Part shown: positions 1-64,000 of the stretch, one piece after another
Layout of the letters: each line of letters opens with the position of its first letter
Numbering within the stretch: the first letter of the stretch is position 1
Source of the DNA: Aestuariivirga sp.
GTDB lineage: Bacteria > Pseudomonadota > Alphaproteobacteria > Rhizobiales > Aestuariivirgaceae
Assembly: GCF_041738905.1 (NCBI RefSeq)
Contig: NZ_JBGSOZ010000151.1
Coordinates: 5,829-69,828 of the forward strand
DNA: 64,000 nucleotides
Direction of reading: 5' to 3'
Translations under genes and position numbers: made by a program
Notes under the pieces: generated by a model
Told to the model about the DNA's origin: nothing
The model's input: only the letters and a program-made list of their open reading frames with translations
The model's database searches: none

Positions 1-1
1 C

Positions 2-448
2 AAGCCCGATGTCCGCGGAGCCTATGGCCTCCTCGGCCGCGAAGTCATCCAGTCGCTGAAGCATTTCCAGCACGCACCGGGAAAGACGGTGATCTTCGTC
101 GGTGTCCTCGAGAAGGTAACAGACGACTTCAATCAATCGACATGGCAGCCGCAGCTGGAAGGTACGAAAGCCGCGCGCGAACTGCCGGGCATCGTCGACC
201 AGGTCATGTCGATGCACCTGTTCTCAGAGAAGGAAGACGGTAGCTACGTGCTGGACGAAAAGTCTTCCACCCGCCGCCTCGTCTGCCAGGCCGGCAATCC
301 CTTCGGACTGCCCGCCAAGGATCGCTCCGGCCGATTGAGCGTCACCGAGCCCCCCGATCTTGGCGCCGTCCTCGCCAAGATCAACGGCAGTTCCCGGCCC
401 AGCCGTCCGATCCCGGCTGATGCCGCCCCTGACCATCACACCGCTTGA
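2..448 (+). CDS. Phage AAA-family ATP-binding protein, C-terminal part (5' end outside window)
   Basis: Frame open from base 2 (KPDVRGAYGLLGREVIQSLKHFQHAPGKTVIF...); ends with PAKDRSGRL...EPPDLG, typical of phage AAA_24/Sak4-like proteins. Confidence 0.7.
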   Translation, partial: KPDVRGAYGLLGREVIQSLKHFQHAPGKTVIFVGVLEKVTDDFNQSTWQPQLEGTKAARELPGIVDQVMSMHLFSEKEDGSYVLDEKSSTRRLVCQAGNPFGLPAKDRSGRLSVTEPPDLGAVLAKINGSSRPSRPIPADAAPDHHTA

Positions 449-480
449 ACCAACCCCCAAAAACCTAAGGAGAAGATTCC

Positions 481-1161
481 ATGTTCGACTTCAACGATGC
501 CCAGCAGCAGATGTCACCCCAGGGTGAGCTCATACCCGATGGCGTATTCTCGCGCGTGAAGCTTAACGTCCGCCCCGGTGGCACCAATGGTGCTGTGCCC
601 ATGGATGCCAAACTTCTGAAGTCCTCCGACCGGAGCGACGCGCTCATGCTCAATTGCGAGCTCACGCTTCTGGACGGTCCCTATGCGCGGCGCAAGTTCT
701 GGCAGAACTTCACGGTTGCCGGCGGCCGCCGCGATGACAAGGGCGACTCCATCGGCTGGAATATCGCCAAGTCGTCGTTCCGCGCCATGATCGATTCTGC
801 CACTGGCCTTGACCCGAAAGATGAAACGCCCGCGGCGTGTGCCAAGCGCAAGCTTGAGGGACTCAGGCAGCTCGACGGCATTGTCTTCGCAGCCCGCATC
901 ATGATCGAGCCAAAGAATGACGATTATGCCGCGAGCAACCGGATCGCCAACGTCGTCGTCCCCGGTGATCCCGAATACGCGAAGGTCATCGCCGGGCAGC
1001 CGGTGCCGCCTGATCCCGTCAACGCCGCACCACGCAAATCTCGTGCCGACGGGGGAGCGGCCGCACCGGCATGGTCTCAGCCGCAAGCCTCCGCACAAGG
1101 ACCGGCCGTTTCTCCTGAAGCAAAGCCTGCGGCCTCGATACCTCAATGGCTCAACTCCTGA
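481..1161 (+). CDS. Phage protein, possible ssDNA-binding protein (DUF669-like)
   Basis: SD aggag upstream; MFDFNDA start; low-complexity Pro/Ala tail ending IPQWLNS; position directly after the AAA ATPase. Confidence 0.55.
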   Translation: MFDFNDAQQQMSPQGELIPDGVFSRVKLNVRPGGTNGAVPMDAKLLKSSDRSDALMLNCELTLLDGPYARRKFWQNFTVAGGRRDDKGDSIGWNIAKSSFRAMIDSATGLDPKDETPAACAKRKLEGLRQLDGIVFAARIMIEPKNDDYAASNRIANVVVPGDPEYAKVIAGQPVPPDPVNAAPRKSRADGGAAAPAWSQPQASAQGPAVSPEAKPAASIPQWLNS

Positions 1162-1165
1162 TCCC

Positions 1166-1396
1166 ATGACGGAAGACGAATGGCAGGCCCACATGACGCG
1201 TGAGGCCGCGAAGGAGATCGGCGCATGGCTCGAGGCAAGAGGAAAGCTGGACCAGCCCATTCACAGCCTCACCCTACGCGATCTCGAGGCCATCGCACAG
1301 AACGCCATCTCGAAGTTCATCGTGATGGCCTCGCACCGGATCGTGCAGGACCCGGACAACACCGCCGATCTCCGCCGTTTCCTGAGGAGCGGGTGA
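1166..1396 (+). CDS. Small phage hypothetical protein
   Basis: MTEDEWQAH... ORF; stop overlaps the next start (GTGA). Confidence 0.6.
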   Translation: MTEDEWQAHMTREAAKEIGAWLEARGKLDQPIHSLTLRDLEAIAQNAISKFIVMASHRIVQDPDNTADLRRFLRSG

Positions 1397-1761
1397 TCCA
1401 TTGCGCCGTCTGCAATCGCGAAGCGCTGGGCTTCGGCTTCTGCCTGGCCCTGCGCTTCGACCTTTATCCCCACCACCATTTCTGTTCCACGCGCTGCCTC
1501 GAGCTTGGGGCAGCGATCGCCACGGAGACGAACGGCATGATCGACAAGACCGCCCGCGAGATACAGGCCCTAAAGGATGCCCGCCGTCCGTTTGCCGAGG
1601 CGCTGACCGAACTCGGCTTGATGCCGGTGTTCCATGACCGCAAGGCTGAAGACATCGAACAGCTCATCGAAGCCGTGGTGACAGGCTACGTCGACAGCAT
1701 GCTGCGGCAGGCCAACGTGCCCGAGCGCACCGGCACCTTCAATGACCCGATCCCTTTCTGA
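1393..1761 (+). CDS. Phage protein with Cys/His cluster (DUF6511-like)
   Basis: CAVC...HHHFCSTRC followed by MIDKT-type helical domain; ends DPIPF. Confidence 0.6.
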   Translation: MIHCAVCNREALGFGFCLALRFDLYPHHHFCSTRCLELGAAIATETNGMIDKTAREIQALKDARRPFAEALTELGLMPVFHDRKAEDIEQLIEAVVTGYVDSMLRQANVPERTGTFNDPIPF

Positions 1762-1777
1762 ACGAAGGGAAATGCCA

Positions 1778-2539
1778 ATGCTCATCGACCTCAATCATGG
1801 GTCTGGTGCCTGCTATGAAGCAGAGGCCAGTCTTTCATCAGCGGTGAACGCCTACATTGATGATGCGCTCATCGCGCGTCACCGCTTGCAGGTCCCGCGA
1901 ACCTACCTTGGCGCCAGTCGCATTGGTGAGGAATGCAGCCGCCGCCTTGCTTATGAATACATGCGAACGCCAGAGGATCCGGACAAGGCCTTCTCCGGTC
2001 AGACATTGCGCATCTTTGCCGTCGGTCATCAATTCGAGAACCTCACCATTAGCTGGATGAGAGGTGCGGGCTTCGAGCTACGCACTCAACGCCGTGATGG
2101 TGGTCAGTTCGGCTTCGAGACAGCGGGCGGCAGGATCAAGGGGCACATCGATGGCGTCATTGTCAGTGGGCCTGACATCGGTGTGCGATGGCCAGCACTT
2201 TGGGAGCACAAGGCCGTGAAGGCAAAATCCTGGACCGATGTCGTGAAGCGCGGCGTCGCGCACTCGAAGCCCGTCTACTACGCGCAGCTCCAGCTCTACA
2301 TGGCCTATATGGAGCTCGAGGTGGCGCTGTTCACCTGTCTCAACAAGGATACGCAGGAACTCCACCACGAACGCGTGGACCTCGTTCCGCACGTTGCGCA
2401 AGCACTCTCCGACAAGGCCGCCGACATCATCCGCGCCGTCGAATGCAACGACTTGCCGTCCCGCATCGCTGCGAGCCCCGATTTCTACATCTGCCGTTTC
2501 TGTCCGTTTCACTCATCATGCTGGGAGATGAACTCATGA
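1778..2539 (+). CDS. Cas4/AddB-like PD-(D/E)XK exonuclease with 4Fe-4S cysteines
   Basis: YLGASRIGEEC, GHIDG, WEHK, QLQLY, CRFCPFHSSC motifs; SD aaggga. Confidence 0.85.
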   Translation: MLIDLNHGSGACYEAEASLSSAVNAYIDDALIARHRLQVPRTYLGASRIGEECSRRLAYEYMRTPEDPDKAFSGQTLRIFAVGHQFENLTISWMRGAGFELRTQRRDGGQFGFETAGGRIKGHIDGVIVSGPDIGVRWPALWEHKAVKAKSWTDVVKRGVAHSKPVYYAQLQLYMAYMELEVALFTCLNKDTQELHHERVDLVPHVAQALSDKAADIIRAVECNDLPSRIAASPDFYICRFCPFHSSCWEMNS

Positions 2540-3282
2540 AAGTGCCCGCCGCTTACGAGTTGAAAGCATTGTATCACGCACGCCGCTCCAGCTTCGACGA
2601 ACTCGGGGAGATACGCGGTCTGGTGAGTGCTCCCGTTTACGTCTTTCCCGACCAGGACGTTTTCGACAGCGACAAAATCACGGAGTTATGCCGCTCAACT
2701 CTCGATCAAGAAATTTGCCTTCCGCATGAGCAGGTCATCTTCGAGGTGAAGGACAAGCTGGGAGAATGCGAGTCGTACATTCTCTATTGCCGTAACCTCG
2801 GCCCGGATGCAGAGGCCTTCCTGCTGATCAAGGGTGTCGAGCGGAATCTCTGGGTTGGCCCGCTCATGCGGCTCATCTTTCGCGTTACCGGCGAACTCGA
2901 GACATTTGCCAATCCCAGGCATGTTCATGAAGACGCAGCAGTTGAACTCTTCGCATATGTTTCGGCTGGCATGTATGTGCGGGCACTGAACATTCTTGCC
3001 ATGAGCCCCGAAATCCATAGCGCCAGTCTACCACTGCCCGGGCGCCGGAAATGCGAGAAGGCCGGTGTCACGGGTTGGGTATGGCACACCGTCAGCATCG
3101 ACCCTTCGAAGCTGACCGTGCGTGGCCCCGGCCAGGGCGGTACCCATGCAAGCCCTCGCTGGCATATCCGCCGCGGACACTGGCGCAATCTCGCTGGCGG
3201 CCGCCGTGTGTTCGTGCGCGAATGCGAGGTCGGAGACATGTCCCGGGGTGGCGTCGTCAAGGATTACGAGGTTGCTGCATGA
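2536..3282 (+). CDS. Phage hypothetical protein with C-terminal HASPRWHIRRGHWR motif
   Basis: ATGA overlaps at both ends; basic His/Arg motif near the C-terminus. Confidence 0.65.
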   Translation: MKVPAAYELKALYHARRSSFDELGEIRGLVSAPVYVFPDQDVFDSDKITELCRSTLDQEICLPHEQVIFEVKDKLGECESYILYCRNLGPDAEAFLLIKGVERNLWVGPLMRLIFRVTGELETFANPRHVHEDAAVELFAYVSAGMYVRALNILAMSPEIHSASLPLPGRRKCEKAGVTGWVWHTVSIDPSKLTVRGPGQGGTHASPRWHIRRGHWRNLAGGRRVFVRECEVGDMSRGGVVKDYEVAA

Positions 3283-4598
3283 ATGCCTTCACACCCTCCG
3301 ACGCCCAGGCGAGGGCAATCGCTGAGATCAAGGACTGGTTCGTGAACCGCTCTCAACATCAGCAAGTGTGCCGGCTGTTTGGTTATGCCGGAAGTGGCAA
3401 AAGTACGGTGCTGCGCTTTGCGTTGGAGGAGCTTGGCCTCAGCACGTCCGTGTCCTCAAGGCATTGTGTGCCGGATGTGGTGACCTCCACCTTCACTGGC
3501 AAGGCGGCGCTCGTACTGCGGCGCAAGGGAACGCCAGCGCGCACGATCCACAGCCTGATCTACAGCGTGATCGAGGCGACCGAGGATGAGGTGGCAGCCG
3601 CCGCAGCGAAGATCGATGAGGAAAAGCAACAGGCACGCGGGCTCACTGGCTTCGAGAAGACGACAGTGGAGGCCGCTATCGAAGCGATGCGGCAGGCGCT
3701 GGCGCAGATGAAGCAGCCGCGCTTTACGCTGAATCCGCAGAGCGATGCGGCGCTGACGAAACTCATCGTTCTCGACGAGGTGTCGATGGTCGACGAGGAC
3801 ATGGCGCGCGACCTCATGAGCTTCAAGAAGCCGATCCTTGTCCTGGGCGATCCGGGCCAGCTGCCGCCGATCAAGGGTGAGGGAGCGTTCACCCGCGATG
3901 CGCCCGACGTCATGCTGACGGAAATCCACCGCCAGGCGGGCGAAAGCGCCATCATCCGACTCGCCACCATGGCGCGGCAGGGCGAGGCTATCGGCTTCGG
4001 GCAGTATGACGCCCATGTCGCCAAGATGCGCAAGATGGATGTGACGCCTGAGCAGGCATTGAGGGGAGGCCAGGTCATCTGCGGCCGCAATGCCACGCGG
4101 TTCGAACTGAACAATGCCATGCGCAGGGCAGCGGGATTCAGTGATGGCGGCACCCTGCCGTCCGGTTCCATGGAGAAGATCATCTGTCTCAAGAACCAGA
4201 ATGATTTCGGACTGATCAATGGCATGTTCATCACGCTGGAAGACATCGTCGACGAGGGCACGCACTACTTCTCGGCCCAGGCGCATGATGAGGATGGGCA
4301 GCCTGTCGGGCCGCTGCTTGATGCCGATGGCAGCCGCGGAAGGCTTCGCTTCTATAAGGGTCACTTCGAGGATCATCTGTCTTTTGATCCCCACCGCCAC
4401 GACTGCGACTGGAAGATCAAGCGGCAGCTGTCGGAGGCGACATATGGTTGGGCCATCACCTGCCACAAGGCGCAAGGCTCGCAATGGGAGAATGTCATCG
4501 TCTGGGACGATGGCCTGGGGCAGAGCGAGGCCGATCGGCGCCGCTGGCTCTATACCGCCATCACGCGTGCCGAGCGCGGGCTTGTGATACTGGCCTGA
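3279..4598 (+). CDS. RecD/Dda-like SF1B helicase
   Basis: GYAGSGKS, DEVSM, LGDPGQLPPI, EIHRQ, AITCHKAQGSQW, YTAITRA. Confidence 0.9.
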   Translation: MNAFTPSDAQARAIAEIKDWFVNRSQHQQVCRLFGYAGSGKSTVLRFALEELGLSTSVSSRHCVPDVVTSTFTGKAALVLRRKGTPARTIHSLIYSVIEATEDEVAAAAAKIDEEKQQARGLTGFEKTTVEAAIEAMRQALAQMKQPRFTLNPQSDAALTKLIVLDEVSMVDEDMARDLMSFKKPILVLGDPGQLPPIKGEGAFTRDAPDVMLTEIHRQAGESAIIRLATMARQGEAIGFGQYDAHVAKMRKMDVTPEQALRGGQVICGRNATRFELNNAMRRAAGFSDGGTLPSGSMEKIICLKNQNDFGLINGMFITLEDIVDEGTHYFSAQAHDEDGQPVGPLLDADGSRGRLRFYKGHFEDHLSFDPHRHDCDWKIKRQLSEATYGWAITCHKAQGSQWENVIVWDDGLGQSEADRRRWLYTAITRAERGLVILA

Positions 4599-4609
4599 GG
4601 TGCAGCCGC

Positions 4610-7183
4610 ATGATCGATCTCAACGACGTCTGGCATCCTCCGGCGCAATTCGACCTGCCCGAGATCCGACGCCGCCTCTCCGCCACCGCGCCGGACTGGT
4701 TGCCGGAGCTGTTTCCCCATGCGCGCATGGCGGCGGACCGCAGGGCGCTGCGCTGTGCCGATCTCTCGGGCCGGGCGCCACGGGGCGAGGGCTCCTGCAT
4801 CCTTCATCTCAAGGGGCCCTATGCCGGGACCGGCTATGATCACGCGACCGGGGAATTTGCCGCCGGCATCGATCTCATCCATCACGCAACGGGGCTTTCC
4901 GACCGGGCGCTGTTTGCCGAGGCAGCCCGTCTGGCGCGGCTTGATACGCCGGCGCCGAGGATGACGGTTGCGGCTTCCAGGCCCGACCACAGCCTCGACA
5001 TCGCACGCATCCTTGAATCCTGCCAGCCGCTCGCCGGTACGCCCGCCGAAACCTATCTGAGATCTCGGGGCCTCGAAGATCCATGCTCTCCTGACCTGCT
5101 CTATAACGTCGACCTGACCGACTTCGAGACGGGACGCGGCTGGGCGGGCATGGTGGCAATCGTCCGCGACGGCCGGGGTGAGCCGACGGGCGGCATACAT
5201 CGGACGTTCCTGCTGGATGACGGCTCGGCCAAGGCACCGCCGGGCAAGAAGATGCTGGGGCCTGTTGCCGGCGGTTCGGTACGGCTGTTCTCCATGACGC
5301 CCGCGGGTCAACTTGGTATTGCCGAAGGAATCGAAACGGCGCTTGCCGCGCATCGCATTTTCGGGATCCCCGTCTGGGCGGCGCTGTCGGCCGACGGCGT
5401 GCGCCGCTGGCAGTGGCCGGAAGGCGTGTCCCATGTGACGATCTTTGCCGATGCCGGGGATGCAGGACGTCAGGCGGCCGCTACCCTTGCAGATCGGCTC
5501 AATAATGCAGGGATTGCTAGCCGAATCGTTCACCCTCTTCATGGGGACGATTTCAATGATGATTTGCAGCGCGGGGCCGCAGCTGATGATTACCCCGACG
5601 AAATGGTAATGCCGCCGACCAATGCTTTAGAAGCGGATGAACCCACGCCAGTCTCCGCAGTTGCACCCCAGGATGACCATGCCGAGCTGATGACAGCAGC
5701 GGAGGCGCTGAGCAATCCGCCCGACCTCAAGGCTCTCAGCACGCTCCTGGGTCGCCTCGCGCTCGCCCACCTCGAACCCCTGACCGAACGCCAGGTCGTT
5801 GCCCGCATCAAGACCGCCACGGGAATCGCCGCTTCGATTCTCGAGAAGCAACTGGCCGAATTGCGCCGCCGCGTGAGCGCCACCGGTGATCCAAACACTC
5901 TAATCGCGAGGCCCCGCTGGTTCCGCCGCCTGCGGCTGGACCTCGCAGGGACGCCCGAGCGCAACGAAGCCAATGTCATCATCGCGCTCACCTCCGATCA
6001 GGCCTTCGCGGGCATCCTCGCCTTTGACGCGTTTGCCCAGGAGATCATGGTGCGCCGGCCTCTGCTATGGGATAGCCCGGACGCTGCCTTTCCACGCGAA
6101 TGGGAAGATGGCGACGACATTCGCACCGCTGAATGGCTGCAGCTGCGTGGCATCAACGTTGCGCCCGTTGTCGTGGGCCGCGCCGTTGGCGCCGTGGCGC
6201 GCGAGCATCGCATTCATCCCGTCCGTGATTGGCTTGATACGCTCAAGTGGGATGGCACGCCCCGGATCGAGACCTGGACCAGCACCTATCTCGGCGCCAA
6301 GCCTACGACGCTTCATCACGCCATGGGTGCGTTGTGGCTGATCTCTGCCGTCGCCCGCATCTATCGCCCGGGCGTCAAGGCCGATCACATGCTGATCCTC
6401 GAAGGCCCGCAGGGTGCGAAGAAATCCACAGCACTGAAAGTGCTCGCGGGTGAGCACTGGTTTACTGACGAGCTCCCCGAGCTGGGCTCCAAGGATGCAG
6501 CGCTGCACATGCAGGGAGTGTGGATCGTGGAGATTGCCGAACTCGACGCCATCGGCCGCGCCGAGGTCTCGCGCATCAAGGCGTTCCTTACACGCACCAC
6601 CGATCGCTTCCGCCCGCCCTATGGCCGCTACACCATCGAGGTGCCGCGGCAGTGCGTGTTCGCTGGCACCGTGAATCCGGACACATACTTGCGCGATGAA
6701 ACCGGCAACCGCCGTTTCTGGCCGCTGCGCTGCGGCGCGATCGATATTCCAGCGCTGGCCCGTGATCGCGATCAGCTCTGGGCCGAGGCTGTCCACCGCT
6801 ACAGATCCGGCGCCATCTGGTGGATCGAGGACCCGGCGTTGCTGACGGAGGCGAGTGCCGCACAAGATGCACGCTACCAGGCCGATGCATGGGATGCCCG
6901 CATCGACCGCTGGCTGACGCATGATGTGCGGAGGGTCAATCGCGGCTTTGTGGGAATCGATGACTGGCGCAAGGAAGAAGTCGAACGCACCGAACCGATT
7001 TGCGACGTCGCGGTGGGTGAGATCCTCGAGGGCGCGCTCAGCATCGAACCTGCCAAGTGGACCAAGCTCGACCAGATGCGCGTCGGGGCTTGGTTGAAAT
7101 CACGGCAGTGGGGGAGATACCAATGCCGGACCGGAGAAACGCGCGCATGGCGCTACCGCAAGCTGCCGGCAGAAAACGGGTGA
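4610..7183 (+). CDS. Toprim primase fused to VirE-family P-loop helicase
   Basis: IAEGIETALA and IFADAGDAG (Toprim); EGPQGAKKST, EIAELD, FAGTVN, RDETGNRRFWP (VirE). Confidence 0.9.
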   Translation: MIDLNDVWHPPAQFDLPEIRRRLSATAPDWLPELFPHARMAADRRALRCADLSGRAPRGEGSCILHLKGPYAGTGYDHATGEFAAGIDLIHHATGLSDRALFAEAARLARLDTPAPRMTVAASRPDHSLDIARILESCQPLAGTPAETYLRSRGLEDPCSPDLLYNVDLTDFETGRGWAGMVAIVRDGRGEPTGGIHRTFLLDDGSAKAPPGKKMLGPVAGGSVRLFSMTPAGQLGIAEGIETALAAHRIFGIPVWAALSADGVRRWQWPEGVSHVTIFADAGDAGRQAAATLADRLNNAGIASRIVHPLHGDDFNDDLQRGAAADDYPDEMVMPPTNALEADEPTPVSAVAPQDDHAELMTAAEALSNPPDLKALSTLLGRLALAHLEPLTERQVVARIKTATGIAASILEKQLAELRRRVSATGDPNTLIARPRWFRRLRLDLAGTPERNEANVIIALTSDQAFAGILAFDAFAQEIMVRRPLLWDSPDAAFPREWEDGDDIRTAEWLQLRGINVAPVVVGRAVGAVAREHRIHPVRDWLDTLKWDGTPRIETWTSTYLGAKPTTLHHAMGALWLISAVARIYRPGVKADHMLILEGPQGAKKSTALKVLAGEHWFTDELPELGSKDAALHMQGVWIVEIAELDAIGRAEVSRIKAFLTRTTDRFRPPYGRYTIEVPRQCVFAGTVNPDTYLRDETGNRRFWPLRCGAIDIPALARDRDQLWAEAVHRYRSGAIWWIEDPALLTEASAAQDARYQADAWDARIDRWLTHDVRRVNRGFVGIDDWRKEEVERTEPICDVAVGEILEGALSIEPAKWTKLDQMRVGAWLKSRQWGRYQCRTGETRAWRYRKLPAENG

Positions 7184-7532
7184 GGACCCCACATCTCTCG
7201 CTCCGTCGGACTCGACGTCAGCTGCACTGGCAGACCATTACGATCGACCACCACAAGAATTTGGTTGTCATCCCGCCGCAGGACCCTCCCAAAGATTGAC
7301 GCTGATTCCTCGTGATGCAGGCTCCATGCTGATGCACGCGAACAATGGCGGAAGCGATGTGCACTTCAAGCGGATCGCCATTCATCCGCCTTGTCTTCAC
7401 AGCCTATTCATTAGGTTTCCTGTCTCCGAGGTGGTAGTCTTCGCTCTCAACAGGTGAGAGACAGCAGTCTCTTCCTCTTTTCTCATCACTTCATCATCTT
7501 GTTTACCCTGTCTGCTGGCAGTCGAGGACGCT

Positions 7533-8579
7533 ATGACAGACACTCTCTCCACCCATGTCGAATCCGCCAGCACGCTGGCCGTCATTGCGTCGTCCAATGA
7601 ACCGCTCCTGTTCTTGACGGATGACCTTCGGCTCATTGCAGCCAGTGCCTCATTTTGCCGCGTCTACAACATTGCCCCAGCCTCCGTACCCGGCCGTCCG
7701 CTGTCCGAGATCGGGCACGGCGAATGGGGGATACCTCAGATAGCGTCCTTGCTGAAGGCTACGGCAGGAGGTTTGGCAAAAGTCGAGATGTACGAGACAG
7801 ACCTCATAAGACGAGAGCAGGAGACCCGCCATCTGGTGTTGAATGCCACCAGATTGGAAGATGGCGACGCGGAACACACGCGGCTCTTGCTGGCGATCAC
7901 CGACGTGACAGCCATCCGAGCAGAAGCGAAGTTGAAGGCAGACCTCATCCGCGAGAAAGAGATACTGCTCCTTGAGGTGCAGCACAGGGTCGCCAACAGC
8001 CTCCAGATCATCGCCAGTATTCTGATGCGTAGTGCCAGACAAGTGCAGTCAACAGAAGCCCGTGGTCACCTGCACAATGCCCATCATCGTGTCCTGTCAA
8101 TTGCCGCAGTGCAGCGGCAACTGGCCCAGTCCAGTCTAAACGATGTTGACGTGGCCCCCTATTTTCACCAGCTTTGCGAAAGCCTCGGCACTTCGATGAT
8201 TTCGGACCCCACTCAAATCAAGATCGTCGTCAGGGCAGACCACGCCTTGGTACCGCCGGGTGTCTCGGTGAGCCTTGGCCTTATTGTGACGGAACTCGTC
8301 ATCAATGCCTTGAAACATGCCTTTCAGGAAAAGGCCTCCGGTCAGATTCACGTCAGCTACCACCGACATGACACGGGTTGGACGTTGTCAGTCGAAGACA
8401 CAGGCAGTGGCATGCCAAGCGGACCAAATGCAAAGCCGGGACTGGGAACGGGCATTGTGGAAGCTCTCGCCACGCAGCTTGATGCGGCCGTTGAAGTTAC
8501 AGACAACTCTCCCGGCACGGCTGTGACGCTCGTTCATGTTGCAACGAAAGATGGAACTTACCGATCAGCGGCAGCTTAA
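7533..8579 (+). CDS. PAS + HisKA_2/HWE-type sensor histidine kinase (cargo)
   Basis: EVQHRVANSLQ H-box, ELVINALKHAF N-box, EDTGSG, GLGTGIV. Confidence 0.9.
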   Translation: MTDTLSTHVESASTLAVIASSNEPLLFLTDDLRLIAASASFCRVYNIAPASVPGRPLSEIGHGEWGIPQIASLLKATAGGLAKVEMYETDLIRREQETRHLVLNATRLEDGDAEHTRLLLAITDVTAIRAEAKLKADLIREKEILLLEVQHRVANSLQIIASILMRSARQVQSTEARGHLHNAHHRVLSIAAVQRQLAQSSLNDVDVAPYFHQLCESLGTSMISDPTQIKIVVRADHALVPPGVSVSLGLIVTELVINALKHAFQEKASGQIHVSYHRHDTGWTLSVEDTGSGMPSGPNAKPGLGTGIVEALATQLDAAVEVTDNSPGTAVTLVHVATKDGTYRSAAA

Positions 8580-8660
8580 CGTGTGAATGGTCCGCAGCAC
8601 TTGCGATGGCGTAGTCGCCATCACAACAATAAAAATCACGGCGGCCCTTGGGGATATGCA

Positions 8661-9029
8661 ATGACAATCGCAAGGTCCACAATTCTGGTGGTTGAAGATG
8701 AGTCGCTGATCAGAATGAGCGCCGTTGACCTGACCATTTCAGCAGGTTTTCGGGCAGTCGAGGCCAAGAATGCCGATGAGGCAATCGGCATACTCGAAGC
8801 ACGGCACGACATTCACCTCGTGTTCACCGATGTCGACATGCCGGGCTCCATGGACGGGCTCAAGCTATGCCACCACATCAGAGACCGCTGGCCTCCCGTC
8901 AAACTACTAGTGGCCTCGGGTAAGACTGTTGTTGCCGAAAGCCAGCTCCCAGATGGGGCAATGTTCTTCTCTAAGCCGTACAGTAACACCTCGATTGTCG
9001 AAGCTATGACGCGGCTGCTTGCTGCTTGA
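8661..9029 (+). CDS. Single-domain response regulator
   Basis: ILVVEDE, FTDVDMPG, VASG, FFSKPY; no output domain. Confidence 0.9.
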   Translation: MTIARSTILVVEDESLIRMSAVDLTISAGFRAVEAKNADEAIGILEARHDIHLVFTDVDMPGSMDGLKLCHHIRDRWPPVKLLVASGKTVVAESQLPDGAMFFSKPYSNTSIVEAMTRLLAA

Positions 9030-9244
9030 GTGTCTTGCGACTGCAGTATGTCGCGACGGCGCTTGCTATGGCGCTGCAAGTAATGGCTTTCCGTGCAAGA
9101 GTTTTCCCACAAGGCCCTTCATGCGATGGATGCATGTTTTCATGCGGTGTCATGATCGTGTCCTAGCGAGGTATCCGTCTCGAGGCAGAGCTTCTATCGC
9201 GGCGTGACGAGCGCGCTGAAATTGCTTCTCCGGCCCCGCCATTT

Positions 9245-9507
9245 TGTCACCACCTCGGGTTCTGTCACCACCTCAGTTCTCAGGTGGTGACAGAAATAAT
9301 CGTGATAAATCAACGTTGTCACCACTGTCACCACCTGCACCACCAACTTCTTTTCCTTTTGCTATAGGAGTGTGTCCCCTGTTTTTTTCTTCCACATACG
9401 ATGTAAGGGAAAAAGGTGGTGACAGGTGGTGACAGTGGTGACAGCGTTGTTATTGCTTGGGGTTTTTTGTCACCACCTTGCGACGGAAGTGGTGACAGGT
9501 GGTGACA
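9245..9507. repeat. Array of 11 TGTCACCAC 9-mers in mirror arrangement; putative replication origin
   Basis: Forward copies at 9245, 9263, 9317, 9326, 9468; reverse copies within 9282-9292, 9414-9443 (three) and 9489-9507 (two); T/A-rich core 9349-9413. Confidence 0.75.
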
Positions 9508-9602
9508 AAGGGCAACAAGCTGATTTCACTTGATCCACATCGCCCCGTGTGATTCTCTGAACGAGACCAAAGCCGAAGGCCCACGATCCGTGAGCCTTCA
9601 CC

Positions 9603-10139
9603 ATGAACCCTGCCGATAACCGCCTAGCATCGCCCAATGCCGCTTCAGCCGCAGCAAAGGCAAGCCCATCGATTCCATCCATCCTCGCCCTCGATCTCGG
9701 CAGCACCACAGGGTGGGCTGTGCGCAACAGCCGCTGTCGCATCCTGCATGGCACGGCTGAATTCCGGCCCACCCGCTTCGAAGGCGGTGGAATGCGCCAC
9801 CTGCGCTTCGGCAAATGGCTCGACCAGACGCTCGATGTCACCGGCGGCATCGATGCCGTGTACTTCGAAGAGGTGCGCCGGCATGCCGGAACCGACGCCT
9901 CTCACATCTACGGCGGCTTCCTTGCTGCGCTGACGTCCTGGTGTGAGCTACATGGCATCGCGTATCAGGGAGTGCCGGTTGGAACCATCAAGCGCTTCGC
10001 CACCGGCAAGGGCAATGCGGACAAGGCCGCAATGATCGCCGCCATGCGCGAACGCGGCTTTGAGCCTGCAGACGACAACGAAGCCGATGCCATCGCCATC
10101 CTGCTCTGGGCTCTCGAGACGAATGGAGGGGTGCAGTGA
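9603..10139 (+). CDS. Phage RuvC-like Holliday junction resolvase
   Basis: ILALDLG, YFEEV, KRFATGKGNADK, DNEADA. Confidence 0.8.
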   Translation: MNPADNRLASPNAASAAAKASPSIPSILALDLGSTTGWAVRNSRCRILHGTAEFRPTRFEGGGMRHLRFGKWLDQTLDVTGGIDAVYFEEVRRHAGTDASHIYGGFLAALTSWCELHGIAYQGVPVGTIKRFATGKGNADKAAMIAAMRERGFEPADDNEADAIAILLWALETNGGVQ

Positions 10140-10417
10140 TGTCGGCCGAGATGTTCCTCAAGCACGCTGCCAACATTGTCAGCGAGCGCCGTGCGCAATA
10201 CGGCGCAGCTAGCACCGCCATGATGGCTCTCGCCACACGATGGTCAGTGACGCTGGGCCAGCCAGTCACACCTGCTCAGGTTGTCCTGTGCCTCATCGAC
10301 CTCAAGCTTGCCCGCCTTGCGCATGATCCAACCAACGAGGACTCCGCAGTTGATGTCTGCGGCTATGCCGCGGTGCTGCGCGAACTCATCACAACATCAT
10401 CAACGGAAGGTGTGTGA
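10136..10417 (+). CDS. DUF6378-like phage protein
   Basis: ERRAQYG...LKLARL...DSAVDVCGYA. Confidence 0.7.
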   Translation: MMSAEMFLKHAANIVSERRAQYGAASTAMMALATRWSVTLGQPVTPAQVVLCLIDLKLARLAHDPTNEDSAVDVCGYAAVLRELITTSSTEGV

Positions 10418-10420
10418 ACC

Positions 10421-10981
10421 ATGGTCCGTGGACGCAAACGCAAGCCTGGCAAGCGCTACCCCTGTGGCAAGCGCACGAAACAGGAGCTGGAGAAGGATGC
10501 CATGAGCACGGTGATTGACGCACGCCAAAGGCAATTCGGTGTAACAGCAAAGCAGGCACGAGATGAACGGCTGGGGACGGCATTGGGCCGGCTCGCCTTC
10601 AAGCAGATGATCAGCGAAACACAATACCAGGCCGGCGTCGCCTTTGCCCAACTGTATCACCACCATCACGTGGCGATCGGCCTGCCATCCCCCAGCCCGC
10701 GCTCGGTGGCAGGTCTCCTCATCAACGAGGGTATTATCGGCAGCGCTCCCAGCGAGCCCGTACTCGAGGTCACCGAGAAGCTGAAGCGGCGGTTCCGTGA
10801 TGCAACCGATGCGCTCGATGCGTGCGACCGTGAGCATCGCCTGTCAGCGGGCAGACGGCCTACGCTGCTGATCTACCGTGTTGTCTGCACCGACGAGGAC
10901 GCCATGCACTGGAAAGAAGAGGACTTGGGCAACCTGCGAGTGGCCCTCAATGCGCTGGTGCGGGTGTTCCGCTTACGGTGA
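10421..10981 (+). CDS. Phage protein, possible late-gene regulator
   Basis: Basic N-terminus GRKRKPGKRYPCGKR; last early gene before the late promoter. Function inferred from position only. Confidence 0.45.
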   Translation: MVRGRKRKPGKRYPCGKRTKQELEKDAMSTVIDARQRQFGVTAKQARDERLGTALGRLAFKQMISETQYQAGVAFAQLYHHHHVAIGLPSPSPRSVAGLLINEGIIGSAPSEPVLEVTEKLKRRFRDATDALDACDREHRLSAGRRPTLLIYRVVCTDEDAMHWKEEDLGNLRVALNALVRVFRLR

Positions 10982-11044
10982 TTTGCAGTGACGTTTGATG
11001 CGTTCCCGTCTTCGGACGGCAGCGCCGTGTAAGCGCCAACTGGC

Positions 11045-11770
11045 TCAGCGACGGTCCCAGCGTTCGACTTCTTCTGCCACCAACCTTTGCAGCTGCCAGA
11101 GATTGCGGTCGCGGATGCCGTGTTCCTCTAGCTTCAGTACAGTCTGGTAAAGATATTCAGCGCTGGAACCATAGTGGCCACACGCGTGGGCAAGACGCAA
11201 AGCCACCGCCTCAAGCGGCAGTCGCAGCGAGATGCCCCGCCCCGACGGGCCCGCCCAGAACACCAGAGCGCGAATCGATGCTTCAGCGGTCACGACTGAG
11301 ATCCACCGGGCCATGCCTAAATCTTCGTGCGCGGTAATCTCGCGCCGCACGAGCCGATGAACAATGTCGGAAACTTCTGCTTCGGGCAGTCGAAGCAGAA
11401 GGCCTGCGCATCGGCCGCCACGGGCAAGCGCCATCATGAGGCCAGGGAGTTCTGGTGTTCCTCGCCAGCGTGTCTGCTCGATGCAGAACGCCCGATGCCA
11501 TCCAAGTGCCGTGCCGCGCCGATATTCCGCAACCCCAAAGCTCGGGTTCCAGATCAGTGAGCCATAGCCGAAGACCCAAAGAGGACCCTCTGGTCGGTCC
11601 GCGAGCAGCCGCTCAGTCAATGCTGACCGTACCTCATCCCTTAGGGGCGTGTAATCAGGATTCGGACCCGGATCGATCTCGGCCCGAAAACAGCGGGCAA
11701 CCAACTCAGGCGTCAGCGCCAACTTGCGCCCGCGCCTATCTCTGACATGTAGATCAGCTTCCAATGTCAC
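11045..11770 (-). CDS. chaC: ChaC-family gamma-glutamylcyclotransferase (cargo)
   Basis: WVFGYGSLIWNP, GWHRAFC, RGTPELPGL, GSSAEYL. Confidence 0.9.
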   Translation of the reverse strand: MTLEADLHVRDRRGRKLALTPELVARCFRAEIDPGPNPDYTPLRDEVRSALTERLLADRPEGPLWVFGYGSLIWNPSFGVAEYRRGTALGWHRAFCIEQTRWRGTPELPGLMMALARGGRCAGLLLRLPEAEVSDIVHRLVRREITAHEDLGMARWISVVTAEASIRALVFWAGPSGRGISLRLPLEAVALRLAHACGHYGSSAEYLYQTVLKLEEHGIRDRNLWQLQRLVAEEVERWDRR

Positions 11771-12015
11771 GTCTCTAGCCCAAAGGAACGACAGCCAAGA
11801 TAAAGCACAGTCCTCGTTCGTGATCCCAGCACCGCCGTTGTGATCACAATGCCAACTAATGCATACTACATCAACGCATCACTTTTGTCCCATTTCTTGA
11901 AGCGCTTTCCCCAAAGCGGTCGTGCAGGCCTTGCGGTTGTGAGTTCTAATTGGTATGCGAGTGGAACTGGAATCCAACTTACTAGAAAAATGTTCAGATT
12001 ACTTGAAATTGTCTG

Positions 12016-12044
12016 TTGACATGTGTCAGCGGCACCAATAAAAG
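12016..12044 (+). promoter_or_regulatory. Sigma70-type promoter, putative phage late promoter
   Basis: TTGACA (12016-21), 17-bp spacer, TAAAAG (12039-44); AGCTCA...TGAGCT inverted repeat just downstream. Confidence 0.65.
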
Positions 12045-12115
12045 TTCTGTTATTGAAAGCTCAGAAATGTGTCCGGAGTTGAGCTCTTCCGATGTGACGA
12101 GCCAGATGAATTCAC

Positions 12116-12383
12116 GGGTCCTTCCGCGTAGAGAAGCGTAGAGGGGGGGCTCAGCGCAGCATCCCGCTAGCGTCAGGGTTCCAATTTGGGGTCCCAGTTT
12201 CCAGTTTCCACCCCACAACGATCGCATCACGCGGACAGCATCGATTGAAAACACGCCCGTTTTATCGGGTCTTTCGTATTTTAAGCTTTGGCGGTGTTGG
12301 TGGAAACCTTGGGTGGAAACCTCCGGTACAAGGTTCCATTTTCCAGGCACCAGGTTTCCACTTCGGGTTCCACCCGGTTTCCA
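12116..12383 (+). other. Putative lambda-like cos packaging site (cosQ-cosN-cosB)
   Basis: GGGTCCT at 12116-22, G-run GGGGGGGCTCAGCGC from 12143, then about 9 GTT(T)CCA/TGGAAAC repeats; GpA-type terminase downstream. Confidence 0.6.
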
Positions 12384-12398
12384 CGCCATGAGGTATCG

Positions 12399-13664
12399 AT
12401 GATCCCCGAGAGTTACGCCCTCGAGCGCGTGGACGTGTCTGTGCTGTCAGGTTTTGCCGGCAATCCGCGCACGCATTCCGAAATCCAGATCAAACAGATC
12501 GCTGCCAGCATCCGTGAATTTGGCTGGACCAATCCGATCCTCGTCGATGCCACGGGCACAATCATTGCCGGACACGGGCGGCTTGCGGCGGCGAAGGAAC
12601 TGGGACTGCAACAGGTGCCGGTCATCCGGTTGGGCCATCTGTCGGACGCGCAGCGCAAGGCACTCGTCATTGCCGATAACCAGCTGGCGCTCAACGCCGG
12701 ATGGGACGAGGCAGCGCTGTCGGTGCTGATCCAGGAACTCGACGCCGAGAAGTTCGAACTCGACCTCCTGGGCTTTGCGACAGACGACCTCGACCGCTAT
12801 CTTGCGGGCCTCGATAATGGAGACGCAGCGGCCGCTGAGGAAGCTGAACTTCCCGAGTTTCCTGTCGTCGCAACATCACGGCCGGGCGATCTGTGGATCC
12901 TTGGGAACCATCGGCTACTGTGTGGTGATGCCAGGGTCGTCACAGACGTTGAGCGTCTGATGGACGGCCAGCTCGCGGACATGGTTTTTTGCGATCCACC
13001 TTACAATGTCGACTATGGCAATTCCGCCAAGGACAAAATGCGCGGCAAGGACAGGCGCATCCTCAATGATGCCTTGGGCGAGGGCTTCTATCAATTTCTC
13101 TACGATGCCTGCGTCAACATGCTGATGGTGACCAAGGGCGCCTTTTACATCTGCATGAGTTCCTCCGAGCTCCACACGCTACAGAAGGCCTTCACCGACG
13201 CCGGCGGCAAGTGGTCGACATTCGTCATCTGGGCGAAGAATAGTTTTACGCTGGGCCGTGCCGACTACCAGCGGCAGTATGAACCCATCCTCTATGGCTG
13301 GAAGCAGGGTGCCGACCACTTTTGGTGTGGGGCCCGCGACCAGGGCGATGTGTGGTTCGTCGACAAGCCCCGTGTCAACGATCTCCACCCCACCATGAAG
13401 CCGGTCGAACTCGTCGAGCGTGCGATTCGCAACAGCAGCAAGAGCCGCGATATCGTTCTCGATCCTTTTGGCGGTTCTGGTACGACGCTCATCGCTGCTG
13501 AGCGCTCTGGCCGGTCAGCACGACTTCTGGAACTCGACCCCAAATACATGGACGTGATAGTCGAGCGCTGGCAGAATCTCACAGGCGGTGTCGCAGTGTT
13601 GGAAGCCGAGGACCGGACCTTTGATGACGTGAAGGCGAGCCGCTGTGTTGTTGCAGCACCTTGA
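12399..13664 (+). CDS. ParB-like N-terminal domain + N6A/N4C DNA methyltransferase (beta class)
   Basis: IIAGHGRLAAA (ParB/Srx); DPPYN precedes VLDPFGGSGTT. Confidence 0.9.
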   Translation: MIPESYALERVDVSVLSGFAGNPRTHSEIQIKQIAASIREFGWTNPILVDATGTIIAGHGRLAAAKELGLQQVPVIRLGHLSDAQRKALVIADNQLALNAGWDEAALSVLIQELDAEKFELDLLGFATDDLDRYLAGLDNGDAAAAEEAELPEFPVVATSRPGDLWILGNHRLLCGDARVVTDVERLMDGQLADMVFCDPPYNVDYGNSAKDKMRGKDRRILNDALGEGFYQFLYDACVNMLMVTKGAFYICMSSSELHTLQKAFTDAGGKWSTFVIWAKNSFTLGRADYQRQYEPILYGWKQGADHFWCGARDQGDVWFVDKPRVNDLHPTMKPVELVERAIRNSSKSRDIVLDPFGGSGTTLIAAERSGRSARLLELDPKYMDVIVERWQNLTGGVAVLEAEDRTFDDVKASRCVVAAP

Positions 13665-13874
13665 CCCGCTATTATTGATTGATCTTCTCGCAAATTTAGC
13701 CCCAAGGTTGCGATCTGAGCCTCGGAGCAAAGTTTTATGGGTCCTCGACGCTTCGAGCTCGTGGTCTGCGTGGATGAGTAATCATTGCCATCTCCTCCGC
13801 AGGTCTTGCCTTTTTGAACAGGCAATCAGCCATCTTATGAATTAAACTGACATATGGCGTCAAATTTCAACTGT

Positions 13875-14261
13875 ATGACGAAGCAGCTGCACGCTTGGGC
13901 ACGCATTATCAAGAGAGATGTGCATGCCCTCTATCTGGCAAGCCGTGATCCGCGCGTGCCGTGGTATGCCAAAGCGCTGGCAGTTGTCGTGGCCGGCTAC
14001 GCAATTTCGCCGATTGACCTCATCCCGGATTTCATCCCGGTACTGGGATATCTCGATGACGTAGTGCTCTTGCCCCTGGGAATCTATCTCGTGGTGAAGC
14101 TTATTCCACCAGATATCATGGCAGAGCATCGTGCCCTGGCAGACGCCGCCCAGGAACGGCCTGTCAGTCGGCTGGCCGCGGTGATAATCATATTACTCTG
14201 GATTGCATCGGTCATACTGGCAGGCTGGCTGGCTTACCATTATCTGTGGGCGGCACCGTGA
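13875..14261 (+). CDS. YkvA/DUF1232 membrane protein (cargo)
   Basis: DPRVPWYAK, YAISPIDLIPDFIPVLGYLDD. Confidence 0.9.
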   Translation: MTKQLHAWARIIKRDVHALYLASRDPRVPWYAKALAVVVAGYAISPIDLIPDFIPVLGYLDDVVLLPLGIYLVVKLIPPDIMAEHRALADAAQERPVSRLAAVIIILLWIASVILAGWLAYHYLWAAP

Positions 14262-15256
14262 GTAGACTTGGCAAGGTTTTCACCTACACAATTCTTTTGA
14301 TCTGGACGCTTGTGTGTCTCATCCCGATTTATTGGGTGGCGATTACCTCCTTCAAGAGCGTGGAGAACATCGACAAGCCGCCCGGCTATTTTCCATTTGT
14401 CGATTACATACCGTCTCTGGATGCGTGGCGCTTCATCCTGTTTGACCAGAGTGAAAGCCTCGTGACGCGCTTTCTCAATTCGGCGGTGATTGGGGGTGCA
14501 GCTACAGTTTTGACGATTGTTGTCAGCGGTATGGCAATCTACGGGTTGACCCGGTTTCCACCGGCAACCCGCTGGACAACTATTGCATGTGCCGCCGTTG
14601 CAGCCGCGTGTGCTTTGGCAGGCATTTCAGTCTCGGGTGAGTTACTGCGGGGCGGGCTTTTCGCCGGAGCAGTAGCCAGCTTAATCCTGGCCGTCGGCCT
14701 CCGCAGGCGAGGGCCTGCCATGTCGGCGTCCACCATTATAGCCCTGATGCTGGCAACCCGCATTTTGCCGCCCATCATCCTGATGATTCCACTCTACATG
14801 CTCGCCATGGTGACCGGTACACGGGATACGCATGCGGCCATGATCTTTGTCTATACCGCCATCAATGTGCCAGTGGCCGTCTGGCTTCTCCTGCCGGTTC
14901 TTGGCCCTCGGGCAACCGAGCAGGAAGAGGCCGCTCAACTCGATGGTGCTTCTCACTTCGGCATTTTTTTCACCATCCTGCTGCCGATGGTGAAGGCGGG
15001 TGTCGCAGCCGCCGGCCTGATTGTCTTTTTGATGTGCTGGAATGAGTACCTCTTCGCAGTTTATCTGACGGCTGACCACGCGCTGACGTTACCGCCTTGG
15101 GCAGTGGGTCAACTTTCCATGAAAGAGGCGCAGGTTGGAGGAGAGGCGGAAGAGTGGGCGCACCTATCGGCGGCCACGATCCTGATGATGATTCCCGCTC
15201 TGATATTTAGCGTTTTTGTCCAGAAACATCTCGGCCGCAGTATTGTTGGCAGATAG
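14258..15256 (+). CDS. Carbohydrate ABC transporter permease, orphan (cargo)
   Basis: PIYWVAITSFK, EEAAQLDGAS (EAA motif), FLMCWNEYLFA. Confidence 0.85.
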   Translation: MSRLGKVFTYTILLIWTLVCLIPIYWVAITSFKSVENIDKPPGYFPFVDYIPSLDAWRFILFDQSESLVTRFLNSAVIGGAATVLTIVVSGMAIYGLTRFPPATRWTTIACAAVAAACALAGISVSGELLRGGLFAGAVASLILAVGLRRRGPAMSASTIIALMLATRILPPIILMIPLYMLAMVTGTRDTHAAMIFVYTAINVPVAVWLLLPVLGPRATEQEEAAQLDGASHFGIFFTILLPMVKAGVAAAGLIVFLMCWNEYLFAVYLTADHALTLPPWAVGQLSMKEAQVGGEAEEWAHLSAATILMMIPALIFSVFVQKHLGRSIVGR

Positions 15257-15365
15257 CCGGTTCCAAGATTGTTAAGGCTATGGTCAAGCGTTGTGGCACT
15301 GGTCGTGACCTGTGCAAAAGCAGTATTAGGCCGCTGGCCAAGAGGACTGCGGTCGCTGACGGCGT

Positions 15366-15944
15366 TTACGGACGCACCTTGTACACGCGGCCTCGGGTTT
15401 CGATCTTCTCGGACTCGATGGTGAGGCCGAGCTTCTTCTTGAGGGCACCTGCCATCGCGCCGCGCACCGTGTGAGATTGCCATCCGGTTGTGGCGACAAG
15501 ATCTTCGATGGTGGCGCCTTCCGGGCGCTGCAGCATTGCGATTATGGCAGCCTGTTTGGTGCCGTCACGCGTTTTGCGTTCCTTGGGAGCAGTCGCGGGT
15601 GTGAGCGGGGCTTCAACGTCGCCTGTGATTATTGCCGCTTCCGAGGATGTGGGAGATTCTGCGGCCGTGAGTGCGGCTGCTTCGGACTCTATCCCGAGTG
15701 CCGCCACTCCCGCTGCCGTGATGACGAGCGTGACGCCGTAACCATCGCCAGTCTCGCACCACAGGGGGGTACCAAGCTTGCGATTTGCTTCAACCTCTTC
15801 GAGGAGGCCCTTTTCGATGAGCGGATTGATCACCTTGTGGGCGGCGGCGCCCTTGAGGTTCGGCGGCAGTGGCAGCGCCAGATGGTTATCACGCTGCGCG
15901 GCAGCGCTGAGAACGATGAGTTGGGTATCGGAAAGTCTTGTCAT
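15366..15944 (-). CDS. DUF3489-domain protein
   Basis: MTRLSDTQLIVLSAAAQR; GTKQAAIIAMLQRPEGATI...GWQSHTVRG. Confidence 0.85.
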   Translation of the reverse strand: MTRLSDTQLIVLSAAAQRDNHLALPLPPNLKGAAAHKVINPLIEKGLLEEVEANRKLGTPLWCETGDGYGVTLVITAAGVAALGIESEAAALTAAESPTSSEAAIITGDVEAPLTPATAPKERKTRDGTKQAAIIAMLQRPEGATIEDLVATTGWQSHTVRGAMAGALKKKLGLTIESEKIETRGRVYKVRP

Positions 15945-16050
15945 TGGCGGTCGGCTCCTTTGGGCCGTGAGCCAGCGGGGATCGCCGGCTTCTACGACCC
16001 CGAGCCCCGCAATCAGACGGGGGCGGAGACTCGGCGTCCAATGAAGCGCT

Positions 16051-16272
16051 CTATTCGGCGTGCTCGCCTTCGTGGAAGGCGCTGTCGGTGATGCGCTTGA
16101 GGAGTTCGGCGTAGTGGCTGAGCGTTCCGACGTGACCCCAGTGGATCGTCTCGGGATCAGCACCGAAGTGATCGTCGCTGAGGGCCCGAAGGCGGGCGAG
16201 CATCGCGTCGATCTCGGCCTTCTTCGCGATGAAGGCGGCACCCGCCTTGCTGTTGTCTGAGGGTTTGCGCAT
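16051..16272 (-). CDS. Small prophage hypothetical protein
   Basis: AFIAKKAEIDAMLARL...HWGHVGTLSHYAELLKRITD; SD upstream; lies beside DUF3489. Confidence 0.65.
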   Translation of the reverse strand: MRKPSDNSKAGAAFIAKKAEIDAMLARLRALSDDHFGADPETIHWGHVGTLSHYAELLKRITDSAFHEGEHAE

Positions 16273-16379
16273 CTGCTTGCTCCTTGAGCCTCGTTTGATG
16301 ATCACACATTTGCTCTGTACACAGATCTTATCAAGTCGACCGGCAGCAACATGATTGCTCTTTCACGAGGCTGTAGATC

Positions 16380-16928
16380 ATGGGATTGTCGATCCGCGCC
16401 TACGCCGCCCATCGCGGTGTCAGCCATACGAGTGTCCGGAAGGCCATTGCCTCGGGACGGGTGACGCTGGAGCCGGATGGCAGCATCGACCCCGTAAAGA
16501 CCGACCGCAGCTGGGTGCAGAATGCAGATCCGTCGAAGGCCCGTGCGCCCCGGATCCTCAAGCCAGTGCCGGAAGCGGCTGTGAGCGCGGTGCGGGAGAC
16601 CCTCTCGGAGTCGGGTTCACCTCTTGTGGGCGGCATGAGCTACCTGCATGCCAAGACGGCAGAGAAGGTGCTCACCGTGCAGTTGCTGCGCGAGAAGCTC
16701 AGGCGTGAGAAGGGCGAAGTGGTCGAACGGGACTATGCCATCGAGCAGGGGTTCGCCTTTGCCCGCCGCATCCGAGACAGCTGGACTGGCTGGCCCGCAC
16801 GTGTCGCAGCCCTCATGGCGGCCGATCTCGTGGTAGACGTCCACAAGCTCGAGGCGCTGCTCAATACCCATGTCCGCGAACAGCTCAAGGCCTCAGCGGG
16901 AGACGACCTCAATCTCCGCGGCACATGA
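16380..16928 (+). CDS. Terminase small subunit (Nu1-like)
   Basis: N-terminal HTH (SIRAYAAHRGVSHTSVRKAI); overlaps the large subunit. Confidence 0.75.
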   Translation: MGLSIRAYAAHRGVSHTSVRKAIASGRVTLEPDGSIDPVKTDRSWVQNADPSKARAPRILKPVPEAAVSAVRETLSESGSPLVGGMSYLHAKTAEKVLTVQLLREKLRREKGEVVERDYAIEQGFAFARRIRDSWTGWPARVAALMAADLVVDVHKLEALLNTHVREQLKASAGDDLNLRGT

Positions 16929-18849
16929 CTACGAAGGCAACCGCCAGTTTCTCCGAAGCCTCACCGATGGCCTGACGCCGGACCCGCCGATGACCGTTGC
17001 GGAGTGGGCGGACACCTATCGCATCCTGTCCGGCAGGGCCGCAGCGGAAGCTGGAAAGTACAGGACATCGCGCACACCCTACATGCGCGAGATCATGGAG
17101 AGCCTGTCGCCCTCGAGCCCCATCGAGCGGGTGGTGTTCATGAAAGCAGCTCAGACCGGGGCGACGGAGGCTGGAAACAACTTCATCGGGTTCATCATCC
17201 ACCAGGCACCGGGTCCAATCCTTGCCGTGCAGCCGACGGTGGAACTGGCCAAGCGCAACTCGCAGCAGCGCATTGATCCACTCATTGAGGACAGCGCCGA
17301 GCTTCGGAAGATCGTGGCGCCGGCACGCTCCCGCGACAGCGGCAACACGGTGCTGGCAAAGCGGTTCCCCGGCGGACAGCTTGTGCTGACCGGTGCCAAC
17401 AGCGCAACGGGGCTTCGCTCCATGCCGGCCCGTTATGTGTTCCTCGACGAGGTCGATGCCTATCCCGGTGATGTGGATGGAGAGGGGGACCCGATTGCAC
17501 TGGCCGAAGTCCGCACCGCCACCTTCGGACACCGCAAGAAGCTGTTCCTGGTTTCGACACCGACGATCAAGGGTCTGTCACGCATCGAACGCGAATACGA
17601 TGCCTCGGATCAGCGGCGCTATTTCGTGCCGTGCCCGCATTGCGGAACCATGCAGTGGCTGCAGTTCGAACGGTTGCGCTGGGAGAAGGGCAGCCCGGGA
17701 ACAGCTGCCTACATCTGTCAATCCTGCGAGTTACCGATCACGGAAGCGGCCAAGACCGAGATGCTGGCGAAGGGCGAATGGCGTGCCACGGCAGAAGGCA
17801 ACAATACACGGACCCGCGGCTATCATCTCTCAGGCCTCTATTCGCCGGTAGGCTGGACCAGCTGGGCCGACATCGCAAGAAGCTGGGACGAGGCCCAGCA
17901 CAATGACGCGGCGCTCAAGACGGCCAAGAACGTGCTGCTGGGCGAGACCTGGATGGAGTCGGGCGAAGCGCCCGACTGGCAGCGCCTCTATGACCGGCGT
18001 GAACAGTGGAAGGTTGGCACCGTTCCGGAAAACGGACTCTTCCTCACGGCTGGTGCCGACGTCCAGAAGGATCGTATCGAGGTCGATGTCTGGGCCTGGG
18101 GGCGGGGGCTTGAAAGCTGGCTCATCGATCATGTTGTGATCGAGGGCGGACCCAGCGATCCGGGCTGCTGGCTCAAGCTGACAAGGCTTCTTTCGCAGAC
18201 CTGGGCCCATGCCAGCGGCCAGCACATGACGATTGCGCGGCTGGCCATCGACACAGGCTTCGAGACCAGTGCTGTTTATGCGTGGTCTCGGGCTGTGGGC
18301 TTCGCACAGGTGGCACCCGTCAAAGGCGTCGAAGGCTTCAACCGGGCGAGCCCGGTGACAGGTCCAACATTCGTGGATGCGACTATCGCAGGCAAAAGGC
18401 TCCGACGCGGTGCGAGGCTGTGGACAGTCGCCACCTCGACCTTCAAGGCCGAGACCTATCGCTTCCTGCGGCAGGACCAGCCGACCCGTGAAGAAATTAC
18501 TGCCGGTGCGATGGTCCCGCCCGGCACCATCCATCTGCCGGACTGGGCTGATGGCGAATGGTTGAAACAGCTGACCGCCGAGCAGCTGGTAACGGTCAAG
18601 ACGAAACGCGGCTTCCAGCGGCTCGAATGGCAGAAGCTTCGCGAACGCAACGAAGCGCTCGATGTTCGCGTCTATGCCCGCGCAGCCGCATGGATCGCCG
18701 GTGCCGACCGCTGGTCGGAGGCGCACTGGCAGGAACTGGAGCGGCAGTTGGCTGTCGATACTGAGGGGCTTGCTGGCCCTGAGCCGGTCAAATCCAGCGC
18801 CCGGCCGTCGGCGCAGCGTCGGACGGTCAGGTCGAGTTACATGGGGTGA
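16870..18849 (+). CDS. Terminase large subunit, GpA family (start uncertain)
   Basis: KAAQTGATE, FLDEVDAYP, STPTIKG, YFVPCPHC, GADVQKDR, NEALD. Confidence 0.95.
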   Translation: MSANSSRPQRETTSISAAHDYEGNRQFLRSLTDGLTPDPPMTVAEWADTYRILSGRAAAEAGKYRTSRTPYMREIMESLSPSSPIERVVFMKAAQTGATEAGNNFIGFIIHQAPGPILAVQPTVELAKRNSQQRIDPLIEDSAELRKIVAPARSRDSGNTVLAKRFPGGQLVLTGANSATGLRSMPARYVFLDEVDAYPGDVDGEGDPIALAEVRTATFGHRKKLFLVSTPTIKGLSRIEREYDASDQRRYFVPCPHCGTMQWLQFERLRWEKGSPGTAAYICQSCELPITEAAKTEMLAKGEWRATAEGNNTRTRGYHLSGLYSPVGWTSWADIARSWDEAQHNDAALKTAKNVLLGETWMESGEAPDWQRLYDRREQWKVGTVPENGLFLTAGADVQKDRIEVDVWAWGRGLESWLIDHVVIEGGPSDPGCWLKLTRLLSQTWAHASGQHMTIARLAIDTGFETSAVYAWSRAVGFAQVAPVKGVEGFNRASPVTGPTFVDATIAGKRLRRGARLWTVATSTFKAETYRFLRQDQPTREEITAGAMVPPGTIHLPDWADGEWLKQLTAEQLVTVKTKRGFQRLEWQKLRERNEALDVRVYARAAAWIAGADRWSEAHWQELERQLAVDTEGLAGPEPVKSSARPSAQRRTVRSSYMG

Positions 18850-18854
18850 CCGTG

Positions 18855-19070
18855 ATGGCGACACTCACAGATCTCCGCGCCAGGCGTGAGACACTGGCGG
18901 TGCAACGGTCATCGGGCGTGGCCCGCGTCAGCTACGAGGGACGGAGTGTCGACTATCGCAGCGTGGCCGAGATCGACCGCGCCATCGAGGCACTCGATCG
19001 CGAGATCGTGGCCGCTGAGGGGCGCCGCATCGTCCGGCATCTGCGCGTGACGACGGCAAAGGGGCTCTGA
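18855..19070 (+). CDS. gpW-like head completion protein
   Basis: Small ORF between terminase and portal; VSYEGRSVDY. Confidence 0.75.
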   Translation: MATLTDLRARRETLAVQRSSGVARVSYEGRSVDYRSVAEIDRAIEALDREIVAAEGRRIVRHLRVTTAKGL

Positions 19071-19074
19071 CGCC

Positions 19075-20592
19075 ATGGGCCTGTTCGATCTGTTCCGCCG
19101 CCGTGGGGCCGGCGGCCCGGCTGCCATGCGTGCTCGTCTCGAAGGGGCCATGGCGAAGCGGCGATTACGGGGATGGAACCCGCCGCTCGAGAACATCAAC
19201 ACGCTGGTGGCCTCGGGCGGCCCGCGGCTTCTGGCACGCGCGCGCGAACTGGTCGTCACCAATGGCTATGCCGCAAATGCCTGCGAGGCTTTCGCGGCGA
19301 ACCTTGTCGGCGATGGCATCAAGCCGTCGTCGCTGACGGCAAATGCGGAACTCCGCGATCGCATCCAGCGGCTCTGGCTCGCCTGGACCGACGAGGCGGA
19401 TGCCGACGGGCTGACCGATTTCTACGGCCTGCAGGCAATGGTGGCGCGCGAGATGTTCGTGGCGGGCGAATGTTTCGTCCGGCTGCGCCCGCGCCGGGCG
19501 GAGGATGGATTGCTGGTGCCGCTGCAACTGCAGCTCCTGCAATCGGAGATGCTGCCCTTCGACAAGATGGAGACGGGATCAAACGGCAACCGCATCCGCT
19601 GCGGCATCGAGTTTGACGCCATCGGCCGGCGCGTGGCCTATCATTTCCGCAGACGACATCCCGGCGACAGCACCGACCAGGGGATGGTGATCCCTGAGAC
19701 AGTGCGTGTGCCGGCTGCCAACGTGTTGCACATTTACCGGCCGATCGACGCCGGCCAGATCCGTGGCTTGCCGCATGTGGCGCCCGCCATGGTGCGGTTG
19801 TTCCTGCTCGATCAGTACGACGATGCCGAGCTCGACCGCAAGAAGACCGCAGCGATGTTCGCAGGCTTCATTACCAAGACCGCACCGGAAGAATCCATGA
19901 TGGGCGAGACGCATGCCGACCCTGAGGGCACTGCCATTGCCAGCCTTGAGCCCGGCACCATGCAGGTGCTGCTACCGGGGGAGGACGTGAAGTTCTCGAG
20001 CCCTGCCGACGTGGGCGGTGGTTACGAGGCCTTCCAGTACCGCACACTGCTCGCCGTCTCGGCTTCGCTGGGATTGCCCTATCACCTGGTGACGGGGGAC
20101 GTGCGGCAGGCAAATTATTCGAGCTTGCGCGCCGAGCTCGTCGAATTCCGCCGCCGCATGCAGCAGCTCCAATACGGCGTCATGGCACATCAGCTCTGCC
20201 GCCCGATCTGGGCGCGCTGGATGGAAACGGCATTGCTGGCGGGCGCGATCGAGCTTGATGATGCGGTGACCGCGCGCGCAGTTCAGTGGATTCCACCGCG
20301 TTGGGACTGGGTCGATCCCTTGAAGGACATCCAGGCACAGGTACTGGCGATGGAGGCAGGCATCACCTCACGGCGCAAGGTGGTCGAAGCCACAGGCTAC
20401 GACATCGAGGAAGTGGACCGCGAGAACGCCACGGACATGAAGCGTGCCGCCGATCTGGGCCTTGGTTATCGCACCGGCCCCGGCACGACGCAGGGTGCGC
20501 GGGCAACCCCTGCAACCCGGCCCGATCCCGGCGATGGCACGAGCGATAACAACGGCACCGGGACGACCGATCCCGCTACCGAACAGGAGTAA
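19075..20592 (+). CDS. Portal protein, lambda family
   Basis: RGLPHVAP, DAELDRKK, NYSSLRA, WVDPLKD. Confidence 0.95.
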   Translation: MGLFDLFRRRGAGGPAAMRARLEGAMAKRRLRGWNPPLENINTLVASGGPRLLARARELVVTNGYAANACEAFAANLVGDGIKPSSLTANAELRDRIQRLWLAWTDEADADGLTDFYGLQAMVAREMFVAGECFVRLRPRRAEDGLLVPLQLQLLQSEMLPFDKMETGSNGNRIRCGIEFDAIGRRVAYHFRRRHPGDSTDQGMVIPETVRVPAANVLHIYRPIDAGQIRGLPHVAPAMVRLFLLDQYDDAELDRKKTAAMFAGFITKTAPEESMMGETHADPEGTAIASLEPGTMQVLLPGEDVKFSSPADVGGGYEAFQYRTLLAVSASLGLPYHLVTGDVRQANYSSLRAELVEFRRRMQQLQYGVMAHQLCRPIWARWMETALLAGAIELDDAVTARAVQWIPPRWDWVDPLKDIQAQVLAMEAGITSRRKVVEATGYDIEEVDRENATDMKRAADLGLGYRTGPGTTQGARATPATRPDPGDGTSDNNGTGTTDPATEQE

Positions 20593-20596
20593 TTCC

Positions 20597-21625
20597 ATGA
20601 ACAGCTGGTACACGATCCGCGCCCGCGCAACGGGTGCGGAAGTGGCGATCTATGACGAGATCGGCGCCCATGGCGTCTCGGCGAAAGGCTTCCTCGCCGA
20701 GCTTGGCGCGCTGCCCGAGGGAACGCCCATCGATCTCAGGCTGAACAGCCCGAGTGGGTCGGTCTTTGATGCTGTGGCGATCTATAACGCGATCAAGCGC
20801 CATGAAGGCCCAGTCACGGTCTGGATCGATGGCATCGCCGCCTCGGCTGCCTCCTACGTGGCGATGGCGGGCGACGAGATTGTCATGCCTGAGAACGCCT
20901 TCCTGATGATCCACGATCCGGCCGGCCTCGTGATGGGCACGGCGGATGACATGCGCGCTATGGCTGATGCGCTCGACAAGGTGAAGGGCAGCCTGGTGCA
21001 GGGCTACGCCTCGAAGTCCGGCCGCGACCCGCAAAATATTGCCGCGTTGATGGCGGCCGAGACCTGGTTCGACGCGAAGGAAGCACTGGACGCAGGACTT
21101 GCCACCCGCATCGCCGAGCCCGTGCGCATTGCCGCGCGCTTCGACATCGCCCGCTTCCGCAATGCACCCCCTGCGCTGATCGAGGCGGCGGAGCCCGACA
21201 CGCCGGAAACCGTTCCGGAAGGGAACGGTTTGGAGGGCGACCCGGTCGTCAGTGGCCTCGAACCGGATGACATTGCTGATGATGCCAGCGCCGATGAACA
21301 ACCCGGCTCTGCCGAGGGGCATGTCAAGCACGCCAACATGCCCGCACCCGCGAGTGGGGCACCGGCCGATGCCGCGGCAATCCGAGCGGAGACCATCGCA
21401 CATGCCCGTGCCGTCATCGATCTCTGCCGCCTCGCCCGTCAGCCGCAGATGGCGGGCCGCTTCCTCGAGCAGAACGCAAGCCTCGACGAGGTTCGCGCTG
21501 CACTTCTGGCCGCGAAGTCAGACGCCGAGCCCGAGATCACGCCGCACCACCCGCAACCCGGCCGCAAGTCAGCCGCCCGCCCCTGGGGCGAAATTGTCGC
21601 CCGCACCTTCAAACTGAAAGGATGA
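20597..21625 (+). CDS. ClpP-type prohead protease/scaffold
   Basis: IYDEIG, NSPSG, GIAASAAS, LMIHDP, ETWFDAKEA; acidic Pro-rich tail. Confidence 0.9.
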   Translation: MNSWYTIRARATGAEVAIYDEIGAHGVSAKGFLAELGALPEGTPIDLRLNSPSGSVFDAVAIYNAIKRHEGPVTVWIDGIAASAASYVAMAGDEIVMPENAFLMIHDPAGLVMGTADDMRAMADALDKVKGSLVQGYASKSGRDPQNIAALMAAETWFDAKEALDAGLATRIAEPVRIAARFDIARFRNAPPALIEAAEPDTPETVPEGNGLEGDPVVSGLEPDDIADDASADEQPGSAEGHVKHANMPAPASGAPADAAAIRAETIAHARAVIDLCRLARQPQMAGRFLEQNASLDEVRAALLAAKSDAEPEITPHHPQPGRKSAARPWGEIVARTFKLKG

Positions 21626-21629
21626 CCCC

Positions 21630-21995
21630 ATGACCACACTCGTCGAAGGCAAGCACGCTGGCCACTTCCTCGTCTGGGAAGCGTTCCGCGACTATACCCG
21701 CGAAACCGTCACCATCGCGTCCGGCACGCTCGAGGCCGGCACCGTGCTCGGCAAGATCACGGTCGGTGGCAAGTATGCCGCACACAATCCTGCAGCCACC
21801 AACGGCACCCAGACGGCCGTCGCCGTGCTCTGGGGCAAGGCCGATGCGTCGGGCGGGGATGCAGCCGCCCTTGCTGTCGTCCGCGGCCCGGCAATCGTCA
21901 ATCGCCACGACCTCGTCTTCGCAGGCACTCCGTCCGGACCAGAAATCGCCGCGGCGCATGCTGCTCTGCTCGCCGTCGGCATCCTCGTCCGCTGA
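21630..21995 (+). CDS. Head decoration protein
   Basis: GTVLGKIT...GKY...A(V)AVL; position between protease and capsid. Confidence 0.8.
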   Translation: MTTLVEGKHAGHFLVWEAFRDYTRETVTIASGTLEAGTVLGKITVGGKYAAHNPAATNGTQTAVAVLWGKADASGGDAAALAVVRGPAIVNRHDLVFAGTPSGPEIAAAHAALLAVGILVR

Positions 21996-22045
21996 TCCTG
22001 CCCGTCACTACCCCTCACAGCAATCCCTGAACCGGAGGCATTCCC

Positions 22046-22480
22046 ATGGCCACAATGGACATCTTCGAAGGCGATGCCTTCACCATCATCGAACTCACTC
22101 GCGCGCTCGAGAACATCCCCTTCAAGCCGGCACTGCTCTCGGGCTCGAATCTCTTCAGCCCCCGTGGCGTGCGGGCGCGCACCGTGATGATCGAGAGCCG
22201 GGACGGCACGCTGTCGCTGATCCCGTTCTCGGAACGAGGCTCGGCCTACGAGCAGCAGGTGACCGGGTCCGAGCTCGTCTTCATTGCCGAGACAGCAATG
22301 TCGACGATCCGCAAGAAGACGGCTGATGGCGCTTTGGAAATGCCATCACCGGCATCTGGCGAAGTGACGCTGAAGCTCAACCCGGCAGAAACCCGCCTGT
22401 TTGCGGTCGGCCGCCTGAGAAGCCGCTACGAGTTCGAGCGGCGTATTGGTGGCACCGAGGAAACATTGGTGTGCGGGTGA
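22046..22480 (+). pseudogene. Major capsid protein N-terminal ~72 aa fused in frame to the C-terminal part of a distal tail-region protein
   Basis: Begins like a lambda gpE-family capsid (MDIFEGDAFT...SLIPFSERGS) but is only 144 aa; sequence after ~22260 is unrelated to capsid. Confidence 0.75.
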
Positions 22481-22486
22481 CGCTGC

Positions 22487-22915
22487 ATGCGGCAGGTTAC
22501 ACGCCGTCAGTGGTGGATCACGGCGATCTTGCAGATACCAGCAATGAACTCGCCACTGCCAATGGCTAAGGAACTTCCCGGTCTTGTTCGCCGTCGCCGC
22601 GCTGAAGCGGCACTGTGGCGTGGGCTGCCCAAGATGGTAGATGCCCAGCAGGCGCGCGTTGTACCCGATTTGCCGTTGCCGCCGAAGCCCGTCACACAGT
22701 CGAAAGAGGCCAATGCCGCCATCCTTGCGGGCGGCGCCGGTGCAATCGCAGCCGCCAGTGAGGCCATGCCACTGATCAGGGAAGGTGTCGGTATCTTGCC
22801 CGTCCTGGTGGAGTCACTGGGACGACCAGCGTTTATTGCAGCGCTCATCACTATTGCAGCAGCACTGGCCATCTGGGTCTGGCGCCGCCAGCGTCTGCTG
22901 GAGCAGGGCGCATGA
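22487..22915 (+). pseudogene. Endolysin (GH24 lysozyme) C-terminal remnant with membrane tail
   Basis: ELPGLVRRRRAEAALW lysozyme end motif; no upstream catalytic E/D/T region in frame. Confidence 0.7.
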
Positions 22916-23151
22916 TGTTCTCCTGGCTACTCTCGCCCCTCGGACGCTGGCTGTCACTGGCAGGCACATTCGTTGCCACACTCACCGTCGTGTGGCTCAA
23001 GGGCCGTGCCGCCGGAAAGGCAGCGTGGGAGGAAAAACGTCACGCAGCACGCGAAAAGGCCATGAAGCAATCAAAGGAGATCCGACATGACGTGCAAACT
23101 GACAGCGATGCTGCTCTTGATTGCCGTCTCGATCGCTGGATGCGCGACTGA
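22912..23151 (+). CDS. Rz/i-spanin-like membrane protein
   Basis: N-terminal TM helix then charged coiled segment; follows the endolysin. Confidence 0.55.
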   Translation: MMFSWLLSPLGRWLSLAGTFVATLTVVWLKGRAAGKAAWEEKRHAAREKAMKQSKEIRHDVQTDSDAALDCRLDRWMRD

Positions 23152-23287
23152 CCCACTCACCCGCAGTGATTGTGACTGGGCACAGCCTATCAAGCCGTCA
23201 CGAAAGGATGTGCTGACGCGGCAGACCAAGGAGCAGATTGCGGCCCACAATGAGGTGGGCGCGCGGCTATGCAGATGGACGAGATAG
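23087..23287 (+). CDS. Rz1/o-spanin-like lipoprotein
   Basis: Lipobox IAG-C; overlaps the previous gene in another frame. Confidence 0.6.
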   Translation: MTCKLTAMLLLIAVSIAGCATDPLTRSDCDWAQPIKPSRKDVLTRQTKEQIAAHNEVGARLCRWTR

Positions 23288-23498
23288 TTGCAGGAAGCTT
23301 GTCCGCACGCTGCAATACAGAGCAAACTTGATCCAACTTCTCGAGGCAGGCTCATTTTCTGGCCTCGTCCCTGAGGGCATCGAACAGGTAAATTGTTCTC
23401 TTGAAGGTGCTGACCTCAGGCATCCACAAAGCACGGTACCGACTCAGCCGATATGTGATAGCCTTTTAGATCAGATATTCACGCGGCAGGAGTCTCGG

Positions 23499-24062
23499 AT
23501 GGCACAGAAGCCAACTCGCAAGGCGATTTCCAAACGCAAGACTGTAGCGGCCAAGGCGGTGAAGAAAGCTTCCAAAGCGAAAGGAGTGGCCAAGAAGCCT
23601 GTAAAGTCAGCAGCCCGGAAGACAGTGGCGAAGAAAGTATCCGCCGCCGCATCCAAACGCACATCCGCAAAGAAAGTGCCTGCGAAGAAAGTCAAGGCGA
23701 AGGCCGAGAAGCCGTCAATTAAGGTCTCTTCAAAAAAGTCAAAGCCCTCTGCCAGGAAGGTTGCCAACCGTACCCTTGCCAAAAAGGCTGTCAGCCGCAC
23801 CCCCGCCAAAAAGGCCGCACCGCCGAAGAAAATCGCACTCGCCAAGATACCCAAAACGACGAAGCCTCCGAGGCAAGTTGCTGCTCCTGACATTGCAGCC
23901 GCGCGGGCATCGGCCGCCGCTGTTTCAGAACCGCCGCACCCCGGAATGATGGGAGATGGTACCGAAGAGCAGAACCTGAACCAGCCGGGTGTACCAGGAG
24001 CTAGAATCACCGGAGAAGACGTCGAAGTTGCGTTCGGGGAATCCAAACCCGACAGCAACTGA
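23499..24062 (+). CDS. Lys/Ala-rich histone-H1-like protein
   Basis: SD aggag; about 37 Lys in the first ~125 aa, repeated (P/V/L)AKK; acidic C-terminal tail. Confidence 0.7.
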   Translation: MAQKPTRKAISKRKTVAAKAVKKASKAKGVAKKPVKSAARKTVAKKVSAAASKRTSAKKVPAKKVKAKAEKPSIKVSSKKSKPSARKVANRTLAKKAVSRTPAKKAAPPKKIALAKIPKTTKPPRQVAAPDIAAARASAAAVSEPPHPGMMGDGTEEQNLNQPGVPGARITGEDVEVAFGESKPDSN

Positions 24063-24142
24063 ATTCAAGATGCCGGAGCCGGCCGAATCTGGATGCAGTG
24101 AACTCGCTGTGGTGATGTGTCCGACGGGTTCAAATCATCGAT

Positions 24143-24469
24143 CTAGGCGGTGCGCGGCCCCCAGAGGATGATTCCCGCACCGACAATGCACACCAACGAA
24201 CCGATCAGATCCCATCGGTCAGGCTTGATGCCATCAACAGCCCAAAGCCAGCCAATGCTGGCTGCGATGTAGATGCCGCCGTAAACCGCATAGGCTCGAC
24301 CGGCATTCTCTGTCGGGGCGAGCGTCAGCAACCAGGCAAAGGCAACCAGCAGGACAATGCCGGGCAACAGCCAGAGCGGGGACTTACCGTGGTTCATCCA
24401 GGCCCAGAAGGCGAAGCACCCAGTAATTTCGGCAATTGCGGCAGCAGCGTAAATCATGAAGGCATACAT
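24143..24469 (-). CDS. ynfA: YnfA/UPF0060 membrane protein
   Basis: AAIAEITGCFAFW, GRAYAVYGGIYI, PDRWD. Confidence 0.9.
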   Translation of the reverse strand: MYAFMIYAAAAIAEITGCFAFWAWMNHGKSPLWLLPGIVLLVAFAWLLTLAPTENAGRAYAVYGGIYIAASIGWLWAVDGIKPDRWDLIGSLVCIVGAGIILWGPRTA

Positions 24470-24630
24470 TGTTGCAAAGTCTCTTCTGGTGGTTCTAACG
24501 TGTCAACGGCTCGGGTTCACAAGCTCTAGCCGTGACATGTCGTTTGGGAAAGGGGTTAAGCCAAAGAACGCCGAGGCCGATTGTAAGACATATGCAGCAT
24601 GACGTCATATCTGGTCAGCTATAACGCAGT

Positions 24631-25398
24631 GTGTATAAACCGGTACTCATGCTGCTCTCTTTAAACGCTGAACTCCTGCTCGCCCTGTGCATGTTTCTGG
24701 GTGCGGTGCTTTACACCTCGGTCGGTCATGCCGGGGCGTCGGCGTATATTGCCATGATGGCGCTGTTCAGTGTTCCGGCAGTGGTCATGAGGCCCACGGC
24801 CCTTGTCCTGAATATCCTGGTCGCCAGCTTCACGTCGTTCCGGTTTATCAAGGCGGGCCTCTTCCGCTTTCGCACACTCTGGCCCTTCCTCGTCGGTGCG
24901 CTGCCGATGGCGTTCCTCGGCGGCTATATCCAGCTCCCCGGCGAATTTTATCGGCCGCTTGTCGGTGTCGTACTCCTGATTGCCGCTGTGCGGCTGCTGT
25001 GGCCCTCGGAACTCCGCAGCAACCGGGAATCTTCTGACCCTCCGCTGTGGCTCGCGGTGTTGGCCGGGGCGGTCATTGGCCTGCTCTCGGGGCTGACGGG
25101 AACGGGCGGCGGTATCTTCCTCTCACCGCTCCTGCTGTTCTTAGCGTGGTCAGAGACGCGCACGGCCTCGGGTGTGGCGGCGGTGTTCATTCTCTGCAAT
25201 TCGGTGGCGGGCCTGCTTGGCAATATCGCGTCAGTGAAGTCACTGCCTCCTGACCTACCGCTCTTCGCAGCGGCTGTGCTGCTCGGCGCTGTCATTGGAA
25301 CAACCCTCGGCATCAGCAAACTCGCTCAACAGGGGGTATTGAAGGCTCTCGGGCTGGTGCTCATCGTTGCCGGATTCAAGCTCATTGGCGCTTATTGA
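24631..25398 (+). CDS. TauE/SafE-family exporter (start may be 24649)
   Basis: VGHAGASAY, GLTGTGGGIFLSP repeats; hydrophobic. Confidence 0.85.
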   Translation: MYKPVLMLLSLNAELLLALCMFLGAVLYTSVGHAGASAYIAMMALFSVPAVVMRPTALVLNILVASFTSFRFIKAGLFRFRTLWPFLVGALPMAFLGGYIQLPGEFYRPLVGVVLLIAAVRLLWPSELRSNRESSDPPLWLAVLAGAVIGLLSGLTGTGGGIFLSPLLLFLAWSETRTASGVAAVFILCNSVAGLLGNIASVKSLPPDLPLFAAAVLLGAVIGTTLGISKLAQQGVLKALGLVLIVAGFKLIGAY

Positions 25399-25451
25399 AC
25401 ACGCTGCGAACCTTTGACGGCTCTGCCCCGCTGAGCTAGGCTTCTGTCTTT

Positions 25452-25505
25452 GTGATGGGGATGGGGCTCCCCGATAACCGCCGCAAGGCTGATAGCTCCT
25501 GCTGC
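25452..25505 (+). ncRNA. Fluoride (crcB) riboswitch
   Basis: GGGGAUGGGGCUCCCC-GAUAACCGCC-GCAA-GGCUGAUAGCUCCUGC: P1 GGGGA/UCCCC, pseudoknot GGGGCU/AGCUCC, AACCGC and GCUGAU conserved segments; lies 5' of the MFS gene. Confidence 0.85.
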
Positions 25506-25608
25506 AAAAGGGCCGCTCTGGCTCTGTCGTGGTGGGAGTGTGTCTGTGCCTTCACACTCGTCATGCAGACCTGACGTTGCCTGAACAGTTGAACGGAAAG
25601 GTGATGTC

Positions 25609-26817
25609 ATGGCAACGTCCAAACCCTCGGTATCGCAGCTGGCGAGAATCCCTCGCGGAGTCTGGGCCCTCGGCTTTGTGAGCATGTTTATGGACATCTC
25701 ATCCGAGATGATCCATGCGTTGCTGCCCATCTATCTCGTGGTGGTGCTCGGCACCTCCGCACTGACGGTGGGACTCATTGAAGGCATCGCCGAAGCAACC
25801 GCCAGCATTACCAAAATCTTTTCAGGTGCGCTGTCGGACTGGCTCGGCAAACGCAAGCTGCTGGCTGCCATCGGTTATGGGCTTGCTGCCTTTACCAAGC
25901 CGATATTCCCGCTGGCCACTTCGGTGAGTTGGCTGGTGGCGGCACGATTCATCGACCGTATCGGCAAAGGCATAAGGGGTGCGCCGCGTGATGCACTGGT
26001 GGCCGACATTGCACCGCCTGAACTGCGCGGTGCGAGCTTCGGCCTCCGGCAGTCTCTCGATACAGTCGGGGCATTCCTCGGTCCGCTGGCTGCCATCGGG
26101 CTCATGGCTGCCAGCGGCGACAATTTCCAGCTCGTGTTCTGGATTGCTGTTGTCCCGGCTTTCATCGCCTTCGGTCTGATGGTGTTCGGTGTCGAGGAGC
26201 CCGCAAAGCATGAAGAGGGCGTAAAGAAGCCCCCGCTGCGCTTTGCGGACGCGAAAAAACTCAAGGGGGCATTTTGGGCCGTCGTGGCCGTCGCCTCGGT
26301 GCTGACGCTGGCCCGGTTCTCCGAGGCCTTTCTGGTGCTCCGTGCCCAGAATGTCGGGTTCCCGATTGCCTTCATCCCGGCCTTCATGGTGGTCATGAAC
26401 ATCGTCTATGCGCTCTCTGCCTATCCGGCCGGAGTGCTGTCGGACAGGTTTGGCCGCTATGTCGTGCTGATGGCGGGCATTGTCCTGTTGATCGTCGCTG
26501 ACCTCATCCTGGCCTGGGGCAACACGATTCCGATGGCACTGCTCGGCGTCGTGTTCTGGGGGCTGCATATGGGGCTCACCCAGGGACTCCTCGCCACCCT
26601 CGTGGCTGATACCGCACCGCCTGAACTGCGTGGCACCGCCTTTGGCGTGTTCAACTTTGCAGGTGGCATTGCCATGCTCTTTGCCAGCCTCATTGCAGGC
26701 GGCCTTTGGGACGCTTACGGCCCGGCGGCCACCTTCTATGCCGGGGCGGCTATTACGGCCGTAGCACTCGCCGGGCTGGTCATCGTTCGTGCCCGCTATT
26801 CTGCGAGGGCCGCCTGA
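25609..26817 (+). CDS. MFS transporter
   Basis: GALSDWLGKRK and GVLSDRFGR motif-A copies; about 12 TM segments. Confidence 0.9.
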   Translation: MATSKPSVSQLARIPRGVWALGFVSMFMDISSEMIHALLPIYLVVVLGTSALTVGLIEGIAEATASITKIFSGALSDWLGKRKLLAAIGYGLAAFTKPIFPLATSVSWLVAARFIDRIGKGIRGAPRDALVADIAPPELRGASFGLRQSLDTVGAFLGPLAAIGLMAASGDNFQLVFWIAVVPAFIAFGLMVFGVEEPAKHEEGVKKPPLRFADAKKLKGAFWAVVAVASVLTLARFSEAFLVLRAQNVGFPIAFIPAFMVVMNIVYALSAYPAGVLSDRFGRYVVLMAGIVLLIVADLILAWGNTIPMALLGVVFWGLHMGLTQGLLATLVADTAPPELRGTAFGVFNFAGGIAMLFASLIAGGLWDAYGPAATFYAGAAITAVALAGLVIVRARYSARAA

Positions 26818-26822
26818 CGGCG

Positions 26823-27188
26823 ATGTTTGCCAAGGTCGGCATTGAGAATATCAATTCCGATTTTGCCACCTTCATTCGCACCATCGTTATCCTGTTCGTG
26901 GTGGCCGGGTTGCTGGCGATCACCGGGCAATGGCAATCGCCATCGACCGTATCCAGCCGGCCCTATCTCTTCCCGGTACCTTCGGGTTCCGCCACGGGAG
27001 CCTCGTGCCTGTGCTACTTCCGCGCCCTCAAAATCGGAGACGCAGCGCGGGTGGCGCCCATCGACAAGCTGAGTGTAGTCCTGGTGGTGATCTTTGCAAC
27101 GATCTTCCTCGGAAAGCATCTATCTTGGCCGAACTGGCTCGGTGTTGCCTTCATTGCGGCCGGGGCCGTGCTTGTGTCCTTGAAGTAG
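26823..27188 (+). pseudogene. EamA-family small transporter, 5'-truncated and degenerate
   Basis: FAKVGIENINSDFAT, YFRALK, VAPIDKLSVV; first TM missing; helix-breaking Pro residues in TM3. Confidence 0.65.
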
Positions 27189-27507
27189 GCGCATTCGAGC
27201 AGATCATTCAGTGGCGCGGATTGCCACCGCGCGCGATCATCAAGTGGTGTACCTGATGGTGCATCCCAACCGTGAGAATTCCAAAGAAGCCGAGAGCCTT
27301 GGCTTTCTCCTGATCGGCCAGATCACAGCCGTGTCAAGCGCTGGATTCGTATTTGAGCACTCTCAAACCCTCGAACTCCCCAGCCTCCATCCAACTACTT
27401 CAACTCGTTCTACTGTGCATGTGTCGGCGAATACCGCACGAAGATGTGACACAGAGCGGACCATACCCACGATTGATGTACGATCTCAGATATGGCAAGA
27501 AAGGCTT

Positions 27508-27879
27508 ATGAGAACGACCTGGCTACGTTATTGTTGCTGTATTCTTGGCGTTCTTGCCATGCTGGGAAGTGTGTTGTCTGTACCACTCGTCTCAGCCGAT
27601 GCATTTGCGCCGAAGTCAGACATGAGCATGCCGTCCATGACGATGTCAGATGTAGGGGCAGAAGGCTGTCAGAAGCAGGCCGCTGCATGTGCTGACTGCG
27701 GAGATACGAAATGCCCAAATCTGACTAGCTGTCTCATTGTCTTTGTAAACTCGCTGCCGGCCCCTGCAGCCATCGCGTACCGCAGCGTAGTGGGCGCGAC
27801 GGAAAGTTTTGCCTTCTCGTCAGCGACTGCTCCGGCTGGCATGCTCATTCCTCCCTTAATCCGGCCTCCGATCGTCTAA
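27508..27879 (+). CDS. Secreted Cys/Met-rich leader protein (CutF/DUF2946-like)
   Basis: Signal peptide, CADC and CPNLTSC, C-terminal PPLIRPPIV; first gene before the cus operon. Confidence 0.65.
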   Translation: MRTTWLRYCCCILGVLAMLGSVLSVPLVSADAFAPKSDMSMPSMTMSDVGAEGCQKQAAACADCGDTKCPNLTSCLIVFVNSLPAPAAIAYRSVVGATESFAFSSATAPAGMLIPPLIRPPIV

Positions 27880-27977
27880 GCTTCACCGATGGTATTTTAG
27901 CGCCGCATTCAATGCTGCGCTGATGTGCGCGCGCCAGAGCGACGTGCGCAGGGCTCAGACTTATGGAGATTATCAAC

Positions 27978-28370
27978 ATGCTTCGTTACATCATGAAGGC
28001 GGCTGCTCTGGGCACCGTTCTTCTCACCAATTCTGTGACGGCCTCGGCCGATATCAAAGACTACGAGTTTCAACTCGTGACCAATGAGTTGAAACAAGGT
28101 GAGGCCGAAGTTGTCGTCAAGCTCGTCCGCAAACCATCTGGCGACGCAGTTCCCGATGCTGTGATCTTTGCTCAGAGAATCGATATGGGTCCAGATGGCA
28201 TGGAAACCATGCAAAGTTCTATAGAGGCCATAGCGTCTACAGAACCTGGCACTTACCGGTTCAAAACCAATCTGACTATGGTAGGCAACAGGGCTTTTTC
28301 GCTCGCTGCAAAGATCCAGGGCGAGACAGGCACTCTTGAGAACAAGCTCGTCCTCAAGGCCACGAAGTGA
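27978..28370 (+). CDS. FixH/YtkA-like periplasmic protein
   Basis: Signal peptide; DMGPDGMETM; LAAKIQGE; coupled to cusB. Confidence 0.7.
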   Translation: MLRYIMKAAALGTVLLTNSVTASADIKDYEFQLVTNELKQGEAEVVVKLVRKPSGDAVPDAVIFAQRIDMGPDGMETMQSSIEAIASTEPGTYRFKTNLTMVGNRAFSLAAKIQGETGTLENKLVLKATK

Positions 28371-29773
28371 GACGCGCCTTGAGAACAGTTGTTACCGTCG
28401 CGGTCATCTCGGCTGCAGCGGGAGCCGGGGTGTGGGCTGGCCAGATGGGCCTTGTGAAGATCCCATCGGAAATCTCTGGTGCTGTTTGGACTGTCGGACA
28501 TCCTCAGCCAGCCCGCGAAGTTATCTACTACCGTGATCCGACCGGAAAGCCGAACTACTCACTGACACCCAAGAGCACTGTTGATGGTCAACCATACGGA
28601 CCAGTCTATGCTAGCGAGGAAAAGGGTTTCGGGTCAGGAGACAACGAGGTCGTTGCTGCCCCAGAGCCTAAAATGGATCGGAAGATCAAGTTCTACCGCA
28701 ATCCGATGGGCTTGCCTGATACATCCCCCGTCCCCAAGAAAGACTCGATGGGAATGGACTACATCGTCGTCTATGAGGACGAGGACCAGAGCGACCCTTC
28801 CATTGTCAAGGTAAGCATCGAAAAGGTGCAGCGCGCTGGCGTCAGGACCGAGTCTGTCGCGCGACGGATATTATTGGAACCAATCCATGCACCGGGCTCG
28901 ATCCAGCTCGATGAGCGCCGCGAACGTTCCCTCACGCTGCGAGCCGAAGCATTTATCGAGAAAGTTTATGCCGGTGCAACAGGCCAGCATGTGAAGGCTG
29001 GTGAGCCGCTGTTTCGCTTCTACAGCCCGCAAATTGTCCAGGCGTTGGTCGACTACCGGCTTGCGGTGGCCGGCGGCCAAAAGCAGGCAGGCGCGCGCAA
29101 GCTCCTCAATCTCGGCATTCCGGAAGAGTTCATTGCTGCCATTCCGGCAAAAGGCGACATTCCATTCTCGATGGACTGGCCTTCACCCGTCGATGGCGTG
29201 CTGATGAGCAAGACGGTTGTTGCCGGGGCTCGCGCCATGCCGGGAGATGAACTCTATAGGCTGGCAGATGTCTCCACAGTATGGGTGATTGCCGATGTGT
29301 CCGAGGCAGACGTTGGCCGGGTCAAAATCGGCGACCCCGCGCAAGTCACCCTGCGGTCCTATCCGGGCGACATCTTCCGCGGAAAAGTCGCCTTCATTCT
29401 CCCTGAGCTGAAGGCCGAGACCCGCACAGCGCAAATCAGGATCGAGTTGCCCAATCCGGAGCACAAACTGCTGCATCGCATGTATGCAGATGTTGAGATC
29501 GATGCCGGACAATCCGCAAAGGTACTGGCAATACCGGCATCAGCGATCATCGACAGCGGCAGCCGGCAGGTGGCCATTGTCCAGGTAGGCGAAGGCCAGT
29601 TCAAGCCGACGGAAGTTCGCGTTGGGCGTCGAGGATCCGAGTATGTGGAAATTCTCGAAGGACTGAAGGAAGGGGAGCAGGTCGTCACGCGGGCCAATTT
29701 CCTGATCGACGCCGAAAGTAATCTGCAGGCTGCGCTGACCGGGCTTTCGGCTCCGGAAGGAGCCGCGCCGTGA
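28367..29773 (+). CDS. cusB: CusB-like RND periplasmic adaptor
   Basis: YRNPMG...DSMGMDY metal-binding domain; VVTRANFLIDAES. Confidence 0.9.
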   Translation: MRRALRTVVTVAVISAAAGAGVWAGQMGLVKIPSEISGAVWTVGHPQPAREVIYYRDPTGKPNYSLTPKSTVDGQPYGPVYASEEKGFGSGDNEVVAAPEPKMDRKIKFYRNPMGLPDTSPVPKKDSMGMDYIVVYEDEDQSDPSIVKVSIEKVQRAGVRTESVARRILLEPIHAPGSIQLDERRERSLTLRAEAFIEKVYAGATGQHVKAGEPLFRFYSPQIVQALVDYRLAVAGGQKQAGARKLLNLGIPEEFIAAIPAKGDIPFSMDWPSPVDGVLMSKTVVAGARAMPGDELYRLADVSTVWVIADVSEADVGRVKIGDPAQVTLRSYPGDIFRGKVAFILPELKAETRTAQIRIELPNPEHKLLHRMYADVEIDAGQSAKVLAIPASAIIDSGSRQVAIVQVGEGQFKPTEVRVGRRGSEYVEILEGLKEGEQVVTRANFLIDAESNLQAALTGLSAPEGAAP

Positions 29774-32700
29774 TTAGCAAAATCATTGAGTGGTCGGCCC
29801 GCAACATGGTGCTGGTGATCATTGGCACGCTGTTTTTGGCGCTTGCAGGCGCCTATGCAGTCAGGACCACGCCGCTCGATGCCATCCCTGACCTCTCGGA
29901 TACGCAGGTCATTGTCTATACCGAGTTTGCGGGCCAGGCACCGCAGGTTGTCGAGGACCAGGTTACCTATCCGCTCACCACATCGCTTTTGAGCGTACCG
30001 AAGTCCAAGGTGGTACGTGGCTTCTCGTTCTTCGGCGTGTCCTTTATCTACATCATCTTCGCGGACGGTACGGACCCTTACTGGGCGCGCTCGCGGGTGC
30101 TCGAATACCTGAACGCCGCAGCCAGACAATTACCGCAGGGTGTCACCCCATCGCTGGGCCCAGACGCCACGGGGGTCGGCTGGGTCTACCAATATGCCCT
30201 GACGGGCAAAGGCCGCGATCTGGGCGAGCTCCGCACTACGCAAGACTGGCAGCTGCGCTATGCTCTGGCCAAGGCCGAGGGTGTGGCCGAGGTGGCAAGC
30301 GTTGGCGGCTTCGTCAAGCAATACAGTGTGGTCGTCGATCCCCGCCAGATGCAGAGCTTTGGCATCTCATTGAACGATGTGCGCAATGCCATCCGTGCCA
30401 GCAATATGGATACCGGCGGCCGCACGGTCGAGATTTCCGAGACGGAATATGCCGTGCGCGGACGTGGCCTGTTCCGCAATGTAAAGGACATTGAGACGAT
30501 CGTCCTAAAGGCAGAGGGTGGCACGCCGGTCCTGCTGCGCGACGTGGCCCGCGTCGAGTTCGCGCCCGACGAGCGGCGCGGCATCACCGAGTTGAATGGC
30601 GAAGGTGAAGCCGTTGGCGGCATCGCCATCCAGCGTTATGGTGAGAATGCCCTGTCAGTGATCGACAACGTCAAGGCCCGGCTTGAAGACGTAAGGGCCA
30701 GTTTGCCAGAGGGCACCGAAGTGCAAACGGTTTATGACCGCTCCGATCTCATCCATCGTGCCATTGAGACGCTGAAGAGCACGCTGCTGGAGGAAAGCCT
30801 CATTGTTGCCGCCGTCTGCGTGATCTTCCTGCTGCACGTCAGGAGCGCACTGGTGGCGATCCTCATGCTGCCTGTTGGTATCCTGATTGCCTTCGCGCTG
30901 ATGCGCATGCTTGGGCTATCATCCAACATCATGAGCCTTGGTGGTATCGCAATAGCCATTGGCGCCATGGTGGATGCGGCAATCGTCATGATTGAGAATG
31001 CTCACAAACACTTGGAGCGGGCAAAGCCGGATACACCACGCATCGACATCATTGTCGCAGCAGCGAAGGAAGTCGGACCGGCGCTCTTCTTCGGGCTTTT
31101 GGTCATCACCGTGTCGTTCTTGCCGATTTTTGCTCTGGAAGCGCAGGAGGGTCGCTTATTCAAGCCCCTGGCCTACACCAAGTCTTTCGCCATGGCGGCA
31201 GCGGCGGTACTGTCGATCACGCTAGTACCCGCGCTGATGTATCTGTTCATCCGAGGGCGCATTGTTGCCGAGCACAGAAATCCACTCAATCGATTTTTGA
31301 TCTGGCTCTATCGCCCGGTGATCAAGGGCGTGCTGAAGGCAAAGATCTTTACGGTTGTGGTAGCCATTGGGGTTCTGGCTGGGAGCTATTGGCCTGCCAT
31401 GCAACTCGGCTCCGAGTTCATGCCCAACCTTGACGAGGGTACGTTGCTTTATATGCCAACGACCTTACCGGGACTTTCCGTTACCAAAGCGGCCGAACTG
31501 TTGCAAACCCAGAACAAGATCATCAAGACCTTCCCGGAAGTAGCATCGGTCTTCGGCAAAGCGGGACGAGCCAACAGCGCGACCGACCCCGCCCCAACCG
31601 AGATGATCGAGACAGTCGTCAATTTGAAGCCCAGATCAGAATGGCGTCCAGGCATGACCGCCGATTCGCTGATTGCCGAGATGGATAAGTCTCTGCAGTT
31701 TCCCGGCGTGTCGAATGCCTGGACGATGCCGATCAAGGCGAGAATCGACATGCTCTCCACCGGCATTCGAACGCCCGTTGGCATCAAGGTGTTTGGTCCC
31801 GACTTGAACGAGATCGAGAGACTTGGCCGCGAGATTGAGAAGGCCCTGCGCGCCCTACCGGAAACCTCGAGCGCCTTCTCCGAGCGGGTGATTGGCGGAT
31901 ACTATCTCGAGATCACGCCCGATCGCGAACGGCTGGCCCGCTACGGAATGATGGTCCAGGACGTGCAGGACACCATCGCCATGGCACTGGGTGCGGAGTC
32001 GATCACCACTGCCGTCGAGGGACGTGAACGCTATGCTGTCAACCTGCGGCTGCCGCGGGACCTGCGCTCTGATCCCCAGTCGATTGCGCGCAATGTGCGG
32101 GTCAGCGGGTCCAATGGCGTGTCGGTGCCGCTGGGTGAGGTCGCCGACATCAAGCTCACCACGGGGCCGTCGACCATCCGCACCGAGAACGCCCAGCTTG
32201 CCGCCTATATCTTTGTCGATACCCGCGACAGCGACATTGGCGGATATGTCGCCAAAGCTCAGCGCGCTGTCTCGGAGAACGTCAAGTTCCCGCAAGGCTA
32301 TTTCATTACATGGAGTGGCCAGTTCGAATACCTGCAGCGGGCCAAGGAGCGACTGCAGATCGTCGTGCCGGTTACATTGCTCATTATCTTCCTGCTGCTT
32401 TACCTGAACTTCCGCAAACTGACTGAGACACTCATCGTTATGTTGTCACTGCCTTTCTCGGTCGTCGGCGGCTTGTGGCTGATGTGGTGGATGGGATTCA
32501 ATATGTCGGTCGCCGTAGTAGTCGGCTTCATCGCCCTCGCCGGTGTTGCGGCTGAAACTGGGGTTGTCATGTTGATCTATTTGCAGAACGCTTTGGCAGA
32601 GTGGCGGCACCGTGCGGATGCCCAAGGCCGAATATTCACCAAAGCAGACTTGCATGGAGCAGTTATGGAAGGAGCGGTTGACCGCGTGCGCCCCAAGATC

Positions 32701-32934
32701 ATGACGGTCGCTGCTATCATGGCGGGGTTGCTGCCTATTCTGTGGAGCAGCGGAACTGGCTCCGAAGTCATGCAGCGCATCGCCGTACCGATGATCGGCG
32801 GCATGGTGTCATCGACTGTCCTGACCTTAGTCGTCATTCCCGCCATCTTCGCGCTTGTCGAGGGCGCAAGAATGCGAATGAGAAAGAAGCGCGAACTCGA
32901 TCCGTCACATCTTGGACCTGCAACCCAGACTTAG
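29770..32934 (+). CDS. cusA: CusA/SilA heavy-metal RND pump
   Basis: DAIPDLSDTQV, GAMVDAAIVMIEN, WTMPIKARIDMLSTG, RPKIMT. Confidence 0.93.
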   Translation: MISKIIEWSARNMVLVIIGTLFLALAGAYAVRTTPLDAIPDLSDTQVIVYTEFAGQAPQVVEDQVTYPLTTSLLSVPKSKVVRGFSFFGVSFIYIIFADGTDPYWARSRVLEYLNAAARQLPQGVTPSLGPDATGVGWVYQYALTGKGRDLGELRTTQDWQLRYALAKAEGVAEVASVGGFVKQYSVVVDPRQMQSFGISLNDVRNAIRASNMDTGGRTVEISETEYAVRGRGLFRNVKDIETIVLKAEGGTPVLLRDVARVEFAPDERRGITELNGEGEAVGGIAIQRYGENALSVIDNVKARLEDVRASLPEGTEVQTVYDRSDLIHRAIETLKSTLLEESLIVAAVCVIFLLHVRSALVAILMLPVGILIAFALMRMLGLSSNIMSLGGIAIAIGAMVDAAIVMIENAHKHLERAKPDTPRIDIIVAAAKEVGPALFFGLLVITVSFLPIFALEAQEGRLFKPLAYTKSFAMAAAAVLSITLVPALMYLFIRGRIVAEHRNPLNRFLIWLYRPVIKGVLKAKIFTVVVAIGVLAGSYWPAMQLGSEFMPNLDEGTLLYMPTTLPGLSVTKAAELLQTQNKIIKTFPEVASVFGKAGRANSATDPAPTEMIETVVNLKPRSEWRPGMTADSLIAEMDKSLQFPGVSNAWTMPIKARIDMLSTGIRTPVGIKVFGPDLNEIERLGREIEKALRALPETSSAFSERVIGGYYLEITPDRERLARYGMMVQDVQDTIAMALGAESITTAVEGRERYAVNLRLPRDLRSDPQSIARNVRVSGSNGVSVPLGEVADIKLTTGPSTIRTENAQLAAYIFVDTRDSDIGGYVAKAQRAVSENVKFPQGYFITWSGQFEYLQRAKERLQIVVPVTLLIIFLLLYLNFRKLTETLIVMLSLPFSVVGGLWLMWWMGFNMSVAVVVGFIALAGVAAETGVVMLIYLQNALAEWRHRADAQGRIFTKADLHGAVMEGAVDRVRPKIMTVAAIMAGLLPILWSSGTGSEVMQRIAVPMIGGMVSSTVLTLVVIPAIFALVEGARMRMRKKRELDPSHLGPATQT

Positions 32935-32944
32935 GAGGATAACT

Positions 32945-33421
32945 ATGAAAAACTTCGGCATGAACCGCCGTACTTCAATCTGCAGTCTCATTGCCATCGC
33001 GGCGGGCGGTCTGTTTCCAACAGTGGGACGCGCCGCGGGAGACGCCTTGCCTCCCGTCAGGGCGTATCGCAATCCCGGTTGTGGCTGCTGTGAGAAATGG
33101 GCTGGCCTGATGAAGGAGGCAGGATTCGCAATCACAATGGAGGACGACAACGATCTGGCTGGCCGAAAGGAGAAACTCGGCGTTCCGGCCGAACTTTCAG
33201 GATGCCATACGGCTCTGATCGCCGGGTATGTCATCGAAGGTCATGTGCCGCCGAAGGACATTCTGCGGCTACTGGCCGAGAAGCCAGACGCCCTTGGTCT
33301 TGCTGTGCCTGGAATGCCAGTGGGTTCACCAGGAATGGAAGCTGCGGAAGAAGCAGACGCTTACGACGTAATCCAGTTTGCTCGGAATGGATCGCAACGA
33401 GTCTTCGCCCGATACACGTAA
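32945..33421 (+). CDS. DUF411 (CopG-like) metal-binding protein
   Basis: GCGCC, CHTA, IEGHVP, VPGMPVGSPGME. Confidence 0.9.
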   Translation: MKNFGMNRRTSICSLIAIAAGGLFPTVGRAAGDALPPVRAYRNPGCGCCEKWAGLMKEAGFAITMEDDNDLAGRKEKLGVPAELSGCHTALIAGYVIEGHVPPKDILRLLAEKPDALGLAVPGMPVGSPGMEAAEEADAYDVIQFARNGSQRVFARYT

Positions 33422-33447
33422 TGCCACAGTTGTAAATCGGGAGGTGT

Positions 33448-33867
33448 TCAGTGCTCGCCGCCGCAACGCTTGTGGTCGCTGAGCACCTCGATGACTCGGC
33501 AATGGCTCACACGGCCATGGCCGCACTCTTCGACCATGCGTTTCAATTCTTTGCGAAGAGCCTGAAGTTTCTTCAGTCGTAACTCGACTTGTTCGAGATG
33601 CGAACGGGCGATGATGTCGGCGGCGGAGCAACTCGTGTCCGGATTGTCCGACAAATGCAGCAATTCCCGGATTTCTTCAATGCCGAAGCCGAGTTCGCGG
33701 GCGTGACGGATGAACTTGAGGCGACGCGCGTCCTCCGGACCATAGAGCCGGTGGCCACCCTCGGAGCGTGCAAAAGGCCGGATCAGACCGATCTCCTCGT
33801 AATAGCGGATGGTTTGAACCTTTGTGGCCGCGATCACGGCGAGTTTACCGATAGCCATGCCAGCCAT
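33448..33867 (-). CDS. MerR-family metal regulator (ZntR/CadR/PbrR type)
   Basis: TIRYYEEIGL HTH; three spaced Cys (DTSC, EEC, SHC). Confidence 0.9.
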   Translation of the reverse strand: MAGMAIGKLAVIAATKVQTIRYYEEIGLIRPFARSEGGHRLYGPEDARRLKFIRHARELGFGIEEIRELLHLSDNPDTSCSAADIIARSHLEQVELRLKKLQALRKELKRMVEECGHGRVSHCRVIEVLSDHKRCGGEH

Positions 33868-33878
33868 GGAATTTCCTC

Positions 33879-33909
33879 TTGAATCTCCAGTGGCTGGAGA
33901 TTGTATCAA
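33879..33909 (+). promoter_or_regulatory. MerR-type promoter/operator
   Basis: TTGAAT-N19-TATCAA with perfect dyad AATCTCCAG-tgg-CTGGAGATT (33882-33902). Confidence 0.85.
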
Positions 33910-33973
33910 AGAATCAGCGACGCTCAAAGGGCGGCGGCTAGACAACGCCGTCATATGACAGGAACGGAATACC

Positions 33974-34621
33974 ATGAATCGAAGGCAATCCATTATTGCG
34001 CTGGGAGCAGCAGGTCTGATGGGGGCCAGTTTCGCCAGCCAACGCTCCTTTGCGGAGGAGGAAGCCGCCGAGGTCGCCAAGCGTCTGCTGGACGCTGCGT
34101 CCCCACTTGGAGATCGCTCGCTCGGCAAAGCTGACGCTCCCGTTGTGATGATTGAGTATGCCTCGGCGACGTGCCCGCATTGCGCCGAGTTCCACGAAAT
34201 GGTTCTGCCGCAAATCAAGTCCGAGTACATCGAGACCGGAAAGGTCCGCTTCATCTTTCGGGAATTCCCGCTGGATCAACTGGCGCTTGGCGCCTTTATG
34301 CTTACCCGATGCATCTCCGAGGACAAGTATTTCGCGACACTCGATCTCATGTTCCAGAAGCAGAAAACATGGGCGCAGGCCAAGAACCCAGCCGACGAAC
34401 TGTTCAAGGTCATGCAGTTGCCAGGCATGGACCAAGCGGGGTTTGAAGCTTGCGTGAAGCGTGAGGAACTTGCCAAGGCCATCGTTGAATCGTCAAAGAA
34501 AGCTGCAAAGGACTTCGCCATCAAGGGAACGCCAGCGATCTTCATCAATGGCCAGTTCATAGATGCACACGAGGACATGGCGTCGGTCAAGATCGCCTTG
34601 GACAAGGCCATTGGCCAGTAG
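33974..34621 (+). CDS. DsbA-family thiol-disulfide oxidoreductase
   Basis: Twin-Arg-like signal, [13 protein letters not shown]. Confidence 0.9.
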
Positions 34622-34655
34622 AGCGCCAACGAAACCAACAATTCGGAATTTGAAG

Positions 34656-35306
34656 ATGAAGCGAAGAGAATTATTGACCGGCGCGCTGGCCGCAATTGCC
34701 ACGGCATCATTGGGCGTTTCGGAAGCAGTGGCGGAGAAGTTCCCGATTTTCCGCGCCGAGATTCAGAAGGTTCCGCCCAAATATCGCAAGCGGACCGTGC
34801 GATTTCTGAGTGACTACCCGGTGGGCACCATCGTTGTCGATACGCGCAACAAGTTCCTGTATCTCGTTCAACCAGGTGGCAGGGCAATCCGCTATGGCAT
34901 CGGCGTCGGGCGGCAAGGCTTCTCGTGGTCGGGCGCTGCTGTGATCAAGCGCAAGGCCAAGTGGCCGACATGGACACCGCCTGCTGCCATGGTGGCGCGC
35001 GATGAGTTCGCAGCCCAGTGGGCGAACGGCATGCCCGGCGGCCCGAAAAACCCGCTCGGCGCAAGAGCACTTTATCTGTATCAGGGCAATGTCGATACAC
35101 TATATCGCATCCATGGAACGTTTGTCCCGTCGTCCATAGGCAAGGCAGTTTCGTCAGGATGCATTCGCATGATCAATGCCGATGTCGCGGACCTTTATGA
35201 ACGCGTTCCGGTGGGAACGGAGGTCGTCGTCCTGCAAGGCCGATCGCCGTTCGTAGCTGAAGATATGCCGCCTGCGAAGCGCAAGCGGAAGTTCCTGTTT
35301 GAATAG
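34656..35306 (+). CDS. L,D-transpeptidase (YkuD family)
   Basis: MKRRELL signal; YRIHGT...SSGCIRM. Confidence 0.9.
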
Positions 35307-35315
35307 GATCGACAT

Positions 35316-37496
35316 ATGACAACGACGGCCCGCTTCCGCGTGCAGGGCATGGATTGCCCCTCCTGCGTCAGCAAGATCGAGACGGCCGTCAAGCGTATCG
35401 CGGGCGTCGAGACCGCCAAGGTCGGCCTGCAATCGGAGACCCTCACGGTCGAAATGGCCGATGCGGCCAGGAGCGAGGCTGTGGAGAAGGCTGTGACCTC
35501 ACTGGGCTACAAGGTCGCCCGGCAGGCCACCGCCGTTGCACCGCCGCAATCCGCGAACGCCGTTGCCCACTCAGGCCATGACCACTCCGGGAATGCTCAC
35601 GACGAGCCCAGTTCCGAAGCCGGGCATTCCGATCACGGCGAGGCCATCGATGGCCCGTGGTGGCGGTCCTCCAAGGGCGTGTTGGTCATCATCACTGGCG
35701 CCATGACTGCTCTGGCCTATCTCGATCACTACATCCTTCCCTATGGCTCGAAATATGCCTTCCTCGCCGCCGCACTAGTTGGCACTGCCCCGGTCGCCAG
35801 GCGCGCCTTCATGGCGCTGCGCAACGGGTCGCTGTTCACCATCGAGATGCTGATGACCATCGCCGTCATAGGCGCCATTGCCATCGGCGCCACGGAGGAG
35901 GCAGCGATCGTCGTGTTCCTGTTTGCAGTGGGCGAGTTGCTCGAAGGGGTCGCGGCGGGCCGGGCGCGCTCCGGCATTCGTGCACTGGCGAAAATCGCGC
36001 CGCAGACCGCCATGGTGGAAACGCCGTCCGGCCTCGTCGAAACGCCCGTGGCGCAACTCGCCCTCGGCAGCATCGTCGTGGTGCGGCCGGGCGACCGCGT
36101 GCCGGCAGACGGCGTCATCGTTTCGGGCAATTCCGCGCTGGACGAATCCGCTCTTACCGGCGAGTCCATGCCGCGGTCCCGCGGCGAGGGCGACATGGTG
36201 CTGGCCGGCTCCATCAATGCCGAATCCGTACTGCGCGTGCGGGTGGACAAGCCGGCGGGCGACACGCTGATCGCTCGCGTCGTCCGCCTCGTGGAGGAGG
36301 CGGCGGACGCCAAGGCACCCTCCGAACGCTTCATAGAACGCTTTGCCCGCTGGTACATGCCGATGATCTGTGTTCTGGCGCTGGCCGTGGCGCTCGTTCC
36401 GCCGCTCCTCTGGCATGCGCCTTGGGACGTGTGGATCTATCCCGCGCTGACGCTGCTGCTGATCGCCTGTCCGTGCGCGCTGGTGATCTCGACACCTGCC
36501 TCCATAGCGTCGGCGCTTGCGGCTGGCGCGCGGCGCGGACTCCTCGTCAAGGGTGGCGGCGTACTGGAGGCCATCGGCAAGGTGAAGCACATCGCCTTCG
36601 ACAAGACCGGCACGCTGACGGCGGGCAAGCCCGTGGTCACCGACGTTGTTGCGCTGGGCGGGACTCAGGACGGTGACGTGCTGCGTATTGCTGCCGCCGT
36701 CGAGTCCCATTCATCGCACCCGCTGGCGGTGGCCATCGTGGCGGCCGCGAAGGAGAAGAACATCGCCTTCACGGCGGTCGACTCCGAAGTCCTTCCCGGC
36801 AAGGGTCTGAAGGGTGAGGTCGATGGCCGGACCATCACCATCGGCGCGCGCGGCAGGCTCAACGTCACGCGCAAGGATGTGCTCGCGCGGGCGTCCGAAC
36901 TCGAAGCCGAGGGAAAGAGCGTCTCCGTGCTGCTTGCGGGCGATCAGCCCATCGGACTGATCGCACTCCGCGACGAGCTGCGCGAGGACGCCATCGCCGG
37001 TGTGCGCGCGGTGAAGGCGCTGGGTCTGATCCCGATCATGCTGACAGGCGACAACCGCGCCAATGCGGAAGCCGTGGGCAGGATCCTCGGCATGGAGGTC
37101 AGGGCGGAGCTTCTGCCGGAAGACAAGCTCGCCGTCATCCGCGAGAAGAGTGCGGCAGGCGGCATCGCCAAGGTTGGCGACGGCGTCAACGACGCACCGG
37201 CACTTGCCGCCGCCACGGTGGGGATCGCCATGGGATCGGGCACTGACGTTGCACTCGAGGCTGCAGATGCCGCCGTCCTGAACAATCGCATCTCCGATGT
37301 CGCGGGCCTCGTGCGGCTGTCGCGCCAGACCACGGCCGTCATTCGTCAGAACGTGGCGGTTTCACTTGGCTTCAAGGTGTTGTTCCTCGTCACCACGATC
37401 GTCGGCCTCACCGGCCTGTGGATCGCCATTCTCGCTGACACCGGTGCCACGGTGCTCGTCACTCTGAATGCGCTACGCCTGCTTCGTTGGCGCTGA
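35316..37496 (+). CDS. zntA: P1B-2 Zn/Cd/Pb-exporting ATPase
   Basis: GMDCPSC, His-rich linker, CPC, DKTGT, HP, GDGVND, ADTGAT. Confidence 0.9.
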   Translation: MTTTARFRVQGMDCPSCVSKIETAVKRIAGVETAKVGLQSETLTVEMADAARSEAVEKAVTSLGYKVARQATAVAPPQSANAVAHSGHDHSGNAHDEPSSEAGHSDHGEAIDGPWWRSSKGVLVIITGAMTALAYLDHYILPYGSKYAFLAAALVGTAPVARRAFMALRNGSLFTIEMLMTIAVIGAIAIGATEEAAIVVFLFAVGELLEGVAAGRARSGIRALAKIAPQTAMVETPSGLVETPVAQLALGSIVVVRPGDRVPADGVIVSGNSALDESALTGESMPRSRGEGDMVLAGSINAESVLRVRVDKPAGDTLIARVVRLVEEAADAKAPSERFIERFARWYMPMICVLALAVALVPPLLWHAPWDVWIYPALTLLLIACPCALVISTPASIASALAAGARRGLLVKGGGVLEAIGKVKHIAFDKTGTLTAGKPVVTDVVALGGTQDGDVLRIAAAVESHSSHPLAVAIVAAAKEKNIAFTAVDSEVLPGKGLKGEVDGRTITIGARGRLNVTRKDVLARASELEAEGKSVSVLLAGDQPIGLIALRDELREDAIAGVRAVKALGLIPIMLTGDNRANAEAVGRILGMEVRAELLPEDKLAVIREKSAAGGIAKVGDGVNDAPALAAATVGIAMGSGTDVALEAADAAVLNNRISDVAGLVRLSRQTTAVIRQNVAVSLGFKVLFLVTTIVGLTGLWIAILADTGATVLVTLNALRLLRWR

Positions 37497-37516
37497 TGAC
37501 CACCAAGGAAGCAATC

Positions 37517-38020
37517 ATGAGTTTGGCCTTGCTGCGCGCTGCCGCAATCACTGCCTTCGCTCTTCTTGCGGGTACAGGCAACGTCCTGACAGCAGAGACG
37601 GGCGGTCCGTGGAAGCTTGGAGATATCGTGGTCGAGCAGGCCTGGGCCCGGTTGGCTCCGGGCGGAGCACGAACGGGTGCCGTCTATCTCACCGTTCACA
37701 ACAAGTCCGGCCAGGACGATCTGTTGCTCGCTGTCGACAGCCCCGTTGCAAAATCGACCGCAGTTCAGGTGACCATCGTTGAAAACGATGTTGCCAGGAT
37801 GGAGCCGCTGCCCGCAGGGGTGAACCTCCCGAGCCACGGGGAAGTGGTGATGCGCCCGGGCGGCATGCACATCATGATGACGGGTGTATCCGCGGACATG
37901 AAGGTTGGCAGCCTGCTGCCGGTCAAGATGGTGTTCCGGGACGCAGGCTCGCTGGACTTCGAGGTTCCGGTGGTTCCGCTGGGTGCCTTTGATCCCGCCG
38001 AACAGCACCTGAAGCACTGA
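37517..38020 (+). CDS. PCu(A)C copper chaperone-like protein
   Basis: AWAR...GAVYLT, PGGMHIM; first His ligand appears absent. Confidence 0.8.
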   Translation: MSLALLRAAAITAFALLAGTGNVLTAETGGPWKLGDIVVEQAWARLAPGGARTGAVYLTVHNKSGQDDLLLAVDSPVAKSTAVQVTIVENDVARMEPLPAGVNLPSHGEVVMRPGGMHIMMTGVSADMKVGSLLPVKMVFRDAGSLDFEVPVVPLGAFDPAEQHLKH

Positions 38021-38022
38021 GT

Positions 38023-38607
38023 ATGGTTCGCCGGTTCTGGATACATGGAGTAGCTGCCGTACTGGCGTTGTGCGCCGGTGTCGCCATTGTTGTTTATCTC
38101 GAGACCGGGCGGATGGAAGGCCCCGCCATTGAGATCGGGGGAGCCTTTACAATGATGGATTAGGACGGGCAAGTCATCACTCAGCAGGACCTCGATCAGA
38201 CGGCGGTTGCGCTGTTCGCAGGGTTCACGCACTGCCCTGACGTTTGTCCGACGACATTGCTGCGGCTGTCGAACCTCCTGGAACAGCTTGGCGGCGATGC
38301 GGACAAGGTTCGCGTCGTCCTCGTTTCGGTCGATCCCGAGCGTGACACGCCACAAGTCCTCAAGTCCTACCTGGAGGCTTTCGAAGGTGACTTCACCGGC
38401 ATGACCGGCACGCCCGAACAGCTGAAGGCCTTCGCAAAGGCGTACAGGCTCTTCTACGAGAAATCCGGCACCGGCAGTGATTATACCATGAACCACACGG
38501 CGGGCGTCTTTCTCTTCAAGAAGGGAGGAGCCTTCCAGGGCACGCTCGACCAGCATGAGCCGGATGATACGGCCTTGCGCAAATTGAAGATGTTAACAGG
38601 AGCCTGA
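38023..38607 (+). pseudogene. SCO-family copper protein interrupted by an in-frame TAG
   Basis: Same frame throughout; TAG at 38161-63; CPDVC and MNHTA intact downstream. Confidence 0.85.
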
Positions 38608-38611
38608 CCCC

Positions 38612-39073
38612 ATGATCCTCTCGCGCAGAACAACTCTTCTGTTACCGCTCCTTCTGTTTATGAACCGTACCGCGGAAGCCGGGGCACGGCGCCTCGAGGT
38701 AATGTCCACCAATGGATGCGGTTGCTGCGTTGCCTGGGTCAAGCATCTGGAAGCGGAGGGCTACACGGCGACCGTGACCAACCTGCCGATGGCAGACCTG
38801 GTCCTTAAGAAGATGGCGGCCGGATTGAGGCCTGAACTCTATTCCTGCCATACGGCCATGATCGACGGTTATGTCATCGAGGGTCATGTGCCAGTCCGTG
38901 ACATCAACCAACTCCTGCGCGACCGTCCCGATGCAATTGGTCTCACCGTGCCGGGCATGCCAACGGGATCTCCCGGCATGGGTGAGCCAGACCCCTCTAA
39001 CCCCTATGAGGTGCTGCTGGTGCGTCGCGACGGAACGACGGATGTGTTCTCTCGTCAACCTCAGGCAGGCTAG
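38612..39073 (+). CDS. Second DUF411 protein
   Basis: GCGCC, SCHTA, IEGHVP, VPGMPTGSPGM. Confidence 0.9.
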   Translation: MILSRRTTLLLPLLLFMNRTAEAGARRLEVMSTNGCGCCVAWVKHLEAEGYTATVTNLPMADLVLKKMAAGLRPELYSCHTAMIDGYVIEGHVPVRDINQLLRDRPDAIGLTVPGMPTGSPGMGEPDPSNPYEVLLVRRDGTTDVFSRQPQAG

Positions 39074-39633
39074 CGTTTCGAGCTGCTGTTGTCTGCTTGA
39101 ACTACTCGCTGGCGGTGCCGTCGGGGGCAGGCTGCAGCGGCGATGATGATGATCGGGAACGGCACGGTGAAGCAGTAGAGCGCTGTAAACGCGAGTGCGG
39201 CAATCCACCAGTCAACTCGCTTCTTGAGAGCGCGTTTTGCGACGCACAGCAGTGCTTCAATGACGATCGCGAGGATGGCTGCCTTGATGCCGTGGAAGAT
39301 GGCGTCTACGACCGGAGGCCTCCCAAAGGCGGCACAGAGCATAGACAAGACAAGTACGACGAGCGCGCCTGGCAGGACGAACAGCAGGCCCGCCGCCAGA
39401 CCGCCTTCCACGCCGTGCAATCGCCAGCCGGAGTAGGTGACGAGCTGCATTGCCTCCGGACCGGGGAGCAGCATGCAGAAGTTGAGAGCAGACAGCTATT
39501 CATTCTCCGTGAGCCATTGACGTTCATCGACGAACTCGCGGTGCATGAGCGCGATTTGCCCCGCCGGTCCACCGAACGACAGGCAGCCAATCCGTGCCCA
39601 GACCTTCACGGAATCACGGAAAGATGCTGTCAC
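39070..39633 (-). pseudogene. chrA: Chromate transporter ChrA fragment
   Basis: SFGGPAGQIALMH, LLPGPEA; in-frame TAG at 39498-96; C-terminal half missing. Confidence 0.85.
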
Positions 39634-39860
39634 GACTTCACCTTGCTGGTGGGCCAGTTATGGGTCTCGTCCGTGGCGTCACGGCACCAGCGGTAGAAGG
39701 CATCGTAGATCAGCATTCCGGCCTCGAGCTGGGGCAGGTCCTCGCTGAACATGCGCGACAAGCCCATTGAGGCGGCAAGAAGCCCTGGTGCCTCAGGAGA
39801 TAGGTCGAGCCGGGCCGTGTCCGCCGCCCGCACGATAGTTGCCAGTTTCAGCAGGGGATA
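39630..39860 (-). pseudogene. chrB: ChrB C-terminal fragment
   Basis: LATIVRAADT, GLLAASMGLS, YDAFYRWC; no N-terminus. Confidence 0.8.
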
Positions 39861-40016
39861 CCTGCGCCGGTTCGGGCGGTTGGCGTTGTTCAGTAATGGG
39901 CGCTGCCAGGGTCGGCCAACAGCTTCGTAGCCGGGCGCATTGATTCCGCTTGGATTGGAAGGTAGCGGTGGGTGTGCTATCGCTCGGCCGACAGCATGCG
40001 CCGCGATGTAACAGCA

Positions 40017-40751
40017 ATGTCTTTGGATCCAGCCGAACTATTTCAGGCCCGACCGACCATTCTTTTGGTCGATGACGACGTTCAGATTCTGGAACTCGTG
40101 GCCAGATTTCTGCGGTCCAGCGATTTTACCGTCCGCACTGCGCGGGACGGTCGGGAAATGAATGCTTCCCTGGCCGACAGCCCGGTCGATCTGATCGTGC
40201 TCGATCTGATGCTCCCCGGTACCAGTGGATTGGTTCTCTGCCGCGAACTGCGGAAGACGTCGCCTGTCCCGGTGATCATGCTCACCGCCAAGGGGGACGA
40301 CGTTGACCGGATTACCGGCCTCGAGGTTGGCGCCGACGACTATCTCGCCAAGCCTTTCAATCCGCGCGAACTCCTCGCGCGGGTGAAGGCGGTTCTCCGG
40401 CGGACGGCGGCAAGTCTCACCCAATCCCGGACGCGCCACAGGGGCTTCGGCTTCGCCGGGTGGAAGCTCGACTTCCTGAAACGCGAGCTGACCCGGTCGG
40501 ACGGTGTCGTTGTCGATCTGTCGGTGGGAGAGTTCGATCTTCTCGTGACCTTCCTTGATGCGCCCCAGAGGGTGCTCAGCCGCGAATATCTTCTGGACAC
40601 CGCGCGCAACCGGACGCTCGAACCCTTCGACCGGGCAATCGACGTTCAGGTGAGCCGGTTGCGCCGGAAAATCGAAGACGGCGGGGAATTGATCAAGACA
40701 GTGCGGGGTGCCGGCTATATCTTTGCGCCCAATGTCGAGCGGTTCGGCTAG
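40017..40751 (+). CDS. OmpR-family response regulator
   Basis: LVDDD, LDLMLPG, GADDYLAKPF, DRAIDVQVSRLR. Confidence 0.92.
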   Translation: MSLDPAELFQARPTILLVDDDVQILELVARFLRSSDFTVRTARDGREMNASLADSPVDLIVLDLMLPGTSGLVLCRELRKTSPVPVIMLTAKGDDVDRITGLEVGADDYLAKPFNPRELLARVKAVLRRTAASLTQSRTRHRGFGFAGWKLDFLKRELTRSDGVVVDLSVGEFDLLVTFLDAPQRVLSREYLLDTARNRTLEPFDRAIDVQVSRLRRKIEDGGELIKTVRGAGYIFAPNVERFG

Positions 40752-40761
40752 AGGGGTCCAC

Positions 40762-42120
40762 ATGCTGAAACGGGGATTGGACCTGACATTGAACTGGCTG
40801 GACAGTCTGGCCGTTCGGACCATGCTGGTGGTGCTGCTCGGCATCGGGTCCATGCACGTCGCCAGTCTCTGGACCTATCAGCGCGCCCTGATCGCGGAGG
40901 CAGAGTTCGCCAACGAGGCCCGGCTTGCAGACCGGCTGCTTGCCATCAAGCGCTCCGTCCTCCGCGCAGCTCCCGGCGCCCGCGAGGCGGTCGCCCACGA
41001 CATGTCGGGAGGCGCCATCGAGGCGCACTGGAGCAGGGACGCGCTGGCGGTGGAGGGTGGCTCTGGCGCCAGCAGTTGGCAAAGCCTGGGTGAGCAGTTG
41101 CTGGCCCTCGCTCCGGAACTCGGCGAGAACGGGCTGGTGATTGGCGCCAGCGGCCAAGCTGTAAATGATCCGCACCTCGCTGTGATATCGATGCGCCTGC
41201 CGGATCAGACCTGGGTCAACGTGAGTCTCCTGTCTTGGGCGCCGCAACCGTCGAGCGTACATGGAACACTCCTCTCCACCAGTCTCATGGCGGCAGGGGC
41301 ACTGGTGATTGCGCTCTTGCTGGTCAGAGCGCAGACGAGACCGCTCTCGACCTTCGTCAAGGCGGCGGAACGCATTGCCCATGTGCCTGCTGTTGAACCT
41401 GTCTCCGAAACGGGCCCGAGAGAGGTTCGTGCTCTCGCCACGGCCTTCAACGACATGCAGCGGCGCATCAAACGGCTGATTGACGACAGAACGCATGCGC
41501 TTGCGGCAGTTTCGCATGATCTCAAGACCCCGATCACGCGGCTGCGGTTTCGCACCGAGGAAATGGACGACACGGCGCTCCGTGCGGCCGTTGCCGCAGA
41601 TCTCGACGAGATGGAGCGCATGATCGACCAGACGCTTTCATACTTGAGGGAAGAGCGTGGGGAAGAGGAGGTAAAGCCCGTCGACCTGGTTGCGATCCTC
41701 GAGACGGTCACCGACGATGTCGCCGATTCCGGCAGGGAAGCAAGGCTCGAGGGCAGTCCCGCTGCGGTGGTGTGGGGCCGGCGCCTCGCGCTCAAGCGGG
41801 CCTTTGCCAATCTCATCGGCAATGCCGTCAAGTACGGTCTCAGGGCTCAGACCCGGGTGGAAGACGCGGCCGACCATGTGCGAGTCACGATTACGGACGA
41901 GGGTCCGGGGATCGCTACCGAGGACCGGCTACGGGCGCTCCAGCCGTTCGTCCGGCTCGAGCCATCCCGCAACAGCGAAACGGGCGGATTCGGGCTGGGC
42001 CTCACAATCGCAGATTTGGTCATCCGCGGGCACGGCGGCCAGCTTGAACTGACAAACGGCAGCGAAGGAGGTCTGGTCGTGACGGTTCTCCTACCCAAGC
42101 GCCAGCCGGCTGCCGTCTGA
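40762..42120 (+). CDS. Sensor histidine kinase
   Basis: HAMP, VSHDLKTP, NAVKYG, DEGPG, GFGLGL. Confidence 0.92.
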   Translation: MLKRGLDLTLNWLDSLAVRTMLVVLLGIGSMHVASLWTYQRALIAEAEFANEARLADRLLAIKRSVLRAAPGAREAVAHDMSGGAIEAHWSRDALAVEGGSGASSWQSLGEQLLALAPELGENGLVIGASGQAVNDPHLAVISMRLPDQTWVNVSLLSWAPQPSSVHGTLLSTSLMAAGALVIALLLVRAQTRPLSTFVKAAERIAHVPAVEPVSETGPREVRALATAFNDMQRRIKRLIDDRTHALAAVSHDLKTPITRLRFRTEEMDDTALRAAVAADLDEMERMIDQTLSYLREERGEEEVKPVDLVAILETVTDDVADSGREARLEGSPAAVVWGRRLALKRAFANLIGNAVKYGLRAQTRVEDAADHVRVTITDEGPGIATEDRLRALQPFVRLEPSRNSETGGFGLGLTIADLVIRGHGGQLELTNGSEGGLVVTVLLPKRQPAAV

Positions 42121-42134
42121 TACACTCTGTTACA
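42118..42134. promoter_or_regulatory. Possible OmpR-family tandem binding site
   Basis: TGATACA-ctc-TGTTACA, 10-bp period, upstream of the RND adaptor gene. Confidence 0.4.
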
Positions 42135-42200
42135 GAGCTGAAATAATTCCAGGCACTGTCTCCGCTATAGGGGTCCCGGAAATCTTCCCGGAAGGACCAG

Positions 42201-43868
42201 ATGCACGGATTACTGAAGCTTGCTGTGGCCGTTCTCGGTTTTCAGATCGCCGGCATATTGGCGGCGGCTGCCCACGAGGGGCACGACCACGGCGCGCCAC
42301 CGCCCCCTGTCTCGACCACGGTCGCCCCCCGCATGGAAGCGTCCTCCGGCGACTTCGAACTCGTCGCGATTGCCGGGTCCAGTGACGTCGTCATTTACCT
42401 GGACGGTTTCCGCACCAACGAGCCGGTGAACGCAGCCGAGATCGATGTGGATACCTCGGGGGAGACCCTCAAGGCCACGGCTACGGGAGACGGGATTTAT
42501 GTGGTGAAGCCGAAGTGGGCCGGCTCTCCTGGTGGCCACGATCTTGCCTTCACCATACAGGCCAACGGCCTGATCGACGTGCTGACCGGAACGCTCTCCA
42601 TTCCCCCGCCGCCGGCACCTCCCCCGGAACCGGAGCAGATTCTCAGTGGCTTTGTGCCGCCCGGCGTCGTTGCGGCCGCGCGCGAGCGCATTGCCAAAGC
42701 CGATCTGGCGCTGTGGACGATCGCCGGCGGATCATTCCTCCTGGGGCTTATCGTTGCCCTGTTCTTCCGCCGAAGGGGCCCCGCCGTGGCAGCCATTGCT
42801 GCAGGCGTCCTGCTGATGAGTGACCCGGCCGAGGCCGCGTCCTCGCCTCAGCCAGGCCAGGCCTCTATCGCGGTGCGCGATATGGCGCAGCGCCTGGCCG
42901 ACGGCACGATCTTCGTTCCCAAGCCGACCCAGCGGGTTCTCGCGATCCGTACGCTCTTTACCGAGGAACAGGACCATCCGGGAACTGTGGAGCTCCCCGC
43001 CCGCGTGATTCCCGACCCGAATGCGTCCGGCTTCGTTCAGTCCTCCCAGGGCGGCCGGCTGACACCGCCAAAGGGCGGCTTCCCGCGGCTCGGCGCCAAG
43101 GTCGAGGTCGGCCAGGTGCTGGCCGAAGTGATGCCCGTCATCGGTGCGGCCGATCTCAACAGCCAGGAGGCACAACTCCGCGAGGTCGAGCAGGAGATTT
43201 CGCTGATTGAGTCGAAGCTCAAGCGTTACCGCAAGCTCAAGGAAGTGGTGTCCGTCTCTGCCGTGGAGGATGCCGAACTCGAACTTGAAGGGCTGCGGGC
43301 GCGGAAAATGGTCCTCGCATCCGCCACCGCCGAGCCCGAGAAGCTCGTGGCCCCGGTTTCCGGCGTCATCGCCTCGGTGAATGCGGTCGCGGGTCAGATC
43401 GCGGAGCCGAGTGCGGTGATCTTCCAGATCATCGATCCCACCCGTTACTGGGTGGAAGCGCTGAGCTATCAGGCGCTCCCGATCGCAGGCGAGGGAGAAG
43501 GCCGGCTTGCGGACGGGCAGGTCCTGAAGGTGAGCTACCGGGGGACGGGGCTTGCCGATCGCAACCAGGCTGTTCCGATACAGTTCGAAGTCGAGGGCGA
43601 TGCGGAGATGCTGAGGGCGGGCCAGCTGCTGACTGTCCTCGCGCATACCCAGTCCGATCGGAAGGGCATTGCCGTTCCGCGCACCGCAGTGATCCGGGGC
43701 GCAAATGGCCAGCCCATCGTCTACGATCACATCAGCGCCGAGAACTTCCGCCCCCGCGAAGTCCGAATCGAGCCGCTCGACGGCGATCGCGTTCTGATTG
43801 TGTCGGGCGTTGGTCCGGGCAGCCGCATCGTGTCGCAGGGTGCCGAACTCCTGAACCAGATTCGCTGA
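42201..43868 (+). CDS. CzcB-like RND adaptor with long His-rich N-terminal extension
   Basis: HEGHDHG, extra periplasmic domain, TM, then adaptor domain ([15 protein letters not shown]). Confidence 0.85.
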
Positions 43869-43879
43869 GCCGCAGCCTG

Positions 43880-46800
43880 ATGTTCAACTTTCTCGTCACT
43901 CAGTCGCTAAAGAACAGGCTCTTCGTTCTGGCCATTGCCGCGATCCTCGTCCTCTACGGCGGCTTCACCGTGACGAAGCTGCCGGTCGACGTGTTCCCGG
44001 ATCTCAACCGGCCGACCGTCACCATCATGACCGAGGCCGAAGGGCTGGCCCCTCCGGAAGTCGAGCAGCTTGTCACTTATCCCATAGAGACGCAGATGAA
44101 CGGGCTGCCCGGCGTTTCCCGGGTGCGATCGACGTCAGGCGTCGGGCTTTCCATCGTCTATGTGGAGTTCGACTGGAACACCGACATCTACCGCAACCGG
44201 CAGCAGATCGCCGAGCGTCTGGCGCTCGTGCAGCAGCAAATGCCGGAAAACGTCGTGCCCCAGATGGGACCGATCAACTCGATCATGGGCCAGATCATGC
44301 TCATCGCGGTCACCGGACCCGATGATGTCTCGCCGATGGAACTGCGTGAACTGGCTGATTTCACGATCAGGCCGCGGCTTCTGACCATCCCCGGTGTGGC
44401 CCAGGTCATCCCGATTGGCGGCGAAGTGCGGCAGTATCGCGTTTCGCCCAATCCGTCGGCGATGCGAGCACTTGGCGTTTCCTTCGAACAGGTGGAAGCG
44501 GCACTCGCCCAGTTCGGCGCCAATACCGGCGGCGGCTTCACGGATCAGTACAGCCGCGAGTTCCTGATCCGAAACATAGGCCGCACACTGTCGCTCGACG
44601 ATCTCCGGGGGCTGGCGGTTGCCACGGTGGGCGGGCAGCCCATAGCACTCGAGCAGATCGCGGACGTGGGCTTCGCGGCGCGCGTCAAGCGTGGCGAGGC
44701 CGGTTTCCAGGGCAAGTCGGCCGTCATCGTCTCGGTGGAGAAGCAGCCGGGCATCGACACGGTGCGTCTGACGCAGAATGTCGAGACGGCACTGGCGGAG
44801 ATCACCGCCACGCTGCCGAAAGGCATCAAGGCCGACAACATCCTCTTCCGTCAGGCCAACTTCATTGAGACCTCGATCAACAATGTGAAAAAGGTCCTAC
44901 TGGAGGCGGTGGCGGTGGTGGCGATCGTGCTCTTCGCCTTCCTGCTCAATGTGCGGACCACGGCCATATCGCTCACCGCCATTCCGGTTTCGATCCTGGT
45001 CACCGCCATCGTCTTCCACCTCATGGGTCTTTCGATCAACACCATGACCCTGGGCGGCCTCGCCATCGCCATCGGCGAACTCGTCGACGATGCCGTGGTC
45101 GATGTCGAGAACATCTTCCGGCGGCTGCGCGAGAACCGGGAAAAGGGCAACCCGAGAAGCGTCTTCGATGTGGTGGTCTCGGCCAGCCAGGAGGTGAGGT
45201 CCGGCATCGTCTATGCCACGATGATCATCGTCCTGGTCTTCGTGCCCCTCTTTGCTCTGTCCGGTATCGAGGGCCGCCTCTTCGCGCCTCTTGGGCAGGC
45301 CTACATTATCTCCATCCTTGCCAGCCTTGTGGTGTCGATCACGCTCACGCCGGTGATGGCCTACTACATGCTGCCCGGTATGAAGCGTCTCGACGAGCAT
45401 GAGGGGTTTGCTGTCCGTGTCCTGAAGCGTGGGAACGCCGCCTTGCTCGGGTGGGCCTTCCGTCACCCCAAGACCCTGATGGCGGGTGCACTTGCGGGCG
45501 TGATCGCGGCGGCAAGCTTTGCAACGCAGCTCCCGCGGTCCTTCCTGCCTCCCTTCAATGAAGGCACGCTGACGATCTCGATGCTGTTCAACCCCGGGAT
45601 CTCGCTGGCGGAGAGCCACAGGGTCGGCCTCATCGCCGAGCGCCTTATCATGGATGTGCCGGAGGTGAAGTCGGTTGGACGCCGCACGGGCCGTGCCGAA
45701 CTCGACGAACATGCCGAGGGCGTGCACTCGTCCGAGATCGATGTCGACCTTCACGCCGAAGGCCGCTCGAAGAACGAGATCATCAACGATATCCGCTCGC
45801 GCCTCTCCGTCCTGCCGGTGTCGACCAACATGGGCCAACCCATCTCGCACCGACTGGATCACATGCTGTCGGGCGTGCGCGCGCAGATTGCCCTTAAGAT
45901 CTTTGGCGAGGATCTCGACACCATCCGTGCCCTGGCGGAGGAATTCCGCCAGAAGCTTTCGGCGGTTCCAGGGGTGGTCGACCTGCAGGTCGAAAAGCAG
46001 GTGAGAATCCCACAGCTCGAAGTCATCGTGGACTACCGCCGCGCTGCGCTTTACGGACTTCAGCCCTCGGCCGTGACCGAGCAGCTCGAACGGCTCTCCA
46101 ATGGCCGCATCGTTTCGCGCGTGGTGGACGGGAACCGCCGGTTCGACGTGGTCTTGAGGCTCCAGGACGAGCGCAGAACCACCCAAGGGCTCGGCGATCT
46201 CCTCATCGAGTCGCCTGCCGGATGGATACCGGTGCGCCAGATCGCAGACGTCGTCGAGACCGATGGCCCGAACCAGATCCTGCGGGAGAACGGCAAGCGC
46301 CGCGTGGTCGTGCTGGCCAACACCGACGGCTCCGCCGACATGGCGACCGTCATCGCGAATATCCGTAAGCTTGTCGCGGAGTCGAAGCTGCCGCCCGGCT
46401 TCTTCACAAGCCTCGAGGGCACCTTCCAGGCGCAGGAAGAGTCGATGCGCACGATCGGGCTGCTGTCGCTCGTATCGTTGGCCATGGTGTTCGCCATTCT
46501 CTTCAGCCGCTATCGCTCGGTCCTGTTCGTGGCCATCATCATGTCGAGCGTGCCCCTGGCGCTGATTGGTTCCGTGACGGCGTTGTGGATTGCGGGCCAG
46601 CCGCTCTCGGTTGCGTCCATGATCGGCTTCATCACATTGACGGGGATCGCGACCCGCAACGGGATTCTGAAGATCAGCCACTACATCAATCTGGCGATCC
46701 ACGAGAACATGCCCTTCGGACCGGATCTGGTCATGAGGGGGAGTCTCGAACGGCTCACGCCGGTGCTGATGACAGCGCTTTCTGCCGGTGTGGCCCTACT

Positions 46801-47035
46801 GCCGCTGATGATCGACGCGCAGGCACCGGGCAAGGAGATCCTCCACCCCGTGGCGATTACCATTTTCGGCGGCTTGGTGACCGCGACGGTACTGGACAGC
46901 TTCCTGACGCCAACCCTCTTCCTCCGCTACGGCCGTAAGCCGCTCGAGCGCCTTGTCGCGCAGGCGCGGGAGAGGGCACGCCAGCAGGCCGCTGGCCATT
47001 CGTCGCAAAGTCCGCAACCTGCTGAAGCTTTCTGA
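43880..47035 (+). CDS. CzcA/NrsA-like heavy-metal RND pump
   Basis: [29 protein letters not shown]. Confidence 0.92.
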
Positions 47036-47048
47036 ATTGGAGATCCGC

Positions 47049-47417
47049 ATGAAGAAGATCGTCGCCGTCCTTGGTTTCTGTTTCCTCATGATCATGCCTG
47101 CACTTGCGCATGCGCCCCGGCCTGGCCCCAATGGCGGCCTCATGGTCGATGCCGGGGATTACCATACCGAGCTCTTCGCGGATGGGAGTGAGACCGTGAC
47201 GCTTTTCCTGTTCGACGTGAATGACCAGCCTGTGGAAAGTGCCGGTTTCAAAGCGAACGCCATTCTGATCGTTGGCGGAAAGCCCGCTCGTTTTGCGCTG
47301 GAGCCCGCCGGTGGGCAGAAGATGGTGGGCAAGGCGCCCGGGCTGGTCGAACCCGGCGTCAAGGGAGCGGTGCAGATCACCTTGCCGGACGGCGCCACGA
47401 TACAGGCGAAGTTCTGA
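47049..47417 (+). CDS. Small periplasmic protein of the RND operon
   Basis: Signal peptide, H-x-GPNGG, YHTEL. Confidence 0.7.
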   Translation: MKKIVAVLGFCFLMIMPALAHAPRPGPNGGLMVDAGDYHTELFADGSETVTLFLFDVNDQPVESAGFKANAILIVGGKPARFALEPAGGQKMVGKAPGLVEPGVKGAVQITLPDGATIQAKF

Positions 47418-47544
47418 CGGAGCGCTATTGATCGTGCTGTCCAAAGTACTGGCGGGTTCGGTATTTCACTCGGGTTCCTGGCCGGAGACCGGAGAGGGAT
47501 GAGACGGGCGGGTGCGGCTCGGACTGGCAGCGCAACAATAGGTC

Positions 47545-47568
47545 TTGACCTTCCCAGCGTGGTAAGGT
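47545..47568 (+). promoter_or_regulatory. CueR-type operator/promoter
   Basis: TTGACC overlapping ACCTTCC-N7-GTAAGGT (one mismatch to the CueR consensus). Confidence 0.75.
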
Positions 47569-47631
47569 GCAGAAGCCTTGTCTTGCGGTAGGTCAAAGTT
47601 CCGCCGCACGAAATGCATAAAACTAGGTCCA

Positions 47632-47985
47632 ATGTTCTCCAGGCTCCTCGCCATGCTGCTGCTCGTGCTGCTGGCCGTCCTTCCGGCGGCAGGCCAGGCG
47701 GTCGCTTTTGTAGGTGCTGAGCACTGCGCCCCGGCCTCCCACGCCATGACGATGGAAGCCCATGATGGCGCTGCTGCTGGAGCTGATTGCAACCATGGCG
47801 CCGCCCACCATCAGATGCCCTGCGCCATGATGGGGCTGTGCACCATCACTGGCTGCATGGAATTGACAGGCATCGTGACCCCTGAGGCTGTAGCCTTGGG
47901 GCAGCGCATGAGCTTCCGCGCTCCAGAGGCCCTGCAGGTCGATGGTCTGGCGCTTGCGCCGCCATTTGAGCCTCCGCGCGCCTGA
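47632..47985 (+). CDS. CutF/DUF2946-like leader protein
   Basis: Signal peptide, His/Met/Cys-rich middle, C-terminal APPFEPPRA; directly upstream of the multicopper oxidase. Confidence 0.7.
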   Translation: MFSRLLAMLLLVLLAVLPAAGQAVAFVGAEHCAPASHAMTMEAHDGAAAGADCNHGAAHHQMPCAMMGLCTITGCMELTGIVTPEAVALGQRMSFRAPEALQVDGLALAPPFEPPRA

Positions 47986-48064
47986 CGCAGTCCTAACTCT
48001 CTCCTTCATCCTTGATCTGATCAGTCGTGCGCCTCTTGCAGCGCGCCCAATGAAAGCATTCGAC

Positions 48065-49522
48065 ATGAACCGTAGAACCCTTCTATCCGGCACCGCATGC
48101 GCCGTCGCGCTTGGCCTTGCCGGCCGTCCGCTCTCGTCCGCCCGCGCTGCAGCGCCGCGCATCCTGACGGTCGACAGCCGTACTATCGAGGTGAACGGCC
48201 GCGCCGCCAAGGTCTTCAGCCTCACAGGTCCCGATGGCAAGCCCGGCCTCACCTTCAACGCCGGCGAGAATTTCGACGTCACTCTCAATAACCGGCTTGC
48301 CGAGCAAACGATGATCCACTGGCATGGGCTCACGCCGCCTAACCAGTTCGACGGCGTGCCGGACATGCCGATGCCGCTTCTCAAAGCGGGCGAACAGCGA
48401 ACCTACAGCTTCCCCGTAGGCTCCGGCGGTACCCACTGGATGCATGCCCATACGCTGCAGGAACAGGCACTCCTGGCCGCGCCGCTGATCGTGCGCAGGC
48501 CCGAAGACCTGTTGGCCGACGAGCAGGAAGTAGTGGTACTGCTGCATGACTTCTCCTTCACGCCCGCGGCGGAACTACTTGCGAAGCTCAAGAGCGGAAG
48601 CGGCGGGCACGGGGAGATGATGCAAGGCATGGATCACGGCGCCATGATGCAGGGAAGCGGCGGCATGAAGGGCATGATGATGTCCGGCGGCAACATGGGC
48701 AGCATGACGATGCAGGGCGGCATGGACCTGAATGACATTGCTTATGACGCCTTTCTCGCCAATGACCGGACGCTGGACGACCCGGAGATCGTGCCGGTCG
48801 CAGCAGGCGGGCGCGTCCGTCTCCGCATCATCAACGGGGCGACGTCCACGGGCTTCACGGTCGACCTTGGAAACCTCTCGGGCGACCTTGTGGCCGTGGA
48901 CGGACAACCCGTCGTGCCGATGTCCGGACGCCGGTTCCCGCTCAGCATGGGCCAGCGTGCCGACATCCGCGTGTCCGTGCCGAAAGAGGGAGGCGCATTT
49001 CCGGTGCTGGCATTGCGCGAAGGAGCGCCAGAACGCACGGGCCTCGTTCTCGCCACGCCGGGTGCCACGGTTGCCAAGATCGTGACGGCCGGTGACGGCG
49101 CGGGGCCGGTCCTGAGCCTTGACCTTGAAGCCCGAATGCTGGCGGCGGAACCGCTTGTCTCACGAACCCCGGACAGGACATTCATGGCGCATCTCTTCGG
49201 CAACATGGCTGATTACAGCTGGGGCATTGCCGGAGAGCCGATCAGGGTACGCAAGGGCGAGCGCATCGAAGTCGAGATGATGAACATGTCGATGATGGCT
49301 CATCCCATGCATCTTCACGGGCACCACTTCCAGGTGACTGGGATCAACGGCACGCCATTCAATGGCGCCATGCGCGATACGGTTCTCGTGCCGCCCATGC
49401 AGTCCGTGCGCTTTGCGGTCGATGCAAATAATCCAGCGAACTCATGGGCATTTCACTGTCATCACCTCTACCACATGGCGAGTGGCATGATGTCGTCGTT
49501 TGCCTATGAGGATGCGACCTGA
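48065..49522 (+). CDS. Tat-exported multicopper oxidase (CutO/CueO-like)
   Basis: MNRRTLL; HWHG, WMHAH, HPMHLHGH, HCHHLYHM; Met-rich insert. Confidence 0.93.
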   Translation: MNRRTLLSGTACAVALGLAGRPLSSARAAAPRILTVDSRTIEVNGRAAKVFSLTGPDGKPGLTFNAGENFDVTLNNRLAEQTMIHWHGLTPPNQFDGVPDMPMPLLKAGEQRTYSFPVGSGGTHWMHAHTLQEQALLAAPLIVRRPEDLLADEQEVVVLLHDFSFTPAAELLAKLKSGSGGHGEMMQGMDHGAMMQGSGGMKGMMMSGGNMGSMTMQGGMDLNDIAYDAFLANDRTLDDPEIVPVAAGGRVRLRIINGATSTGFTVDLGNLSGDLVAVDGQPVVPMSGRRFPLSMGQRADIRVSVPKEGGAFPVLALREGAPERTGLVLATPGATVAKIVTAGDGAGPVLSLDLEARMLAAEPLVSRTPDRTFMAHLFGNMADYSWGIAGEPIRVRKGERIEVEMMNMSMMAHPMHLHGHHFQVTGINGTPFNGAMRDTVLVPPMQSVRFAVDANNPANSWAFHCHHLYHMASGMMSSFAYEDAT

Positions 49523-49530
49523 CGCAAGAA

Positions 49531-49557
49531 CGGCGCGGGCGGCGAACGCCCGCGCCG
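49531..49557. terminator. GC-rich hairpin between convergent genes
   Basis: CGGCGCGGGCG-gcgaa-CGCCCGCGCCG, 11-bp perfect stem. Confidence 0.7.
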
Positions 49558-49599
49558 ACTGGCCTTTTCCTTCAGACAGCTATTGGTTCTGGAACATCA

Positions 49600-51972
49600 T
49601 CAAAGTGCGACCCGCCGCAGCCGCAGCGCGTTGGTGATGACCGAGACGGAGGAAAGGCTCATCGCCGCTGCCGCGATCATCGGTGACAAAAGAAGTCCAG
49701 TGACAGGATATAGCAGCCCCGCCGCAATCGGCACGCCTAATGTGTTGTAGGCGAAGGCGAAGAACAGGTTCTGCTTGATGTTGCGCAGCGTGGCACGCGC
49801 CAGCTTTCGCGCCCGCACGATCCCCATCAGATCACCGCCGAGCCGGGTGATGCCGGCGCTCTCCATCGCCACGTCCGCCCCGGTGCCCATAGCGATGCCG
49901 ACATCGGCGGCGGCTAGCGCGGGCGCGTCGTTCACCCCGTCGCCGGCCATGGCGATCTTGTGACCATCCTTGCGCAACTGGTCGATCAGATCCTTCTTGG
50001 CCTCGGGCAGAACGCCCGCGCGCACTTCGTCGATGCCAAGTCTTCCAGCCACCGCCTGTGCCGTGCGCTCGTTGTCGCCGGTCGCCATGATGACGCGCAG
50101 ACCTTGGGCATGCAGTTCACGGATTGCCTGCGCCGTGCTGTCCTTGATCGGGTCGGACACCGCCACGATTCCCGCCAGTGCGCCGTCTACCGCAATGAAC
50201 ATTGCTGTTTTGCCTTCAGCGCGTAGAGTATCGGCCTTTGCCTCAGCCTGTGCCGTATCCAGTCCCATCTCTCGCATCATCGACGCATTACCGAGTGCGA
50301 CGGCCCGGCCGCCGATCTTGCCACGCACGCCTTTTCCGGTGATAGCCTCGAATTCCGTCGCCTCCTGACGTGCAGCGCCCTGTGCCTCGGCCCCCTCGAC
50401 GATCGCCTCAGCCAGCGGATGTTCTGAGCCGCGCTCGAGTGCTGCGGCTAGCGATAACAGGCCAGTCGCCTCGATATCACCCAGCACCACAGTATCGGTT
50501 AGCTTCGGCTTTCCCATCGTCAGGGTGCCGGTCTTGTCGACGATCAGCGTATCGACGCCCGCCATCCGCTCCAGCGCCTCGGCATCCTTGATCAGCACCC
50601 CCGCCTGCGCGCCTCGCCCTGCTGCCGTGGTGATGGAAATTGGCGTCGCCAATCCAAGTGCGCAGGGGCAGGCGATAATCAGCACTGACACAGCGGAGGC
50701 GATTGCGAAGACCAGAGCGGGTTCCGGCCCGAAGATGAGCCAAGCGACGAACGCGAAAATGGCGATAGCCACAACCGTCGGCACGAACACCGCCGACACC
50801 CGGTCAGCCAATCCCTGGATAGGCGCACGCGAACGGCGCGCGTTCGATACCATCGCCACGATCTGCGCCAACACCGTATCGGAACCGACCTTTCCCGCCT
50901 CGATCACCAGAGAGCCATTCTTGTTGATTGTGGCCCCGGTCACCGCATCGCCCGAGGCCTTTTCAACCGGCATGGACTCGCCGGTCAGCATGCTTTCATC
51001 CACACTGGATCGACCCTCGATAACGACGCCATCCACCGGCACGGCATCACCGGGGCGCACACGCAGCCGGTTGCCCGCCATGATGTTTTCCAGCGGCGCG
51101 TCATATTCTGTGCCATCAGGCAGGATCCGCCTTGCGGTCTTGGGAGCGAGATCAAGCAGTGCCCGGATCGCGTCGCCTGTGCGTTCCCGCGCCCGCAGTT
51201 CCAGGACCTGACCCACGAAGACCAGTGCCACAATCACCACCGCCGCCTCGTAGTAAGTGCCAACGCCGTGGCCCATCCGGTAGGCATCCGGAAAGACGCC
51301 CGGCATAAAGGTCGCGACCAGGGAATAAAGATAAGCCGCCGCCACGCCGAGGCTGATCAGCGTCCACATGTTGGGTGAGCGGTTTACAACCGAGTCCCAG
51401 CCGCGCTTGAAGAACGGCAAGGCAACCCAGAGGATGACCGGTGTCGCCAGCACGAACTCCAGGTAGCTGGCTACCTGATGCCCGATCCAGTCGCGGACCG
51501 GCAGGGAGACCAGTTCGCCCATTGTCAGAACAACGAGGGGGACCGCTGCCGCGGCCGAAACCCACATCCGTCGTGTGAAGTCGGTCAACTCCTCGCTGGG
51601 CTCGCCGGAGGGCAGCATCGGCTCCAGCGCCATGCCGCAGATCGGGCAGGCACCAGGCGCGTCGCGGACGATCTCGGGGTGCATCGGGCAGGTATACTGG
51701 ACATTGGTGGGGACGGACTTCTTGCGCCCGGCAGCCCGGCCGGAGGCATAAAACCAAGGGTCTGCCTGGAACTTCGTCTGGCACTTGCCCGAGCAGAAGT
51801 GGAAGGACTTGCCGTCGAACGTCTCGGAGCGCGTCTCGGGCTTCAGGGTCACGGTCATGCCGCAGACCGGGTCGACGGCCGTCGGCCCGGCGCTGAGTCT
51901 AGGCCCCGTGTTGCCCTGGTCCATTTCGGGGTTCGAATGACTGTAGCCTGCGTGCGGATCGACGGTGGACAA
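49600..51972 (-). CDS. copA: P1B-1 Cu(I) ATPase with YHS and metal-binding domains (TTG start inferred)
   Basis: DPVCGM, YTCPMHP, CPC, DKTGT, YN, MSLSS; SD aggag before the TTG. Confidence 0.92.
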
Positions 51973-52030
51973 GGCGTTCTCCTTTCGCGGTCTGCGCCGC
52001 GTGAAGGCCGATGCACAGGCCTTCACGTTC

Positions 52031-52061
52031 GAATTGCTCCTTCCCAACGCTGGAAGGTCAA
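52031..52061 (-). promoter_or_regulatory. CueR-type operator/promoter for copA
   Basis: Minus strand TTGACC overlapping ACCTTCC-N7-GGAAGGA. Confidence 0.8.
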
Positions 52062-52086
52062 GCGCAAAATGAAGCAGTGAGTCCGC

Positions 52087-52473
52087 TCAGATCGCGGCAA
52101 CGGCCTTGGCCAGGAGGTCACGTACCTGAGCTGCCACACCAATCAACTCGGCATTGTCGATCGCCTGCATCGAGGCCACAGGATCGATGGCGCTGACTTC
52201 AACCCCGGTATCGACCTCGCGCAGGATCACGTTGCAGGGCAGCATCGCTCCCACCCGAGGTTCCATGCTGATGGCCTGATACGCCATTTTTGGATTGCAG
52301 GCGCCGAGGATCAGGTAGGCCGGCATGTCGACATCCAGCTTCTTTTTCATAGTCGCCTTGACATCGATTTCGGTCAGGACGCCAAAGCCGTTGGCGGCAA
52401 GTGCTTTCCGGGTGCGAGCGTCAACTGCTTCAAAATCTGCATCCACAATCAGCCGATTTATTGTGTAGTCCAT
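52087..52473 (-). CDS. DUF302 protein
   Basis: GFGVLTEID, ILGACNP, MLPCNV. Confidence 0.9.
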   Translation of the reverse strand: MDYTINRLIVDADFEAVDARTRKALAANGFGVLTEIDVKATMKKKLDVDMPAYLILGACNPKMAYQAISMEPRVGAMLPCNVILREVDTGVEVSAIDPVASMQAIDNAELIGVAAQVRDLLAKAVAAI

Positions 52474-52489
52474 TGGCTAACCCCTCAGT

Positions 52490-52606
52490 CTAATTGCGCA
52501 GGTATTTGACGAGCGCTGCAATTGCAAGGCCCACCAGCACAAGAATGACGATCATCCAGAGCCAGCCGAAGCCCATTCCGAAGCCCATGCCATAGTCATT
52601 CATCAT
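52490..52606 (-). CDS. 38-aa single-TM Met/Gly-rich peptide (not in ORF track)
   Basis: MMNDYGMGFGMGFGWLWMIVILVLVGLAIAALVKYLRN; co-oriented between the EF-hand and DUF302 genes. Confidence 0.6.
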   Translation of the reverse strand: MMNDYGMGFGMGFGWLWMIVILVLVGLAIAALVKYLRN

Positions 52607-52679
52607 GTTTTCTACCATTCTGTGAAGGAAGTGATCCGCCAACTTGCGCCGGCCCCAGTTGGCGGAGACAAAGCACGTT

Positions 52680-53186
52680 TCAGTTGTCGTTCATCATGCC
52701 CTTGCCCATGTCCATCATGCCACCCTGCTGTCCGCCCATATGGCTTTGCATCATCGCAGCCATTGCGGCCATTTCAGCTTCGGTCACCTGTGCATCACCG
52801 TCGGCGTCGTGCATCTGGAAGGCGCGCACCGTCATCGGCCGGGTGTGGGCCGCATGCATCACCGCGAATTCCTCCAGCGAAAGCATGCCATTGGTATCGG
52901 TGTCGTAGGTCTTGAGTTCAGACTGAACGCCGACAGTCATCTCTTCAGGGCTGAGCATGCCGTCCTTGTTGGTATCAAACTTGGCCATTGCATAGCTTTG
53001 GGCTCCGCCCATCATCATGCCCATCCCGCCGCCCATTATGCCGCCATGCCCGCCCATCATGCCCATTCCGTCATTCATCATGCCGCCATGTTGCATCTGG
53101 GTCTGTTGGGCGACCACCGGCAGCGCAATGACAGCAAGGCCAAGGGCGGCAACGGCTGCTAAAGCGAATTTCGTCGAGCGTCTCAT
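52680..53186 (-). CDS. Secreted EF-hand protein with Met/Gly-rich arms
   Basis: DTNKDGMLSPEE, DTDTNGMLSLEE, DADGDAQVTEAE; signal peptide. Confidence 0.85.
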   Translation of the reverse strand: MRRSTKFALAAVAALGLAVIALPVVAQQTQMQHGGMMNDGMGMMGGHGGIMGGGMGMMMGGAQSYAMAKFDTNKDGMLSPEEMTVGVQSELKTYDTDTNGMLSLEEFAVMHAAHTRPMTVRAFQMHDADGDAQVTEAEMAAMAAMMQSHMGGQQGGMMDMGKGMMNDN

Positions 53187-53267
53187 TCGATCTCTCCTGG
53201 ATTGTATTGCGATCGCTTCAATTTGTGGGGCAGATGTCCCACAAGTGTGTCAGGCGAACCGATGTTT

Positions 53268-53284
53268 TGTATCAAACTGTCGCA
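53268..53284. promoter_or_regulatory. Possible OmpR-family tandem binding site
   Basis: Minus strand TGCGACA-gtt-TGATACA, 10-bp period, in the divergent intergenic region. Confidence 0.35.
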
Positions 53285-53366
53285 AGCAGCGGCGCAAACA
53301 GATATTGCGACAATCTTCTGAAGGTAGCGCCTGCAGTATCGGCTAGTGTCAGCCTCAGGAGACTGT

Positions 53367-54092
53367 ATGATGACTCATCCGCGCCACATCCTTATCGTCG
53401 ATGATCACCGCGAGATCCGCGATGCGCTGGTAAAGTATCTGGAGAAGAACGGCATGCGCGCGACCTCTGCCGCCGATGCGGTGGCGATGGATGCGGCTAT
53501 GAAGGTGGGGCACTTCGACCTTGTCGTGCTCGACGTGATGATGCCGGGCGAAGATGGGCTGTCAGTCTGCCGCAGGCTTCGCGCGAAGAGTGACATTCCG
53601 ATCCTGATGCTGACTGCGCTGGGGGCCGAGACTGACCGCATCGTGGGGCTTGAAGTTGGGGCGGATGACTATCTGCCCAAACCCTTCAACCCCCGCGAGT
53701 TGCTGGCCCGCATCAAGGCGATCCTGCGCCGGTTCGACCGGGTGGAAGTAGCAGGCGGCAGTCTCGCGGGGCACAAACTGGCATTCGACCGTTGGGTGCT
53801 CGATACCGATCGCCGAACCCTGATCGAAGCCGATGGTGCCGAGGTTTCACTGACCACCGCCGAATTCCGTCTGCTGACGGTATTTCTCGAACGGCCGCGC
53901 TTCGTACTCAGCCGCGAACAATTGCTCGATCTGACCTCGGGACGTGCGTCACAGGTATTCGACCGTACCATTGACAACCAGATCAGTCGCCTGCGTCGCA
54001 AGGTCGAAGTCGATTCCGCCAAGCCCGTGCTGATCGCCACTGTCTGGGGTGGTGGGTACAGCCTTGCGGCCGATGTGAAGGAGATTCCGTGA
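53367..54092 (+). CDS. OmpR-family response regulator
   Basis: IVDDH, LDVMMPG, GADDYLPKPF, DRTIDNQISRLR. Confidence 0.92.
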   Translation: MMTHPRHILIVDDHREIRDALVKYLEKNGMRATSAADAVAMDAAMKVGHFDLVVLDVMMPGEDGLSVCRRLRAKSDIPILMLTALGAETDRIVGLEVGADDYLPKPFNPRELLARIKAILRRFDRVEVAGGSLAGHKLAFDRWVLDTDRRTLIEADGAEVSLTTAEFRLLTVFLERPRFVLSREQLLDLTSGRASQVFDRTIDNQISRLRRKVEVDSAKPVLIATVWGGGYSLAADVKEIP

Positions 54093-55492
54093 ACACGCGT
54101 TTTCCCCTCCTGCGCAGTTTGTTTCCTCAGTCCCTGGGGGGACAATTGCTGGTTATGCTGCTTTTGGCCCTCGCCATCACGCAGGGGCTTGGCCTCTTGC
54201 TGCTGACGGATGAACGCAATCGTGCGGTGCGGGCGGCGTTGGGGCTTGAGGCGGCAGGGCGGGCGGCTAATGTGGTCCTGCTCCTGGACAACGCCCCCGC
54301 CGAACTGCGCCCATCCATCCTGCGGGCGGCAGATTCGCCTCTGGTGAGGTTCGAAATTGGGGCAGAACCGGAAGCGCCACATGACAGCGCCGAGTCGGAT
54401 GTTGTTCTGCGCCAAATCCGGCAGATTCTTGGCGAGCCAGACCGTGAAGTTCGCGCTGATGTTCATGCTCTTTCCAGAGTTCCCGTGCCGATGCCGGACG
54501 GGGTGCCCGTCGCCATGCGCCCGATGCACGAGACGATGATGGCTGGGCGAACCGAGCCCGTTGAGCTGACGTTATCGATACGTCTGGCGGGTGGTGATTG
54601 GCTAAACGTGCGCACGATGTTTCATCGCCCGGGTCTGCAGCTTTCACCGCAAGCCCTCTTGCCCTTGCTGTTGATGGCGGTTGCTGTCGCTCTGGTGGCA
54701 TGGTGGACTGCGCGCCGTGTTGTTGGCCCGATGCGCGCCCTTGCCGTCGGCGCCGACCGGCTGGGCCGTGGCCTGGATGCATATCCGCTGCCGATGACGG
54801 GGCCGACGGAGGTGCGCGATACCACGCAGGCCTTTAACCGCATGAAAGACCGGCTGACCCGTTTCGTGAACGAACGCACGCATATGCTTGCCGCCCTGAG
54901 CCATGACCTGCGTTCGCCCCTAACGGCCATGCGGCTCAGGATCGAAATGCTGGATGAATCCGAAGACAGCATACGGCTGAAGGCTTTGGTCGAGGAAATG
55001 CAGGCAATGGTGGAGGCAACGCTGGAATTCGCGCGCGGAGTCGTGAGGGCTGAACCCTCCTCGAAGGTCGACCTCACCGTGCTGCTGAGTGACCTGGTTG
55101 GCGATGTGGGCGGTGACCGCGCAACCCTTGTCGCATCGGGGCCGCTGCCCGTCACCATCCGCCCGCAGGCCCTGAACCGCGCGCTGCGCAACCTCATCGA
55201 CAATGCGGTCCGCTATGGCGGCGTGGCGAAGGTGACGCTGAAACGGGAGTTGGAAATGGCTATCATTACCGTCGCTGACAAGGGCCCCGGATTACCCGAC
55301 AATCAGCTCGAGACTGCCTTTGAACCATTTGTGCGTCTGGAAGGGTCACGCAGCCGCGATACGGGCGGTGCCGGTCTGGGTCTGGCAATTGCCCGAACCA
55401 TCATTCAGGCCCATGGCGGGACGGTAAAGCTCCGCAACCTGCACGAAGGGGGTTTGGAAGCCGTTGTTCACCTCCCCATCGAAGCAGTGTAG
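54089..55492 (+). CDS. Sensor histidine kinase
   Basis: LSHDLRSP, NAVRYG, DKGPG, GAGLGL; Met-rich periplasmic loop. Confidence 0.92.
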   Translation: MNTRFPLLRSLFPQSLGGQLLVMLLLALAITQGLGLLLLTDERNRAVRAALGLEAAGRAANVVLLLDNAPAELRPSILRAADSPLVRFEIGAEPEAPHDSAESDVVLRQIRQILGEPDREVRADVHALSRVPVPMPDGVPVAMRPMHETMMAGRTEPVELTLSIRLAGGDWLNVRTMFHRPGLQLSPQALLPLLLMAVAVALVAWWTARRVVGPMRALAVGADRLGRGLDAYPLPMTGPTEVRDTTQAFNRMKDRLTRFVNERTHMLAALSHDLRSPLTAMRLRIEMLDESEDSIRLKALVEEMQAMVEATLEFARGVVRAEPSSKVDLTVLLSDLVGDVGGDRATLVASGPLPVTIRPQALNRALRNLIDNAVRYGGVAKVTLKRELEMAIITVADKGPGLPDNQLETAFEPFVRLEGSRSRDTGGAGLGLAIARTIIQAHGGTVKLRNLHEGGLEAVVHLPIEAV

Positions 55493-55625
55493 TAGACCCG
55501 GGAAGAGTAGGATCACCTTCAGGTGAGTGATTATGCTTTTGCTGCCATTTGGATGCGCGCATGGGATTCGAAAAGAGAGCAAATCTGACCCCAATTAAAT
55601 CAATAACTTACGAGTGGAGAACGTT

Positions 55626-55651
55626 GGATTTCAGACCCGTTCCCTCCGCCA
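55626..55651 (+). other. Degenerate tRNA 3'-end-like sequence, possible att relic
   Basis: GGATTTCAGACCCGTTCCCTCCGCCA resembles a tRNA T-arm/acceptor ending CTCCGCCA; lies in a gene-free region at the island edge. Confidence 0.3.
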
Positions 55652-56146
55652 GTTTCCCATTGCAAACTCCAGAACGACCGATTTAAGTAGCGAAATTCCT
55701 TTTGTTTTCAAAAGGGTTTGCAAGGGTAATGCGGACTTCAGAGACTGGGGACCGGCCTGAAATCGGTCTCCGAAGGGCCTCCGTCTCATTCCGACCGGAC
55801 CTCATCGAAATCAGTACGCATTCAAAATATCATGTAATATCAGTTGCTTAAACTTTCGGCGAATCCGTGCTGTTGGAGTTGGTTCTCTCGCCCTCGGTAT
55901 ACTTAAAACCGGCGGTACGCATGGTGGAGCACATTTCTCCGGGGCGCAGGACCACGCAGAATTATGATGAGAAACTGGACGGACCCGAACAGCGTGCCAA
56001 TTGTAATCTGGTGCGGGTGTTTCAGATCAGCTGATGGTTAGGTGCCGGCTATCCGAACACACCGTCTGCCGAGGCGGCGGACCCTTCGGGGCGTGGTAGC
56101 ACCCGTTTCCTCAGTATCCTCTTTTTCGAACCGCCGGGGGCCGCAG

Positions 56147-56899
56147 CTAAACTGGGACCTCGGCAACGAACTTTTGAAGGCCCGCTGGATCGTGCACCAC
56201 AACACCCCGATAATCGATCTCCAGATAGCCTTTTGCTGCAAGTTTCCGCAGGATCGTGCCAGTGGCGTTGCGCGACAGGTTTGCTGCCTCAGCGAGCTCT
56301 GCCTGGGTAATCGGGAGGCGCACCGGCTCCATCAGGCCCGACGAGAGACCGCGCAGCCCCGCGAACCGCAGGATCGTGGCCGCGAGACGCCGGTCTGATT
56401 GGCGGATCAGCAGATCGGACGCAACCATTGCGCTCGTGTCGCCATACTCGGCAAGCAAACGCATGAAACAGCGCCACCACAATGTCGACTCGTCCAGCAG
56501 CGGAAGGATCTTGGCCTTCGGGATGACCGCGATCCACAGGTCTGTCCGGGCCTCGGCTGTAACGTCCCGCGGCCGCTCCAGGAGCAAAGGACCATACCCT
56601 ATCCACAATACCGCATGGGCCATATGCATTACAGGGTTTCCGGCGCGGCCAAGCGTCGAGGTCAACGCAACAGTTCCATGCGCCAGCCCGATGACGTTAT
56701 CCTTCTCCTCTCCGCCGAGCGTGAGCGTCGTGCCCGGATCGACGTGGCACCAGCGGGCCGCGGACAGAAATCGCTTCCGAAATTCGGGTGGCGTACCGGC
56801 CAGCCAGCCGGACGATCCGAGAATTGATAGACCACTCTCGCGCTCCACTCCACATGGCCTTTCGTTCCACGCTGACAATAATCCCAAAACATTGCACAT
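56147..56899 (-). CDS. Crp/Fnr-family regulator (start uncertain)
   Basis: cNMP-like beta domain; ITQAELAEAANLSR HTH. Confidence 0.85.
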   Translation of the reverse strand: MCNVLGLLSAWNERPCGVERESGLSILGSSGWLAGTPPEFRKRFLSAARWCHVDPGTTLTLGGEEKDNVIGLAHGTVALTSTLGRAGNPVMHMAHAVLWIGYGPLLLERPRDVTAEARTDLWIAVIPKAKILPLLDESTLWWRCFMRLLAEYGDTSAMVASDLLIRQSDRRLAATILRFAGLRGLSSGLMEPVRLPITQAELAEAANLSRNATGTILRKLAAKGYLEIDYRGVVVHDPAGLQKFVAEVPV

Positions 56900-57042
56900 T
56901 TTTGGTCATCATGAAACGGAAAGCGGGATACACTTTTGCGGAAACTGCTGCGCGCCAGCATGGTGGTGCGTCAGAATCTCAAGCGAGCCATGAATCTGCA
57001 TGTGCTGATCGGGCCGCCCCGGCGGCGAAGGGAGAAACCGTC

Positions 57043-58923
57043 ATGACCACCCGCCGCAACCTTCTGACCGCCGCGCCCGCGGCAGGGGCGCTCTTCACAC
57101 TCGGCGCGCCCGCCCTCACAGTCCCGACCGTTGCCCGCGCGCAGGGCACGGAAAGCGTGGGACCGATCTGGCGCAGCCAGTCACTCCGCGAGCAGCCTGT
57201 CACCAATCCTGACGGCATCATCGCGGCAGCAGAAACGTTCACGGTCAACGAAAGAATGGGAGCGGATCGCAAGGTGGCCGCTCAGGTCGCGCCGGGGGTT
57301 TACGCCCTGCGTGGCTTTGGGATTGCGCAAACCTATGCGCTGGACGCCCCGGGCGGCTGGATCATCATCGACACCGCTGACACCACACAGCTCGCCGCGG
57401 AAATGCGGGCGATGCTGGAAGAAGCGGTCGGTGGCCAGATCCGGGTCGCCGCCATCCTCTTCACCCACTGGCACTACGCGTCCGCTCAGGCGCCTTGGCG
57501 CGACGAGGGGACGGAGACCTGGGGGCACGAACGTCTTGACGCCAACCTGGCGGCCGAAGGCGGCCTCACCCCCTTCCGGGGCGTGGGGCAGTCGCGAGCA
57601 ATCGCACAGTTCGGGATCCTGCATCCCCGAAGTGGGCCCGACGGATTTCCCAACGTGCTCGGCTTCGGCCCGGAAAAGCTCACGGGGGATAGCAGCTACC
57701 AGCCGCCGCAAAAGACGTTCCCCAATGGGCAGATCATCCAGTTGACGATTGCCGGTGAAGAGATCGAAGTGGCGCCCAACCGGTCCGACACCACCTGCAG
57801 CGTTGGTTTCTGGTTCCCCAACCGCAAACTGCTCGTCACCAACTTCATGGTGACACCCTTGATCTTCAACATCTACACCCTGCGCGGTGGACCCATCCGC
57901 GACCCGGCCGTCTTCATTGACGATGCGCGCTGGCTGGAAAGCAAGGATGCCGAGATGCTGCTCGACATCCACAACGCCCCGATCAAGGGGCAAGCGGCGG
58001 TGCAGGCGGCCATCGAGCGTACCGTGGATCAAGTCCAGCAGATCCTCGATCAGACGATCCGGCTGATCTCGCACGGCCTCGAAGCCCGACAGGCGGCAGA
58101 GGCGATTACCATGTCGCCCGGTTTGCGCGACGGCGCAGAGCTTTACGGTCAGGTCGAAAGCCATGTCCGGGCCGTGTGGGCGCACCAGCGCGGCTGGTTC
58201 GGCAGCGATGTCTACGCCATCAACCCCCTGGGCGAGCGGGAAGAGGCCGCCCGGCTCGTGGCAGGCATGGGCGGCGCCGAAGCCGTACGGCAGGCCGCCA
58301 CAACGGCGGTTGCCGAAGGTGGTCTCGAGAATTGGCGCTGGGGATTGAAGCTGACGTCGCTTCTGATGACGCTCGATCCGGACGATCAGGCCGCGCGTGC
58401 GGCACGCATTGTCGCGGCCCGCGCGCTCGGCCAGCGGACGACTGCGGCCAATGCCCGAGGTTTCTATATTACAGAAGCGCTGCAGCTGGAAGGTGGCATG
58501 CTGGCCTTGGGCCAGCCGGTCACGATCGACCTGCTCCGACGGGTGCTGGGAACGCCGCAGAAGTCGCAGTTGACGGATGCGCCGGTTTTATCGGTGCTGC
58601 AATACCTGCGCCATCTTGTCGATCCGGCGGCGGCGGGGGACCAGCGCCTCAGCTTCACCATGGCCGTGGAGGGCGATCCGGCAATGCACCGGGTCCAGCT
58701 GCGCAATGGCGTACTGATCATCTCGACGGTCGAGACAGCAGAGGCGGTCCATGTCGCCGCGACCAAGGAACAGTTGGCGGACTTCGTGCTCGGCGCCGCA
58801 CCGCTGCCCGGCGATGCGCCGGAACTGTCCGGTTTCGGGAAGGTCTTTGATCGCAGCCAGTTCCTGCCGCGGGAAAGTCTGGTTGCCGCGTTAGGCAGCA
58901 AGCCTCTGGATCATGAGTACTAA
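57043..58923 (+). CDS. Tat-exported alkyl-sulfatase-like metallo-beta-lactamase-fold protein
   Basis: MTTRRNLL; IIDT, THWH, NIYTLRG; C-terminal SCP2-like segment. Confidence 0.75.
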   Translation: MTTRRNLLTAAPAAGALFTLGAPALTVPTVARAQGTESVGPIWRSQSLREQPVTNPDGIIAAAETFTVNERMGADRKVAAQVAPGVYALRGFGIAQTYALDAPGGWIIIDTADTTQLAAEMRAMLEEAVGGQIRVAAILFTHWHYASAQAPWRDEGTETWGHERLDANLAAEGGLTPFRGVGQSRAIAQFGILHPRSGPDGFPNVLGFGPEKLTGDSSYQPPQKTFPNGQIIQLTIAGEEIEVAPNRSDTTCSVGFWFPNRKLLVTNFMVTPLIFNIYTLRGGPIRDPAVFIDDARWLESKDAEMLLDIHNAPIKGQAAVQAAIERTVDQVQQILDQTIRLISHGLEARQAAEAITMSPGLRDGAELYGQVESHVRAVWAHQRGWFGSDVYAINPLGEREEAARLVAGMGGAEAVRQAATTAVAEGGLENWRWGLKLTSLLMTLDPDDQAARAARIVAARALGQRTTAANARGFYITEALQLEGGMLALGQPVTIDLLRRVLGTPQKSQLTDAPVLSVLQYLRHLVDPAAAGDQRLSFTMAVEGDPAMHRVQLRNGVLIISTVETAEAVHVAATKEQLADFVLGAAPLPGDAPELSGFGKVFDRSQFLPRESLVAALGSKPLDHEY

Positions 58924-59065
58924 TGCCAACCCGCGCTGAAAATAAAACGTGAGACTGATTCCCAAGAACATACGTTCGTGGGACAGCATAGAAATCAAGC
59001 GATGTCCATGTGCACCGGTGGCGTGCCAAGGTCTAGCCATGGATCAACAGAGTAGGAATATACAC

Positions 59066-59566
59066 ATGAGTGATCTCGTTTTCATCGCATTCCCGTCAGA
59101 ACAGAGAGCTGAAGAGGTCCGCGAGAAGGTCCTCGAAATGCAGAAAGAGTATCTGATCGATCTTGGCGATGCCGTTGTTGCAGTAAAGGATGACAAAGGC
59201 AGAATCAAACTCAACCAGCTTATGAATACGACGGCTGCCGGGGCTGCTTCAGGAGCGATGTGGGGATCCATAATCGGTTTGTTATTCCTGAATCCGCTGC
59301 TGGGTGCAGCCGTCGGCGCAGGATCCGGCGCACTGGGCGGCAAGCTCACGGACGTCGGGATCAATGATCAATTCATGAAGGATTCGGCAAGCGCCCTGCG
59401 GCCGGGAACGGCAGGACTCTTCCTGCTGATCCGCAAGATGACGGCGGACAAGGTTCTCGTGTATCTCAACGGCCTCGGCGGTACCGTAATGAAGACCTCG
59501 TTCGACGAAACCAAAGAGGGCGAGCTCCGCAAGGCACTCGCAGGCCAGTCGCCAACCAGCACTTGA
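59066..59566 (+). CDS. DUF1269 membrane protein
   Basis: DAVVAVKD, GAASGAMWGSIIGLLF, DVGIND. Confidence 0.85.
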   Translation: MSDLVFIAFPSEQRAEEVREKVLEMQKEYLIDLGDAVVAVKDDKGRIKLNQLMNTTAAGAASGAMWGSIIGLLFLNPLLGAAVGAGSGALGGKLTDVGINDQFMKDSASALRPGTAGLFLLIRKMTADKVLVYLNGLGGTVMKTSFDETKEGELRKALAGQSPTST

Positions 59567-59651
59567 AGTCTGCTATTGCAGCGTCCGATGCTGAACGAGA
59601 CAAGCGTGCTAGAAAATTATACGAGCTGTAATAATTCCACAGGAGAGAAAC

Positions 59652-59960
59652 ATGATTTCCCGAGTTTTTGCCCCGCTGGCCATCACGCTTGGTCTGTTGC
59701 TCACGCCTGCAGTCATCCCCACGACAGCAGAAGCGGTTACAATAGACATCACTATTGGTAGTAGCCTCAACAACGGGCGAGGTATCACGTGTTGGGAGGG
59801 TGAACGCCTGCTGCGCAATCGCGGCTTCCGCGACATCCGCCGCATGGATTGCCGGGGAAGGTACTTTGTCTATCGTGGCACGCGCAACGGAAGACGGTTA
59901 GAAATTGCCCTCCGCTCCAGCGACGGCCGCGTATCGGACGTCCGCCGACTTTCAAGATAG
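59652..59960 (+). CDS. Small secreted protein
   Basis: SD aggag; signal peptide; ITCWEG...MDCRG Cys pair. Confidence 0.65.
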   Translation: MISRVFAPLAITLGLLLTPAVIPTTAEAVTIDITIGSSLNNGRGITCWEGERLLRNRGFRDIRRMDCRGRYFVYRGTRNGRRLEIALRSSDGRVSDVRRLSR

Positions 59961-60560
59961 TGATCAATTCCCTGTGAGGGCCTTGGAACCAGTTGTGGCA
60001 TTTCAATCCTAAAGACCGTGCGCATCGCTTTGGCGGCAAGGCCGCTCAAGAATTATGGCTCTGAGTCAACCACCCGGCTTCTTGGCGCAGAACTCGCCGA
60101 TTCCGACCTGACAGAAAGCGGATCGATCTGATAGACGTTGCCGTCGAACCAGTCGAAGGTCCCGTTTAAGACCTGCCGGACGTGACGTTCGACTTGCCAG
60201 AATGCCGACCGGCGCACGCGACGCACAACGGCCGCAGGTGCTCTCACCGCAGCGGCCGTTGGTAGCATGGCGCGCAGCAACCGCAATACTGGCCGCAACG
60301 CAGGCCGCAGGGCAATGGTCGGAGGTGGGGTGGGACTAGTGCGCTCCAACAGTCGTTGGACGGGCAACTATTATCGCCATTTCCGCAACTCAGGTGGTGA
60401 GACGGAATTGTACGTCCTGATGGCTGGGAAGTATTACCGTTACTTTGCTACGTCTGTCACAATCTCTTGCGAAGGTGGCGTGCGCGCACTTGCAAAGCGT
60501 GCGCAAACCACGCATGCTTGTTCCAATCATTATGCACTCATGGGGCTTGGGTAATTGGAT

Positions 60561-61409
60561 ATGAAATTGAGGAACGCAAGCCTGACATTGACCTGCACGC
60601 TGCTGTTGGCGTCTGCCAGCGTGACGCCCGCCGCCGCGGCAGACCTGGCGCCACTTCCTGATACAAGTGAGTGGCGCTTCACGCTCGCGCCATACGCGTG
60701 GGGCGTGGGACTCAGCGGCGACGTGGGCGTCTTCGGCCGTGGTCCAGTGGATGTCGACATTCCGTTCTCGGATATACTCGAAAATCTCGACTTTGCGGCC
60801 ATGGCCGTCGCCGAGGCCCATAATGGGACCTGGGGCGTGTTCGTGGACCTCAATTATACAAGTCTCTCAGCCGGCAAATCGAGATCACGTTCCCTTGAAC
60901 GCGACATATTCGAGCAGTTTGGCGCGACAGCGGAGGTGAGCGCCTCGGCTGATATCACAGAGTTCTTTGGCACTTTTATGGGACAATGGCGGGCGGTCGA
61001 CTCGGATAATGTGACCTTGGATCTGATGGCGGGCGCGCGTTACTGGCATATCGACAATGACATTGAAGCCCGCGCCAGCTTGACGTTGGCCACCCCGGAG
61101 CAAGAACTCACGTGGAGCAAGGCAGTCAGCGGTTCCGATGGTGCCTCATGGGTTGATCCCATGGTGGGCATCAAGGCGCGCATCGATACGACGACGCCGG
61201 TTTATTTCACCGGATGGGGAATGGTCGGTGGCTTCGGCGTGGGCTCGGATCTCAATTGGGATGTCATGGGCGGCGTCGGATACCAGTGGACCGAAAAGTT
61301 CTCGACGGTCCTCGGTTATCGGGCGCTCGGTGTTGATTATGAGGACGATGGTTTCGTCTACGACGTCATCCAGCAGGGTGTCGCGTTTGGCGGAGTTATC
61401 AATTTCTAG
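60561..61409 (+). CDS. Outer-membrane beta-barrel-like protein
   Basis: Signal peptide; alternating aromatic beta strands; terminal Phe. Confidence 0.75.
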   Translation: MKLRNASLTLTCTLLLASASVTPAAAADLAPLPDTSEWRFTLAPYAWGVGLSGDVGVFGRGPVDVDIPFSDILENLDFAAMAVAEAHNGTWGVFVDLNYTSLSAGKSRSRSLERDIFEQFGATAEVSASADITEFFGTFMGQWRAVDSDNVTLDLMAGARYWHIDNDIEARASLTLATPEQELTWSKAVSGSDGASWVDPMVGIKARIDTTTPVYFTGWGMVGGFGVGSDLNWDVMGGVGYQWTEKFSTVLGYRALGVDYEDDGFVYDVIQQGVAFGGVINF

Positions 61410-61620
61410 CCCAGTCATCCGGGCGCTGGACGGTGGAACGTTTCACCACGCGGCCATTGCGGCTTCGCACGAAGCTGCCGCCGTCAGTTTTTTCGGCGCA
61501 ACTGGGGCGGCTGTGGTGATAGTGCAGCTTCCGGCGTGGTCGACAAACTGCTGACCAAGGGGCCGATAACGGTTTGGTGGTACGTGGCGACCCCAAACGC
61601 GAGACAACAGGCCTGGCAAC

Positions 61621-62280
61621 TCAGCCTGAAAGGCGGTCTTTCTTCATGCGCAACGTCACCACCAGTCCGCTCGGTTGCCAATCATATTCAATGGCACCGT
61701 GAAGCTGACTTGAGATGCTTCTTGCAACCATCTTGCTGCCATAACCGTGTAGCTCGGCAGGCTCCTCCACGGGCGGGCTTCCGGTTTCGACCCAGATCAG
61801 ATGGATATGATCTACATTGATCGTGCTGGAAATATCAAGTGAACCGGTATCAGCCGACAGGGCTCCGTGTTTGACCGAATTGGTGGCAAGCTCATGCACA
61901 ATCATCGCCAGCGTATTGGCCGTACTCTCTCCAACTCCCATGCGAGGAACCGCCACACGGATGCGTCCAGAAAAAGCTGCCGATTCGTCGTAGGGCGTGA
62001 GCAACACTGACAACAGATCACCGAGAAGGACTGCTTTCACCTCGCTGTTGGGCAGGGACCGGACGAGATCATGCGCCCGTCCCAGTGCAGTGAGGCGCTG
62101 GGTTAGATGAGTAGTCATATCGCTGATCGTCGATGCCGAGCGCGATGTAATGGTGGTCAAGCTTGTTGCAATCGCCAGCAGGTTTTTCACGCGATGGCTC
62201 ATTTCCCCCGCAAGAAGCTCGTGGCCTTCTTCGGCTTGTTTACGGCCGGTGACATCGAGAAAGATGCCGAAGATGTCCCT
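61621..62280 (-). pseudogene. HWE histidine kinase, 5'-truncated
   Basis: IFLDVTGRKQAEE (PAC end), EMSHRVKNL, HELATNSVKHGALS, WVETG; stop directly upstream in frame, sensor domains missing. Confidence 0.75.
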
Positions 62281-62502
62281 CGATTATCTGCGGTATGGCC
62301 GCTACAGTGTTACGGCACCGAAGAACGCCAAGTACAGGCTGACTGTCCTGGTCGGCTCCTCCCTCGTTGTAGGTGCGATGCTACTCGCCGCCGCTACAGC
62401 AGGTGATTCTGGAATAGAAAATGCCATGGTGGCGAACTCCGGTTACAGAGTAAGTCTGCAACAAAGAACACCCAACTCAAACCAAAGACGAGGACAACTC
62501 AA

Positions 62503-63315
62503 ATGCGGCTAGGGAAACTTCTGGTATGCTGCGTATCGTTGGTAATTGCCACTTGCGCCCAGGCGATTGCCGAGGACGCATCACTGGCGCAGGAACTGTC
62601 CAATCCGATCGCGTCCTTGATCAGTGTACCCTTTCAGTTCAACTACGATCAGAACATCGGTCCCGAAGAGGAGGGTCATCGGCTGACGCTGAACATACAG
62701 CCCGTGATCCCGATCTCGCTCAATGACGACTGGAACGTCATCTCCCGGACCATCGTCCCAATCGTCAGCCAGGATGACATATTCCCAGGTGCAGGCGATC
62801 AGTTCGGCCTCGGAGACACTGTTCAGAGCCTGTTTTTCTCTCCTGCATCCCCTGGCCCGAGCGGCATTATCTGGGGTGCGGGGCCTGTGTTCTTGGTTCC
62901 GACAGGCGGCTTGTCAGATGATCTCCTTTCAAGCGAGAAATGGGGCGCAGGTCCCACGGGCGTGGTTCTCAAGCAGACGGGTGGATGGACCTATGGCGCG
63001 CTCGCAAACCACATCTGGTCCTTTGCCGGCGATGATGATCGTACTGATGTAAATGCCACGTTCATTCAGCCTTTCCTGTCATACACGACTCCAGATGCCT
63101 GGACGTTCTCGCTCAACACCGAAACCACCTATAACTGGGAAACAGAAGAGTGGACTGTTCCGGTGAATGGTATCGTGAGCAAGCTGTTGACATTCGGGAC
63201 ACAGCCCGTCAGCCTTGCAGCAGGCGTACGCTATTATGTGGAAAGCTCTGACTCTGGGCCGCATGGCTGGGGAGCCCGCCTTGCCGTGACATTCCTGTTT
63301 CCAACCAAAAATTGA
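62503..63315 (+). CDS. Putative outer-membrane transporter/channel
   Basis: Signal peptide; LSNPIASLISVPFQ; amphipathic beta strands. Confidence 0.7.
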   Translation: MRLGKLLVCCVSLVIATCAQAIAEDASLAQELSNPIASLISVPFQFNYDQNIGPEEEGHRLTLNIQPVIPISLNDDWNVISRTIVPIVSQDDIFPGAGDQFGLGDTVQSLFFSPASPGPSGIIWGAGPVFLVPTGGLSDDLLSSEKWGAGPTGVVLKQTGGWTYGALANHIWSFAGDDDRTDVNATFIQPFLSYTTPDAWTFSLNTETTYNWETEEWTVPVNGIVSKLLTFGTQPVSLAAGVRYYVESSDSGPHGWGARLAVTFLFPTKN

Positions 63316-63348
63316 CAACACGCAGCCCGGACAGCTGAGGAGCCGACA

Positions 63349-64000
63349 ATGATCAACCGACGCACATTCATGCTTTTTGCCTCCACGGCTCTCGCCATTC
63401 GTCCGGCACTGGCCGCTGACATGGCCGACATCATCTATTCGGGTGGCCCGATCCTTACCATGAACGATGCAAACCCCCGCGTTGAGGTCGTGGCCGTCAA
63501 GGGCGGGCGCATTATGGCCGCAGGCACATCTGCGGACCTGATGAAGCTCAAGAATGACAAAACCAGGATGGTTGATCTCGGGGGCAGAACCATGCTGCCC
63601 GGTTTTGTCGATCCGCACGGCCACATGATGATGGGTGGTCTCCAGGCGCTCAGCGCCAACATGCTGCCGCCGCCAGACGGCGAGATTACCAGCATCGCGG
63701 ACATCCAGAATACGCTGCGCGCCTGGGCCGAGGCGAACAAGGAGACAGTGACAGGTGCGAACCTCATCATGGGATTCGGCTATGATGATTCGCAGTTGAA
63801 GGAACTTCGCCCACCAACGAAGGAAGAACTCGACGAGGTGTCGAAGGACATTCCGGTCCTCATCGTGCATCAGTCGGGACACATAGGTGCATGTAACACC
63901 AAGTGCATCGATGTGATCGGATATACAGCCGAGACCCCTGATCCTGCGGGTGGCGTCATCCGCCGCAAGGAGGGAAGCCAGGAGCCGAGCGGCATCATCG
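63349..64000 (+). CDS. Tat-exported amidohydrolase (YtcJ-like), runs off the window
   Basis: MINRRTF; DLGGRTMLPGFVDPHGH. Confidence 0.85.
   Translation, partial: MINRRTFMLFASTALAIRPALAADMADIIYSGGPILTMNDANPRVEVVAVKGGRIMAAGTSADLMKLKNDKTRMVDLGGRTMLPGFVDPHGHMMMGGLQALSANMLPPPDGEITSIADIQNTLRAWAEANKETVTGANLIMGFGYDDSQLKELRPPTKEELDEVSKDIPVLIVHQSGHIGACNTKCIDVIGYTAETPDPAGGVIRRKEGSQEPSGII

What the first reader, a model, noticed from the sequence alone, without database searches (positions are those of the whole stretch)
12116..12383. Recognisable lambda-like cos site 4 kb upstream of the terminase genes
Seen: ACGGGTCCT, then 20 nt, then GGGGGGGCTCAGCGC, then about 9 GTT(T)CCA/TGGAAAC repeats in both orientations around an AT-rich spacer. 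Known: lambda cosQ is GGGTCCT, about 23 nt before the G-rich cosN nick, followed by the small-terminase R sites. Inference: intact packaging signal, separated from terminase by the methyltransferase and cargo genes.
Basis: partly seen in the sequence, partly recalled or inferred. Interest (0 to 1): 0.65.

Follow-up and report, generated by a model that had tools for sequence, protein, structure and literature searches.

The report
Lambda-type cos site in defective prophage
This stretch is a genuine phage DNA-packaging (cos) site of the lambda kind: it lines up base for base with the known genome ends of lambda and of related Rhodobacter phages, but the prophage carrying it has lost its capsid and tail genes, so it is a well-supported and fairly ordinary feature.

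Summary
ACGGGTCCT lies at 12114-12122, then 20 nt, then GGGGGGGCTCAGCGC at 12143-12157. Nine exact G[GT]TTCCA copies follow in both orientations, 12177-12383.

The nearby TerL is gpA-family (31% identical to lambda gpA). Its closest isolated relatives are the Rhodobacter RcC phages (62-63% TerL identity), whose published defined ends carry 11-nt 5' overhangs. Their joined ends, and lambda's, align with the window without meaningful gaps. This puts the nicks at 12143/12144 and 12154/12155, with overhang GGGGGGCTCAG.

The same cosQ-cosN block lies upstream of TerL in 31 of 80 related genome loci, in at least 120 IMG/VR contigs and in phage AcaML1. It is usually followed by a ParB-domain gene, with terS 2.6-8 kb further on, so the 4.2-kb separation is normal for this family.

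The heptamer repeats differ between lineages and co-vary with the helix-turn-helix motif of TerS, not with ParB. That supports them as cosB sites bound by TerS.

Caveats: the prophage is defective (about 905 bp deleted in the capsid gene, no tail genes), shows no excess sequencing depth, has no IHF consensus, and its TerS is not detectably Nu1-like. No physical ends could be tested.

A new member of a known kind.

The parts
12114..12128 (+). cosQ block. The GGGTCCT heptamer is 12116-12122, within the conserved ACGGGTCCTTCCGCG.
   Evidence: Identical heptamer in lambda 23 nt before its right end. Columns G12, T14, C16, T17 and C20 are invariant in the 11-sequence alignment A1.
12144..12154 (+). 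cosN: inferred 11-nt 5' cohesive end GGGGGGCTCAG. Top-strand nick 12143/12144, bottom-strand nick 12154/12155.
   Evidence: Base 1 of RcKemmy and RcBaka (defined ends, 11-nt 5' overhang, PMC8601537) and both lambda nicks align to these columns. The position is inferred by homology, not measured.
12155..12173 (+). Conserved right flank of cosN (CGCAGCATCCCGCTAGCGT).
   Evidence: CGC (12155-12157) and CTA (12167-12169) are invariant in all 11 sequences, including lambda. The block recurs in 31 genome loci and at least 120 viral contigs.
12177..12210 (+). cosB proximal repeats, forward: GGTTCCA 12177, GGTCCCA 12190 (degenerate), GTTTCCA 12197 and 12204.
   Evidence: Same positions (+34 to +61 from the nick) in L008, L009 and L012.
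12211..12300 (.). Spacer between the repeat groups, mildly AT-rich. No IHF consensus. Contains a weak hairpin at 12255-12270.
12301..12320 (-). cosB inverted repeats (GTGGAAACC twice).
   Evidence: Inverted copies lie at the same distance in L008, L009 and L012.
12332..12383 (+). cosB distal forward repeats, starting at 12332, 12339 (degenerate), 12354, 12366 and 12377.
12399..13664 (+). ParB_N + N6/N4 DNA methyltransferase fusion; first gene after cos.
   Evidence: Pfam PF02195 + PF01555. A ParB-domain gene follows cos within about 400 nt in 30 of 35 loci.
13854..15256 (+). Cargo: a DUF1232 protein (13854-14261) and an ABC-permease-like protein (14246-15256). Absent from the closest relative, L008.
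15366..16241 (-). DUF3489 protein (phrog_10315), reverse strand.
16380..16928 (+). Small terminase subunit (phrog_57). N-terminal helix-turn-helix with the motif RGVSHTSVRKAI.
16870..18849 (+). Large terminase subunit, gpA family (ATPase + nuclease).
   Evidence: Pfam PF05876 + PF20454. 31% identity to lambda gpA, E = 4e-70.
18846..21995 (+). gpW-like adaptor, lambda-family portal, ClpP-type prohead protease and gpD-like decoration protein.
22046..22480 (+). Remnant of the major capsid gene. An approximately 905-bp deletion at 22260/22261 fuses the first ~72 codons to the next ORF. Homology to relatives ends at 22479.
   Evidence: Pfam match only to profile positions 4-56 of 329. blastn against L008 and L009. 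L008 has an intact 337-aa capsid ORF.

Best explanation
Region 12114-12384 is the cohesive-end packaging site (cos) of a lambda-like prophage with a gpA-family terminase. It has three parts.

1. cosQ (GGGTCCT, 12116-12122) and cosN are the elements read by the large subunit. TerL is inferred to nick the top strand between 12143 and 12144 and the bottom strand between 12154 and 12155, leaving 11-nt 5' ends (GGGGGGCTCAG).

2. The array of 9-11 GTTTCCA-type heptamers (12177-12383) is cosB. It runs forward group, spacer, two inverted copies, forward group. The N-terminal helix-turn-helix of the small subunit (16380-16928) is proposed to bind these repeats and so anchor TerL at cosN. Packaging would then proceed rightwards, through the ParB-methyltransferase gene towards the terminase and head genes.

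3. Unlike lambda, cosB abuts a ParB-domain gene, and terS lies 4.2 kb away. That layout is typical of this large phage family.

What is shown: sequence homology to defined phage ends, conservation across relatives, and co-variation of TerS motif with repeat type. What is inferred: the exact nick positions, TerS binding, and present-day activity. The prophage lacks a capsid gene and tail genes, so the site could be used only with a helper phage of the same specificity.
For: - Terminase: TerL is gpA-family and 31% identical to lambda gpA.
- Closest isolated relatives: the RcC Rhodobacter phages, at 62-63% TerL identity. They have defined ends with 11-nt 5' overhangs (PMC8601537). Their records start GGGGGCGGAAGCGC...CTAGCGT...GGTTTCCAC x3 followed by a ParB gene, and end ...GGTTCTTCCGCG + 15 nt.
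- Alignment A1: the RcC junction and both lambda nicks fall in the same columns as window 12143/44 and 12154/55. Invariant columns lie in cosQ, in the CGC just after the overhang, and in CTA.
- Lambda's ends were checked on J02459.
- Conservation: the cosQ-cosN block is on the TerL strand upstream of TerL in 31 of 80 loci fetched by TerL homology alone. It is also in AcaML1, in at least 120 IMG/VR contigs, and in recognisable form in Wolbachia phage WO.
- Local constraint: window and L008 differ at 4 of 110 positions here, against about 81-85% identity in the flanking genes. A second element in the same metagenome shares an identical 68-nt core, 12108-12175.
- Repeat enrichment: 9 of 28 copies in 207 bp, with the same forward/inverted/forward layout in L008, L009 and L012.
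- Repeat type tracks the TerS HTH motif: SHT[SA]VxKAI with GTTTCCA; SRG[AG][IV]QKAR with GGAA[GT]CCA; TDTAVHKAI with GTTTGCA; SRQYVGQMV with CTTGACA; QKAK with GGACTCC. ParB-domain identity does not discriminate.
- A different iteron array (11 x TGTCACCAC, 9245-9507) is the better candidate for the replication origin.
Against: - No physical ends were seen. Only assembled contigs of the source hot-spring metagenome were available. Depth over the prophage equals the flank (about 17x), so there is no sign of induction.
- The contig break at 12137/12146 comes from a branch in the assembly graph caused by a second element, not from a DNA end.
- The prophage is defective.
- There is no IHF consensus in the spacer.
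- TerS shows no BLAST, Pfam or HMM similarity to Nu1. Its predicted fold is confident only for residues 1-45, with non-significant Foldseek hits.
- Placing the 11-nt overhang at the left end of the RcC records rests on convention and on the alignment with lambda, not on a statement in the paper.
- The co-variation involves few independent lineages for the non-majority classes.
Confidence: 0.85

Rival explanations
1. The site is a real cos by descent but is now a fossil. It sits in a decaying prophage, is never cleaved or packaged, and survives only because the deletion is recent.
For: The capsid gene has an approximately 905-bp deletion, and all genes downstream of it are missing. Depth equals the chromosomal flank. 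There is no second cos in the same orientation within the next 52 kb to terminate packaging.
Against: terS, terL, portal, protease and gpD are full-length. The cos core is identical over 68 nt to a second related element in the same samples, which could supply the missing functions. This rival concerns present activity, not identity, and is compatible with the main explanation.
Confidence: 0.4
2. The heptamer array is a binding or regulatory site for the adjacent ParB-domain methyltransferase (parS-like, or an operator for that gene), not a TerS site. Only cosQ and cosN belong to packaging.
For: A ParB-domain gene follows the array within about 400 nt in 30 of 35 loci. The last repeat ends 15 nt before the gene's start.
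Against: Repeat type co-varies with the TerS HTH motif, while ParB-domain identity is the same (44-56%) for carriers of different repeats. In AcaML1 the array is followed directly by a gene with the TerS-type HTH. Lambda has GTTTCC-core R sites and no ParB.
Confidence: 0.08
3. The repeats are replication-origin iterons or a chance low-complexity array, and the match to cosQ and cosN is coincidental.
For: Iteron-like arrays in both orientations around an A+T-richer spacer are also typical of origins.
Against: A separate, stronger iteron array lies next to the primase gene at 9245-9507. The cosQ-cosN block aligns without meaningful gaps to defined phage ends and is conserved in more than 150 loci. 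The array always lies on the TerL strand, just downstream of cosN.
Confidence: 0.03

Closest known systems
Bacteriophage lambda cos (cosQ-cosN-cosB; Feiss et al., PMC4669245)
   Same: gpA-family TerL (31% identity). Identical cosQ heptamer GGGTCCT within ACGGGTCCTT. G-rich 5' cohesive end followed by CGC. Repeats with a GTTTCC core arranged forward, spacer, inverted, forward downstream of cosN. cosQ and cosN are conserved while cosB specificity varies between relatives.
   Different: cosQ lies 21 nt from the nick, not 23. The inferred overhang is 11 nt, not 12. There are 9-11 repeats instead of 3. There is no IHF consensus. TerS is not detectably homologous to Nu1. cosB abuts a ParB-methyltransferase gene, and terS lies 4.2 kb downstream.
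Rhodobacter capsulatus cluster RcC phages (RcKemmy MW677517, RcBaka MW677509; PMC8601537)
   Same: TerL 62-63% identical. TerS N-domain 54% identical, with the same SHTxVxKAI motif. The same GGTTTCCAC repeats. A ParB-domain gene is the first gene after the left end, and terS lies about 2 kb further on. The end sequences align without meaningful gaps to the window.
   Different: They are viable phages with measured ends. They have three repeats only. Their first gene has a ParB domain without the methyltransferase. The intervening and left-flank genes are unrelated.
Acidithiobacillus phage AcaML1 (JX507079) and the prophages L008/L009/L012 (Hyphomonas, Aestuariivirga)
   Same: The same cosQ-cosN block and GTTTCCA repeats. 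L008 has the same repeat layout, and its terS and terL products are 91-94% identical.
   Different: In AcaML1 a gene with the TerS-type HTH directly follows cos. L008 keeps an intact capsid gene and lacks the window's ChaC, DUF1232 and ABC-permease inserts.
cos sites of Gram-negative PICI satellites (PMC6739421, PMC9026076)
   Same: A lambda-like cos on an element that cannot make particles by itself.
   Different: PICIs carry no terminase or head genes and redirect the helper's TerS. This element keeps its own terS, terL, portal and protease, and it looks like a deletion derivative of a full prophage.

Membership tests
lambda-type cos site (gpA-class terminase) | A gpA-family large terminase encoded by the same element | tested here: met
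   PF05876 + PF20454, E = 1e-92 to 1e-98. 31% identity to lambda gpA.
lambda-type cos site (gpA-class terminase) | Conserved 7-bp cosQ about 20 nt upstream of the nick | tested here: met
   GGGTCCT at 12116-12122, 21 nt before the inferred nick. Lambda has the same heptamer 23 nt before its nick.
lambda-type cos site (gpA-class terminase) | cosN cut by staggered nicks that give 5' cohesive ends of about 11-12 nt | not testable with these tools
   Only homology is available: the defined RcC ends and the lambda nicks align to 12143/44 and 12154/55. No raw reads or virion DNA were available.
lambda-type cos site (gpA-class terminase) | cosB: several TerS-binding repeats downstream of cosN, with at least one inverted | tested here: met
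   A repeat array with forward/inverted/forward layout. Repeat type co-varies with the TerS HTH motif. Binding itself was not tested.
lambda-type cos site (gpA-class terminase) | IHF site (I1) between the first repeat group and the inverted repeat | tested here: not met
   No WATCAANNNNTTR match, with up to 1 mismatch, in 12211-12300. The consensus is from E. coli and may not apply to this host.
lambda-type cos site (gpA-class terminase) | cosB immediately precedes the small-terminase gene | tested here: not met
   terS starts at 16380, 4.2 kb from cosN. Across the family the distance is 2.6-8 kb.
lambda-type cos site (gpA-class terminase) | Small subunit of the Nu1 family (PF07471) with a winged helix-turn-helix | tested here: inconclusive
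   No BLAST, Pfam or HMM match to Nu1. The AlphaFold N-domain 1-45 is an HTH at pLDDT about 82. The best small Foldseek hits are Xis, BldC and RacA-type winged or MerR-like HTH domains, with E > 0.2.
RcC-cluster-type cos (Rhodobacter phages) | End sequences, GGTTTCCAC repeats, TerS SHTxVxKAI motif, and a ParB-domain gene as the first gene | tested here: met
PICI / satellite cos | The element lacks terminase and head genes and depends on redirecting a helper's terminase | tested here: not met
   Its own terS, terL, portal, protease and gpD are present.
replication-origin iterons | An array next to the initiator or primase gene that is the element's main iteron set | tested here: not met
   A distinct 11 x TGTCACCAC array lies at 9245-9507, after the primase region. 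The GTTTCCA array always follows cosN.

The most novel reading that the evidence does not exclude
A ParB-N-domain gene sits directly after cosB in 30 of 35 examined loci, from Rhodobacter RcC phages to prophages of many alphaproteobacteria. In AcaML1 (one of the five exceptions) the ParB-methylase follows about 2.2 kb further on. In Wolbachia phage WO (outside that set) the ParB-domain methylase gene starts about 50 nt after the putative cos. This near-constant placement may be functional. The ParB-domain protein could be an accessory factor of lambda-type packaging, for example loading at or spreading from cos, or assisting TerL nicking in the way HNH proteins assist HK97-type terminases. That would be a new component of a classic machine.
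Probability: 0.1. Interest if true: 0.65.

Novelty: new member of a known kind. Interest (0 to 1): 0.3.

Why it matters
It gives a sequence-level definition (cosQ, cosN, flank, cosB) for the packaging site of a very large and little-studied group of gpA-terminase phages and prophages of Alphaproteobacteria and beyond. It shows that the parts read by the large subunit have stayed recognisable all the way to lambda, while cosB and the TerS recognition helix have diversified together into at least five specificity classes. In practice it allows genome ends to be predicted for such prophages, including AcaML1 and probably Wolbachia phage WO, and it flags cos-bearing defective prophages that a matching helper might mobilise. 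For this particular window it is a routine annotation rather than a surprise.

Tried and rejected
- blastn of 11900-12450 against 50,697 phage records found no match. The conserved core is too short for BLAST.
- Contig breaks at 12137/12146 in three runs first looked like physical ends. A closer look showed a bridging 68-nt unitig and a second element sharing it, so the breaks are a branch in the assembly graph.
- IHF consensus in the spacer: none.
- Rfam on 11700-12450: none.
- Promoter and terminator scan: only one weak minus-strand promoter-like site and one weak hairpin, no more than in shuffles.
- TerS against Nu1 by BLAST, Pfam and a lambda-free profile against the PDB: no homology. An earlier profile hit to 1J9I arose only because the lambda row was in the alignment, and was discarded.
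- Genes flanking cos on the left (10421-10981) and DUF3489, compared with RcKemmy gp69 and gp4: unrelated.
- The Ralstonia prophage L006 has coding sequence directly upstream of its methylase, and no cos was found there.

Full report
**Observation.**
- ACGGGTCCT occupies 12114-12122, and the next 20 nt are 12123-12142.
- GGGGGGGCTCAGCGC is 12143-12157.
- Exact G[GT]TTCCA heptamers start at 12177, 12197, 12204, 12332, 12354, 12366 and 12377 on the + strand and at 12301 and 12314 on the - strand. Two degenerate copies lie at 12190 and 12339.
- The window holds 28 copies against 13.6 +/- 3.3 in shuffles, and nine of them lie within 207 bp.
- The composite cosQ-spacer-G-run occurs only once in the window.
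- The spacer is only mildly AT-rich.

**Context.** The site lies in a 628-bp intergenic region. Genes in order around it are as follows.
- Upstream: a Dda-like helicase, a Toprim/VapE primase, a histidine kinase and receiver pair, a RuvC-like resolvase, a phrog_15385 protein, and a ChaC-like gene on the minus strand.
- Downstream: a ParB_N + N6/N4 methyltransferase fusion (12399-13664), a DUF1232 protein, an ABC-permease-like protein, and a DUF3489 protein on the minus strand.
- Then the packaging and head genes: TerS (16380-16928, phrog_57), a gpA-family TerL (16870-18849), a gpW-like adaptor, a lambda-family portal, a ClpP-type protease and a gpD-like decoration protein.

TerL is 31% identical to lambda gpA (E = 4e-70).

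**Comparison with phages of known ends.** The closest isolated phages by TerL are the Rhodobacter capsulatus RcC cluster, at 62-63% identity.
- Their authors determined defined ends with 11-base 5' overhangs from read termini (PMC8601537, Table 3 and methods).
- The RcKemmy and RcBaka records begin [G/C]GGGGCGGAAGCGCGTTAAGTCCCTAGCGT, followed by three GGTTTCCAC repeats and then gene 1, a ParB-like protein. terS and terL lie about 2 kb further on.
- The records end ...GGTTCTTCCG[CG/GA]... plus 13-15 nt.
- Lambda's ends were read from J02459...ACGGGTCCTTTCCGGTGATCCGACAGGTTACG | GGGCGGCGACCTCGCGGGTTTTCGCTA, with GTTTCC-core R sites.

A MAFFT alignment was made of the window, three close prophages, AcaML1, the joined RcC ends, three Rhodobacterales prophages and the joined lambda ends (A1).
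- Columns are invariant in cosQ (window 12117, 12119, 12121, 12122, 12125), in the CGC at 12155-12157 and in the CTA at 12167-12169.
- RcKemmy base 1 aligns with window 12144.
- Lambda's two experimentally known nicks fall in the same columns as 12143/12144 and 12154/12155.
- The inferred cohesive end is therefore GGGGGGCTCAG. This is an inference by homology, probably good to within 1-2 nt.
- RcKemmy and RcBaka differ in G-run length but start at the same distance from CGGAAGCGC. This suggests the cut is measured from the cosB side.

**Conservation.**
- Eighty loci were fetched from GTDB genomes by TerL homology alone. Of these, 31 carry G4-8 C[GT]CAGCGC N9 CTAGCG on the TerL strand, 2.7-7 kb upstream of TerL, preceded by a cosQ-like GG[GT]TCCT.
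- AcaML1 has the block between gp22 and gp23. At least 120 IMG/VR contigs have the core.
- WOVitA1 has GGGTCCTTTCGG...GGCGGGTTTGGTGGG...CTAGTG between its RuvC-like and methylase genes.
- Window and L008 differ at 4 of 110 positions here, against 81-85% identity in the neighbouring genes.
- A ParB-domain gene follows the site within about 400 nt in 30 of 35 loci. terS lies 2.6-8 kb away in all but one of 86 loci.
Part of it here is a 1.76-kb cargo insert that L008 lacks.

**What binds the repeats.** cosQ and cosN are conserved, but the repeated heptamer differs between lineages. It tracks the helix-turn-helix of the TerS N-domain.

| TerS HTH motif | Repeat | Carriers |
|---|---|---|
| RGVSHT[SA]VxKAI | GTTTCCA | window, L008, L009, L012, RcC phages, AcaML1 gp23 |
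| GLSRG[AG][IV]QKAR | GGAA[GT]CCA | dozens of Rhodobacterales prophages and viral contigs |
| GVTDTAVHKAI | GTTTGCA | L126, L191, L203 |
| GVSRQYVGQMV | CTTGACA | L093, L130 |
| ...QKAK... | GGACTCC | L159, L173, L201 |

- TerS N-domain identity to the window is 54-63% for the distant GTTTCCA carriers and 35-46% (one short 36-residue match reaches 53%) for GGAAKCCA carriers, even though the latter have the more similar TerL.
- ParB-domain identity is 44-56% in both groups.
- This parallels lambda, 21 and N15, where cosB and the TerS recognition helix define packaging specificity while cosQ and cosN are shared (PMC4669245).
- It supports TerS, not ParB, as the repeat binder. The minority classes rest on few lineages, and binding is untested.
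- The forward/spacer/inverted/forward layout is conserved in L008, L009 and L012. It resembles R3-I1-R2-R1, but no IHF consensus is present.
- TerS shows no detectable homology to Nu1. Its N-terminal 45 residues are predicted as an HTH at pLDDT about 82, with only non-significant fold matches to Xis, BldC and RacA-type domains.

**State of the element.**
- Relative to L008 and L009, the window has an approximately 905-bp deletion at 22260/22261. It removes most of the capsid gene and fuses it to the next ORF. Homology ends at 22479.
- What follows are TauE, MFS, CusB-like and AcrB-like genes.
- The source is a hot-spring metagenome. Only assembled contigs were available, and depth over the prophage equals the flank.
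- Contigs break at 12137/12146 in three runs. A 68-nt unitig (12108-12175) bridges the gap and is shared with a second, L008-like element that diverges on both sides. The break is therefore an assembly-graph effect, not a DNA end.
- That second element shows that a phage with an identical cos core coexists in the community.

**Alternatives.**
- A separate array of 11 exact TGTCACCAC repeats at 9245-9507 is the better origin candidate.
- Rfam and the promoter/terminator scans gave nothing of note.

**Verdict.** It is a bona fide lambda-type cos, a new member of a known kind, residing in a defective prophage. Confidence is 0.85 for identity. Present-day activity is unknown.

Noticed in passing
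L007 4884-4945 (HQ906662.1, WOVitA1, about 16933-16994, reverse strand): Wolbachia phage WO has a cosQ-like GGGTCCTTTCGG, a G-rich stretch (GGCGGGTTTGGTGGG) and CTAGTG in the 113-bp gap between its RuvC-like gene and its ParB-methylase gene. This is the same position as the cos described here, so it is a candidate WO cos site.
   Followed up: partly
L005 2754-2860 (JX507079.1, about 16094-16200): Acidithiobacillus phage AcaML1 carries the same cosQ-cosN block and GTTTCCA repeats between gp22 and gp23. gp23 has the TerS-type N-terminal HTH (63% identical over 54 aa), although a different gene (gp33) is annotated as Nu1.
   Followed up: partly
loci L090-L209 and L008-L087: At least five pairings of TerS recognition-helix motif with cosB heptamer share one conserved cosQ-cosN core. 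terS lies 2.6-8 kb from cos in 85 of 86 loci. In L121 an HTH gene starts 125 nt after cosN.
   Followed up: partly
window 12108-12175: In the source metagenome, a second, L008-like element shares exactly this 68-nt core and diverges on both sides. Short high-depth unitigs (47-129x) with other cosB variants show several related cos phages in the same hot spring.
   Followed up: partly
window 22046-22480: The capsid remnant is an approximately 905-bp deletion relative to L008 and L009. It fuses capsid codon ~72 to the following 116-aa ORF. Loss of the downstream morphogenesis genes is a separate breakpoint at about 22479.
   Followed up: yes
window 10971-11948 and 13620-15381: The ChaC-like gene (11045-11770, minus strand) and the DUF1232 + ABC-permease-like pair are inserts absent from the closest relative, L008. 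They flank cos on either side, like morons. The lone BPD_transp_1 permease has no partner genes.
   Followed up: partly
window 9245-9507: Eleven exact TGTCACCAC repeats in both orientations lie between the response-regulator and RuvC-like genes, against 13 one-mismatch matches expected in the whole window. This is the likely replication origin of the element.
   Followed up: partly
IMG/VR loci L090, L106, L122, L128, L144, L151, L159, L162: About 8 of roughly 27 whole-contig loci begin 10-145 nt upstream of the cosN core, far more than chance. This could reflect either true ends or assembly breaks at the shared core.
   Followed up: no

Follow-up and report, generated by a model that had tools for sequence, protein, structure and literature searches.

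A fluoride riboswitch placed in front of an MFS transporter gene raises the question of what such a transporter would do in bacterial fluoride defence, which is now explained by two exporter families and a set of poorly understood riboswitch-associated accessory genes. The known bacterial fluoride exporters are essentially Fluc and CLC-F (PMC11139923), with BenE-I of Pseudomonas putida implicated in fluoride tolerance in 2026 (PMC13104614). A preliminary description of the 64-kb stretch of DNA analysed here (the window) had regarded Fluc and CLC-F as the only established exporters, which is essentially right save for BenE-I, and had proposed the MFS protein as a candidate third class. Our analysis favors another answer, to which we give roughly two chances in three (about 0.68): an MFS protein of an accessory clade is under the control of a fluoride-responsive ON riboswitch that has a promoter of its own, and this protein is likely a proton-coupled exporter that complements fluoride efflux. 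The riboswitch class is already known and the payload is uncharacterised; new here are the definition of the clade and its repeated linkage to fluoride genes. We found no mention of an MFS gene behind a fluoride riboswitch in the literature, and an earlier notice in Baker et al. 2012 or Stockbridge et al. 2012 is possible.

The fluoride aptamer

The window aptamer is a genuine RF01734 member, and chance is excluded as an explanation. A cmscan search against Rfam returned it as the sole match in the 64 kb, covering model positions 1-64 of 64 at 51.3 bits (gathering score 34, E 2.7e-11). Our own covariance model R1, built from a re-trimmed MAFFT alignment of reference aptamers, scored it at 63.5 bits. 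P1 (GGGG 25457-60/CCCC 25469-72), P3 (GCC 25480-82/GGC 25487-89) and the pseudoknot (GGGGCT 25463-68/AGCTCC 25494-99) can be read from the sequence, and the Rfam consensus alignment places every core nucleotide in it (GAUGG in the P1 loop, AACCGCC, GGCUGAU and CUCC). Compared with the consensus pseudoknot GGAGUU/GACUCC, one pair is altered on both sides, from U-A to C-G. Across 18 aptamers, 98% of the cells of P1, P3 and the pseudoknot are paired, with double-sided changes in 6 pairs; the pseudoknot is 100% paired and has such changes in three of its six pairs. None of 500 shuffles reached this level of pairing. The full crcB-motif architecture, the pseudoknot with a compensatory change and the MFS start some 105 nt downstream, all claimed in the preliminary description, are thereby borne out: the aptamer lies in sense orientation in the 5' leader, and its 3' end precedes the MFS ATG by 101-105 nt. 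P1, P3, the pseudoknot and the conserved core are shared with the fluoride riboswitches of B. cereus crcB and T. petrophila; in place of crcB or eriC-F, the payload here is an MFS gene.

Table 1. Features of the riboswitch-MFS unit and its neighbors (window coordinates)
Feature	Position	Strand	Basis
YnfA-family small membrane protein gene	24143..24469	-	NF002586, 133.9 bits vs cutoff 114
TauE/SafE-family permease gene	24631..25398	+	PF01925, E 1e-32
Promoter-like site: TTGACG (25414-19), 16-nt spacer, CTAGGC (25436-41)	25414..25441	+	read from sequence
Fluoride riboswitch aptamer (crcB motif)	25448..25508	+	Rfam RF01734
Anti-aptamer helix: 25491-25505 (pseudoknot 3' strand and flank) / 25529-25544 (GUGGUGGGAGUGUGUC)	25491..25544	+	folding
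Hairpin GAGTGTG 25536-42 / CACACTC 25553-59	25536..25559	+	constrained folds
Stem GACGTTGCC (25574-82) / GGCAACGTC (25611-19), enclosing SD and ATG	25574..25619	+	folding, covariation
MFS transporter gene, 402 aa, riboswitch payload	25609..26817	+	PF07690 MFS_1
EamA-like single-domain ORF, 121 aa, 5 nt past the MFS stop	26823..27188	+	PF00892, E 1e-18; gene call

Promoter-like site and leader structures

The promoter-like site upstream of the aptamer would put the transcript start near the first aptamer position. It is kept in the homologous leaders of two orthologue loci, L205 and L210, and the Bradyrhizobium aptamers are preceded by a similar TTGTCC...GCTAGGCT; a strict sigma-70 scan of the window leader returned no promoter and missed this site.

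Folding of the unconstrained leader gives the anti-aptamer helix as the MFE structure, with a duplex energy of -19.1 kcal/mol. This helix is mutually exclusive with the aptamer and with the hairpin at 25536-59, which forms in constrained folds with the aptamer engaged. The hairpin had been noted before, and both of its strands are present. It is followed by no U-tract and is not significant alone; the structure is kept in the two related leaders, where L205 and L210 carry a hairpin at the same place whose 3' strand differs. L205, L210 and the Bradyrhizobium leaders all retain the G(U/C)GGGAG element. In the ligand-free state the 3' half of the aptamer, including the pseudoknot strand, would pair with this downstream element; with the aptamer folded, the element would go into the hairpin instead. 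Since the two structures exclude each other, fluoride binding would flip the leader from one to the other and is expected to raise MFS expression. The double use of the pseudoknot 3' strand, also part of an alternative downstream helix, is shared with classical ON fluoride switches. Unlike known crcB-motif riboswitches, the window leader has no intrinsic terminator overlapping or following the aptamer (a terminator scan of the leader found none), and it presents 100 nt with two further conserved hairpins between aptamer and start codon. Because an intrinsic terminator is lacking, the output step probably works through Rho-dependent termination or through the initiation of translation. The Bradyrhizobium leaders differ here, as they combine an antiterminator relay with a canonical terminator (CCCGCC-N4-GGCGGG-U6) that is made or broken by the same first relay.

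The stem that encloses the SD (about 25597-25604) and the ATG at 25609 has a pairing probability of about 0.99 in both modelled states. Its energy lies between -19 and -21 kcal/mol in all three leaders (window, L205 and L210), and it covaries, as GAUGUUGCC/GGCAGCGUC in L210 and GACGCUGCC/GGCGGCGUC in L205. Thermodynamic models showed no coupling between the switch and this SD/AUG stem. A relay in which the 25553-59 strand would pair with the SD was considered and rejected, its duplex energies being no better than those of shuffled controls in all three leaders.

The MFS transporter

The riboswitch payload matches MFS_1 at 150 bits (threshold 33.4, E 9e-44), and its gene call is repeated on an independent contig. 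The AF2 model (pLDDT 88, pTM 0.87) presents 12 long helices in the 12-TM MFS fold, and Foldseek assigns it to MFS structures with a probability of 1.00. We defined the fluoride-linked clade by at least 39% identity over nearly the full length together with the signatures VS..D..SEM....P in TM1 and G.IEG.AE.TA in TM2. Motif A (GALSDWLGKRK, residues 73-83, between TM2 and TM3) is clade-conserved; it is invariant across phyla together with D29/E33 in TM1, E58/E62 in TM2 and the motif-C-like DT.GA..GPL in TM5, and the window protein has every invariant clade position.

That the family is functionally uncharacterised, as had been stated, is confirmed: annotations give generic names only, no NCBIfam model passed for the window protein, and the nearest solved relatives in sequence and structure searches (NorA, YajR and MFSD10) are 19-22% identical. 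Structure, NCBIfam and PDB searches for a substrate yielded only the generic MFS fold and DHA1-like neighbors. The best sequence and fold matches are the DHA1-type antiporters NorA, MdfA and YajR, along with MFSD10. The window protein resembles DHA1-type proton antiporters in motif A, the motif-C-like TM5 and the membrane-embedded acidic residues, but its clade differs from them in its own invariant TM1/TM2 signature and in the low identity given above. Fluc, a 4-TM protein of about 125 aa with dual topology, and CLC-F have no homology to this 12-TM protein, although in many relatives they share with its clade the fluoride riboswitch input and the operons. Since the conserved core is highly polar, the substrate may be small and hydrophilic, unlike drugs. 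To judge from the acidic TM1/TM2 residues and the antiporter-type TM5, proton-coupled export of some cation or small polar solute would be a better fit than an anion pore; the link of such motifs to cation or polar-solute transport is an analogy from the MFS literature.

Genes around the unit

The window contains neither Fluc nor CLC-F, in agreement with the preliminary description. A tblastn search of the 64 kb, run with a pair of CrcB proteins, one riboswitch-linked CLC and one NhaP, uncovered no homologue of any of them (best E 0.09), a CrcB motif search of the window found none, and the ORFs behind the aptamer had no match to the CRCB domain in Pfam or NCBIfam. The statement that the riboswitch controls an MFS gene rather than Fluc or CLC-F thus stands for the window, but not for most fluoride-linked relatives, which co-encode crcB or CLC.

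The EamA-like ORF is probably co-transcribed with the MFS gene. Locus L188 has a fluoride aptamer followed by crcB and then by a 114-aa protein, to which the ORF is 61% identical; because of its alignment with that protein the ORF appears to be N-terminally truncated, without TM1. A 222-aa ORF farther on (27211-27879) was rejected as part of the operon, as only its C-terminal part, from 27508, resembles a real gene. The aptamer-MFS unit stands where a prophage-like block meets a metal-resistance island. The locus was found only in hot-spring metagenomes, with DNA metagenome runs only; geothermal waters are commonly fluoride-rich.

Recurrence of the clade in fluoride loci

That the MFS clade is linked to fluoride has strong support in its repeated occurrence, across lineages that are independent, beside aptamers, crcB, CLC, DUF190 and enolase. 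Covariance models placed an aptamer at gathering score within 4 kb of the MFS gene in nine of 80 orthologue loci (a regular-expression search recovered three of these nine and was dropped), and crcB lies within 4 kb in 11. MFS and crcB share one operon in six Bradyrhizobium species, in L091/L137/L160 and in L007, L010, L083 and L123; crcB is directly 3' of the MFS gene in L007, L010 and L083 and in each of the six riboswitch loci of Bradyrhizobium. The cultured Bradyrhizobium species (L019, L020, L024, L030, L032 and L042) have the order aptamer-MFS-crcB-crcB-DUF190, with the MFS as first gene, 67-69% identical to that of the window. These operons have an MFS orthologous to that of the window, a similar promoter-like motif, and the same GGGG/CCCC P1 and G(C/U)GGGAG relay element, and differ in the two crcB genes and DUF190 behind it, of which the window has none. 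Locus L067 reads aptamer-CLC-MFS; we take its CLC to be CLC-F-like only from its place behind the aptamer and from a GNNLI motif, a CLC-F signature. NCBIfam has no dedicated CLC-F model.

Approached from the riboswitch side, five of 105 unrelated metagenomic aptamers with downstream sequence are followed by a co-oriented MFS of the same clade in an operon. Three of these MFS proteins (67-69% identity) occur with crcB-crcB-DUF190, and the other two (39-40%) with crcB-DUF190 or with enolase. Fluoride-linked members are dispersed over the MFS tree. The window, L205 and L210 show aptamer-MFS without crcB or CLC in the visible flanks; an MFS as the only payload in these three is what one would expect if it gave fluoride protection alone. 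About 85% of the orthologue loci have no fluoride gene within 4 kb, and even relatives of 89-90% identity (L084, L209, L206 and L207) lack the aptamer; therefore the function of the clade need not be fluoride-specific. No protein neighbor is universal across the 80 loci, only partners of sub-clades (CrcB, ChrB_N, PAP2, YnfA and TauE).

Role of the transporter

These data argue for the MFS clade as a recurrent accessory member of fluoride-response operons, which would usually act beside Fluc (crcB) or CLC. Because the MFS usually travels with one of them, an accessory proton-coupled exporter is likelier than a substitute fluoride exporter. By a DHA1-like antiporter mechanism, the protein would export a cation or small polar solute that is harmful or limiting under fluoride stress; the substrate may also be a fluoride-stress metabolite, as the preliminary description put forward as its alternative. 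In the hot-spring alphaproteobacterium the unit would be monocistronic, or consist of the MFS and the truncated EamA gene, at the edge of the metal-resistance island. The proposal of a third class of fluoride exporter fares less well, as crcB in the same operon, or CLC upstream in L067, argues for an accessory role. If both proteins moved F-, the arrangement of most linked operons, with one or two crcB genes or CLC beside the MFS, would be redundant or even amount to futile cycling. Further, the clade has none of the conserved features, cationic or Phe-box-like, that F- coordination would be expected to need, its invariant residues being acidic, and the absence of crcB applies to the 64-kb window, from which the rest of the organism's genome may differ. 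We hold it unlikely, accordingly, that the MFS is itself a fluoride exporter, whether as an F-/H+ antiporter or for MgF+ or AlFx complexes. The idea is kept because in the window, L205 and L210 the MFS stands by itself, and the window clade would then have no other fluoride defence under riboswitch control. It also draws on the ties of the clade to fluoride genes in many lineages and on the share of riboswitch-linked orthologue loci, about 10%, near the ~15% quoted for Fluc (PMC11139923). One may speculate that the acidic TM1/TM2 cluster could bind cationic metal-fluoride species. BenE-I sets a precedent outside Fluc and CLC-F, showing that non-canonical transporters can lower cytoplasmic fluoride and aid tolerance; it differs from the window MFS in belonging to the BenE family, in being free of riboswitch control and in coming from suppressor genetics in a crcB mutant (PMC13104614).

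A role in pH and ion homeostasis during HF influx, with the MFS as a monovalent cation/proton antiporter in the manner of NhaP, is doubtful in our judgement. Na+/H+ antiporters are the next commonest fluoride-riboswitch genes after the exporters (PMC11139923). NhaP follows 19 of the 105 sampled aptamers and none of the MFS-containing aptamer operons among them, a separation that is not significant with an expected overlap of about 1. In its acidic TM1 residues the protein is like MFS proteins of the MdfA type, for which Na+(K+)/H+ antiport is also known. The argument is purely analogical, however; the clade shows no sequence resemblance to known families of cation/proton antiporters apart from the MFS fold, and in L022 (MFS | aptamer-NhaP-Usp-CrcB) the two genes stand side by side. 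It is quite improbable, finally, that the pairing arose as a side effect of rearrangement within a mobile resistance island and the MFS has no specific fluoride role, crcB having been lost from an aptamer-MFS-crcB operon or a riboswitch-promoter cassette having landed before a general stress or efflux MFS. Such an origin would agree with the position at the prophage-island junction, with the truncated EamA gene and with the regulation of most orthologues by other means (ChrB_N upstream in 14 loci, the aptamer absent in about 70 of 80), as well as with contexts that include RND pumps, PAP2 and toxin-antitoxin genes. Yet the unit of promoter, aptamer, leader and MFS recurs, with compensatory changes, on three distinct contigs; it is conserved and therefore maintained, not a one-off scar. 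Moreover, fluoride operons of unrelated make-up contain MFS proteins of the same clade at only 39-40% identity, and by a rough estimate ~0.3% of genomes would by chance have an aptamer no more than 4 kb from any given gene, against the 11% observed.

With this analysis, what was an anonymous "MFS transporter" becomes a clade with a definition and a wide distribution, which recurs in fluoride operons of at least four phyla-level lineages and is accessible in culturable Bradyrhizobium and on replicons of the tractable Cupriavidus and Ralstonia. The clade raises the questions of what fluoride stress demands besides F- efflux and whether protein fluoride sensors exist, and it bears on engineered fluoride-tolerant strains for organofluorine degradation or synthesis.

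Alternative control and neighboring membrane proteins

The clade alternates between riboswitch control and control by ChrB_N-type proteins. The ChrB_N-MFS modules share the MFS clade and the TauE/YnfA neighbors with the window, and have a ChrB_N-type regulator gene where the window has its riboswitch. Examples are the Neotabrizicola shimadae plasmid (L212; ChrB_N-DUF1127-MFS-YnfA-TauE) and L083 (TauE-ChrB_N-MFS-CrcB). There is only a slim chance that the clade forms a third bacterial fluoride-resistance transporter, which would use proton antiport to expel fluoride or a metal-fluoride complex of positive charge, under fluoride riboswitches or fluoride-responsive ChrB_N-type proteins. If it did, the latter would be the first protein-based fluoride-responsive regulators, and the window clade, where neither Fluc nor CLC-F is visible, would represent the transporter acting alone.

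YnfA adjoins a clade MFS in L048, L078, L082 and L212, and TauE does so in L205, L210, L083 and L212. In the window, the TauE/SafE gene is directly upstream of the promoter and outside riboswitch control.

A fluoride aptamer precedes an MFS transporter gene

The whole-window Rfam scan returned a sole match, the fluoride riboswitch RF01734 (crcB motif), which is full length and lies directly upstream of an MFS gene (see the table). The preliminary description had recognized this aptamer together with a compensatory change in its pseudoknot, and both observations held: set against the common form GGAGU(U)/(G)ACUCC, the pseudoknot has one pair altered on both strands, from U-A to C-G. In an alignment of 18 aptamers drawn from loci with related MFS genes, the pseudoknot is paired in 100% of cells, with double-sided changes in three of its six pairs. 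The aptamer structure as a whole is 98% paired. None of 500 column shuffles (90% paired) reached this figure, and the pairing collapses once the partners are shifted by one column. Because the pseudoknot, unlike P1 and P3, played no part in fitting the alignment, its covariation is the more independent result. The window aptamer is a real, standard fluoride aptamer.

The same MFS gene call is made on an independent public contig of identical sequence. A tblastn search of the 64 kb with two CrcB queries, a riboswitch-linked CLC and the Na+/H+ antiporter NhaP gave no homologue (best E 0.09), and a motif search of the window found no CrcB signature, in agreement with the earlier statement that neither Fluc (CrcB) nor CLC-F is encoded here. 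The EamA-like ORF that follows looks truncated, because it is without the first transmembrane helix of its closest homologue. At another locus (L188), an aptamer-crcB pair is followed by a homologue of this small ORF (61% identity), so the small EamA-like family may be a second fluoride-linked payload family. The long ORF annotated at 27211-27879 (222 aa) is probably real only from 27508. The shorter product has a signal peptide (MRTTWLRYCCCILGVLAMLG...) and then the Met/Cys-rich stretch MSMPSMTMSD...C..C.DCGDTKC, matches nothing in Pfam, and may be a metal-binding protein of the periplasm; its ORF stands upstream of the YtkA-CusBA copper genes and groups with them. Given the truncated appearance of the EamA-like ORF and the affiliation of the next ORF with the copper genes, the riboswitch payload is essentially the MFS.

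Features of the window (positions in window coordinates)
Feature	Position	Strand	Details
Prophage-like block	3051-21625 (~3-21.6 kb)		helicase, primase/VapE, ParB-methylase, DUF3489, terminase GpA, lambda-type portal, ClpP-type protease
Promoter-like TTGACG-N16-CTAGGC	25414-25441	+	would start the transcript at about the first aptamer nucleotide
Fluoride aptamer RF01734	25448-25508	+	51.3 bits vs gathering 34; E 2.7e-11; model positions 1-64 of 64
P1	GGGG 25457-60 with CCCC 25469-72	+	from sequence
Pseudoknot	GGGGCT 25463-68 with AGCTCC 25494-99	+	from sequence
P3	GCC 25480-82 with GGC 25487-89	+	from sequence
Hairpin GAGTGTG/CACACTC	25536-42/25553-59	+	sequence, folding
9-bp stem around SD and ATG	25574-82 with 25611-19	+	-19 to -21 kcal/mol in three leaders
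MFS_1 gene	25609-26817	+	402 aa; PF07690, E 9e-44
EamA-like ORF	26823-27188	+	121 aa; begins 5 nt past the MFS stop
Probable secreted protein	27508-27879		~123 aa
Dense copper/metal resistance island	27963-58923		includes YtkA, DUF411, two histidine kinases
Adaptor-RND pairs (two)	28367-32934 and 42201-47035		
MerR	33448-34254	-	
P-type ATPase, first	35316-37496		
Multicopper oxidase	47942-49522		
P-type ATPase, second	49600-52047	-	

The window is a mosaic of a prophage-like block and a resistance island. The former ends before any capsid or tail genes, at the start of the island; in L082 (GCA_000745135.1), an 81%-identical MFS with YnfA and ars genes likewise sits amid phage structural genes. 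The island opens with YnfA (-), TauE, the aptamer-MFS unit, YtkA, a CusB-like adaptor with its RND pump, DUF411 and MerR, and continues with a copper-type P-type ATPase, two-component systems, a second adaptor and RND pump, the multicopper oxidase and a second P-type ATPase. A search of public runs found the locus at full identity in hot-spring metagenome runs only, and in none of the RNA runs.

A terminator-less leader

The promoter-like site upstream of the aptamer is kept in both homologous leaders, those of L205 and L210, which form with the window a clade whose sole payload is the MFS. This placement and conservation suggest that the aptamer-MFS unit is transcribed from a promoter of its own, not by read-through from TauE, although a strict sigma-70 scan made no call at this site. 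The hairpin downstream of the aptamer is where it had been described. When the leader is folded without constraints, the 3' strand of the pseudoknot together with its flank (25491-25505) is engaged by 25529-25544 (GUGGUGGGAGUGUGUC) in a duplex of -19 kcal/mol, a helix that destroys the aptamer and the hairpin alike. Withholding the aptamer nucleotides, as a stand-in for bound ligand, lets the hairpin form in place of this helix.

The leaders of L205, L210 and Bradyrhizobium share with the window a conserved G(U/C)GGGAG element, and those of Bradyrhizobium carry a canonical terminator, CCCGCC-N4-GGCGGG-U6. In Bradyrhizobium without ligand, the pseudoknot strand would capture this element and the terminator would form; with the aptamer engaged, the element would pair with the 5' strand of the terminator as an antiterminator, a pairing that is the MFE in the L042 and L030 leaders. 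In contrast, a terminator scan of the window-clade leader found none, and the expression platform is unusual in being terminator-less. Its output step could be Rho-dependent termination or control of initiation. Fluoride would induce the MFS; all fluoride riboswitches characterized to our knowledge are ON switches.

The stem around the SD and ATG covaries among the three leaders of the window, L205 and L210 (GACGUUGCC/GGCAACGUC, GAUGUUGCC/GGCAGCGUC and GACGCUGCC/GGCGGCGUC), although its 3' strand is coding. In the modeled folds of the three leaders, no base pairing was found that would couple the switch to this stem. In a hot-spring organism, such a stem could be a thermometer-like or a stability element.

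Recurrent linkage of the MFS clade to fluoride genes

Homologues of the window MFS number in the thousands, every one named only "MFS transporter", and the Hyphomicrobiales orthologues are 72-91% identical to it. We searched 80 orthologue loci, one per species, with an aptamer covariance model and re-checked the matches with Rfam; a fluoride aptamer at gathering score lies within 4 kb of the MFS in nine. In six Bradyrhizobium (sp. 143, B. iriomotense, sp. Y36, B. centrolobii, sp. DOA9 and B. frederickii) the aptamer is directly upstream of the MFS, which two crcB genes and DUF190 follow. The MFS of a Methylomirabilia MAG (L022) abuts an aptamer-NhaP-Usp-CrcB operon, and a Ca. Manganitrophus plasmid (L067) has the order aptamer-CLC-MFS; at ~2200-2260 this CLC has GNNLI, which we take to be the CLC-F signature, where canonical CLCs have GSGIP. 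In Mesorhizobium kowhaii (L026) an aptamer and then crcB lie 2.8 kb from the MFS. This crcB (~900-1160, -) is apparently frameshifted, the frame changing between ...ALPIGG and LPWGTIIINITG..., so that the gene is a pseudogene unless the assembly is in error here.

A crcB gene also directly follows the MFS in L007, L010 and L083, the last a plasmid-like contig whose MFS is 81% identical to that of the window and overlaps the crcB frame by 4 nt. L205 (91% identity) and L210 (89%) have the promoter-aptamer-leader-MFS unit as in the window; a locus scan found no aptamer in the close relatives L084, L209, L206 and L207 (89-90%). The fluoride-linked members are scattered on a neighbor-joining tree of the MFS, which argues that the linkage was gained or kept on several occasions. 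A genome of several megabases holds one or two such elements; by this rough reckoning, chance alone should give well under 1% of genomes an aptamer or crcB within 4 kb of any one gene, whereas the observed frequencies are 11-14%.

For the reverse survey, a generic aptamer-core pattern run on metagenomes gave 120 loci, 105 of them with at least 600 nt downstream. CrcB is downstream in 68 of the 105, NhaP in 19 and a same-clade MFS (at least 39% identity, shared TM1/TM2 signatures) in five. Three Bradyrhizobium-like operons read aptamer-MFS-CrcB-CrcB-DUF190; a low-GC operon reads aptamer-CrcB-DUF190-HEAT/Zn-ribbon-DUF6062-MFS (39% identity); and a high-GC, actinobacterial-like operon (L097) reads aptamer-enolase-dynamin-family GTPase-MFS (40%). 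Immediately behind the aptamer in two further loci is a more distant MFS (33% identity). One of the two aptamers of L146 precedes such a distant MFS; the two (6526-6578, - and 7167-7218, +) are ~600 nt apart on opposite strands and presumably control divergent operons. By these gene associations, the MFS clade clearly appears to be part of a fluoride "super-regulon".

Transporter type and possible role

The AlphaFold model of the window MFS (pLDDT 88, pTM 0.87) is a canonical 12-helix MFS. Its closest solved structures are MFSD10, NorA, YajR and SLC37A4, all at 22% identity or less, and it passed no NCBIfam model. Among fluoride-linked members from at least five lineages, the invariant positions cluster in the N-domain: VS..D..SEM....P in TM1 (D29, E33), G.IEG.AE.TA in TM2 (E58, E62), motif A, R113..D116-R117.GKG.R...RD, and a motif-C-like DT.GA..GPL in TM5. 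Motif C marks MFS proton antiporters, and membrane-embedded acidic residues of TM1, as in MdfA, serve the coupling of protons and cationic substrates. The motif-C-like TM5 and the acidic residues of TM1 and TM2 thus point to a proton-coupled exporter, probably of a cation or a small polar solute.

The preliminary description had proposed a candidate third class of fluoride-resistance transporter, with an MFS in place of Fluc or CLC-F, or else an exporter of a fluoride-stress metabolite. The window clade, exceptional in having the MFS alone behind the aptamer, keeps the idea of a fluoride-exporting MFS alive; most fluoride-linked MFS genes, however, are encoded beside Fluc or CLC and do not replace them, for which reason we favor a role complementary to Fluc/CLC and consider it unlikely that the MFS itself exports fluoride. 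The main recent review lists exporters, Na+/H+ antiporters, pyrophosphatase, HAD phosphatases, enolase, formate hydrogen lyase and chorismate mutase as riboswitch-associated (PMC11139923); MFS is absent from its list, and no MFS is mentioned in the original crcB-motif paper and its supplements (PMC2864571). Full-text literature searches gave nothing on an MFS behind a fluoride riboswitch; the gene list of Baker et al. 2012 may include one. Fluoride tolerance also has a recently described non-canonical contributor, BenE-I (PMC13104614). The uncharacterized payload is a member of a recurrent fluoride-linked MFS clade, and its role is directly testable in cultured Bradyrhizobium.

A ChrB_N-type gene at the riboswitch position

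In 14 of 84 MFS loci, a gene of ~180 aa with only a ChrB_N domain (PF20229) is directly upstream of the MFS. Examples are L007, L069, L083 and L026; the arrangement also occurs at the plasmid loci L211-L213 and on plasmids of hot-spring isolates, and the Neotabrizicola shimadae plasmid has it too. Some have TauE and YnfA as neighbors, as in the window, and some have crcB downstream; crcB is present in four of the 14. As the ChrB_N gene occupies the position of the riboswitch, the arrangement suggests one MFS module controlled by either an RNA or a protein sensor, and the ChrB_N proteins might be regulators of fluoride-response modules. In L011 (5235-5786) and seven other loci, ChrB_N-type loci of Rhizobium and Mesorhizobium, the gene after the MFS encodes a PAP2-superfamily phosphatase. 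Phosphatases are classic fluoride targets, so its presence may again hint at a module related to fluoride.

Follow-up and report, generated by a model that had tools for sequence, protein, structure and literature searches.

Comparative analysis of the window (the whole 64,000-nt stretch of DNA analysed here) revealed a conserved exported leader peptide upstream of a ytkA-cusB-cusA operon for Cu/Ag efflux, together with a conserved RNA helix in which the end of the leader frame is predicted to mask the Shine-Dalgarno (SD) sequence of ytkA. The sequence features of the leader fit a well-supported new member of the CutF-like class of copper-sensing leaders. We propose that it acts in cis to gate translation of the operon; for this account as a whole, including a pause prolonged by metal, we consider the chances to be about even. 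Pumps for Cu/Ag efflux are usually described as being under transcriptional control, either by CusRS or by regulators of the CueR/MerR type. Should the leader do what its anatomy suggests, an entire alphaproteobacterial order would gate a Cus-type pump post-transcriptionally, also in the resistance islands that rhizobia, Xanthobacter, Bosea and Hyphomicrobium carry on plasmids, and periplasmic metal would be read by a nascent exported peptide serving as the gate.

The leader ORF (27508..27879, forward strand, as are all features below unless stated) starts with an ATG at 27508, ends with a TAA at 27877-27879 and encodes 123 residues, including 8 Cys and 7 Met, with PPLIRPPIV at the C-terminus. 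The sequence-only reading had described an exported Cys/Met-rich ORF with this ending, and the coordinates, signal and composition all bore it out. Residues 1-30 (27508..27597) read as a Sec-type signal peptide with predicted cleavage after VSA, between MRTTWLRYCCCILGVLAMLGSVLSVPLVSA and DAF. The signal region formed a confident helix in the AF2 model (residues 3-31, pLDDT >90), and its core LGxxAMLG is kept across the family. The Cys cluster C54-x6-C61-x2-C64-x4-C69-x5-C75 (27667..27732), whose Cys columns are invariant, is a candidate site for Cu(I)/Ag(I) binding in the periplasm. It precedes Arg119 by 44-65 residues, and its spacing to RPP is fixed in the family. The C-terminal motif itself (residues 115-123, 27850..27876; RPP at residues 119-121) is the candidate arrest sequence. 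P116, L117, R119, P120 and P121 were invariant or almost so in the family alignment, and the last nine residues are the most conserved part of the leader. The mature part had no confident fold (pLDDT <50; mean pLDDT 56, from a shallow alignment of 18 sequences), as is expected of a sensor peptide.

Several lines of comparative evidence indicated that the leader ORF is real and translated. It is under purifying selection, with a dN/dS of 0.21 against the 59%-identical homologue P0002 and a dN of 0.08 in the C-terminal 13 codons. Homologous clusters exist, and ATG, GTG and TTG interchange in the start column across relatives. A spurious ORF, its frame being an accident of a structured 5' UTR or small RNA, might be suspected from the absence of a Pfam or NCBIfam match, which extended to 27 family members without a meaningful family, and from plasmid records in which the leader is not annotated. 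However, the frame, length, signal, Cys columns and C-terminal motif are kept in the Hyphomicrobium-type family at 27-59% identity to the window ORF, a profile link adds 48 more clusters, and conserved residues show synonymous variation. The comparative data have effectively refuted this reading already, and its remaining probability is negligible.

The family has no Pfam entry and comprises about 170-177 protein clusters (about 129 plus 48) across the Hyphomicrobiales; its Hyphomicrobium-type and rhizobial branches were joined by hhalign with a probability of 97.2%. Leaders measure 105-140 aa and are followed by a gap of 98-130 nt. The order of leader, gap, YtkA, CusB and CusA was strict wherever examined, namely in 10 of 10 Hyphomicrobium-type loci, three rhizobial-branch loci retrieved by protein (L049-L051) and at least six plasmid loci. 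Several plasmid gene tables leave the leader unannotated. The family also carries no name, and it merits a profile model.

The C-terminal motif of the family can be written PPx(1-2)RPPxx-stop, with L, I, D, P or A before RPP and exactly two residues after it. RPP-xx-stop was present in 173 of 180 family proteins (126 of 132 plus 47 of 48). In the rhizobial branch the peptide is kept and its codons are synonymous variants (AGA/CGA; CCU/CCC/CCG), and the aligned sequences show that the motif is selected as a peptide. The Cys patterns are branch-specific: CP[DNE]C is kept in the Hyphomicrobium-type branch, in the window as C61-A-D-C64, and the rhizobial branch has CC...C-x3-C-x5-C-x3-C instead. 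From the last Cys to the Arg there are 38-40 residues in most proteins of both branches, across a linker whose sequence is not conserved; the small subgroup of the window, which lacks the final Cys, has 44. Counted from the CxxC, 54 residues intervene before the Arg in 29 of 31 Hyphomicrobium-type sequences, window included. Fixed in length over a free linker, the Cys-to-RPP distance behaves as a ruler in these alignments.

Such a peptide might instead work in trans as a periplasmic protein, for example as a metal chaperone or a CzcI-like regulator of the pump, and the RNA helix would then merely balance its synthesis with that of the pump. Purifying selection over the whole ORF and five or six conserved Cys would suit this role, and a regulatory role in metal sensing has been discussed for CzcI, whose gene precedes czcCBA and which has no Pro motif. 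However, the mature part lacks a confident predicted fold, and the stretch from the Cys cluster to the C-terminus is poorly conserved in sequence while fixed in length. Conservation peaks in the last nine residues, and the motif always stands two residues from a stop codon that itself lies within the helix. We regard a trans-acting role as distinctly unlikely.

The gene after the gap (27978..28370) encodes an exported, Met-rich, YtkA/FixH-like protein of 130 aa (Pfam PF13115, E 1e-17), and in relatives such a gene always came next. The sequence-only reading had put the leader directly in front of cusBA; the gene at 27978 is not cusB, and the cusB-type membrane fusion gene lies at 28367..29773 (Pfam HlyD_D23, E 7e-62; CusB subfamily in NCBIfam), overlapping the ytkA stop by GTGA, and cusA lies at 29770..32934 with a 4-nt overlap with cusB. 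The gene directly controlled would be ytkA, with cusBA reached via translational coupling. The cusA product is an HME-RND pump with a visible AIGAMVDAAIVMIEN signature. It scored 1204 bits against E. coli CusA structures compared with 571 against ZneA, and the Met residues of LLYMP, EM(I/V)ET and IDMLS align with CusA residues that we take to be M573/M623/M672; by these sequence comparisons the pump is CusA-type. The cluster holds neither cusC nor cusF, and YtkA sits at a CusF-like position. A DUF411 (CopG-like) gene at 32912..33421 (Pfam PF04214, E 4e-26) closes the cluster in several relatives and occupies the same place in L005 and L008. In a megablast search of 27400-33500 against plasmids, the matches covered cusA and the 3' end of cusB and reached just about 72% identity.

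The 98-nt gap between the leader stop and ytkA (27880-27977) is structured. In silico, the SD of ytkA in the free mRNA (GGAG, 27965..27968; next ATG at 27978) would be sequestered in a long-range helix of two parts. In the first, P0, the SD is the 3' strand and pairs with an anti-SD, CUCC(G), at 27866..27870 within the Pro120 (CCU) and Pro121 (CCG) codons. The pairing of CUCC (27866-27869) with GGAG was present in the window minimum free energy (MFE) fold, the centroid and the RNAalifold consensus of 37 relatives, with four pairs in 37 of 37 sequences. In the second, P1, the 5' strand GUCUAAGC (27874..27881), which covers the Val123 codon, the TAA stop and two further nt, pairs with GCUCAGAC (27953..27960), the 8 nt just 5' of the SD, in both the window fold and the relatives' consensus. 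The window carries one compensatory G-C pair in P1 where the family has A-U (column 46/147). The P0/P1 helix closes a three-hairpin junction (27885..27950), with hairpins at 27885-27893, 27897-27923 and 27924-27950 in the window MFE. The sequence-only reading had placed two of these at 27899-921 and 27926-951, which agrees within 2 nt. It had further proposed that CTCC...TAAG pairs with CTTA-t-GGAG: the CUCC/GGAG part recurred in MFE, centroid and consensus, but TAAG and CTTA, though complementary, are unused, and the conserved partners at this place are the two P1 strands.

Support for this RNA structure came from its conservation, as the fold of the window alone is no better than shuffles (z = -1.45; stop/SD duplex equalled by 31% of shuffles). 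P0 is only 4-5 bp long and lies beyond a 4x4 internal loop. In the family, 93.6% of alignment cells were paired compared with 33-48% in slid controls, and the observed covariation was reached by 0 of 500 shuffles. The hairpins were 80-95% paired and held seven of the eight pairs changed on both sides. Pro120 was CCT in all 10 protein-retrieved loci, against a CCT usage of 16% across the operon. The third-position entropy was 1.3-1.9 bits at codons -14 to -6, 0 at Pro120, 1.57 at Pro121, where the third position is an internal-loop base, and again 0 at the last two codons and the stop, so that in this alignment the constraint on the RNA coincides exactly with the bases that pair. A DNA pattern scan of genome contigs gave 28 loci; these are not independent for the P0/P1 columns because the pattern itself fixes parts of P0/P1, and our claims on both helices rest on the 10 protein-retrieved loci together with the rhizobial and plasmid loci. 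All 10 protein-retrieved relatives share this architecture, as do about 10 other lineages whose helix sequences differ. Equivalent stop/SD helices of other sequence occur in Ensifer, Rhizobium, Mesorhizobium, Kaistia, Bosea, Xanthobacter, Methylovirgula, Phyllobacterium and Sinorhizobium RAC02. In 6 of 13 loci the stop/SD helix was equalled by no more than 0.8% of shuffles. A single architecture built from varied helix sequences, together with two forms of the Pro motif, makes the family a natural mutational series.

No Rfam family matched 27300-28100 at E<=1, so the gap does not belong to the known riboswitches or leader RNAs, and no intrinsic terminator was found in it. Another alternative is an attenuation mechanism of the CruR type, in which arrest or release at the C-terminal motif would control Rho-dependent termination in the gap and not access to the SD. 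CruR (DUF2946) does so through a CXXC and an R-x-PP-type motif at its C-terminus. However, the gaps of 98-130 nt are almost fully paired and not C-rich (C/G 0.8-1.1 in 12 loci), and would thus be poor loading sites for Rho. The SD is where the conserved long-range helix ends, and the CruR polarity, in which copper turns expression off, would be maladaptive for an efflux pump. Together with the missing intrinsic terminator, these features leave attenuation highly improbable.

In the window, the modelled probability that the SD is unpaired rose from 0.05 in free RNA to 0.47 once a ribosome footprint covered the RPP or stop codons. Of eight Hyphomicrobium-type loci, seven gave 0.17-0.59 when RPP or the stop was occupied, against at most 0.05 in free RNA; SD opening was not predicted by this model in L002 and L050. 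A ribosome on these codons would have to melt both 5' strands, which would free the SD, and initiation at ytkA could then spread down the operon to cusB and cusA through the 4-nt gene overlaps. The PPx(1-2)RPPxx-stop motif may slow or arrest the ribosome exactly at this helix-opening position. At that moment the Cys cluster, 38-67 residues upstream, would be emerging through SecYEG into the periplasm. Binding of Cu(I) or Ag(I) would prolong the pause, as has been proposed for Rhodobacter CutF, and high periplasmic metal would in this way lead to a longer pause and to more pump. The metal specificity is suggested by the Cys cluster and the CusA-type pump only. This compact family would be a good system in which to examine the generality of the CutF model and how a metal signal passes from across the membrane to the peptidyl-transferase centre.

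Upstream of the leader, homology with locus L001 starts about 70 nt 5' of the ATG. A putative promoter-like stretch at 27473..27501 comprises TTGATG (27473-27478), a 17-nt spacer ending in TGG, and CAAGAA (27496-27501). It is a weaker form of a motif kept in Hyphomicrobium relatives (32 upstream regions aligned), which reads TTGC-N17 (including TGn)-CAnnnT, followed by 6 nt and the start codon. An extended -10 sigma-70 element is the best-fitting candidate reading of this TTGC...TGGCA motif; sigma-54, ECF and MerR-type readings were also considered, and their spacings do not fit. A scan for consensus promoters on the forward strand upstream of the leader found nothing, and no conserved operator was found in the aligned upstream regions of relatives. 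The earlier remark that no CueR box is visible held up, as neither the promoter scan nor the upstream alignment contained a MerR-type operator. Elsewhere in the island, a MerR-family gene on the reverse strand (33448-33870) adjoins a ZntA/CadA-like ATPase gene, and a response regulator/histidine kinase pair lies at 39972-42120. A second small ORF, upstream of a multicopper oxidase gene, had no detectable homology with the leader family (9% in hhalign) and no notable RNA structure (z -0.2). Among sequencing runs, the window sequence was found only in DNA-type metagenome runs, with 100% of its words in hot-spring samples. RNA-labelled runs with a copy like that of Hyphomicrobium GJ21 gave low-depth contigs only, one of which spans leader, gap and ytkA and is possibly DNA carry-over.

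The RNA data do not require stalling, since any terminating ribosome opens the helix. Plain translational coupling would be a simpler account: translation of the leader would open the helix with no regulated arrest and no metal input, and the metal response would be transcriptional or absent. The helix and the accessibility model serve a terminating ribosome equally well, RPP is not a proven strong arrest core, and the two regulatory loci of the island could supply metal regulation. However, coupling leaves unexplained why the peptide needs to be exported and Cys-rich, why the Cys-to-RPP distance is fixed despite a free linker, and why the amino acids of RPP-xx-stop are conserved through synonymous codon change; nor was a conserved operator found in the aligned upstream regions. 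We consider coupling without metal input unlikely. A bolder form of the gating proposal would make the Hyphomicrobiales family a separate lineage of arrest peptides that sense Cu/Ag in the periplasm, perhaps convergent with DUF2946, in which the arrest and stop codons themselves form the anti-SD strand and the leader is the main or sole metal control of a Cus-type RND pump, in place of CusRS or a MerR-type factor. This extension is possible, and we hold it to be doubtful.

The proposed cis-acting gate resembles several known systems in part. As in SecM-secA, VemP-secDF2, MifM-yidC2 and the RAPP-type ApdA/ApdP, an exported or membrane-targeted chain with a C-terminal arrest would unfold a downstream stem that masks an SD, and as in secM-secA this stem is predicted to use the 3' end of the leader ORF. 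Those systems, however, sense translocation activity and not metal. Their arrest cores are RAGP, RAPP, RGPP or long and idiosyncratic, whereas the leader family has R-P-P-[S/I/R] in place of R-[A/G/S/P]-P-P or RAGP. As the residue after PP is never Pro, the R-x-PP register is absent, and RPP is not a canonical RAPP, RGPP or PPP arrest core.

By description only, the leader can also be likened to CopL of Xanthomonas and Stenotrophomonas, CzcI and 'CusD'/'SilD' (Ozturk 2023, Fig. 6), small Cys/His/Met-rich ORFs directly upstream of copper or HME-RND genes. CzcI has no C-terminal Pro motif, and for none of these ORFs has a following YtkA/FixH-like gene or a stop-codon/SD helix been described. They were grouped as CutF-like, with RND components as the commonest neighbours (Ozturk 2023, PMC9973294). 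The sequence-only reading had supposed an RND target to be undescribed; this was mistaken, as genes for OEP, ACR_tran (CusA), HlyD_D23 (CusB) and CusF are the commonest neighbours of CutF-like proteins in Ozturk et al. 2023 (PMC9973294).

That reading had also called the leader CutF/CruR-like. All rule-based CutF-like features are present and conserved family-wide, but there is no PF11162 match and the motif and spacing differ. PF11162 (DUF2946) matched neither the window ORF at E<=0.1 nor, at E<=1, a single one of 27 family members, and it was absent from the precomputed Pfam domains of 168 listed homologue clusters. Like CruR of Bordetella pertussis (Roy et al. 2022; PMC9426467), the leader is the first gene of a copper-related operon and has an export signal, a CXXC (C61-A-D-C64), a motif containing Arg-Pro-Pro that stands 2-3 residues ahead of the stop, and a fixed spacing between metal motif and arrest motif. 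Unlike the RAPP of CruR, which stands three residues before the stop, the window motif is xRPP two residues before it, with no residue between R and PP in the family, and the spacing from CXXC to Arg is 54 in the window compared with 45 +/- 2. Moreover, CruR acts by Rho-dependent termination in a 162-nt gap, copper relieving the arrest and an uptake receptor being switched off, whereas the window has a compact SD-masking structure before an efflux pump.

The closest precedent is CutF of Rhodobacter capsulatus (cutFOG; Ozturk et al. 2021, 2023; PMC9973294; preprint 10.1101/2025.02.05.636593). In the CutF mechanism, the ribosome stalls at the Pro motif in a manner that depends on Cu and Sec and responds to EF-P. 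The window differs in its motif, PPLIRPPIV (xRPPxx-stop) and not PEPEGPPPRL, in a cluster of 5-6 Cys that includes a CxxC instead of a single CxxxC, and in the absence of a Pfam DUF2946 match. Its anti-SD lies within the Pro and stop codons of the leader and closes a three-hairpin junction, where CutF has a simple intergenic stem-loop, and its target, read from sequence, is ytkA-cusBA and not a Tat-exported multicopper oxidase. Nevertheless, the leader agrees with the CutF-like rules of Ozturk et al. 2023 in being shorter than 150 aa (123), in its signal peptide and Cys motif, in PP within the last 15 residues (115-116 and 120-121) and in its structured 98-nt gap. Neither Hyphomicrobium nor YtkA is named in the supplementary text examined for that study. 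Both leaders are small Sec-exported peptides with a Cys metal motif and a Pro-rich C-terminal motif before the stop, followed by a short gap with RNA structure that masks the SD of the next gene. In the window, the in silico folds and the comparative data place this masking RNA where a ribosome standing on the candidate arrest motif could reach it, and the proposed direction is the same as for CutF, with metal prolonging the pause and yielding more of the copper-detoxifying system.

The leader ORF (27508-27879, plus strand) encodes 123 residues and stops at TAA. Its product opens with a Sec-type signal (MRTTWLRYCCCILGVLAMLGSVLSVPLVSA before DAF), carries a Met-rich stretch and a cysteine cluster (C54-x6-C61-x2-C64-x4-C69-x5-C75), and closes with PPLIRPPIV. 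After a 98-nt gap, with the Shine-Dalgarno sequence (SD) GGAG at 27965-27968, the ATG at 27978 begins a plus-strand gene for an exported, 130-residue YtkA/FixH-like protein (Pfam PF13115, E 1e-17). This gene is not cusB. On the same strand, cusB (28367-29773) overlaps ytkA by 4 nt, cusA (29770-32934) overlaps cusB by 4 nt, and a DUF411 gene directly follows. The RND pump matched E. coli CusA structures at 1204 bits and ZneA at 571, and contained AIGxxxDAAxxxIEN, the signature of Nies's HME4 class. Because of these scores and the signature, we class the leader's target by sequence as an RND system of the Cu(I)/Ag(I) type, in which cusC and cusF are absent.

The leader matched nothing in Pfam or NCBIfam scans. 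A search through 5.8 billion word-indexed proteins returned a sole homologue (P0002, 59% identity), encoded on a metagenome contig with the window's gene order of leader, YtkA and MFP. Between the two leaders dN/dS was 0.21, and the strongest constraint fell on the last 13 codons (dN 0.08). Run exhaustively over 1.84 billion cluster representatives, phmmer gave 26 relatives, and a profile search gave 129 clusters, every one named 'hypothetical' and none containing DUF2946. The leader is a real gene and belongs to a family. The order leader, 98-124-nt gap, YtkA, CusB, CusA was found in 10/10 protein-retrieved loci. With each GTDB species represented by one genome, a DNA-pattern scan found 34 loci, all from Hyphomicrobium or Hyphomicrobiaceae where titles were resolved below class, with two copies in some genomes. 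Several Hyphomicrobium genomes hold diverged duplicate leader-ytkA-cusBA modules (loci L027 and L041, L024 and L030, L021 and L031, L015 and L035); one such copy, L041 of strain 2TAF46, has a TAA stop and the ...TAAGC helix variant in common with the window. In L010, L013, L016, L018 and L034, MAG contigs with 'contig_N' names that we take to be long-read assemblies, the frame of the leader or of ytkA is interrupted, with the C-terminal motif and gap intact, most likely through assembly indels rather than pseudogene formation.

A weak cusA match led to Ensifer adhaerens plasmid pD, where an annotated 'hypothetical protein' ending PPDRPPRT precedes a 121-nt gap, a FixH-family gene, an MFP gene and an RND pump. 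Profile comparison supports homology of this protein with the Hyphomicrobium-type family (hhalign probability 97.2%, E 4e-11). Another 48 clusters of the pD type came from Rhizobium, Ensifer, Agrobacterium, Mesorhizobium, Paramesorhizobium and Kaistia, and plasmid tblastn added Ancylobacter, Bosea, Xanthobacter autotrophicus Py2, Methylovirgula, Phyllobacterium and Sinorhizobium RAC02. Where the tblastn plasmid records are annotated, a FixH or MFP gene lies directly 3' of the match; the leader often has no annotation. Because clusters and plasmid matches cover these genera, the family spans the order Hyphomicrobiales; it is frequently plasmid-borne. Leaders without a gene-table entry occur in Ancylobacter pC (L053), Bosea (L054), Methylovirgula (L058) and Xanthobacter Py2 pXAUT01 (L055), the last with a minus-strand 'hypothetical protein' (Xaut_4830) annotated over the leader; PLSDB gene tables are incomplete, and such absences may not mirror the original records. 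Methylobacterium aquaticum pMaqPC1 (L056, 1345-1731) encodes a divergent relative whose C-terminus, PPSEPPGA-stop, has EPP in place of RPP. The next gene in its PLSDB table is an ABC-transporter ATPase ~225 nt downstream, with no YtkA/FixH listed, and this relative may be a decayed or re-targeted copy.

Three parts of the peptide are kept across the family: its signal, its Cys cluster (four to five invariant cysteines) and its extreme C-terminus. The C-terminus reads PP-LL/LI-RPP-(S/I)V-stop in the Hyphomicrobium-type branch and PP-x-RPP-R(T/S/A/I)-stop in the rhizobial branch; RPP, exactly two residues and a stop were found in 126/132 and 47/48 proteins, respectively. The rhizobial RPP codons vary synonymously (AGA/CGA; CCU/CCC/CCG; CCG/CCA/CCC), so selection acts on the peptide itself. 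Between the Cys cluster and the motif, length is fixed but sequence is poorly conserved. Counting back from the Arg, the last Cys is 38-40 residues away in most proteins of both branches, and CxxC is 54 residues away in 29/31 Hyphomicrobium-type sequences. The window's leader is missing the family's last Cys, so its own final Cys is 44 residues from Arg119. AF2 was confident for the signal helix alone, the mature part having pLDDT <50 on a shallow alignment. The RPP Arg codon (codon 119, 27862-27864) is CGA in 33/38 Hyphomicrobium-type loci and CGG in the window. Just 9% of the Arg residues in the window's operon are encoded by CGA; at codon 119, where the base is unpaired in the consensus structure, CGA adds to a match with the 16S 3' tail (ACCUCC) and might also make decoding slower.

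The RNA over the gap is constrained as well. The window's MFE fold, its centroid and an RNAalifold consensus of 37 sequences agreed. In the SD-pairing helix P0, GGAG of the SD is paired with CUCC (27866-27869), within the Pro120 CCU and Pro121 CCG codons. Across a 4x4 internal loop lies the stop-codon helix P1, formed by GUCUAAGC (27874-27881), which comprises the Val123 codon, the TAA stop and the 2 nt after it, with GCUCAGAC (27953-27960); P1 encloses hairpins at 27885-27893, 27897-27923 and 27924-27950. The sequence-only reading stands overall: the latter two are the hairpins it saw, its downstream gene is re-identified, and its TAAG/CTTA pairing, unused in the fold, gives way to P1. On the 37-sequence alignment the structure was 93.6% paired, against 33-48% for slid controls; 8 pairs had changed on both sides, and 0/500 shuffles reached the observed covariation. 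The pattern scan had fixed parts of P0 and P1, so covariation there was judged on other data. In the 10 protein-retrieved loci, third-position entropy was 1.3-1.9 bits at codons -14 to -6 and 0 at Pro120, which is CCT in 10/10 (CCT being 16% of the operon's Pro codons). At Pro121, where the wobble position is the first nucleotide of the loop, it rose to 1.57; in the last two codons and stop it was again 0. Distant lineages keep a stop-codon/SD-region helix with different sequences: CCUGAAUUCAUCG/CGAUGAAUUCAGG in Ensifer, CCUAAGUUCAUC/GAUGAACUUGGG in Mesorhizobium, GCUGAGAC/GUCUCAGG in Bosea, CCUAGG/CCUGGG in Xanthobacter and UGAUUUCACAU/AUGUGAAAC in Sinorhizobium RAC02. At most 0.8% of shuffles matched the observed duplex in 6/13 loci. 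The window's duplex by itself was not significant (0.31 vs shuffles) and its whole-fold z was just -1.45, so the RNA case rests on the comparative evidence.

Upstream of the leader start, Hyphomicrobium loci (L002-L047) share TTGC-N17 (ending TGn)-CAnnnT, 6 nt, then ATG, GTG or TTG. This reads as a -35 and an extended -10, with transcription starting at or next to the start codon; the leader mRNA may for that reason be leaderless. Most GTG starts have no preceding SD. The window's version (27473-27507) is weaker, with TTGATG ... CAAGAA and AAAGG before the ATG. No MerR-type or two-component operator was evident in this interval or in L002-L047. RNA-labelled public runs from unrelated organisms (X21-X24) contain a near-identical Hyphomicrobium GJ21-type element (L042, 1900-3300), probably from contaminating Hyphomicrobium. 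A contig in X23 (2315-2758) covers the leader 3' end, gap and ytkA, compatible with co-transcription, but depth is low and the reads may stem from DNA carry-over.

In the partition-function model, the SD was unpaired with probability 0.05 in the window's free RNA and 0.47 with a ribosome footprint (-12 to +15 around the P site) on Pro120 or the last sense codon; it opened alike in 7/8 Hyphomicrobium-type loci. Because of this shift, a ribosome at the leader end would, in silico, open the SD gate, and the 4-nt overlaps could hand initiation from ytkA on to cusB and cusA. PPx(1-2)RPPxx-stop would act as a pause or arrest sequence, holding the ribosome while the Cys cluster, 38-67 residues back, crosses or leaves SecYEG. 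By analogy with the CutF model, Cu(I)/Ag(I) binding to the cluster may lengthen the pause, which makes sense as a direction for an efflux pump. A CruR-like Rho mechanism acting in the gap is less likely, since the gap holds no intrinsic terminator, matches no Rfam family and is not C-rich (C/G 0.8-1.1).

The window is a metal-resistance island, with further genes of this kind at 33448-37496 and 38612-52473. Its MerR-family regulator, with a Cys at a ZntR C79-like position and a C-x7-C loop, adjoins a P1B-ATPase, His-rich and with GMDCxxC, apparently of the Zn/Cd/Pb type. A response regulator/histidine kinase pair (39972-42120) precedes a second MFP-RND pair (42201-47035), and a YHS/HMBD CopA-like ATPase lies on the minus strand (49600-52047). 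The island also encodes a DsbA-like thioredoxin, a YkuD transpeptidase, two DUF411 proteins, a multicopper oxidase and DUF302. A second small exported Cys/His/Met-rich ORF (47633-47985, plus strand; 117 residues from MFSRLL..., ending LAPPFEPPRA-stop) is followed, after a gap of ~80 nt (47986-48065), by a Tat-signal multicopper oxidase gene from ~48066, the classical cutF-cutO arrangement. Pfam gave no match for this ORF, hhalign detected no homology between it and the 27508 leader (9%), and the fold of its gap was unremarkable (z -0.2). The pairing recurs on Ensifer plasmid pD, as an ORF ending ...RAPPDPYPPRTIDIG (L048, 8213-8605) and then a multicopper oxidase.

The CutF/CruR-like identity first proposed for the leader is partly supported. 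By sequence, the element resembles CutF on every testable structural count, and it passes the rule-based CutF-like filters of Ozturk et al. 2023 (PMC9973294). A fixed ruler from metal motif to Pro motif is shared with CutF, for which Ozturk et al. discuss one, and with DUF2946, where it measures 45 +/- 2 (Roy et al. 2022, PMC9426467). However, none of 27 family members matched PF11162 at E<=1, xRPP stands two residues before the stop where DUF2946/CruR has RAPP three residues before it, and the CxxC-to-Arg spacing is 54 rather than 45; the family is thus not part of DUF2946. Nor is its core the R-x-PP arrest core characterised by Fujiwara et al. We found no experimental work in the literature on an RND-linked CutF-like member. 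The RND target had been thought undescribed, but Ozturk et al. already list OEP, ACR_tran (CusA/CzcA/SilA), HlyD_D23 (CusB/CzcB) and CusF genes as the most frequent neighbours of CutF-like proteins and label CusD and SilD nodes, a statement that is bioinformatic only; we found YtkA and Hyphomicrobium neither there nor in the supplements searched. The idea of a CutF-like leader before an RND pump is therefore of a known kind; ribosome stalling and metal sensing here are putative functions by analogy. Taken together, the comparisons describe a well-conserved, unnamed family of CutF-like leaders before ytkA-cusBA, marked by RNA and peptide features of unusual clarity. Less a surprise than a gap in annotation, the family is well suited to experiments.

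Follow-up and report, generated by a model that had tools for sequence, protein, structure and literature searches.

A CadR/PbrR-Type Regulon That Appears to Join a Metal Export Pump with DsbA-like and L,D-Transpeptidase Genes in a Hot-Spring Hyphomicrobiales-like Bacterium

Introduction

The systems that most invite comparison with the locus reported here are the divergons CadR-cadA of P. putida, ZntR-zntA of E. coli and PbrR-pbrA of C. metallidurans. Each has, as here, a MerR sensor with three cysteines, and the main effector is in every case a P1B-2 ATPase. Each likewise has a divergent promoter and a dyad inside a 19/20-bp spacer, an architecture described in PMC1526738. The present locus differs from all three in having a dsbA-like gene and an L,D-transpeptidase gene (ldt) between the operator and the pump, and a PCuAC-sco-DUF411 tail after it. 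There is a further likeness to the pbr operon in that, among relatives of the locus, the pump is followed by lspA (PbrC-like) and has bacA (PbrB-like in function) in its vicinity. In the window, which is the whole 64,000-nucleotide stretch of DNA analyzed, the operon itself contains none of pbrT, pbrB (phosphatase), pbrC (signal peptidase II) and pbrD; lspA and bacA are found only in the relatives, and the window holds no lspA or phosphatase gene.

Another relevant system is the 'MTGC' cluster of Brucella anthropi ATCC 49188, described from genome comparison only, in which a CadR/PbrR-like regulator is found with ZntA-CzcD-PCuAC-Sco-CcdA-LspA (PMC13707694). Like the window's operon, it is an alphaproteobacterial island unit with a CadR-like regulator, ZntA, PCuAC and Sco, and its CcdA and LspA recur in relatives of that operon. 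It differs in including CzcD, which is absent from the window's operon, and in lacking dsbA and ldt, its Dsb genes forming a cluster of their own elsewhere in the island.

The Cpx regulon of E. coli is similar in that a single stress signal switches on a disulfide oxidase together with an L,D-transpeptidase so as to preserve the envelope; dsbA is also a member of that regulon, and copper induces Cpx. However, Cpx responds to envelope damage through a two-component system, and its genes are scattered, whereas the cytoplasmic metal sensor proposed here would act on a single operon with the pump in it. Scs (suppressor of copper sensitivity) and DsbC/DsbG are comparable as periplasmic thioredoxin-fold proteins that shield the envelope from metal-catalyzed thiol damage, but they act as reductases or isomerases that draw on DsbD or ScsB, while the window's protein carries CPHC, the oxidase motif, and has alpha-DsbA1 as its nearest match. 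In a literature search, no paper was found that places dsbA and ldt in a ZntA/MerR-type metal operon, and nothing specific was found tying YkuD/ErfK/LD-transpeptidase to zntA, cadA, copper-resistance operons or MerR. What is new is the presence of dsbA, and especially of ldt, within a CadR-like/ZntA operon, the ZntA-PCuAC-Sco association having already been published for Brucella anthropi.

Organization of the Operon

The unit is best explained as a CadR/PbrR-type MerR regulon that lies in the metal-resistance island of a Hyphomicrobiales-like bacterium from a hot spring. As far as can be read from the genes, it appears to put a toxic-metal export pump and extra copies of two cysteine-dependent envelope enzymes under one Cd/Pb/Zn-type switch. 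The preliminary description of this DNA had listed a MerR gene, a 9-bp dyad, a promoter with a 19-bp spacer and a series of six genes, and every one of these elements was found in its place. Pfam and NCBIfam annotation gives six co-oriented genes downstream of the merR-facing promoter, in the order dsbA, ldt, ATPase, PCuAC, sco, DUF411, with intergenic gaps of 34, 9, 20, 2 and 4 nt. The proposal that the dsbA-like gene, ldt and the Zn/Cd/Pb pump form one unit behind this single promoter fits that structure and is supported by the comparative evidence. The six-gene layout holds, but the fifth gene, sco, is broken.

The sco (SCO1/SenC) frame (38023..38607, plus strand) is interrupted by an in-frame TAG at 38161-38163, which is codon 47, and Pfam matches the part after the stop. 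Relatives have CAG, CAC, CAT or CGA at this codon, the closest of them CAG. Since four hot-spring runs, each assembled separately, all gave contigs with the identical TAG, sco is taken to be a pseudogene in this genome. It is flanked by genes for a PCuAC periplasmic copper chaperone (37517..38020, plus strand; Pfam PF04314 at 2e-28) and a DUF411 periplasmic protein (38612..39073, plus strand; Pfam PF04214), a type equated with CopG of P. aeruginosa in PMC13707694. A second DUF411 gene identified by Pfam (32945..33421, plus strand) follows cusA and ends just before the merR stop; the adjacency of DUF411 and merR is seen again in loci L001, L006 and L088. The composition of the tail, drawn from lspA, PCuAC, sco, DUF411 and ccdA, differs from locus to locus. 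A tail of copper proteins is odd for a Cd/Pb/Zn sensor and counts against the explanation proposed below. The island as a whole is rearranged and contains pseudogenes and fragments, among them the interrupted sco and a chrA fragment, and there are ATPase remnants in relatives.

Regulator, Promoter and Operator

The regulator gene (33448..33870, minus strand) encodes 140 aa with matches to Pfam MerR_1, MerR and MerR-DNA-bind, giving the MerR-type winged helix-turn-helix and dimerization helix. Its best solved relatives are PbrR (5gpe) and CadR (6jgv). In residue-level alignment to these, the cysteine of its 'DTSC' falls on PbrR Cys78 and CadR Cys77, and its C-x7-C loop matches the loop cysteines of both; alignment to CueR needs a gap at the Cys77/Cys78 position. 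The three cysteines and a DH.HC tail are retained in 13 orthologues. By these alignments the regulator is CadR/PbrR-like with all three cysteine ligand positions filled, and the expected inducers are therefore Cd, Pb and Zn rather than Cu. It scores below the curated equivalog cut-offs, with 113 bits for ZntR (PRK09514, cut-off 143), 106 for CueR and 105 for CadR-PbrR; hence it belongs to a separate subfamily, and the exact metal is beyond assignment from sequence. A CueR identity was considered and excluded by the ligand cysteine, which is serine in CueR, and by a separate CueR-type box (ACCTTCCCA..TGGTAAGGT) at 47545 elsewhere in the window. Two different MerR operators thus coexist in the island.

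The promoter of the operon (33879..33909, plus strand) was found by sequence reading and has exactly 19 bp between its -35 hexamer TTGAAT (33879-84) and its -10 hexamer TATCAA (33904-09). Between them is the operator dyad AATCTCCAG-TGG-CTGGAGATT (33882..33902), a 9-3-9 arrangement with arms that are 100% complementary. A consensus scan places the divergent, sigma-70-like merR promoter, TTGAGC-16-TACAAT, at 33900..33927 on the minus strand, overlapping the dyad. The degenerate operator pattern has one match in 64 kb, against 0.26 expected by chance. The form TTGAAn-19 bp-TAnnnn around a CTCYAG-N3-CTRGAG dyad was present in all 14 of the related loci examined, and between some loci the two arms have changed together, with CTCCAG/CTGGAG in one case set against CTCTAG/CTAGAG. 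The -10 hexamer is weak, with only its first two bases (TA) conserved, which counts against the proposed regulation. In L006, where an inserted and inverted ccdA splits the operon, a second copy of the operator lies directly before ldt-zntA.

The Encoded Enzymes

The dsbA-like gene (33974..34621, plus strand) encodes a thiol:disulfide oxidoreductase of 215 aa that matches Pfam Thioredoxin_4 (PF13462) at 6e-43 as well as DSBA (PF01323). Its closest structure is Wolbachia alpha-DsbA1 (3f4r), to which its CPHC and a 'GTP' loop align. The protein has the thioredoxin fold with helical insert, the CxxC, the cis-Pro loop and the export signal of the DsbA type; sequence reading adds a second cysteine pair and an RR-containing signal peptide. 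Its orthologues keep the motif SATCPHC, with CPHC in all intact ones. No DsbB homologue was found in the window or related loci, which counts against the explanation proposed below, and ccdA beside dsbA in L002 and L006 hints at a reducing rather than an oxidizing role in at least some relatives.

The ldt gene (34656..35306, plus strand) encodes 216 aa with a YkuD domain (Pfam PF03734 at 4e-22), catalytic His153 and Cys170, and an RR-containing signal peptide. The stretch HGT...SSGCIRM aligns to the structures 6v45 and 4lzh, and the fold is already fixed because the 6v45 homologue is matched at E = 5e-51. In a first tree the protein falls in a clade of 14 rows (SH-aLRT 96), ten from ZntA operons, four from multicopper-oxidase/CopA copper clusters and none from other contexts. 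A later metagenome scan added about three close relatives outside metal loci (L098, L105 and L106, at 67-71% identity). The clade has its own active-site motif, HGTF(V/A)PSSIG as opposed to HGTN(E/Q)PW(S/T)IG, and fewer histidines, usually one in the catalytic domain. Loci L011 and L117 have multicopper oxidase-ldt without dsbA, and L088 has a dsbA-ATPase pair without ldt; each gene is therefore linked to metal loci independently. RNA over ldt is represented by one 247-nt contig from a near relative in a single metatranscriptome. We had considered Tat export as an operon-specific trait of the DsbA-like protein and Ldt, and dropped it because Ldt paralogues outside the clade often have signal peptides of the RR type as well.

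The pump gene (35316..37496, plus strand) is assigned to the P1B-2 Zn/Cd/Pb type by NCBIfam scores and translation motifs. Its translation has DKTGT, the membrane CPC, N-x7-K and D-x-G-x7-N, the P1B-2 signatures of Arguello's classification, and an N-terminal HMA domain (GMDCPSC) with a His-rich stretch. It scores 517 bits on TIGR01512, above the cut-off of 313, and just below the cut-off of the Cu-type TIGR01511. It falls short of the ZntA equivalogs (PRK11033, 778 bits against a cut-off of 1005; NF033775, 701 against 1240) and is thus a member of the P1B-2 subfamily and not an orthologue of E. coli ZntA. A megablast search of the operon against plasmids returned short ATPase matches only.

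Recurrence in Related Loci

The preliminary description had named conservation of gene order as a check, and its outcome is positive. Counting genomes and metagenomes together, about 30 distinct loci of Hyphomicrobiales-type bacteria have the merR | dsbA-ldt-ATPase core with the same operator. These include the genome loci L001, L002, L003, L005, L006 and L016, with decayed variants in L004 and L007, and the metagenome loci L081, L083, L085, L091, L092 and L094. A further 15 loci have dsbA directly upstream of ldt, and ten have the ATPase directly downstream. Gene order and tight spacing persist among loci with unrelated flanks, down to 67% Ldt identity. Loci L085 and L003 have the core without any copper gene. 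The variants L004, L007, L108 and L111 lack the ATPase and retain merR-dsbA-ldt-PCuAC-sco-DUF411; in L007 a remnant of the ATPase with an internal deletion shows the pump to be ancestral. Genes for Peptidase_C93, BacA and LspA recur beside the operon in relatives, and L094 has a DsbD_TM gene and a thioredoxin gene nearby.

Discussion

The account that we favor, with about as much doubt as belief, is a metal-induced supply of thiol-dependent envelope enzymes beside the pump, as suggested by sequence comparison. A rise in cytoplasmic Cd(II), Pb(II) or Zn(II) would cause the metal-bound MerR dimer to untwist the promoter and turn on the whole unit. The ATPase would export the metal into the periplasm, leading to a greater load on proteins that need free or transiently free thiols. 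The co-induced DsbA paralogue, through its CPHC, would close cysteine pairs fast, ahead of capture by thiophilic metal. The co-induced Ldt paralogue would sustain 3-3 cross-linking and/or the tethering of outer-membrane proteins, both of which depend on one catalytic cysteine; in Hyphomicrobiales, much of wall synthesis is ascribed to L,D-transpeptidases. The PCuAC/Sco/CopG tail would likewise guard copper-site assembly and periplasmic copper handling. This mechanism assumes that Ldt is inhibited by Cd, Zn or Pb, and the documented metal is Cu: PMC8224329 and PMC12729407 cite Peters et al. 2018 (PMC6196517) for inhibition of LD-transpeptidases by copper. Mutation of dsbA renders E. coli, B. 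cepacia and P. putida sensitive to Cd/Zn (PMC12041740), and the Cpx envelope-stress regulon counts LdtD among its members (PMC12729407).

The same genes could instead reinforce the envelope, with Ldt raising 3-3 cross-links or outer-membrane tethering to make the envelope stiffer in the face of damage by metal, as with Cpx-induced LdtD in E. coli, and DsbA aiding general envelope folding; the resident enzymes then need not be poisoned. We regard this as unlikely, while noting that LdtD, according to PMC12729407 and PMC6428754, is Cpx-regulated and required upon outer membrane damage, that an M23 peptidase, a peptidoglycan-binding protein and a YcbB-like Ldt accompany metal transporters on Labrenzia/Acuticoccus plasmids, and that Peptidase_C93, BacA and LspA lie repeatedly beside the operon. 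Reinforcement leaves unexplained the clade's own Ldt active-site motif and its fewer histidines, and also that nearly all tail genes encode proteins with cysteine or metal sites. The adjacency of dsbA and ldt in about 30 loci could also mean that the DsbA-like protein, fed by CcdA, keeps the single catalytic cysteine of Ldt reduced and metal-free, as DsbG does with E. coli LdtA/LdtB/LdtE, and is no general oxidase. Depuydt and colleagues are said to have set this precedent in 2009, with DsbG guarding the catalytic cysteines of Ldts. A ccdA/DsbD-type gene beside dsbA in L002 and L006, and the DsbD_TM and thioredoxin genes of L094, would suit such a guard, but CPHC, present in all intact orthologues, is an oxidase motif, the nearest structures are DsbA-type monomers and not DsbC/DsbG dimers, the window has no ccdA, and each of the two genes occurs without the other, dsbA with the ATPase in L088 and ldt in copper clusters. 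We consider it improbable.

A copper-centered module is also rather improbable in our judgment. It would have the regulator respond also or mainly to copper, the DsbA-like protein mature or recycle the cysteine sites of Sco and CopG, Ldt answer inhibition by copper, and the ATPase be a later passenger. The cysteine at position 77/79, which marks divalent-metal sensors and is serine in CueR, speaks against it, as do the P1B-2 rather than Cu type of the ATPase, the core without a copper gene in L085 and L003, and the ATPase remnant that makes the pump ancestral in L007. On its side are the copper proteins PCuAC, Sco and DUF411, the sister Ldts that follow multicopper oxidases in CopA/CsoR clusters, the four ATPase-less variants, and copper being the metal shown to inhibit Ldts. 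That dsbA and ldt are mere fellow travelers of the pump, with no functional link, seems very improbable. Rearrangements, the sco stop, the chrA fragment and the ATPase remnants would suit a mobile island, but order and spacing are kept despite unrelated flanks, ldt in L006 has an operator copy of its own, and nearly all members of the Ldt clade come from metal loci.

Accounts of metal resistance usually name efflux, sequestration and redox change, while here a cytoplasmic metal sensor appears hard-wired to peptidoglycan cross-linking and disulfide formation. The earlier characterization of this as an unusual resistance strategy must be softened, given the Cd/Zn sensitivity of dsbA mutants, Cpx control of LdtD and the Brucella anthropi cluster, but the placement of dsbA and ldt is new. 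If the supply of thiol-dependent enzymes is the correct reading, metal export into the periplasm carries a cost, which cells cover by means of additional or specialized copies of thiol enzymes. The known inhibition of L,D-transpeptidases by metal would thereby have its first natural counter-measure, mattering most in Hyphomicrobiales. More speculatively, and we doubt that it is so, the Ldt lineage, marked by its HGTF(V/A)PSSIG motif and usually single catalytic-domain histidine, may be intrinsically metal-tolerant and be swapped in by Hyphomicrobiales through the metal sensor when thiophilic metals disable the ordinary cross-linking enzymes; metal resistance would then include a cell-wall form that works by isoenzyme replacement. 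The clade-specific Ldt motif is a concrete target for mutagenesis, and strains of Labrenzia/Roseibium and Acuticoccus that are in culture have analogous plasmid units.

These Labrenzia and Acuticoccus plasmids encode a MerR of the type seen here and have its kind of operator before a P-type ATPase as well as before dsbB-thioredoxin-PCuAC or sco-dsbB-thioredoxin. Genes for Ldt (YcbB-like), M23 peptidase and peptidoglycan-binding proteins are found alongside. The thioredoxin-domain proteins beside DsbB were considered as orthologues of the DsbA-like protein; they are only about 25% identical to it and are hence analogues.

Organization of the Operon

By its gene content, the window is a metal-resistance island, and the DNA comes from a hot-spring metagenome. 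Immediately upstream of the operon are a cusB/cusA-like pair and a DUF411 gene, and downstream are a two-component system, a second RND pair and a multicopper oxidase. The operon itself consists of a merR-family gene on the minus strand (33448–33870; 140 aa; Pfam MerR_1 and MerR-DNA-bind) and six plus-strand genes diverging from it. These are a dsbA-like gene (33974–34621; PF13462, with a CPHC motif), the L,D-transpeptidase gene ldt (34656–35306; YkuD, HGT...SSGCIRM), a P-type ATPase (35316–37496; HMA domain, CPC, N-x7-K, D-x-G-x7-N and DKTGT), PCuAC (37517–38020; PF04314), sco (38023–38607; SCO1/SenC) and a CopG-type DUF411 gene (38612–39073; PF04214). The gaps between them are 34, 9, 20, 2 and 4 nt in that order, and no convincing terminator was found inside the six-gene unit. 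The close packing from dsbA-like to DUF411, with gaps of 2–34 nt, is thus as first described. The ATPase scores over the cut-off of TIGR01512, and the Cu-type model falls slightly under its own.

The preliminary description had listed sco among the six genes; its position and family stand, but it is inactivated by an in-frame TAG at 38161–38163. The corresponding codon is CAG in the two closest relatives and CAC, CAT or CGA in others. Since the window sequence, including the TAG, is identical in separately assembled contigs of four hot-spring metagenome runs, the stop is genuine in this population and makes sco a pseudogene. PCuAC and DUF411, on either side of sco, remain intact.

Both the Ldt (MKRRELLTG..., 34656–34735) and the DsbA-like protein (MNRRQSII..., 33974–34060) begin with twin-arginine-like signal peptides, which are also frequent in Ldt paralogues outside the clade described below. 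A 247-nt sediment-metatranscriptome contig matches ldt at 34882–35128 but for three differences, so transcription of a near-identical gene does occur somewhere; on co-transcription it is uninformative. The gene after DUF411 converges on it from the minus strand and encodes a 134-aa chromate-transporter fragment (39070–39474). The same fragment also converges on DUF411 in metagenome locus L094 (11431–11970), and because the Ldts of the two loci are just 75% identical, the block boundary must be old.

Promoter, Operator and Regulator

The 103-bp gap between merR and dsbA holds a plus-strand promoter with a −35 element TTGAAT (33879–33884) and a −10 element TATCAA (33904–33909), separated by a 19-bp spacer. 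Within the spacer is the operator, a perfect inverted repeat AATCTCCAG-TGG-CTGGAGATT (33882–33902), which is overlapped on the opposite strand by merR's own sigma-70-like promoter, TTGAGC-16-TACAAT. As read from the sequence, the layout is that of a classical MerR divergon; both CadR/PbrR divergons and the placing of signals in 19/20-bp spacers are well established for the family (PMC1526738). A degenerate form of the operator has a single match in the 64 kb, versus 0.26 expected by chance. The dyad and long spacer at 33879–33909, noticed at the outset, are kept in all of the related loci examined: TTGAAn, 19 bp and TAnnnn around CTCYAG-N3-CTRGAG occur in 14 of 14. In some loci, both operator arms are altered jointly, as in CTCCAG/CTGGAG of the window versus CTCTAG/CTAGAG of the related locus L006. 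In that same locus, dsbA and ldt are split by an inverted ccdA, and the promoter and operator recur in full directly before ldt-ATPase. This arrangement is the strongest in-silico sign that the sensor is meant to control both dsbA and ldt. The two copies are at 2634–2664 (before dsbA) and 4187–4217 (before ldt-ATPase), and the opposite-strand ccdA diverges from the second as merR does from the first.

The best solved relatives of the regulator are PbrR (5gpe) and CadR (6jgv). The Cys of its DTSC motif aligns with PbrR Cys78 and CadR Cys77, and its C-x7-C loop matches the loop cysteines of both. CueR identity was considered and rejected; alignment to CueR requires a gap at the DTSC Cys position. 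The regulator is accordingly CadR/PbrR-like rather than CueR-like, by ligand-Cys alignment to 5gpe and 6jgv. Thirteen orthologues keep the three Cys, the loop histidine and the DH.HC tail. Since the regulator scores under every NCBIfam equivalog cut-off, it forms a separate CadR/PbrR-like subfamily. A separate CueR-type box, TTGACC-TTCCCAGCGTGGTAAGGTG, is found upstream of the multicopper oxidase gene (47545–47575). Its dyad, ACCTTCCCA/TGGTAAGGT, has one mismatch, and its half-sites are unlike those of the operator at 33882.

Conservation of the Gene Order

A genome scan with the Ldt, taking one genome per species, returned 80 loci. Those with an Ldt of at least about 68% identity (L001, L002, L003, L005, L006 and L016) all share the merR and dsbA-ldt-ATPase neighbourhood, with or without PCuAC-sco. 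The genomes concerned, including two with decayed variants, are all uncultured, mainly Aestuariivirga or other Hyphomicrobiales. One of the decayed variants (L007, 8670–9464) retains a 264-aa in-frame ATPase remnant, internally deleted so that the HMA domain is fused to the C-terminal part. The other (L004, 5–1014) is without the ATPase, and in it one DsbA-like copy reads SATSRRC where the active site was. A homologue look-up with the DsbA-like protein and the Ldt (58–75% identity) added six metagenome contexts with the same core in unrelated flanks (L081, L083, L085, L091, L092 and L094). The core gene order is conserved in genomes and metagenomes alike.

In the metagenome scan, dsbA is immediately upstream of ldt in 15 loci, the ATPase is immediately downstream in 10, and PCuAC-sco occupy the ATPase position in about three; L098, L105 and L106 are non-metal contexts. 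The tail is variable: PCuAC, sco and DUF411 are intermittent, and lspA is often found after the pump. A ccdA/DsbD-type gene is inserted beside dsbA in L002 and L006. Locus L088 has dsbA with merR and the pump and without ldt, and the relatives L089 and L090 have dsbA alone at the same chromosomal site. On contig VFQT010001724.1 (L113 and L111), two paralogous operons stand back to back; only one of them has the ATPase, and the other reads merR-dsbA-ldt-PCuAC-sco-DUF411. Genes for Peptidase_C93 (a transglutaminase-like cysteine peptidase), BacA and LspA recurrently adjoin the operon (L081, L083, L092/L093 and L095); BacA, an undecaprenyl-diphosphatase, and LspA are reminiscent of PbrB and PbrC in the operon for lead resistance.

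The L,D-Transpeptidase Lineage

A maximum-likelihood tree built from 87 Ldt sequences places the window's enzyme in a 14-member clade (SH-aLRT 96). Ten members are in ZntA-type operons and four in copper clusters: two directly after a multicopper oxidase (L009 and L011), one (L008) next to CsoR and a CopA-type ATPase, and one in the variant L004, which has no pump. None is in another context, and all 69 other-context sequences fall outside the clade. The later metagenome scan found that the association of clade with metal context is not absolute. After the catalytic His, the clade reads HGTF(V/A)PSSIG versus mostly HGTN(E/Q)PW(S/T)IG in the others, and its catalytic domain usually has one histidine versus a median of two. 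For this comparison, a rank test is only indicative, as the sequences are related.

Possible Function

The anatomy, regulator class, pump class and conservation of the operon are established by these observations. The preliminary reading as a metal-induced backup for cysteine-dependent periplasmic functions is partly supported, in that its structure and regulation are borne out at the sequence level. In this backup scheme, cytoplasmic Cd, Pb or Zn would activate the MerR protein and switch on the unit, and the pump would export the metal to the periplasm. There, the DsbA paralogue may hasten disulfide closure so that nascent cysteines escape capture, the Ldt paralogue may keep up cysteine-dependent L,D-transpeptidation, and the PCuAC/Sco/CopG tail may safeguard copper-site assembly. 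Loss of dsbA is known to cause Cd/Zn sensitivity in E. coli, B. cepacia and P. putida (PMC12041740).

Several rival explanations address the same genes. The Ldt could reinforce the envelope in the manner of Cpx and LdtD, the latter being under Cpx regulation (PMC12729407), or the DsbA-like protein could guard the Ldt cysteine in a DsbG-like role. The module could instead be copper-centred, as LD-transpeptidases are inhibited by copper (Peters et al. 2018, as cited in PMC8224329 and PMC12729407); against this, the regulator and pump are of the divalent-metal classes described here. Mere hitch-hiking of genes is a further candidate, against which stand the recurrence of the dsbA-ldt-ATPase core in unrelated flanks and the doubled operator of L006.

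Brucella anthropi and other Alphaproteobacteria have a CadR-like, ZntA-CzcD-PCuAC-Sco-CcdA-LspA cluster (PMC13707694), so copper-chaperone genes trailing a Zn/Cd/Pb pump have a precedent. We found no literature placing an L,D-transpeptidase, or dsbA with ldt, in such an operon. The operon appears to be a variation on known metal-resistance operons, with its dsbA and ldt content the part for which we found no paper. It would be of more interest if the Ldt lineage proves to be metal-tolerant.

Analogues in Cultured Bacteria

A MerR of the same type as the operon's regulator (PCG..., EC.GGR..DCRV, DHSEC) is carried on plasmids of Labrenzia sp. THAF35 and Acuticoccus sp. MNP-M23, where the same kind of operator lies in 19-bp spacers before a heavy-metal ATPase. 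Such operators also stand before dsbB-thioredoxin-PCuAC or sco-dsbB-thioredoxin, and alongside are Ldt genes, an M23 peptidase, a peptidoglycan-binding protein and a CDF transporter. The plasmid thioredoxin proteins are only distantly related to the DsbA-like protein of the window; therefore, the placing of a disulfide system and cell-wall enzymes beside divalent-metal efflux recurs by analogy. Just before two Ldt genes on the Labrenzia plasmid (L095, 6308–6847) is an unannotated frame with a hydrophobic N-terminus and several Cys, ending in ...EDRPPRIY.
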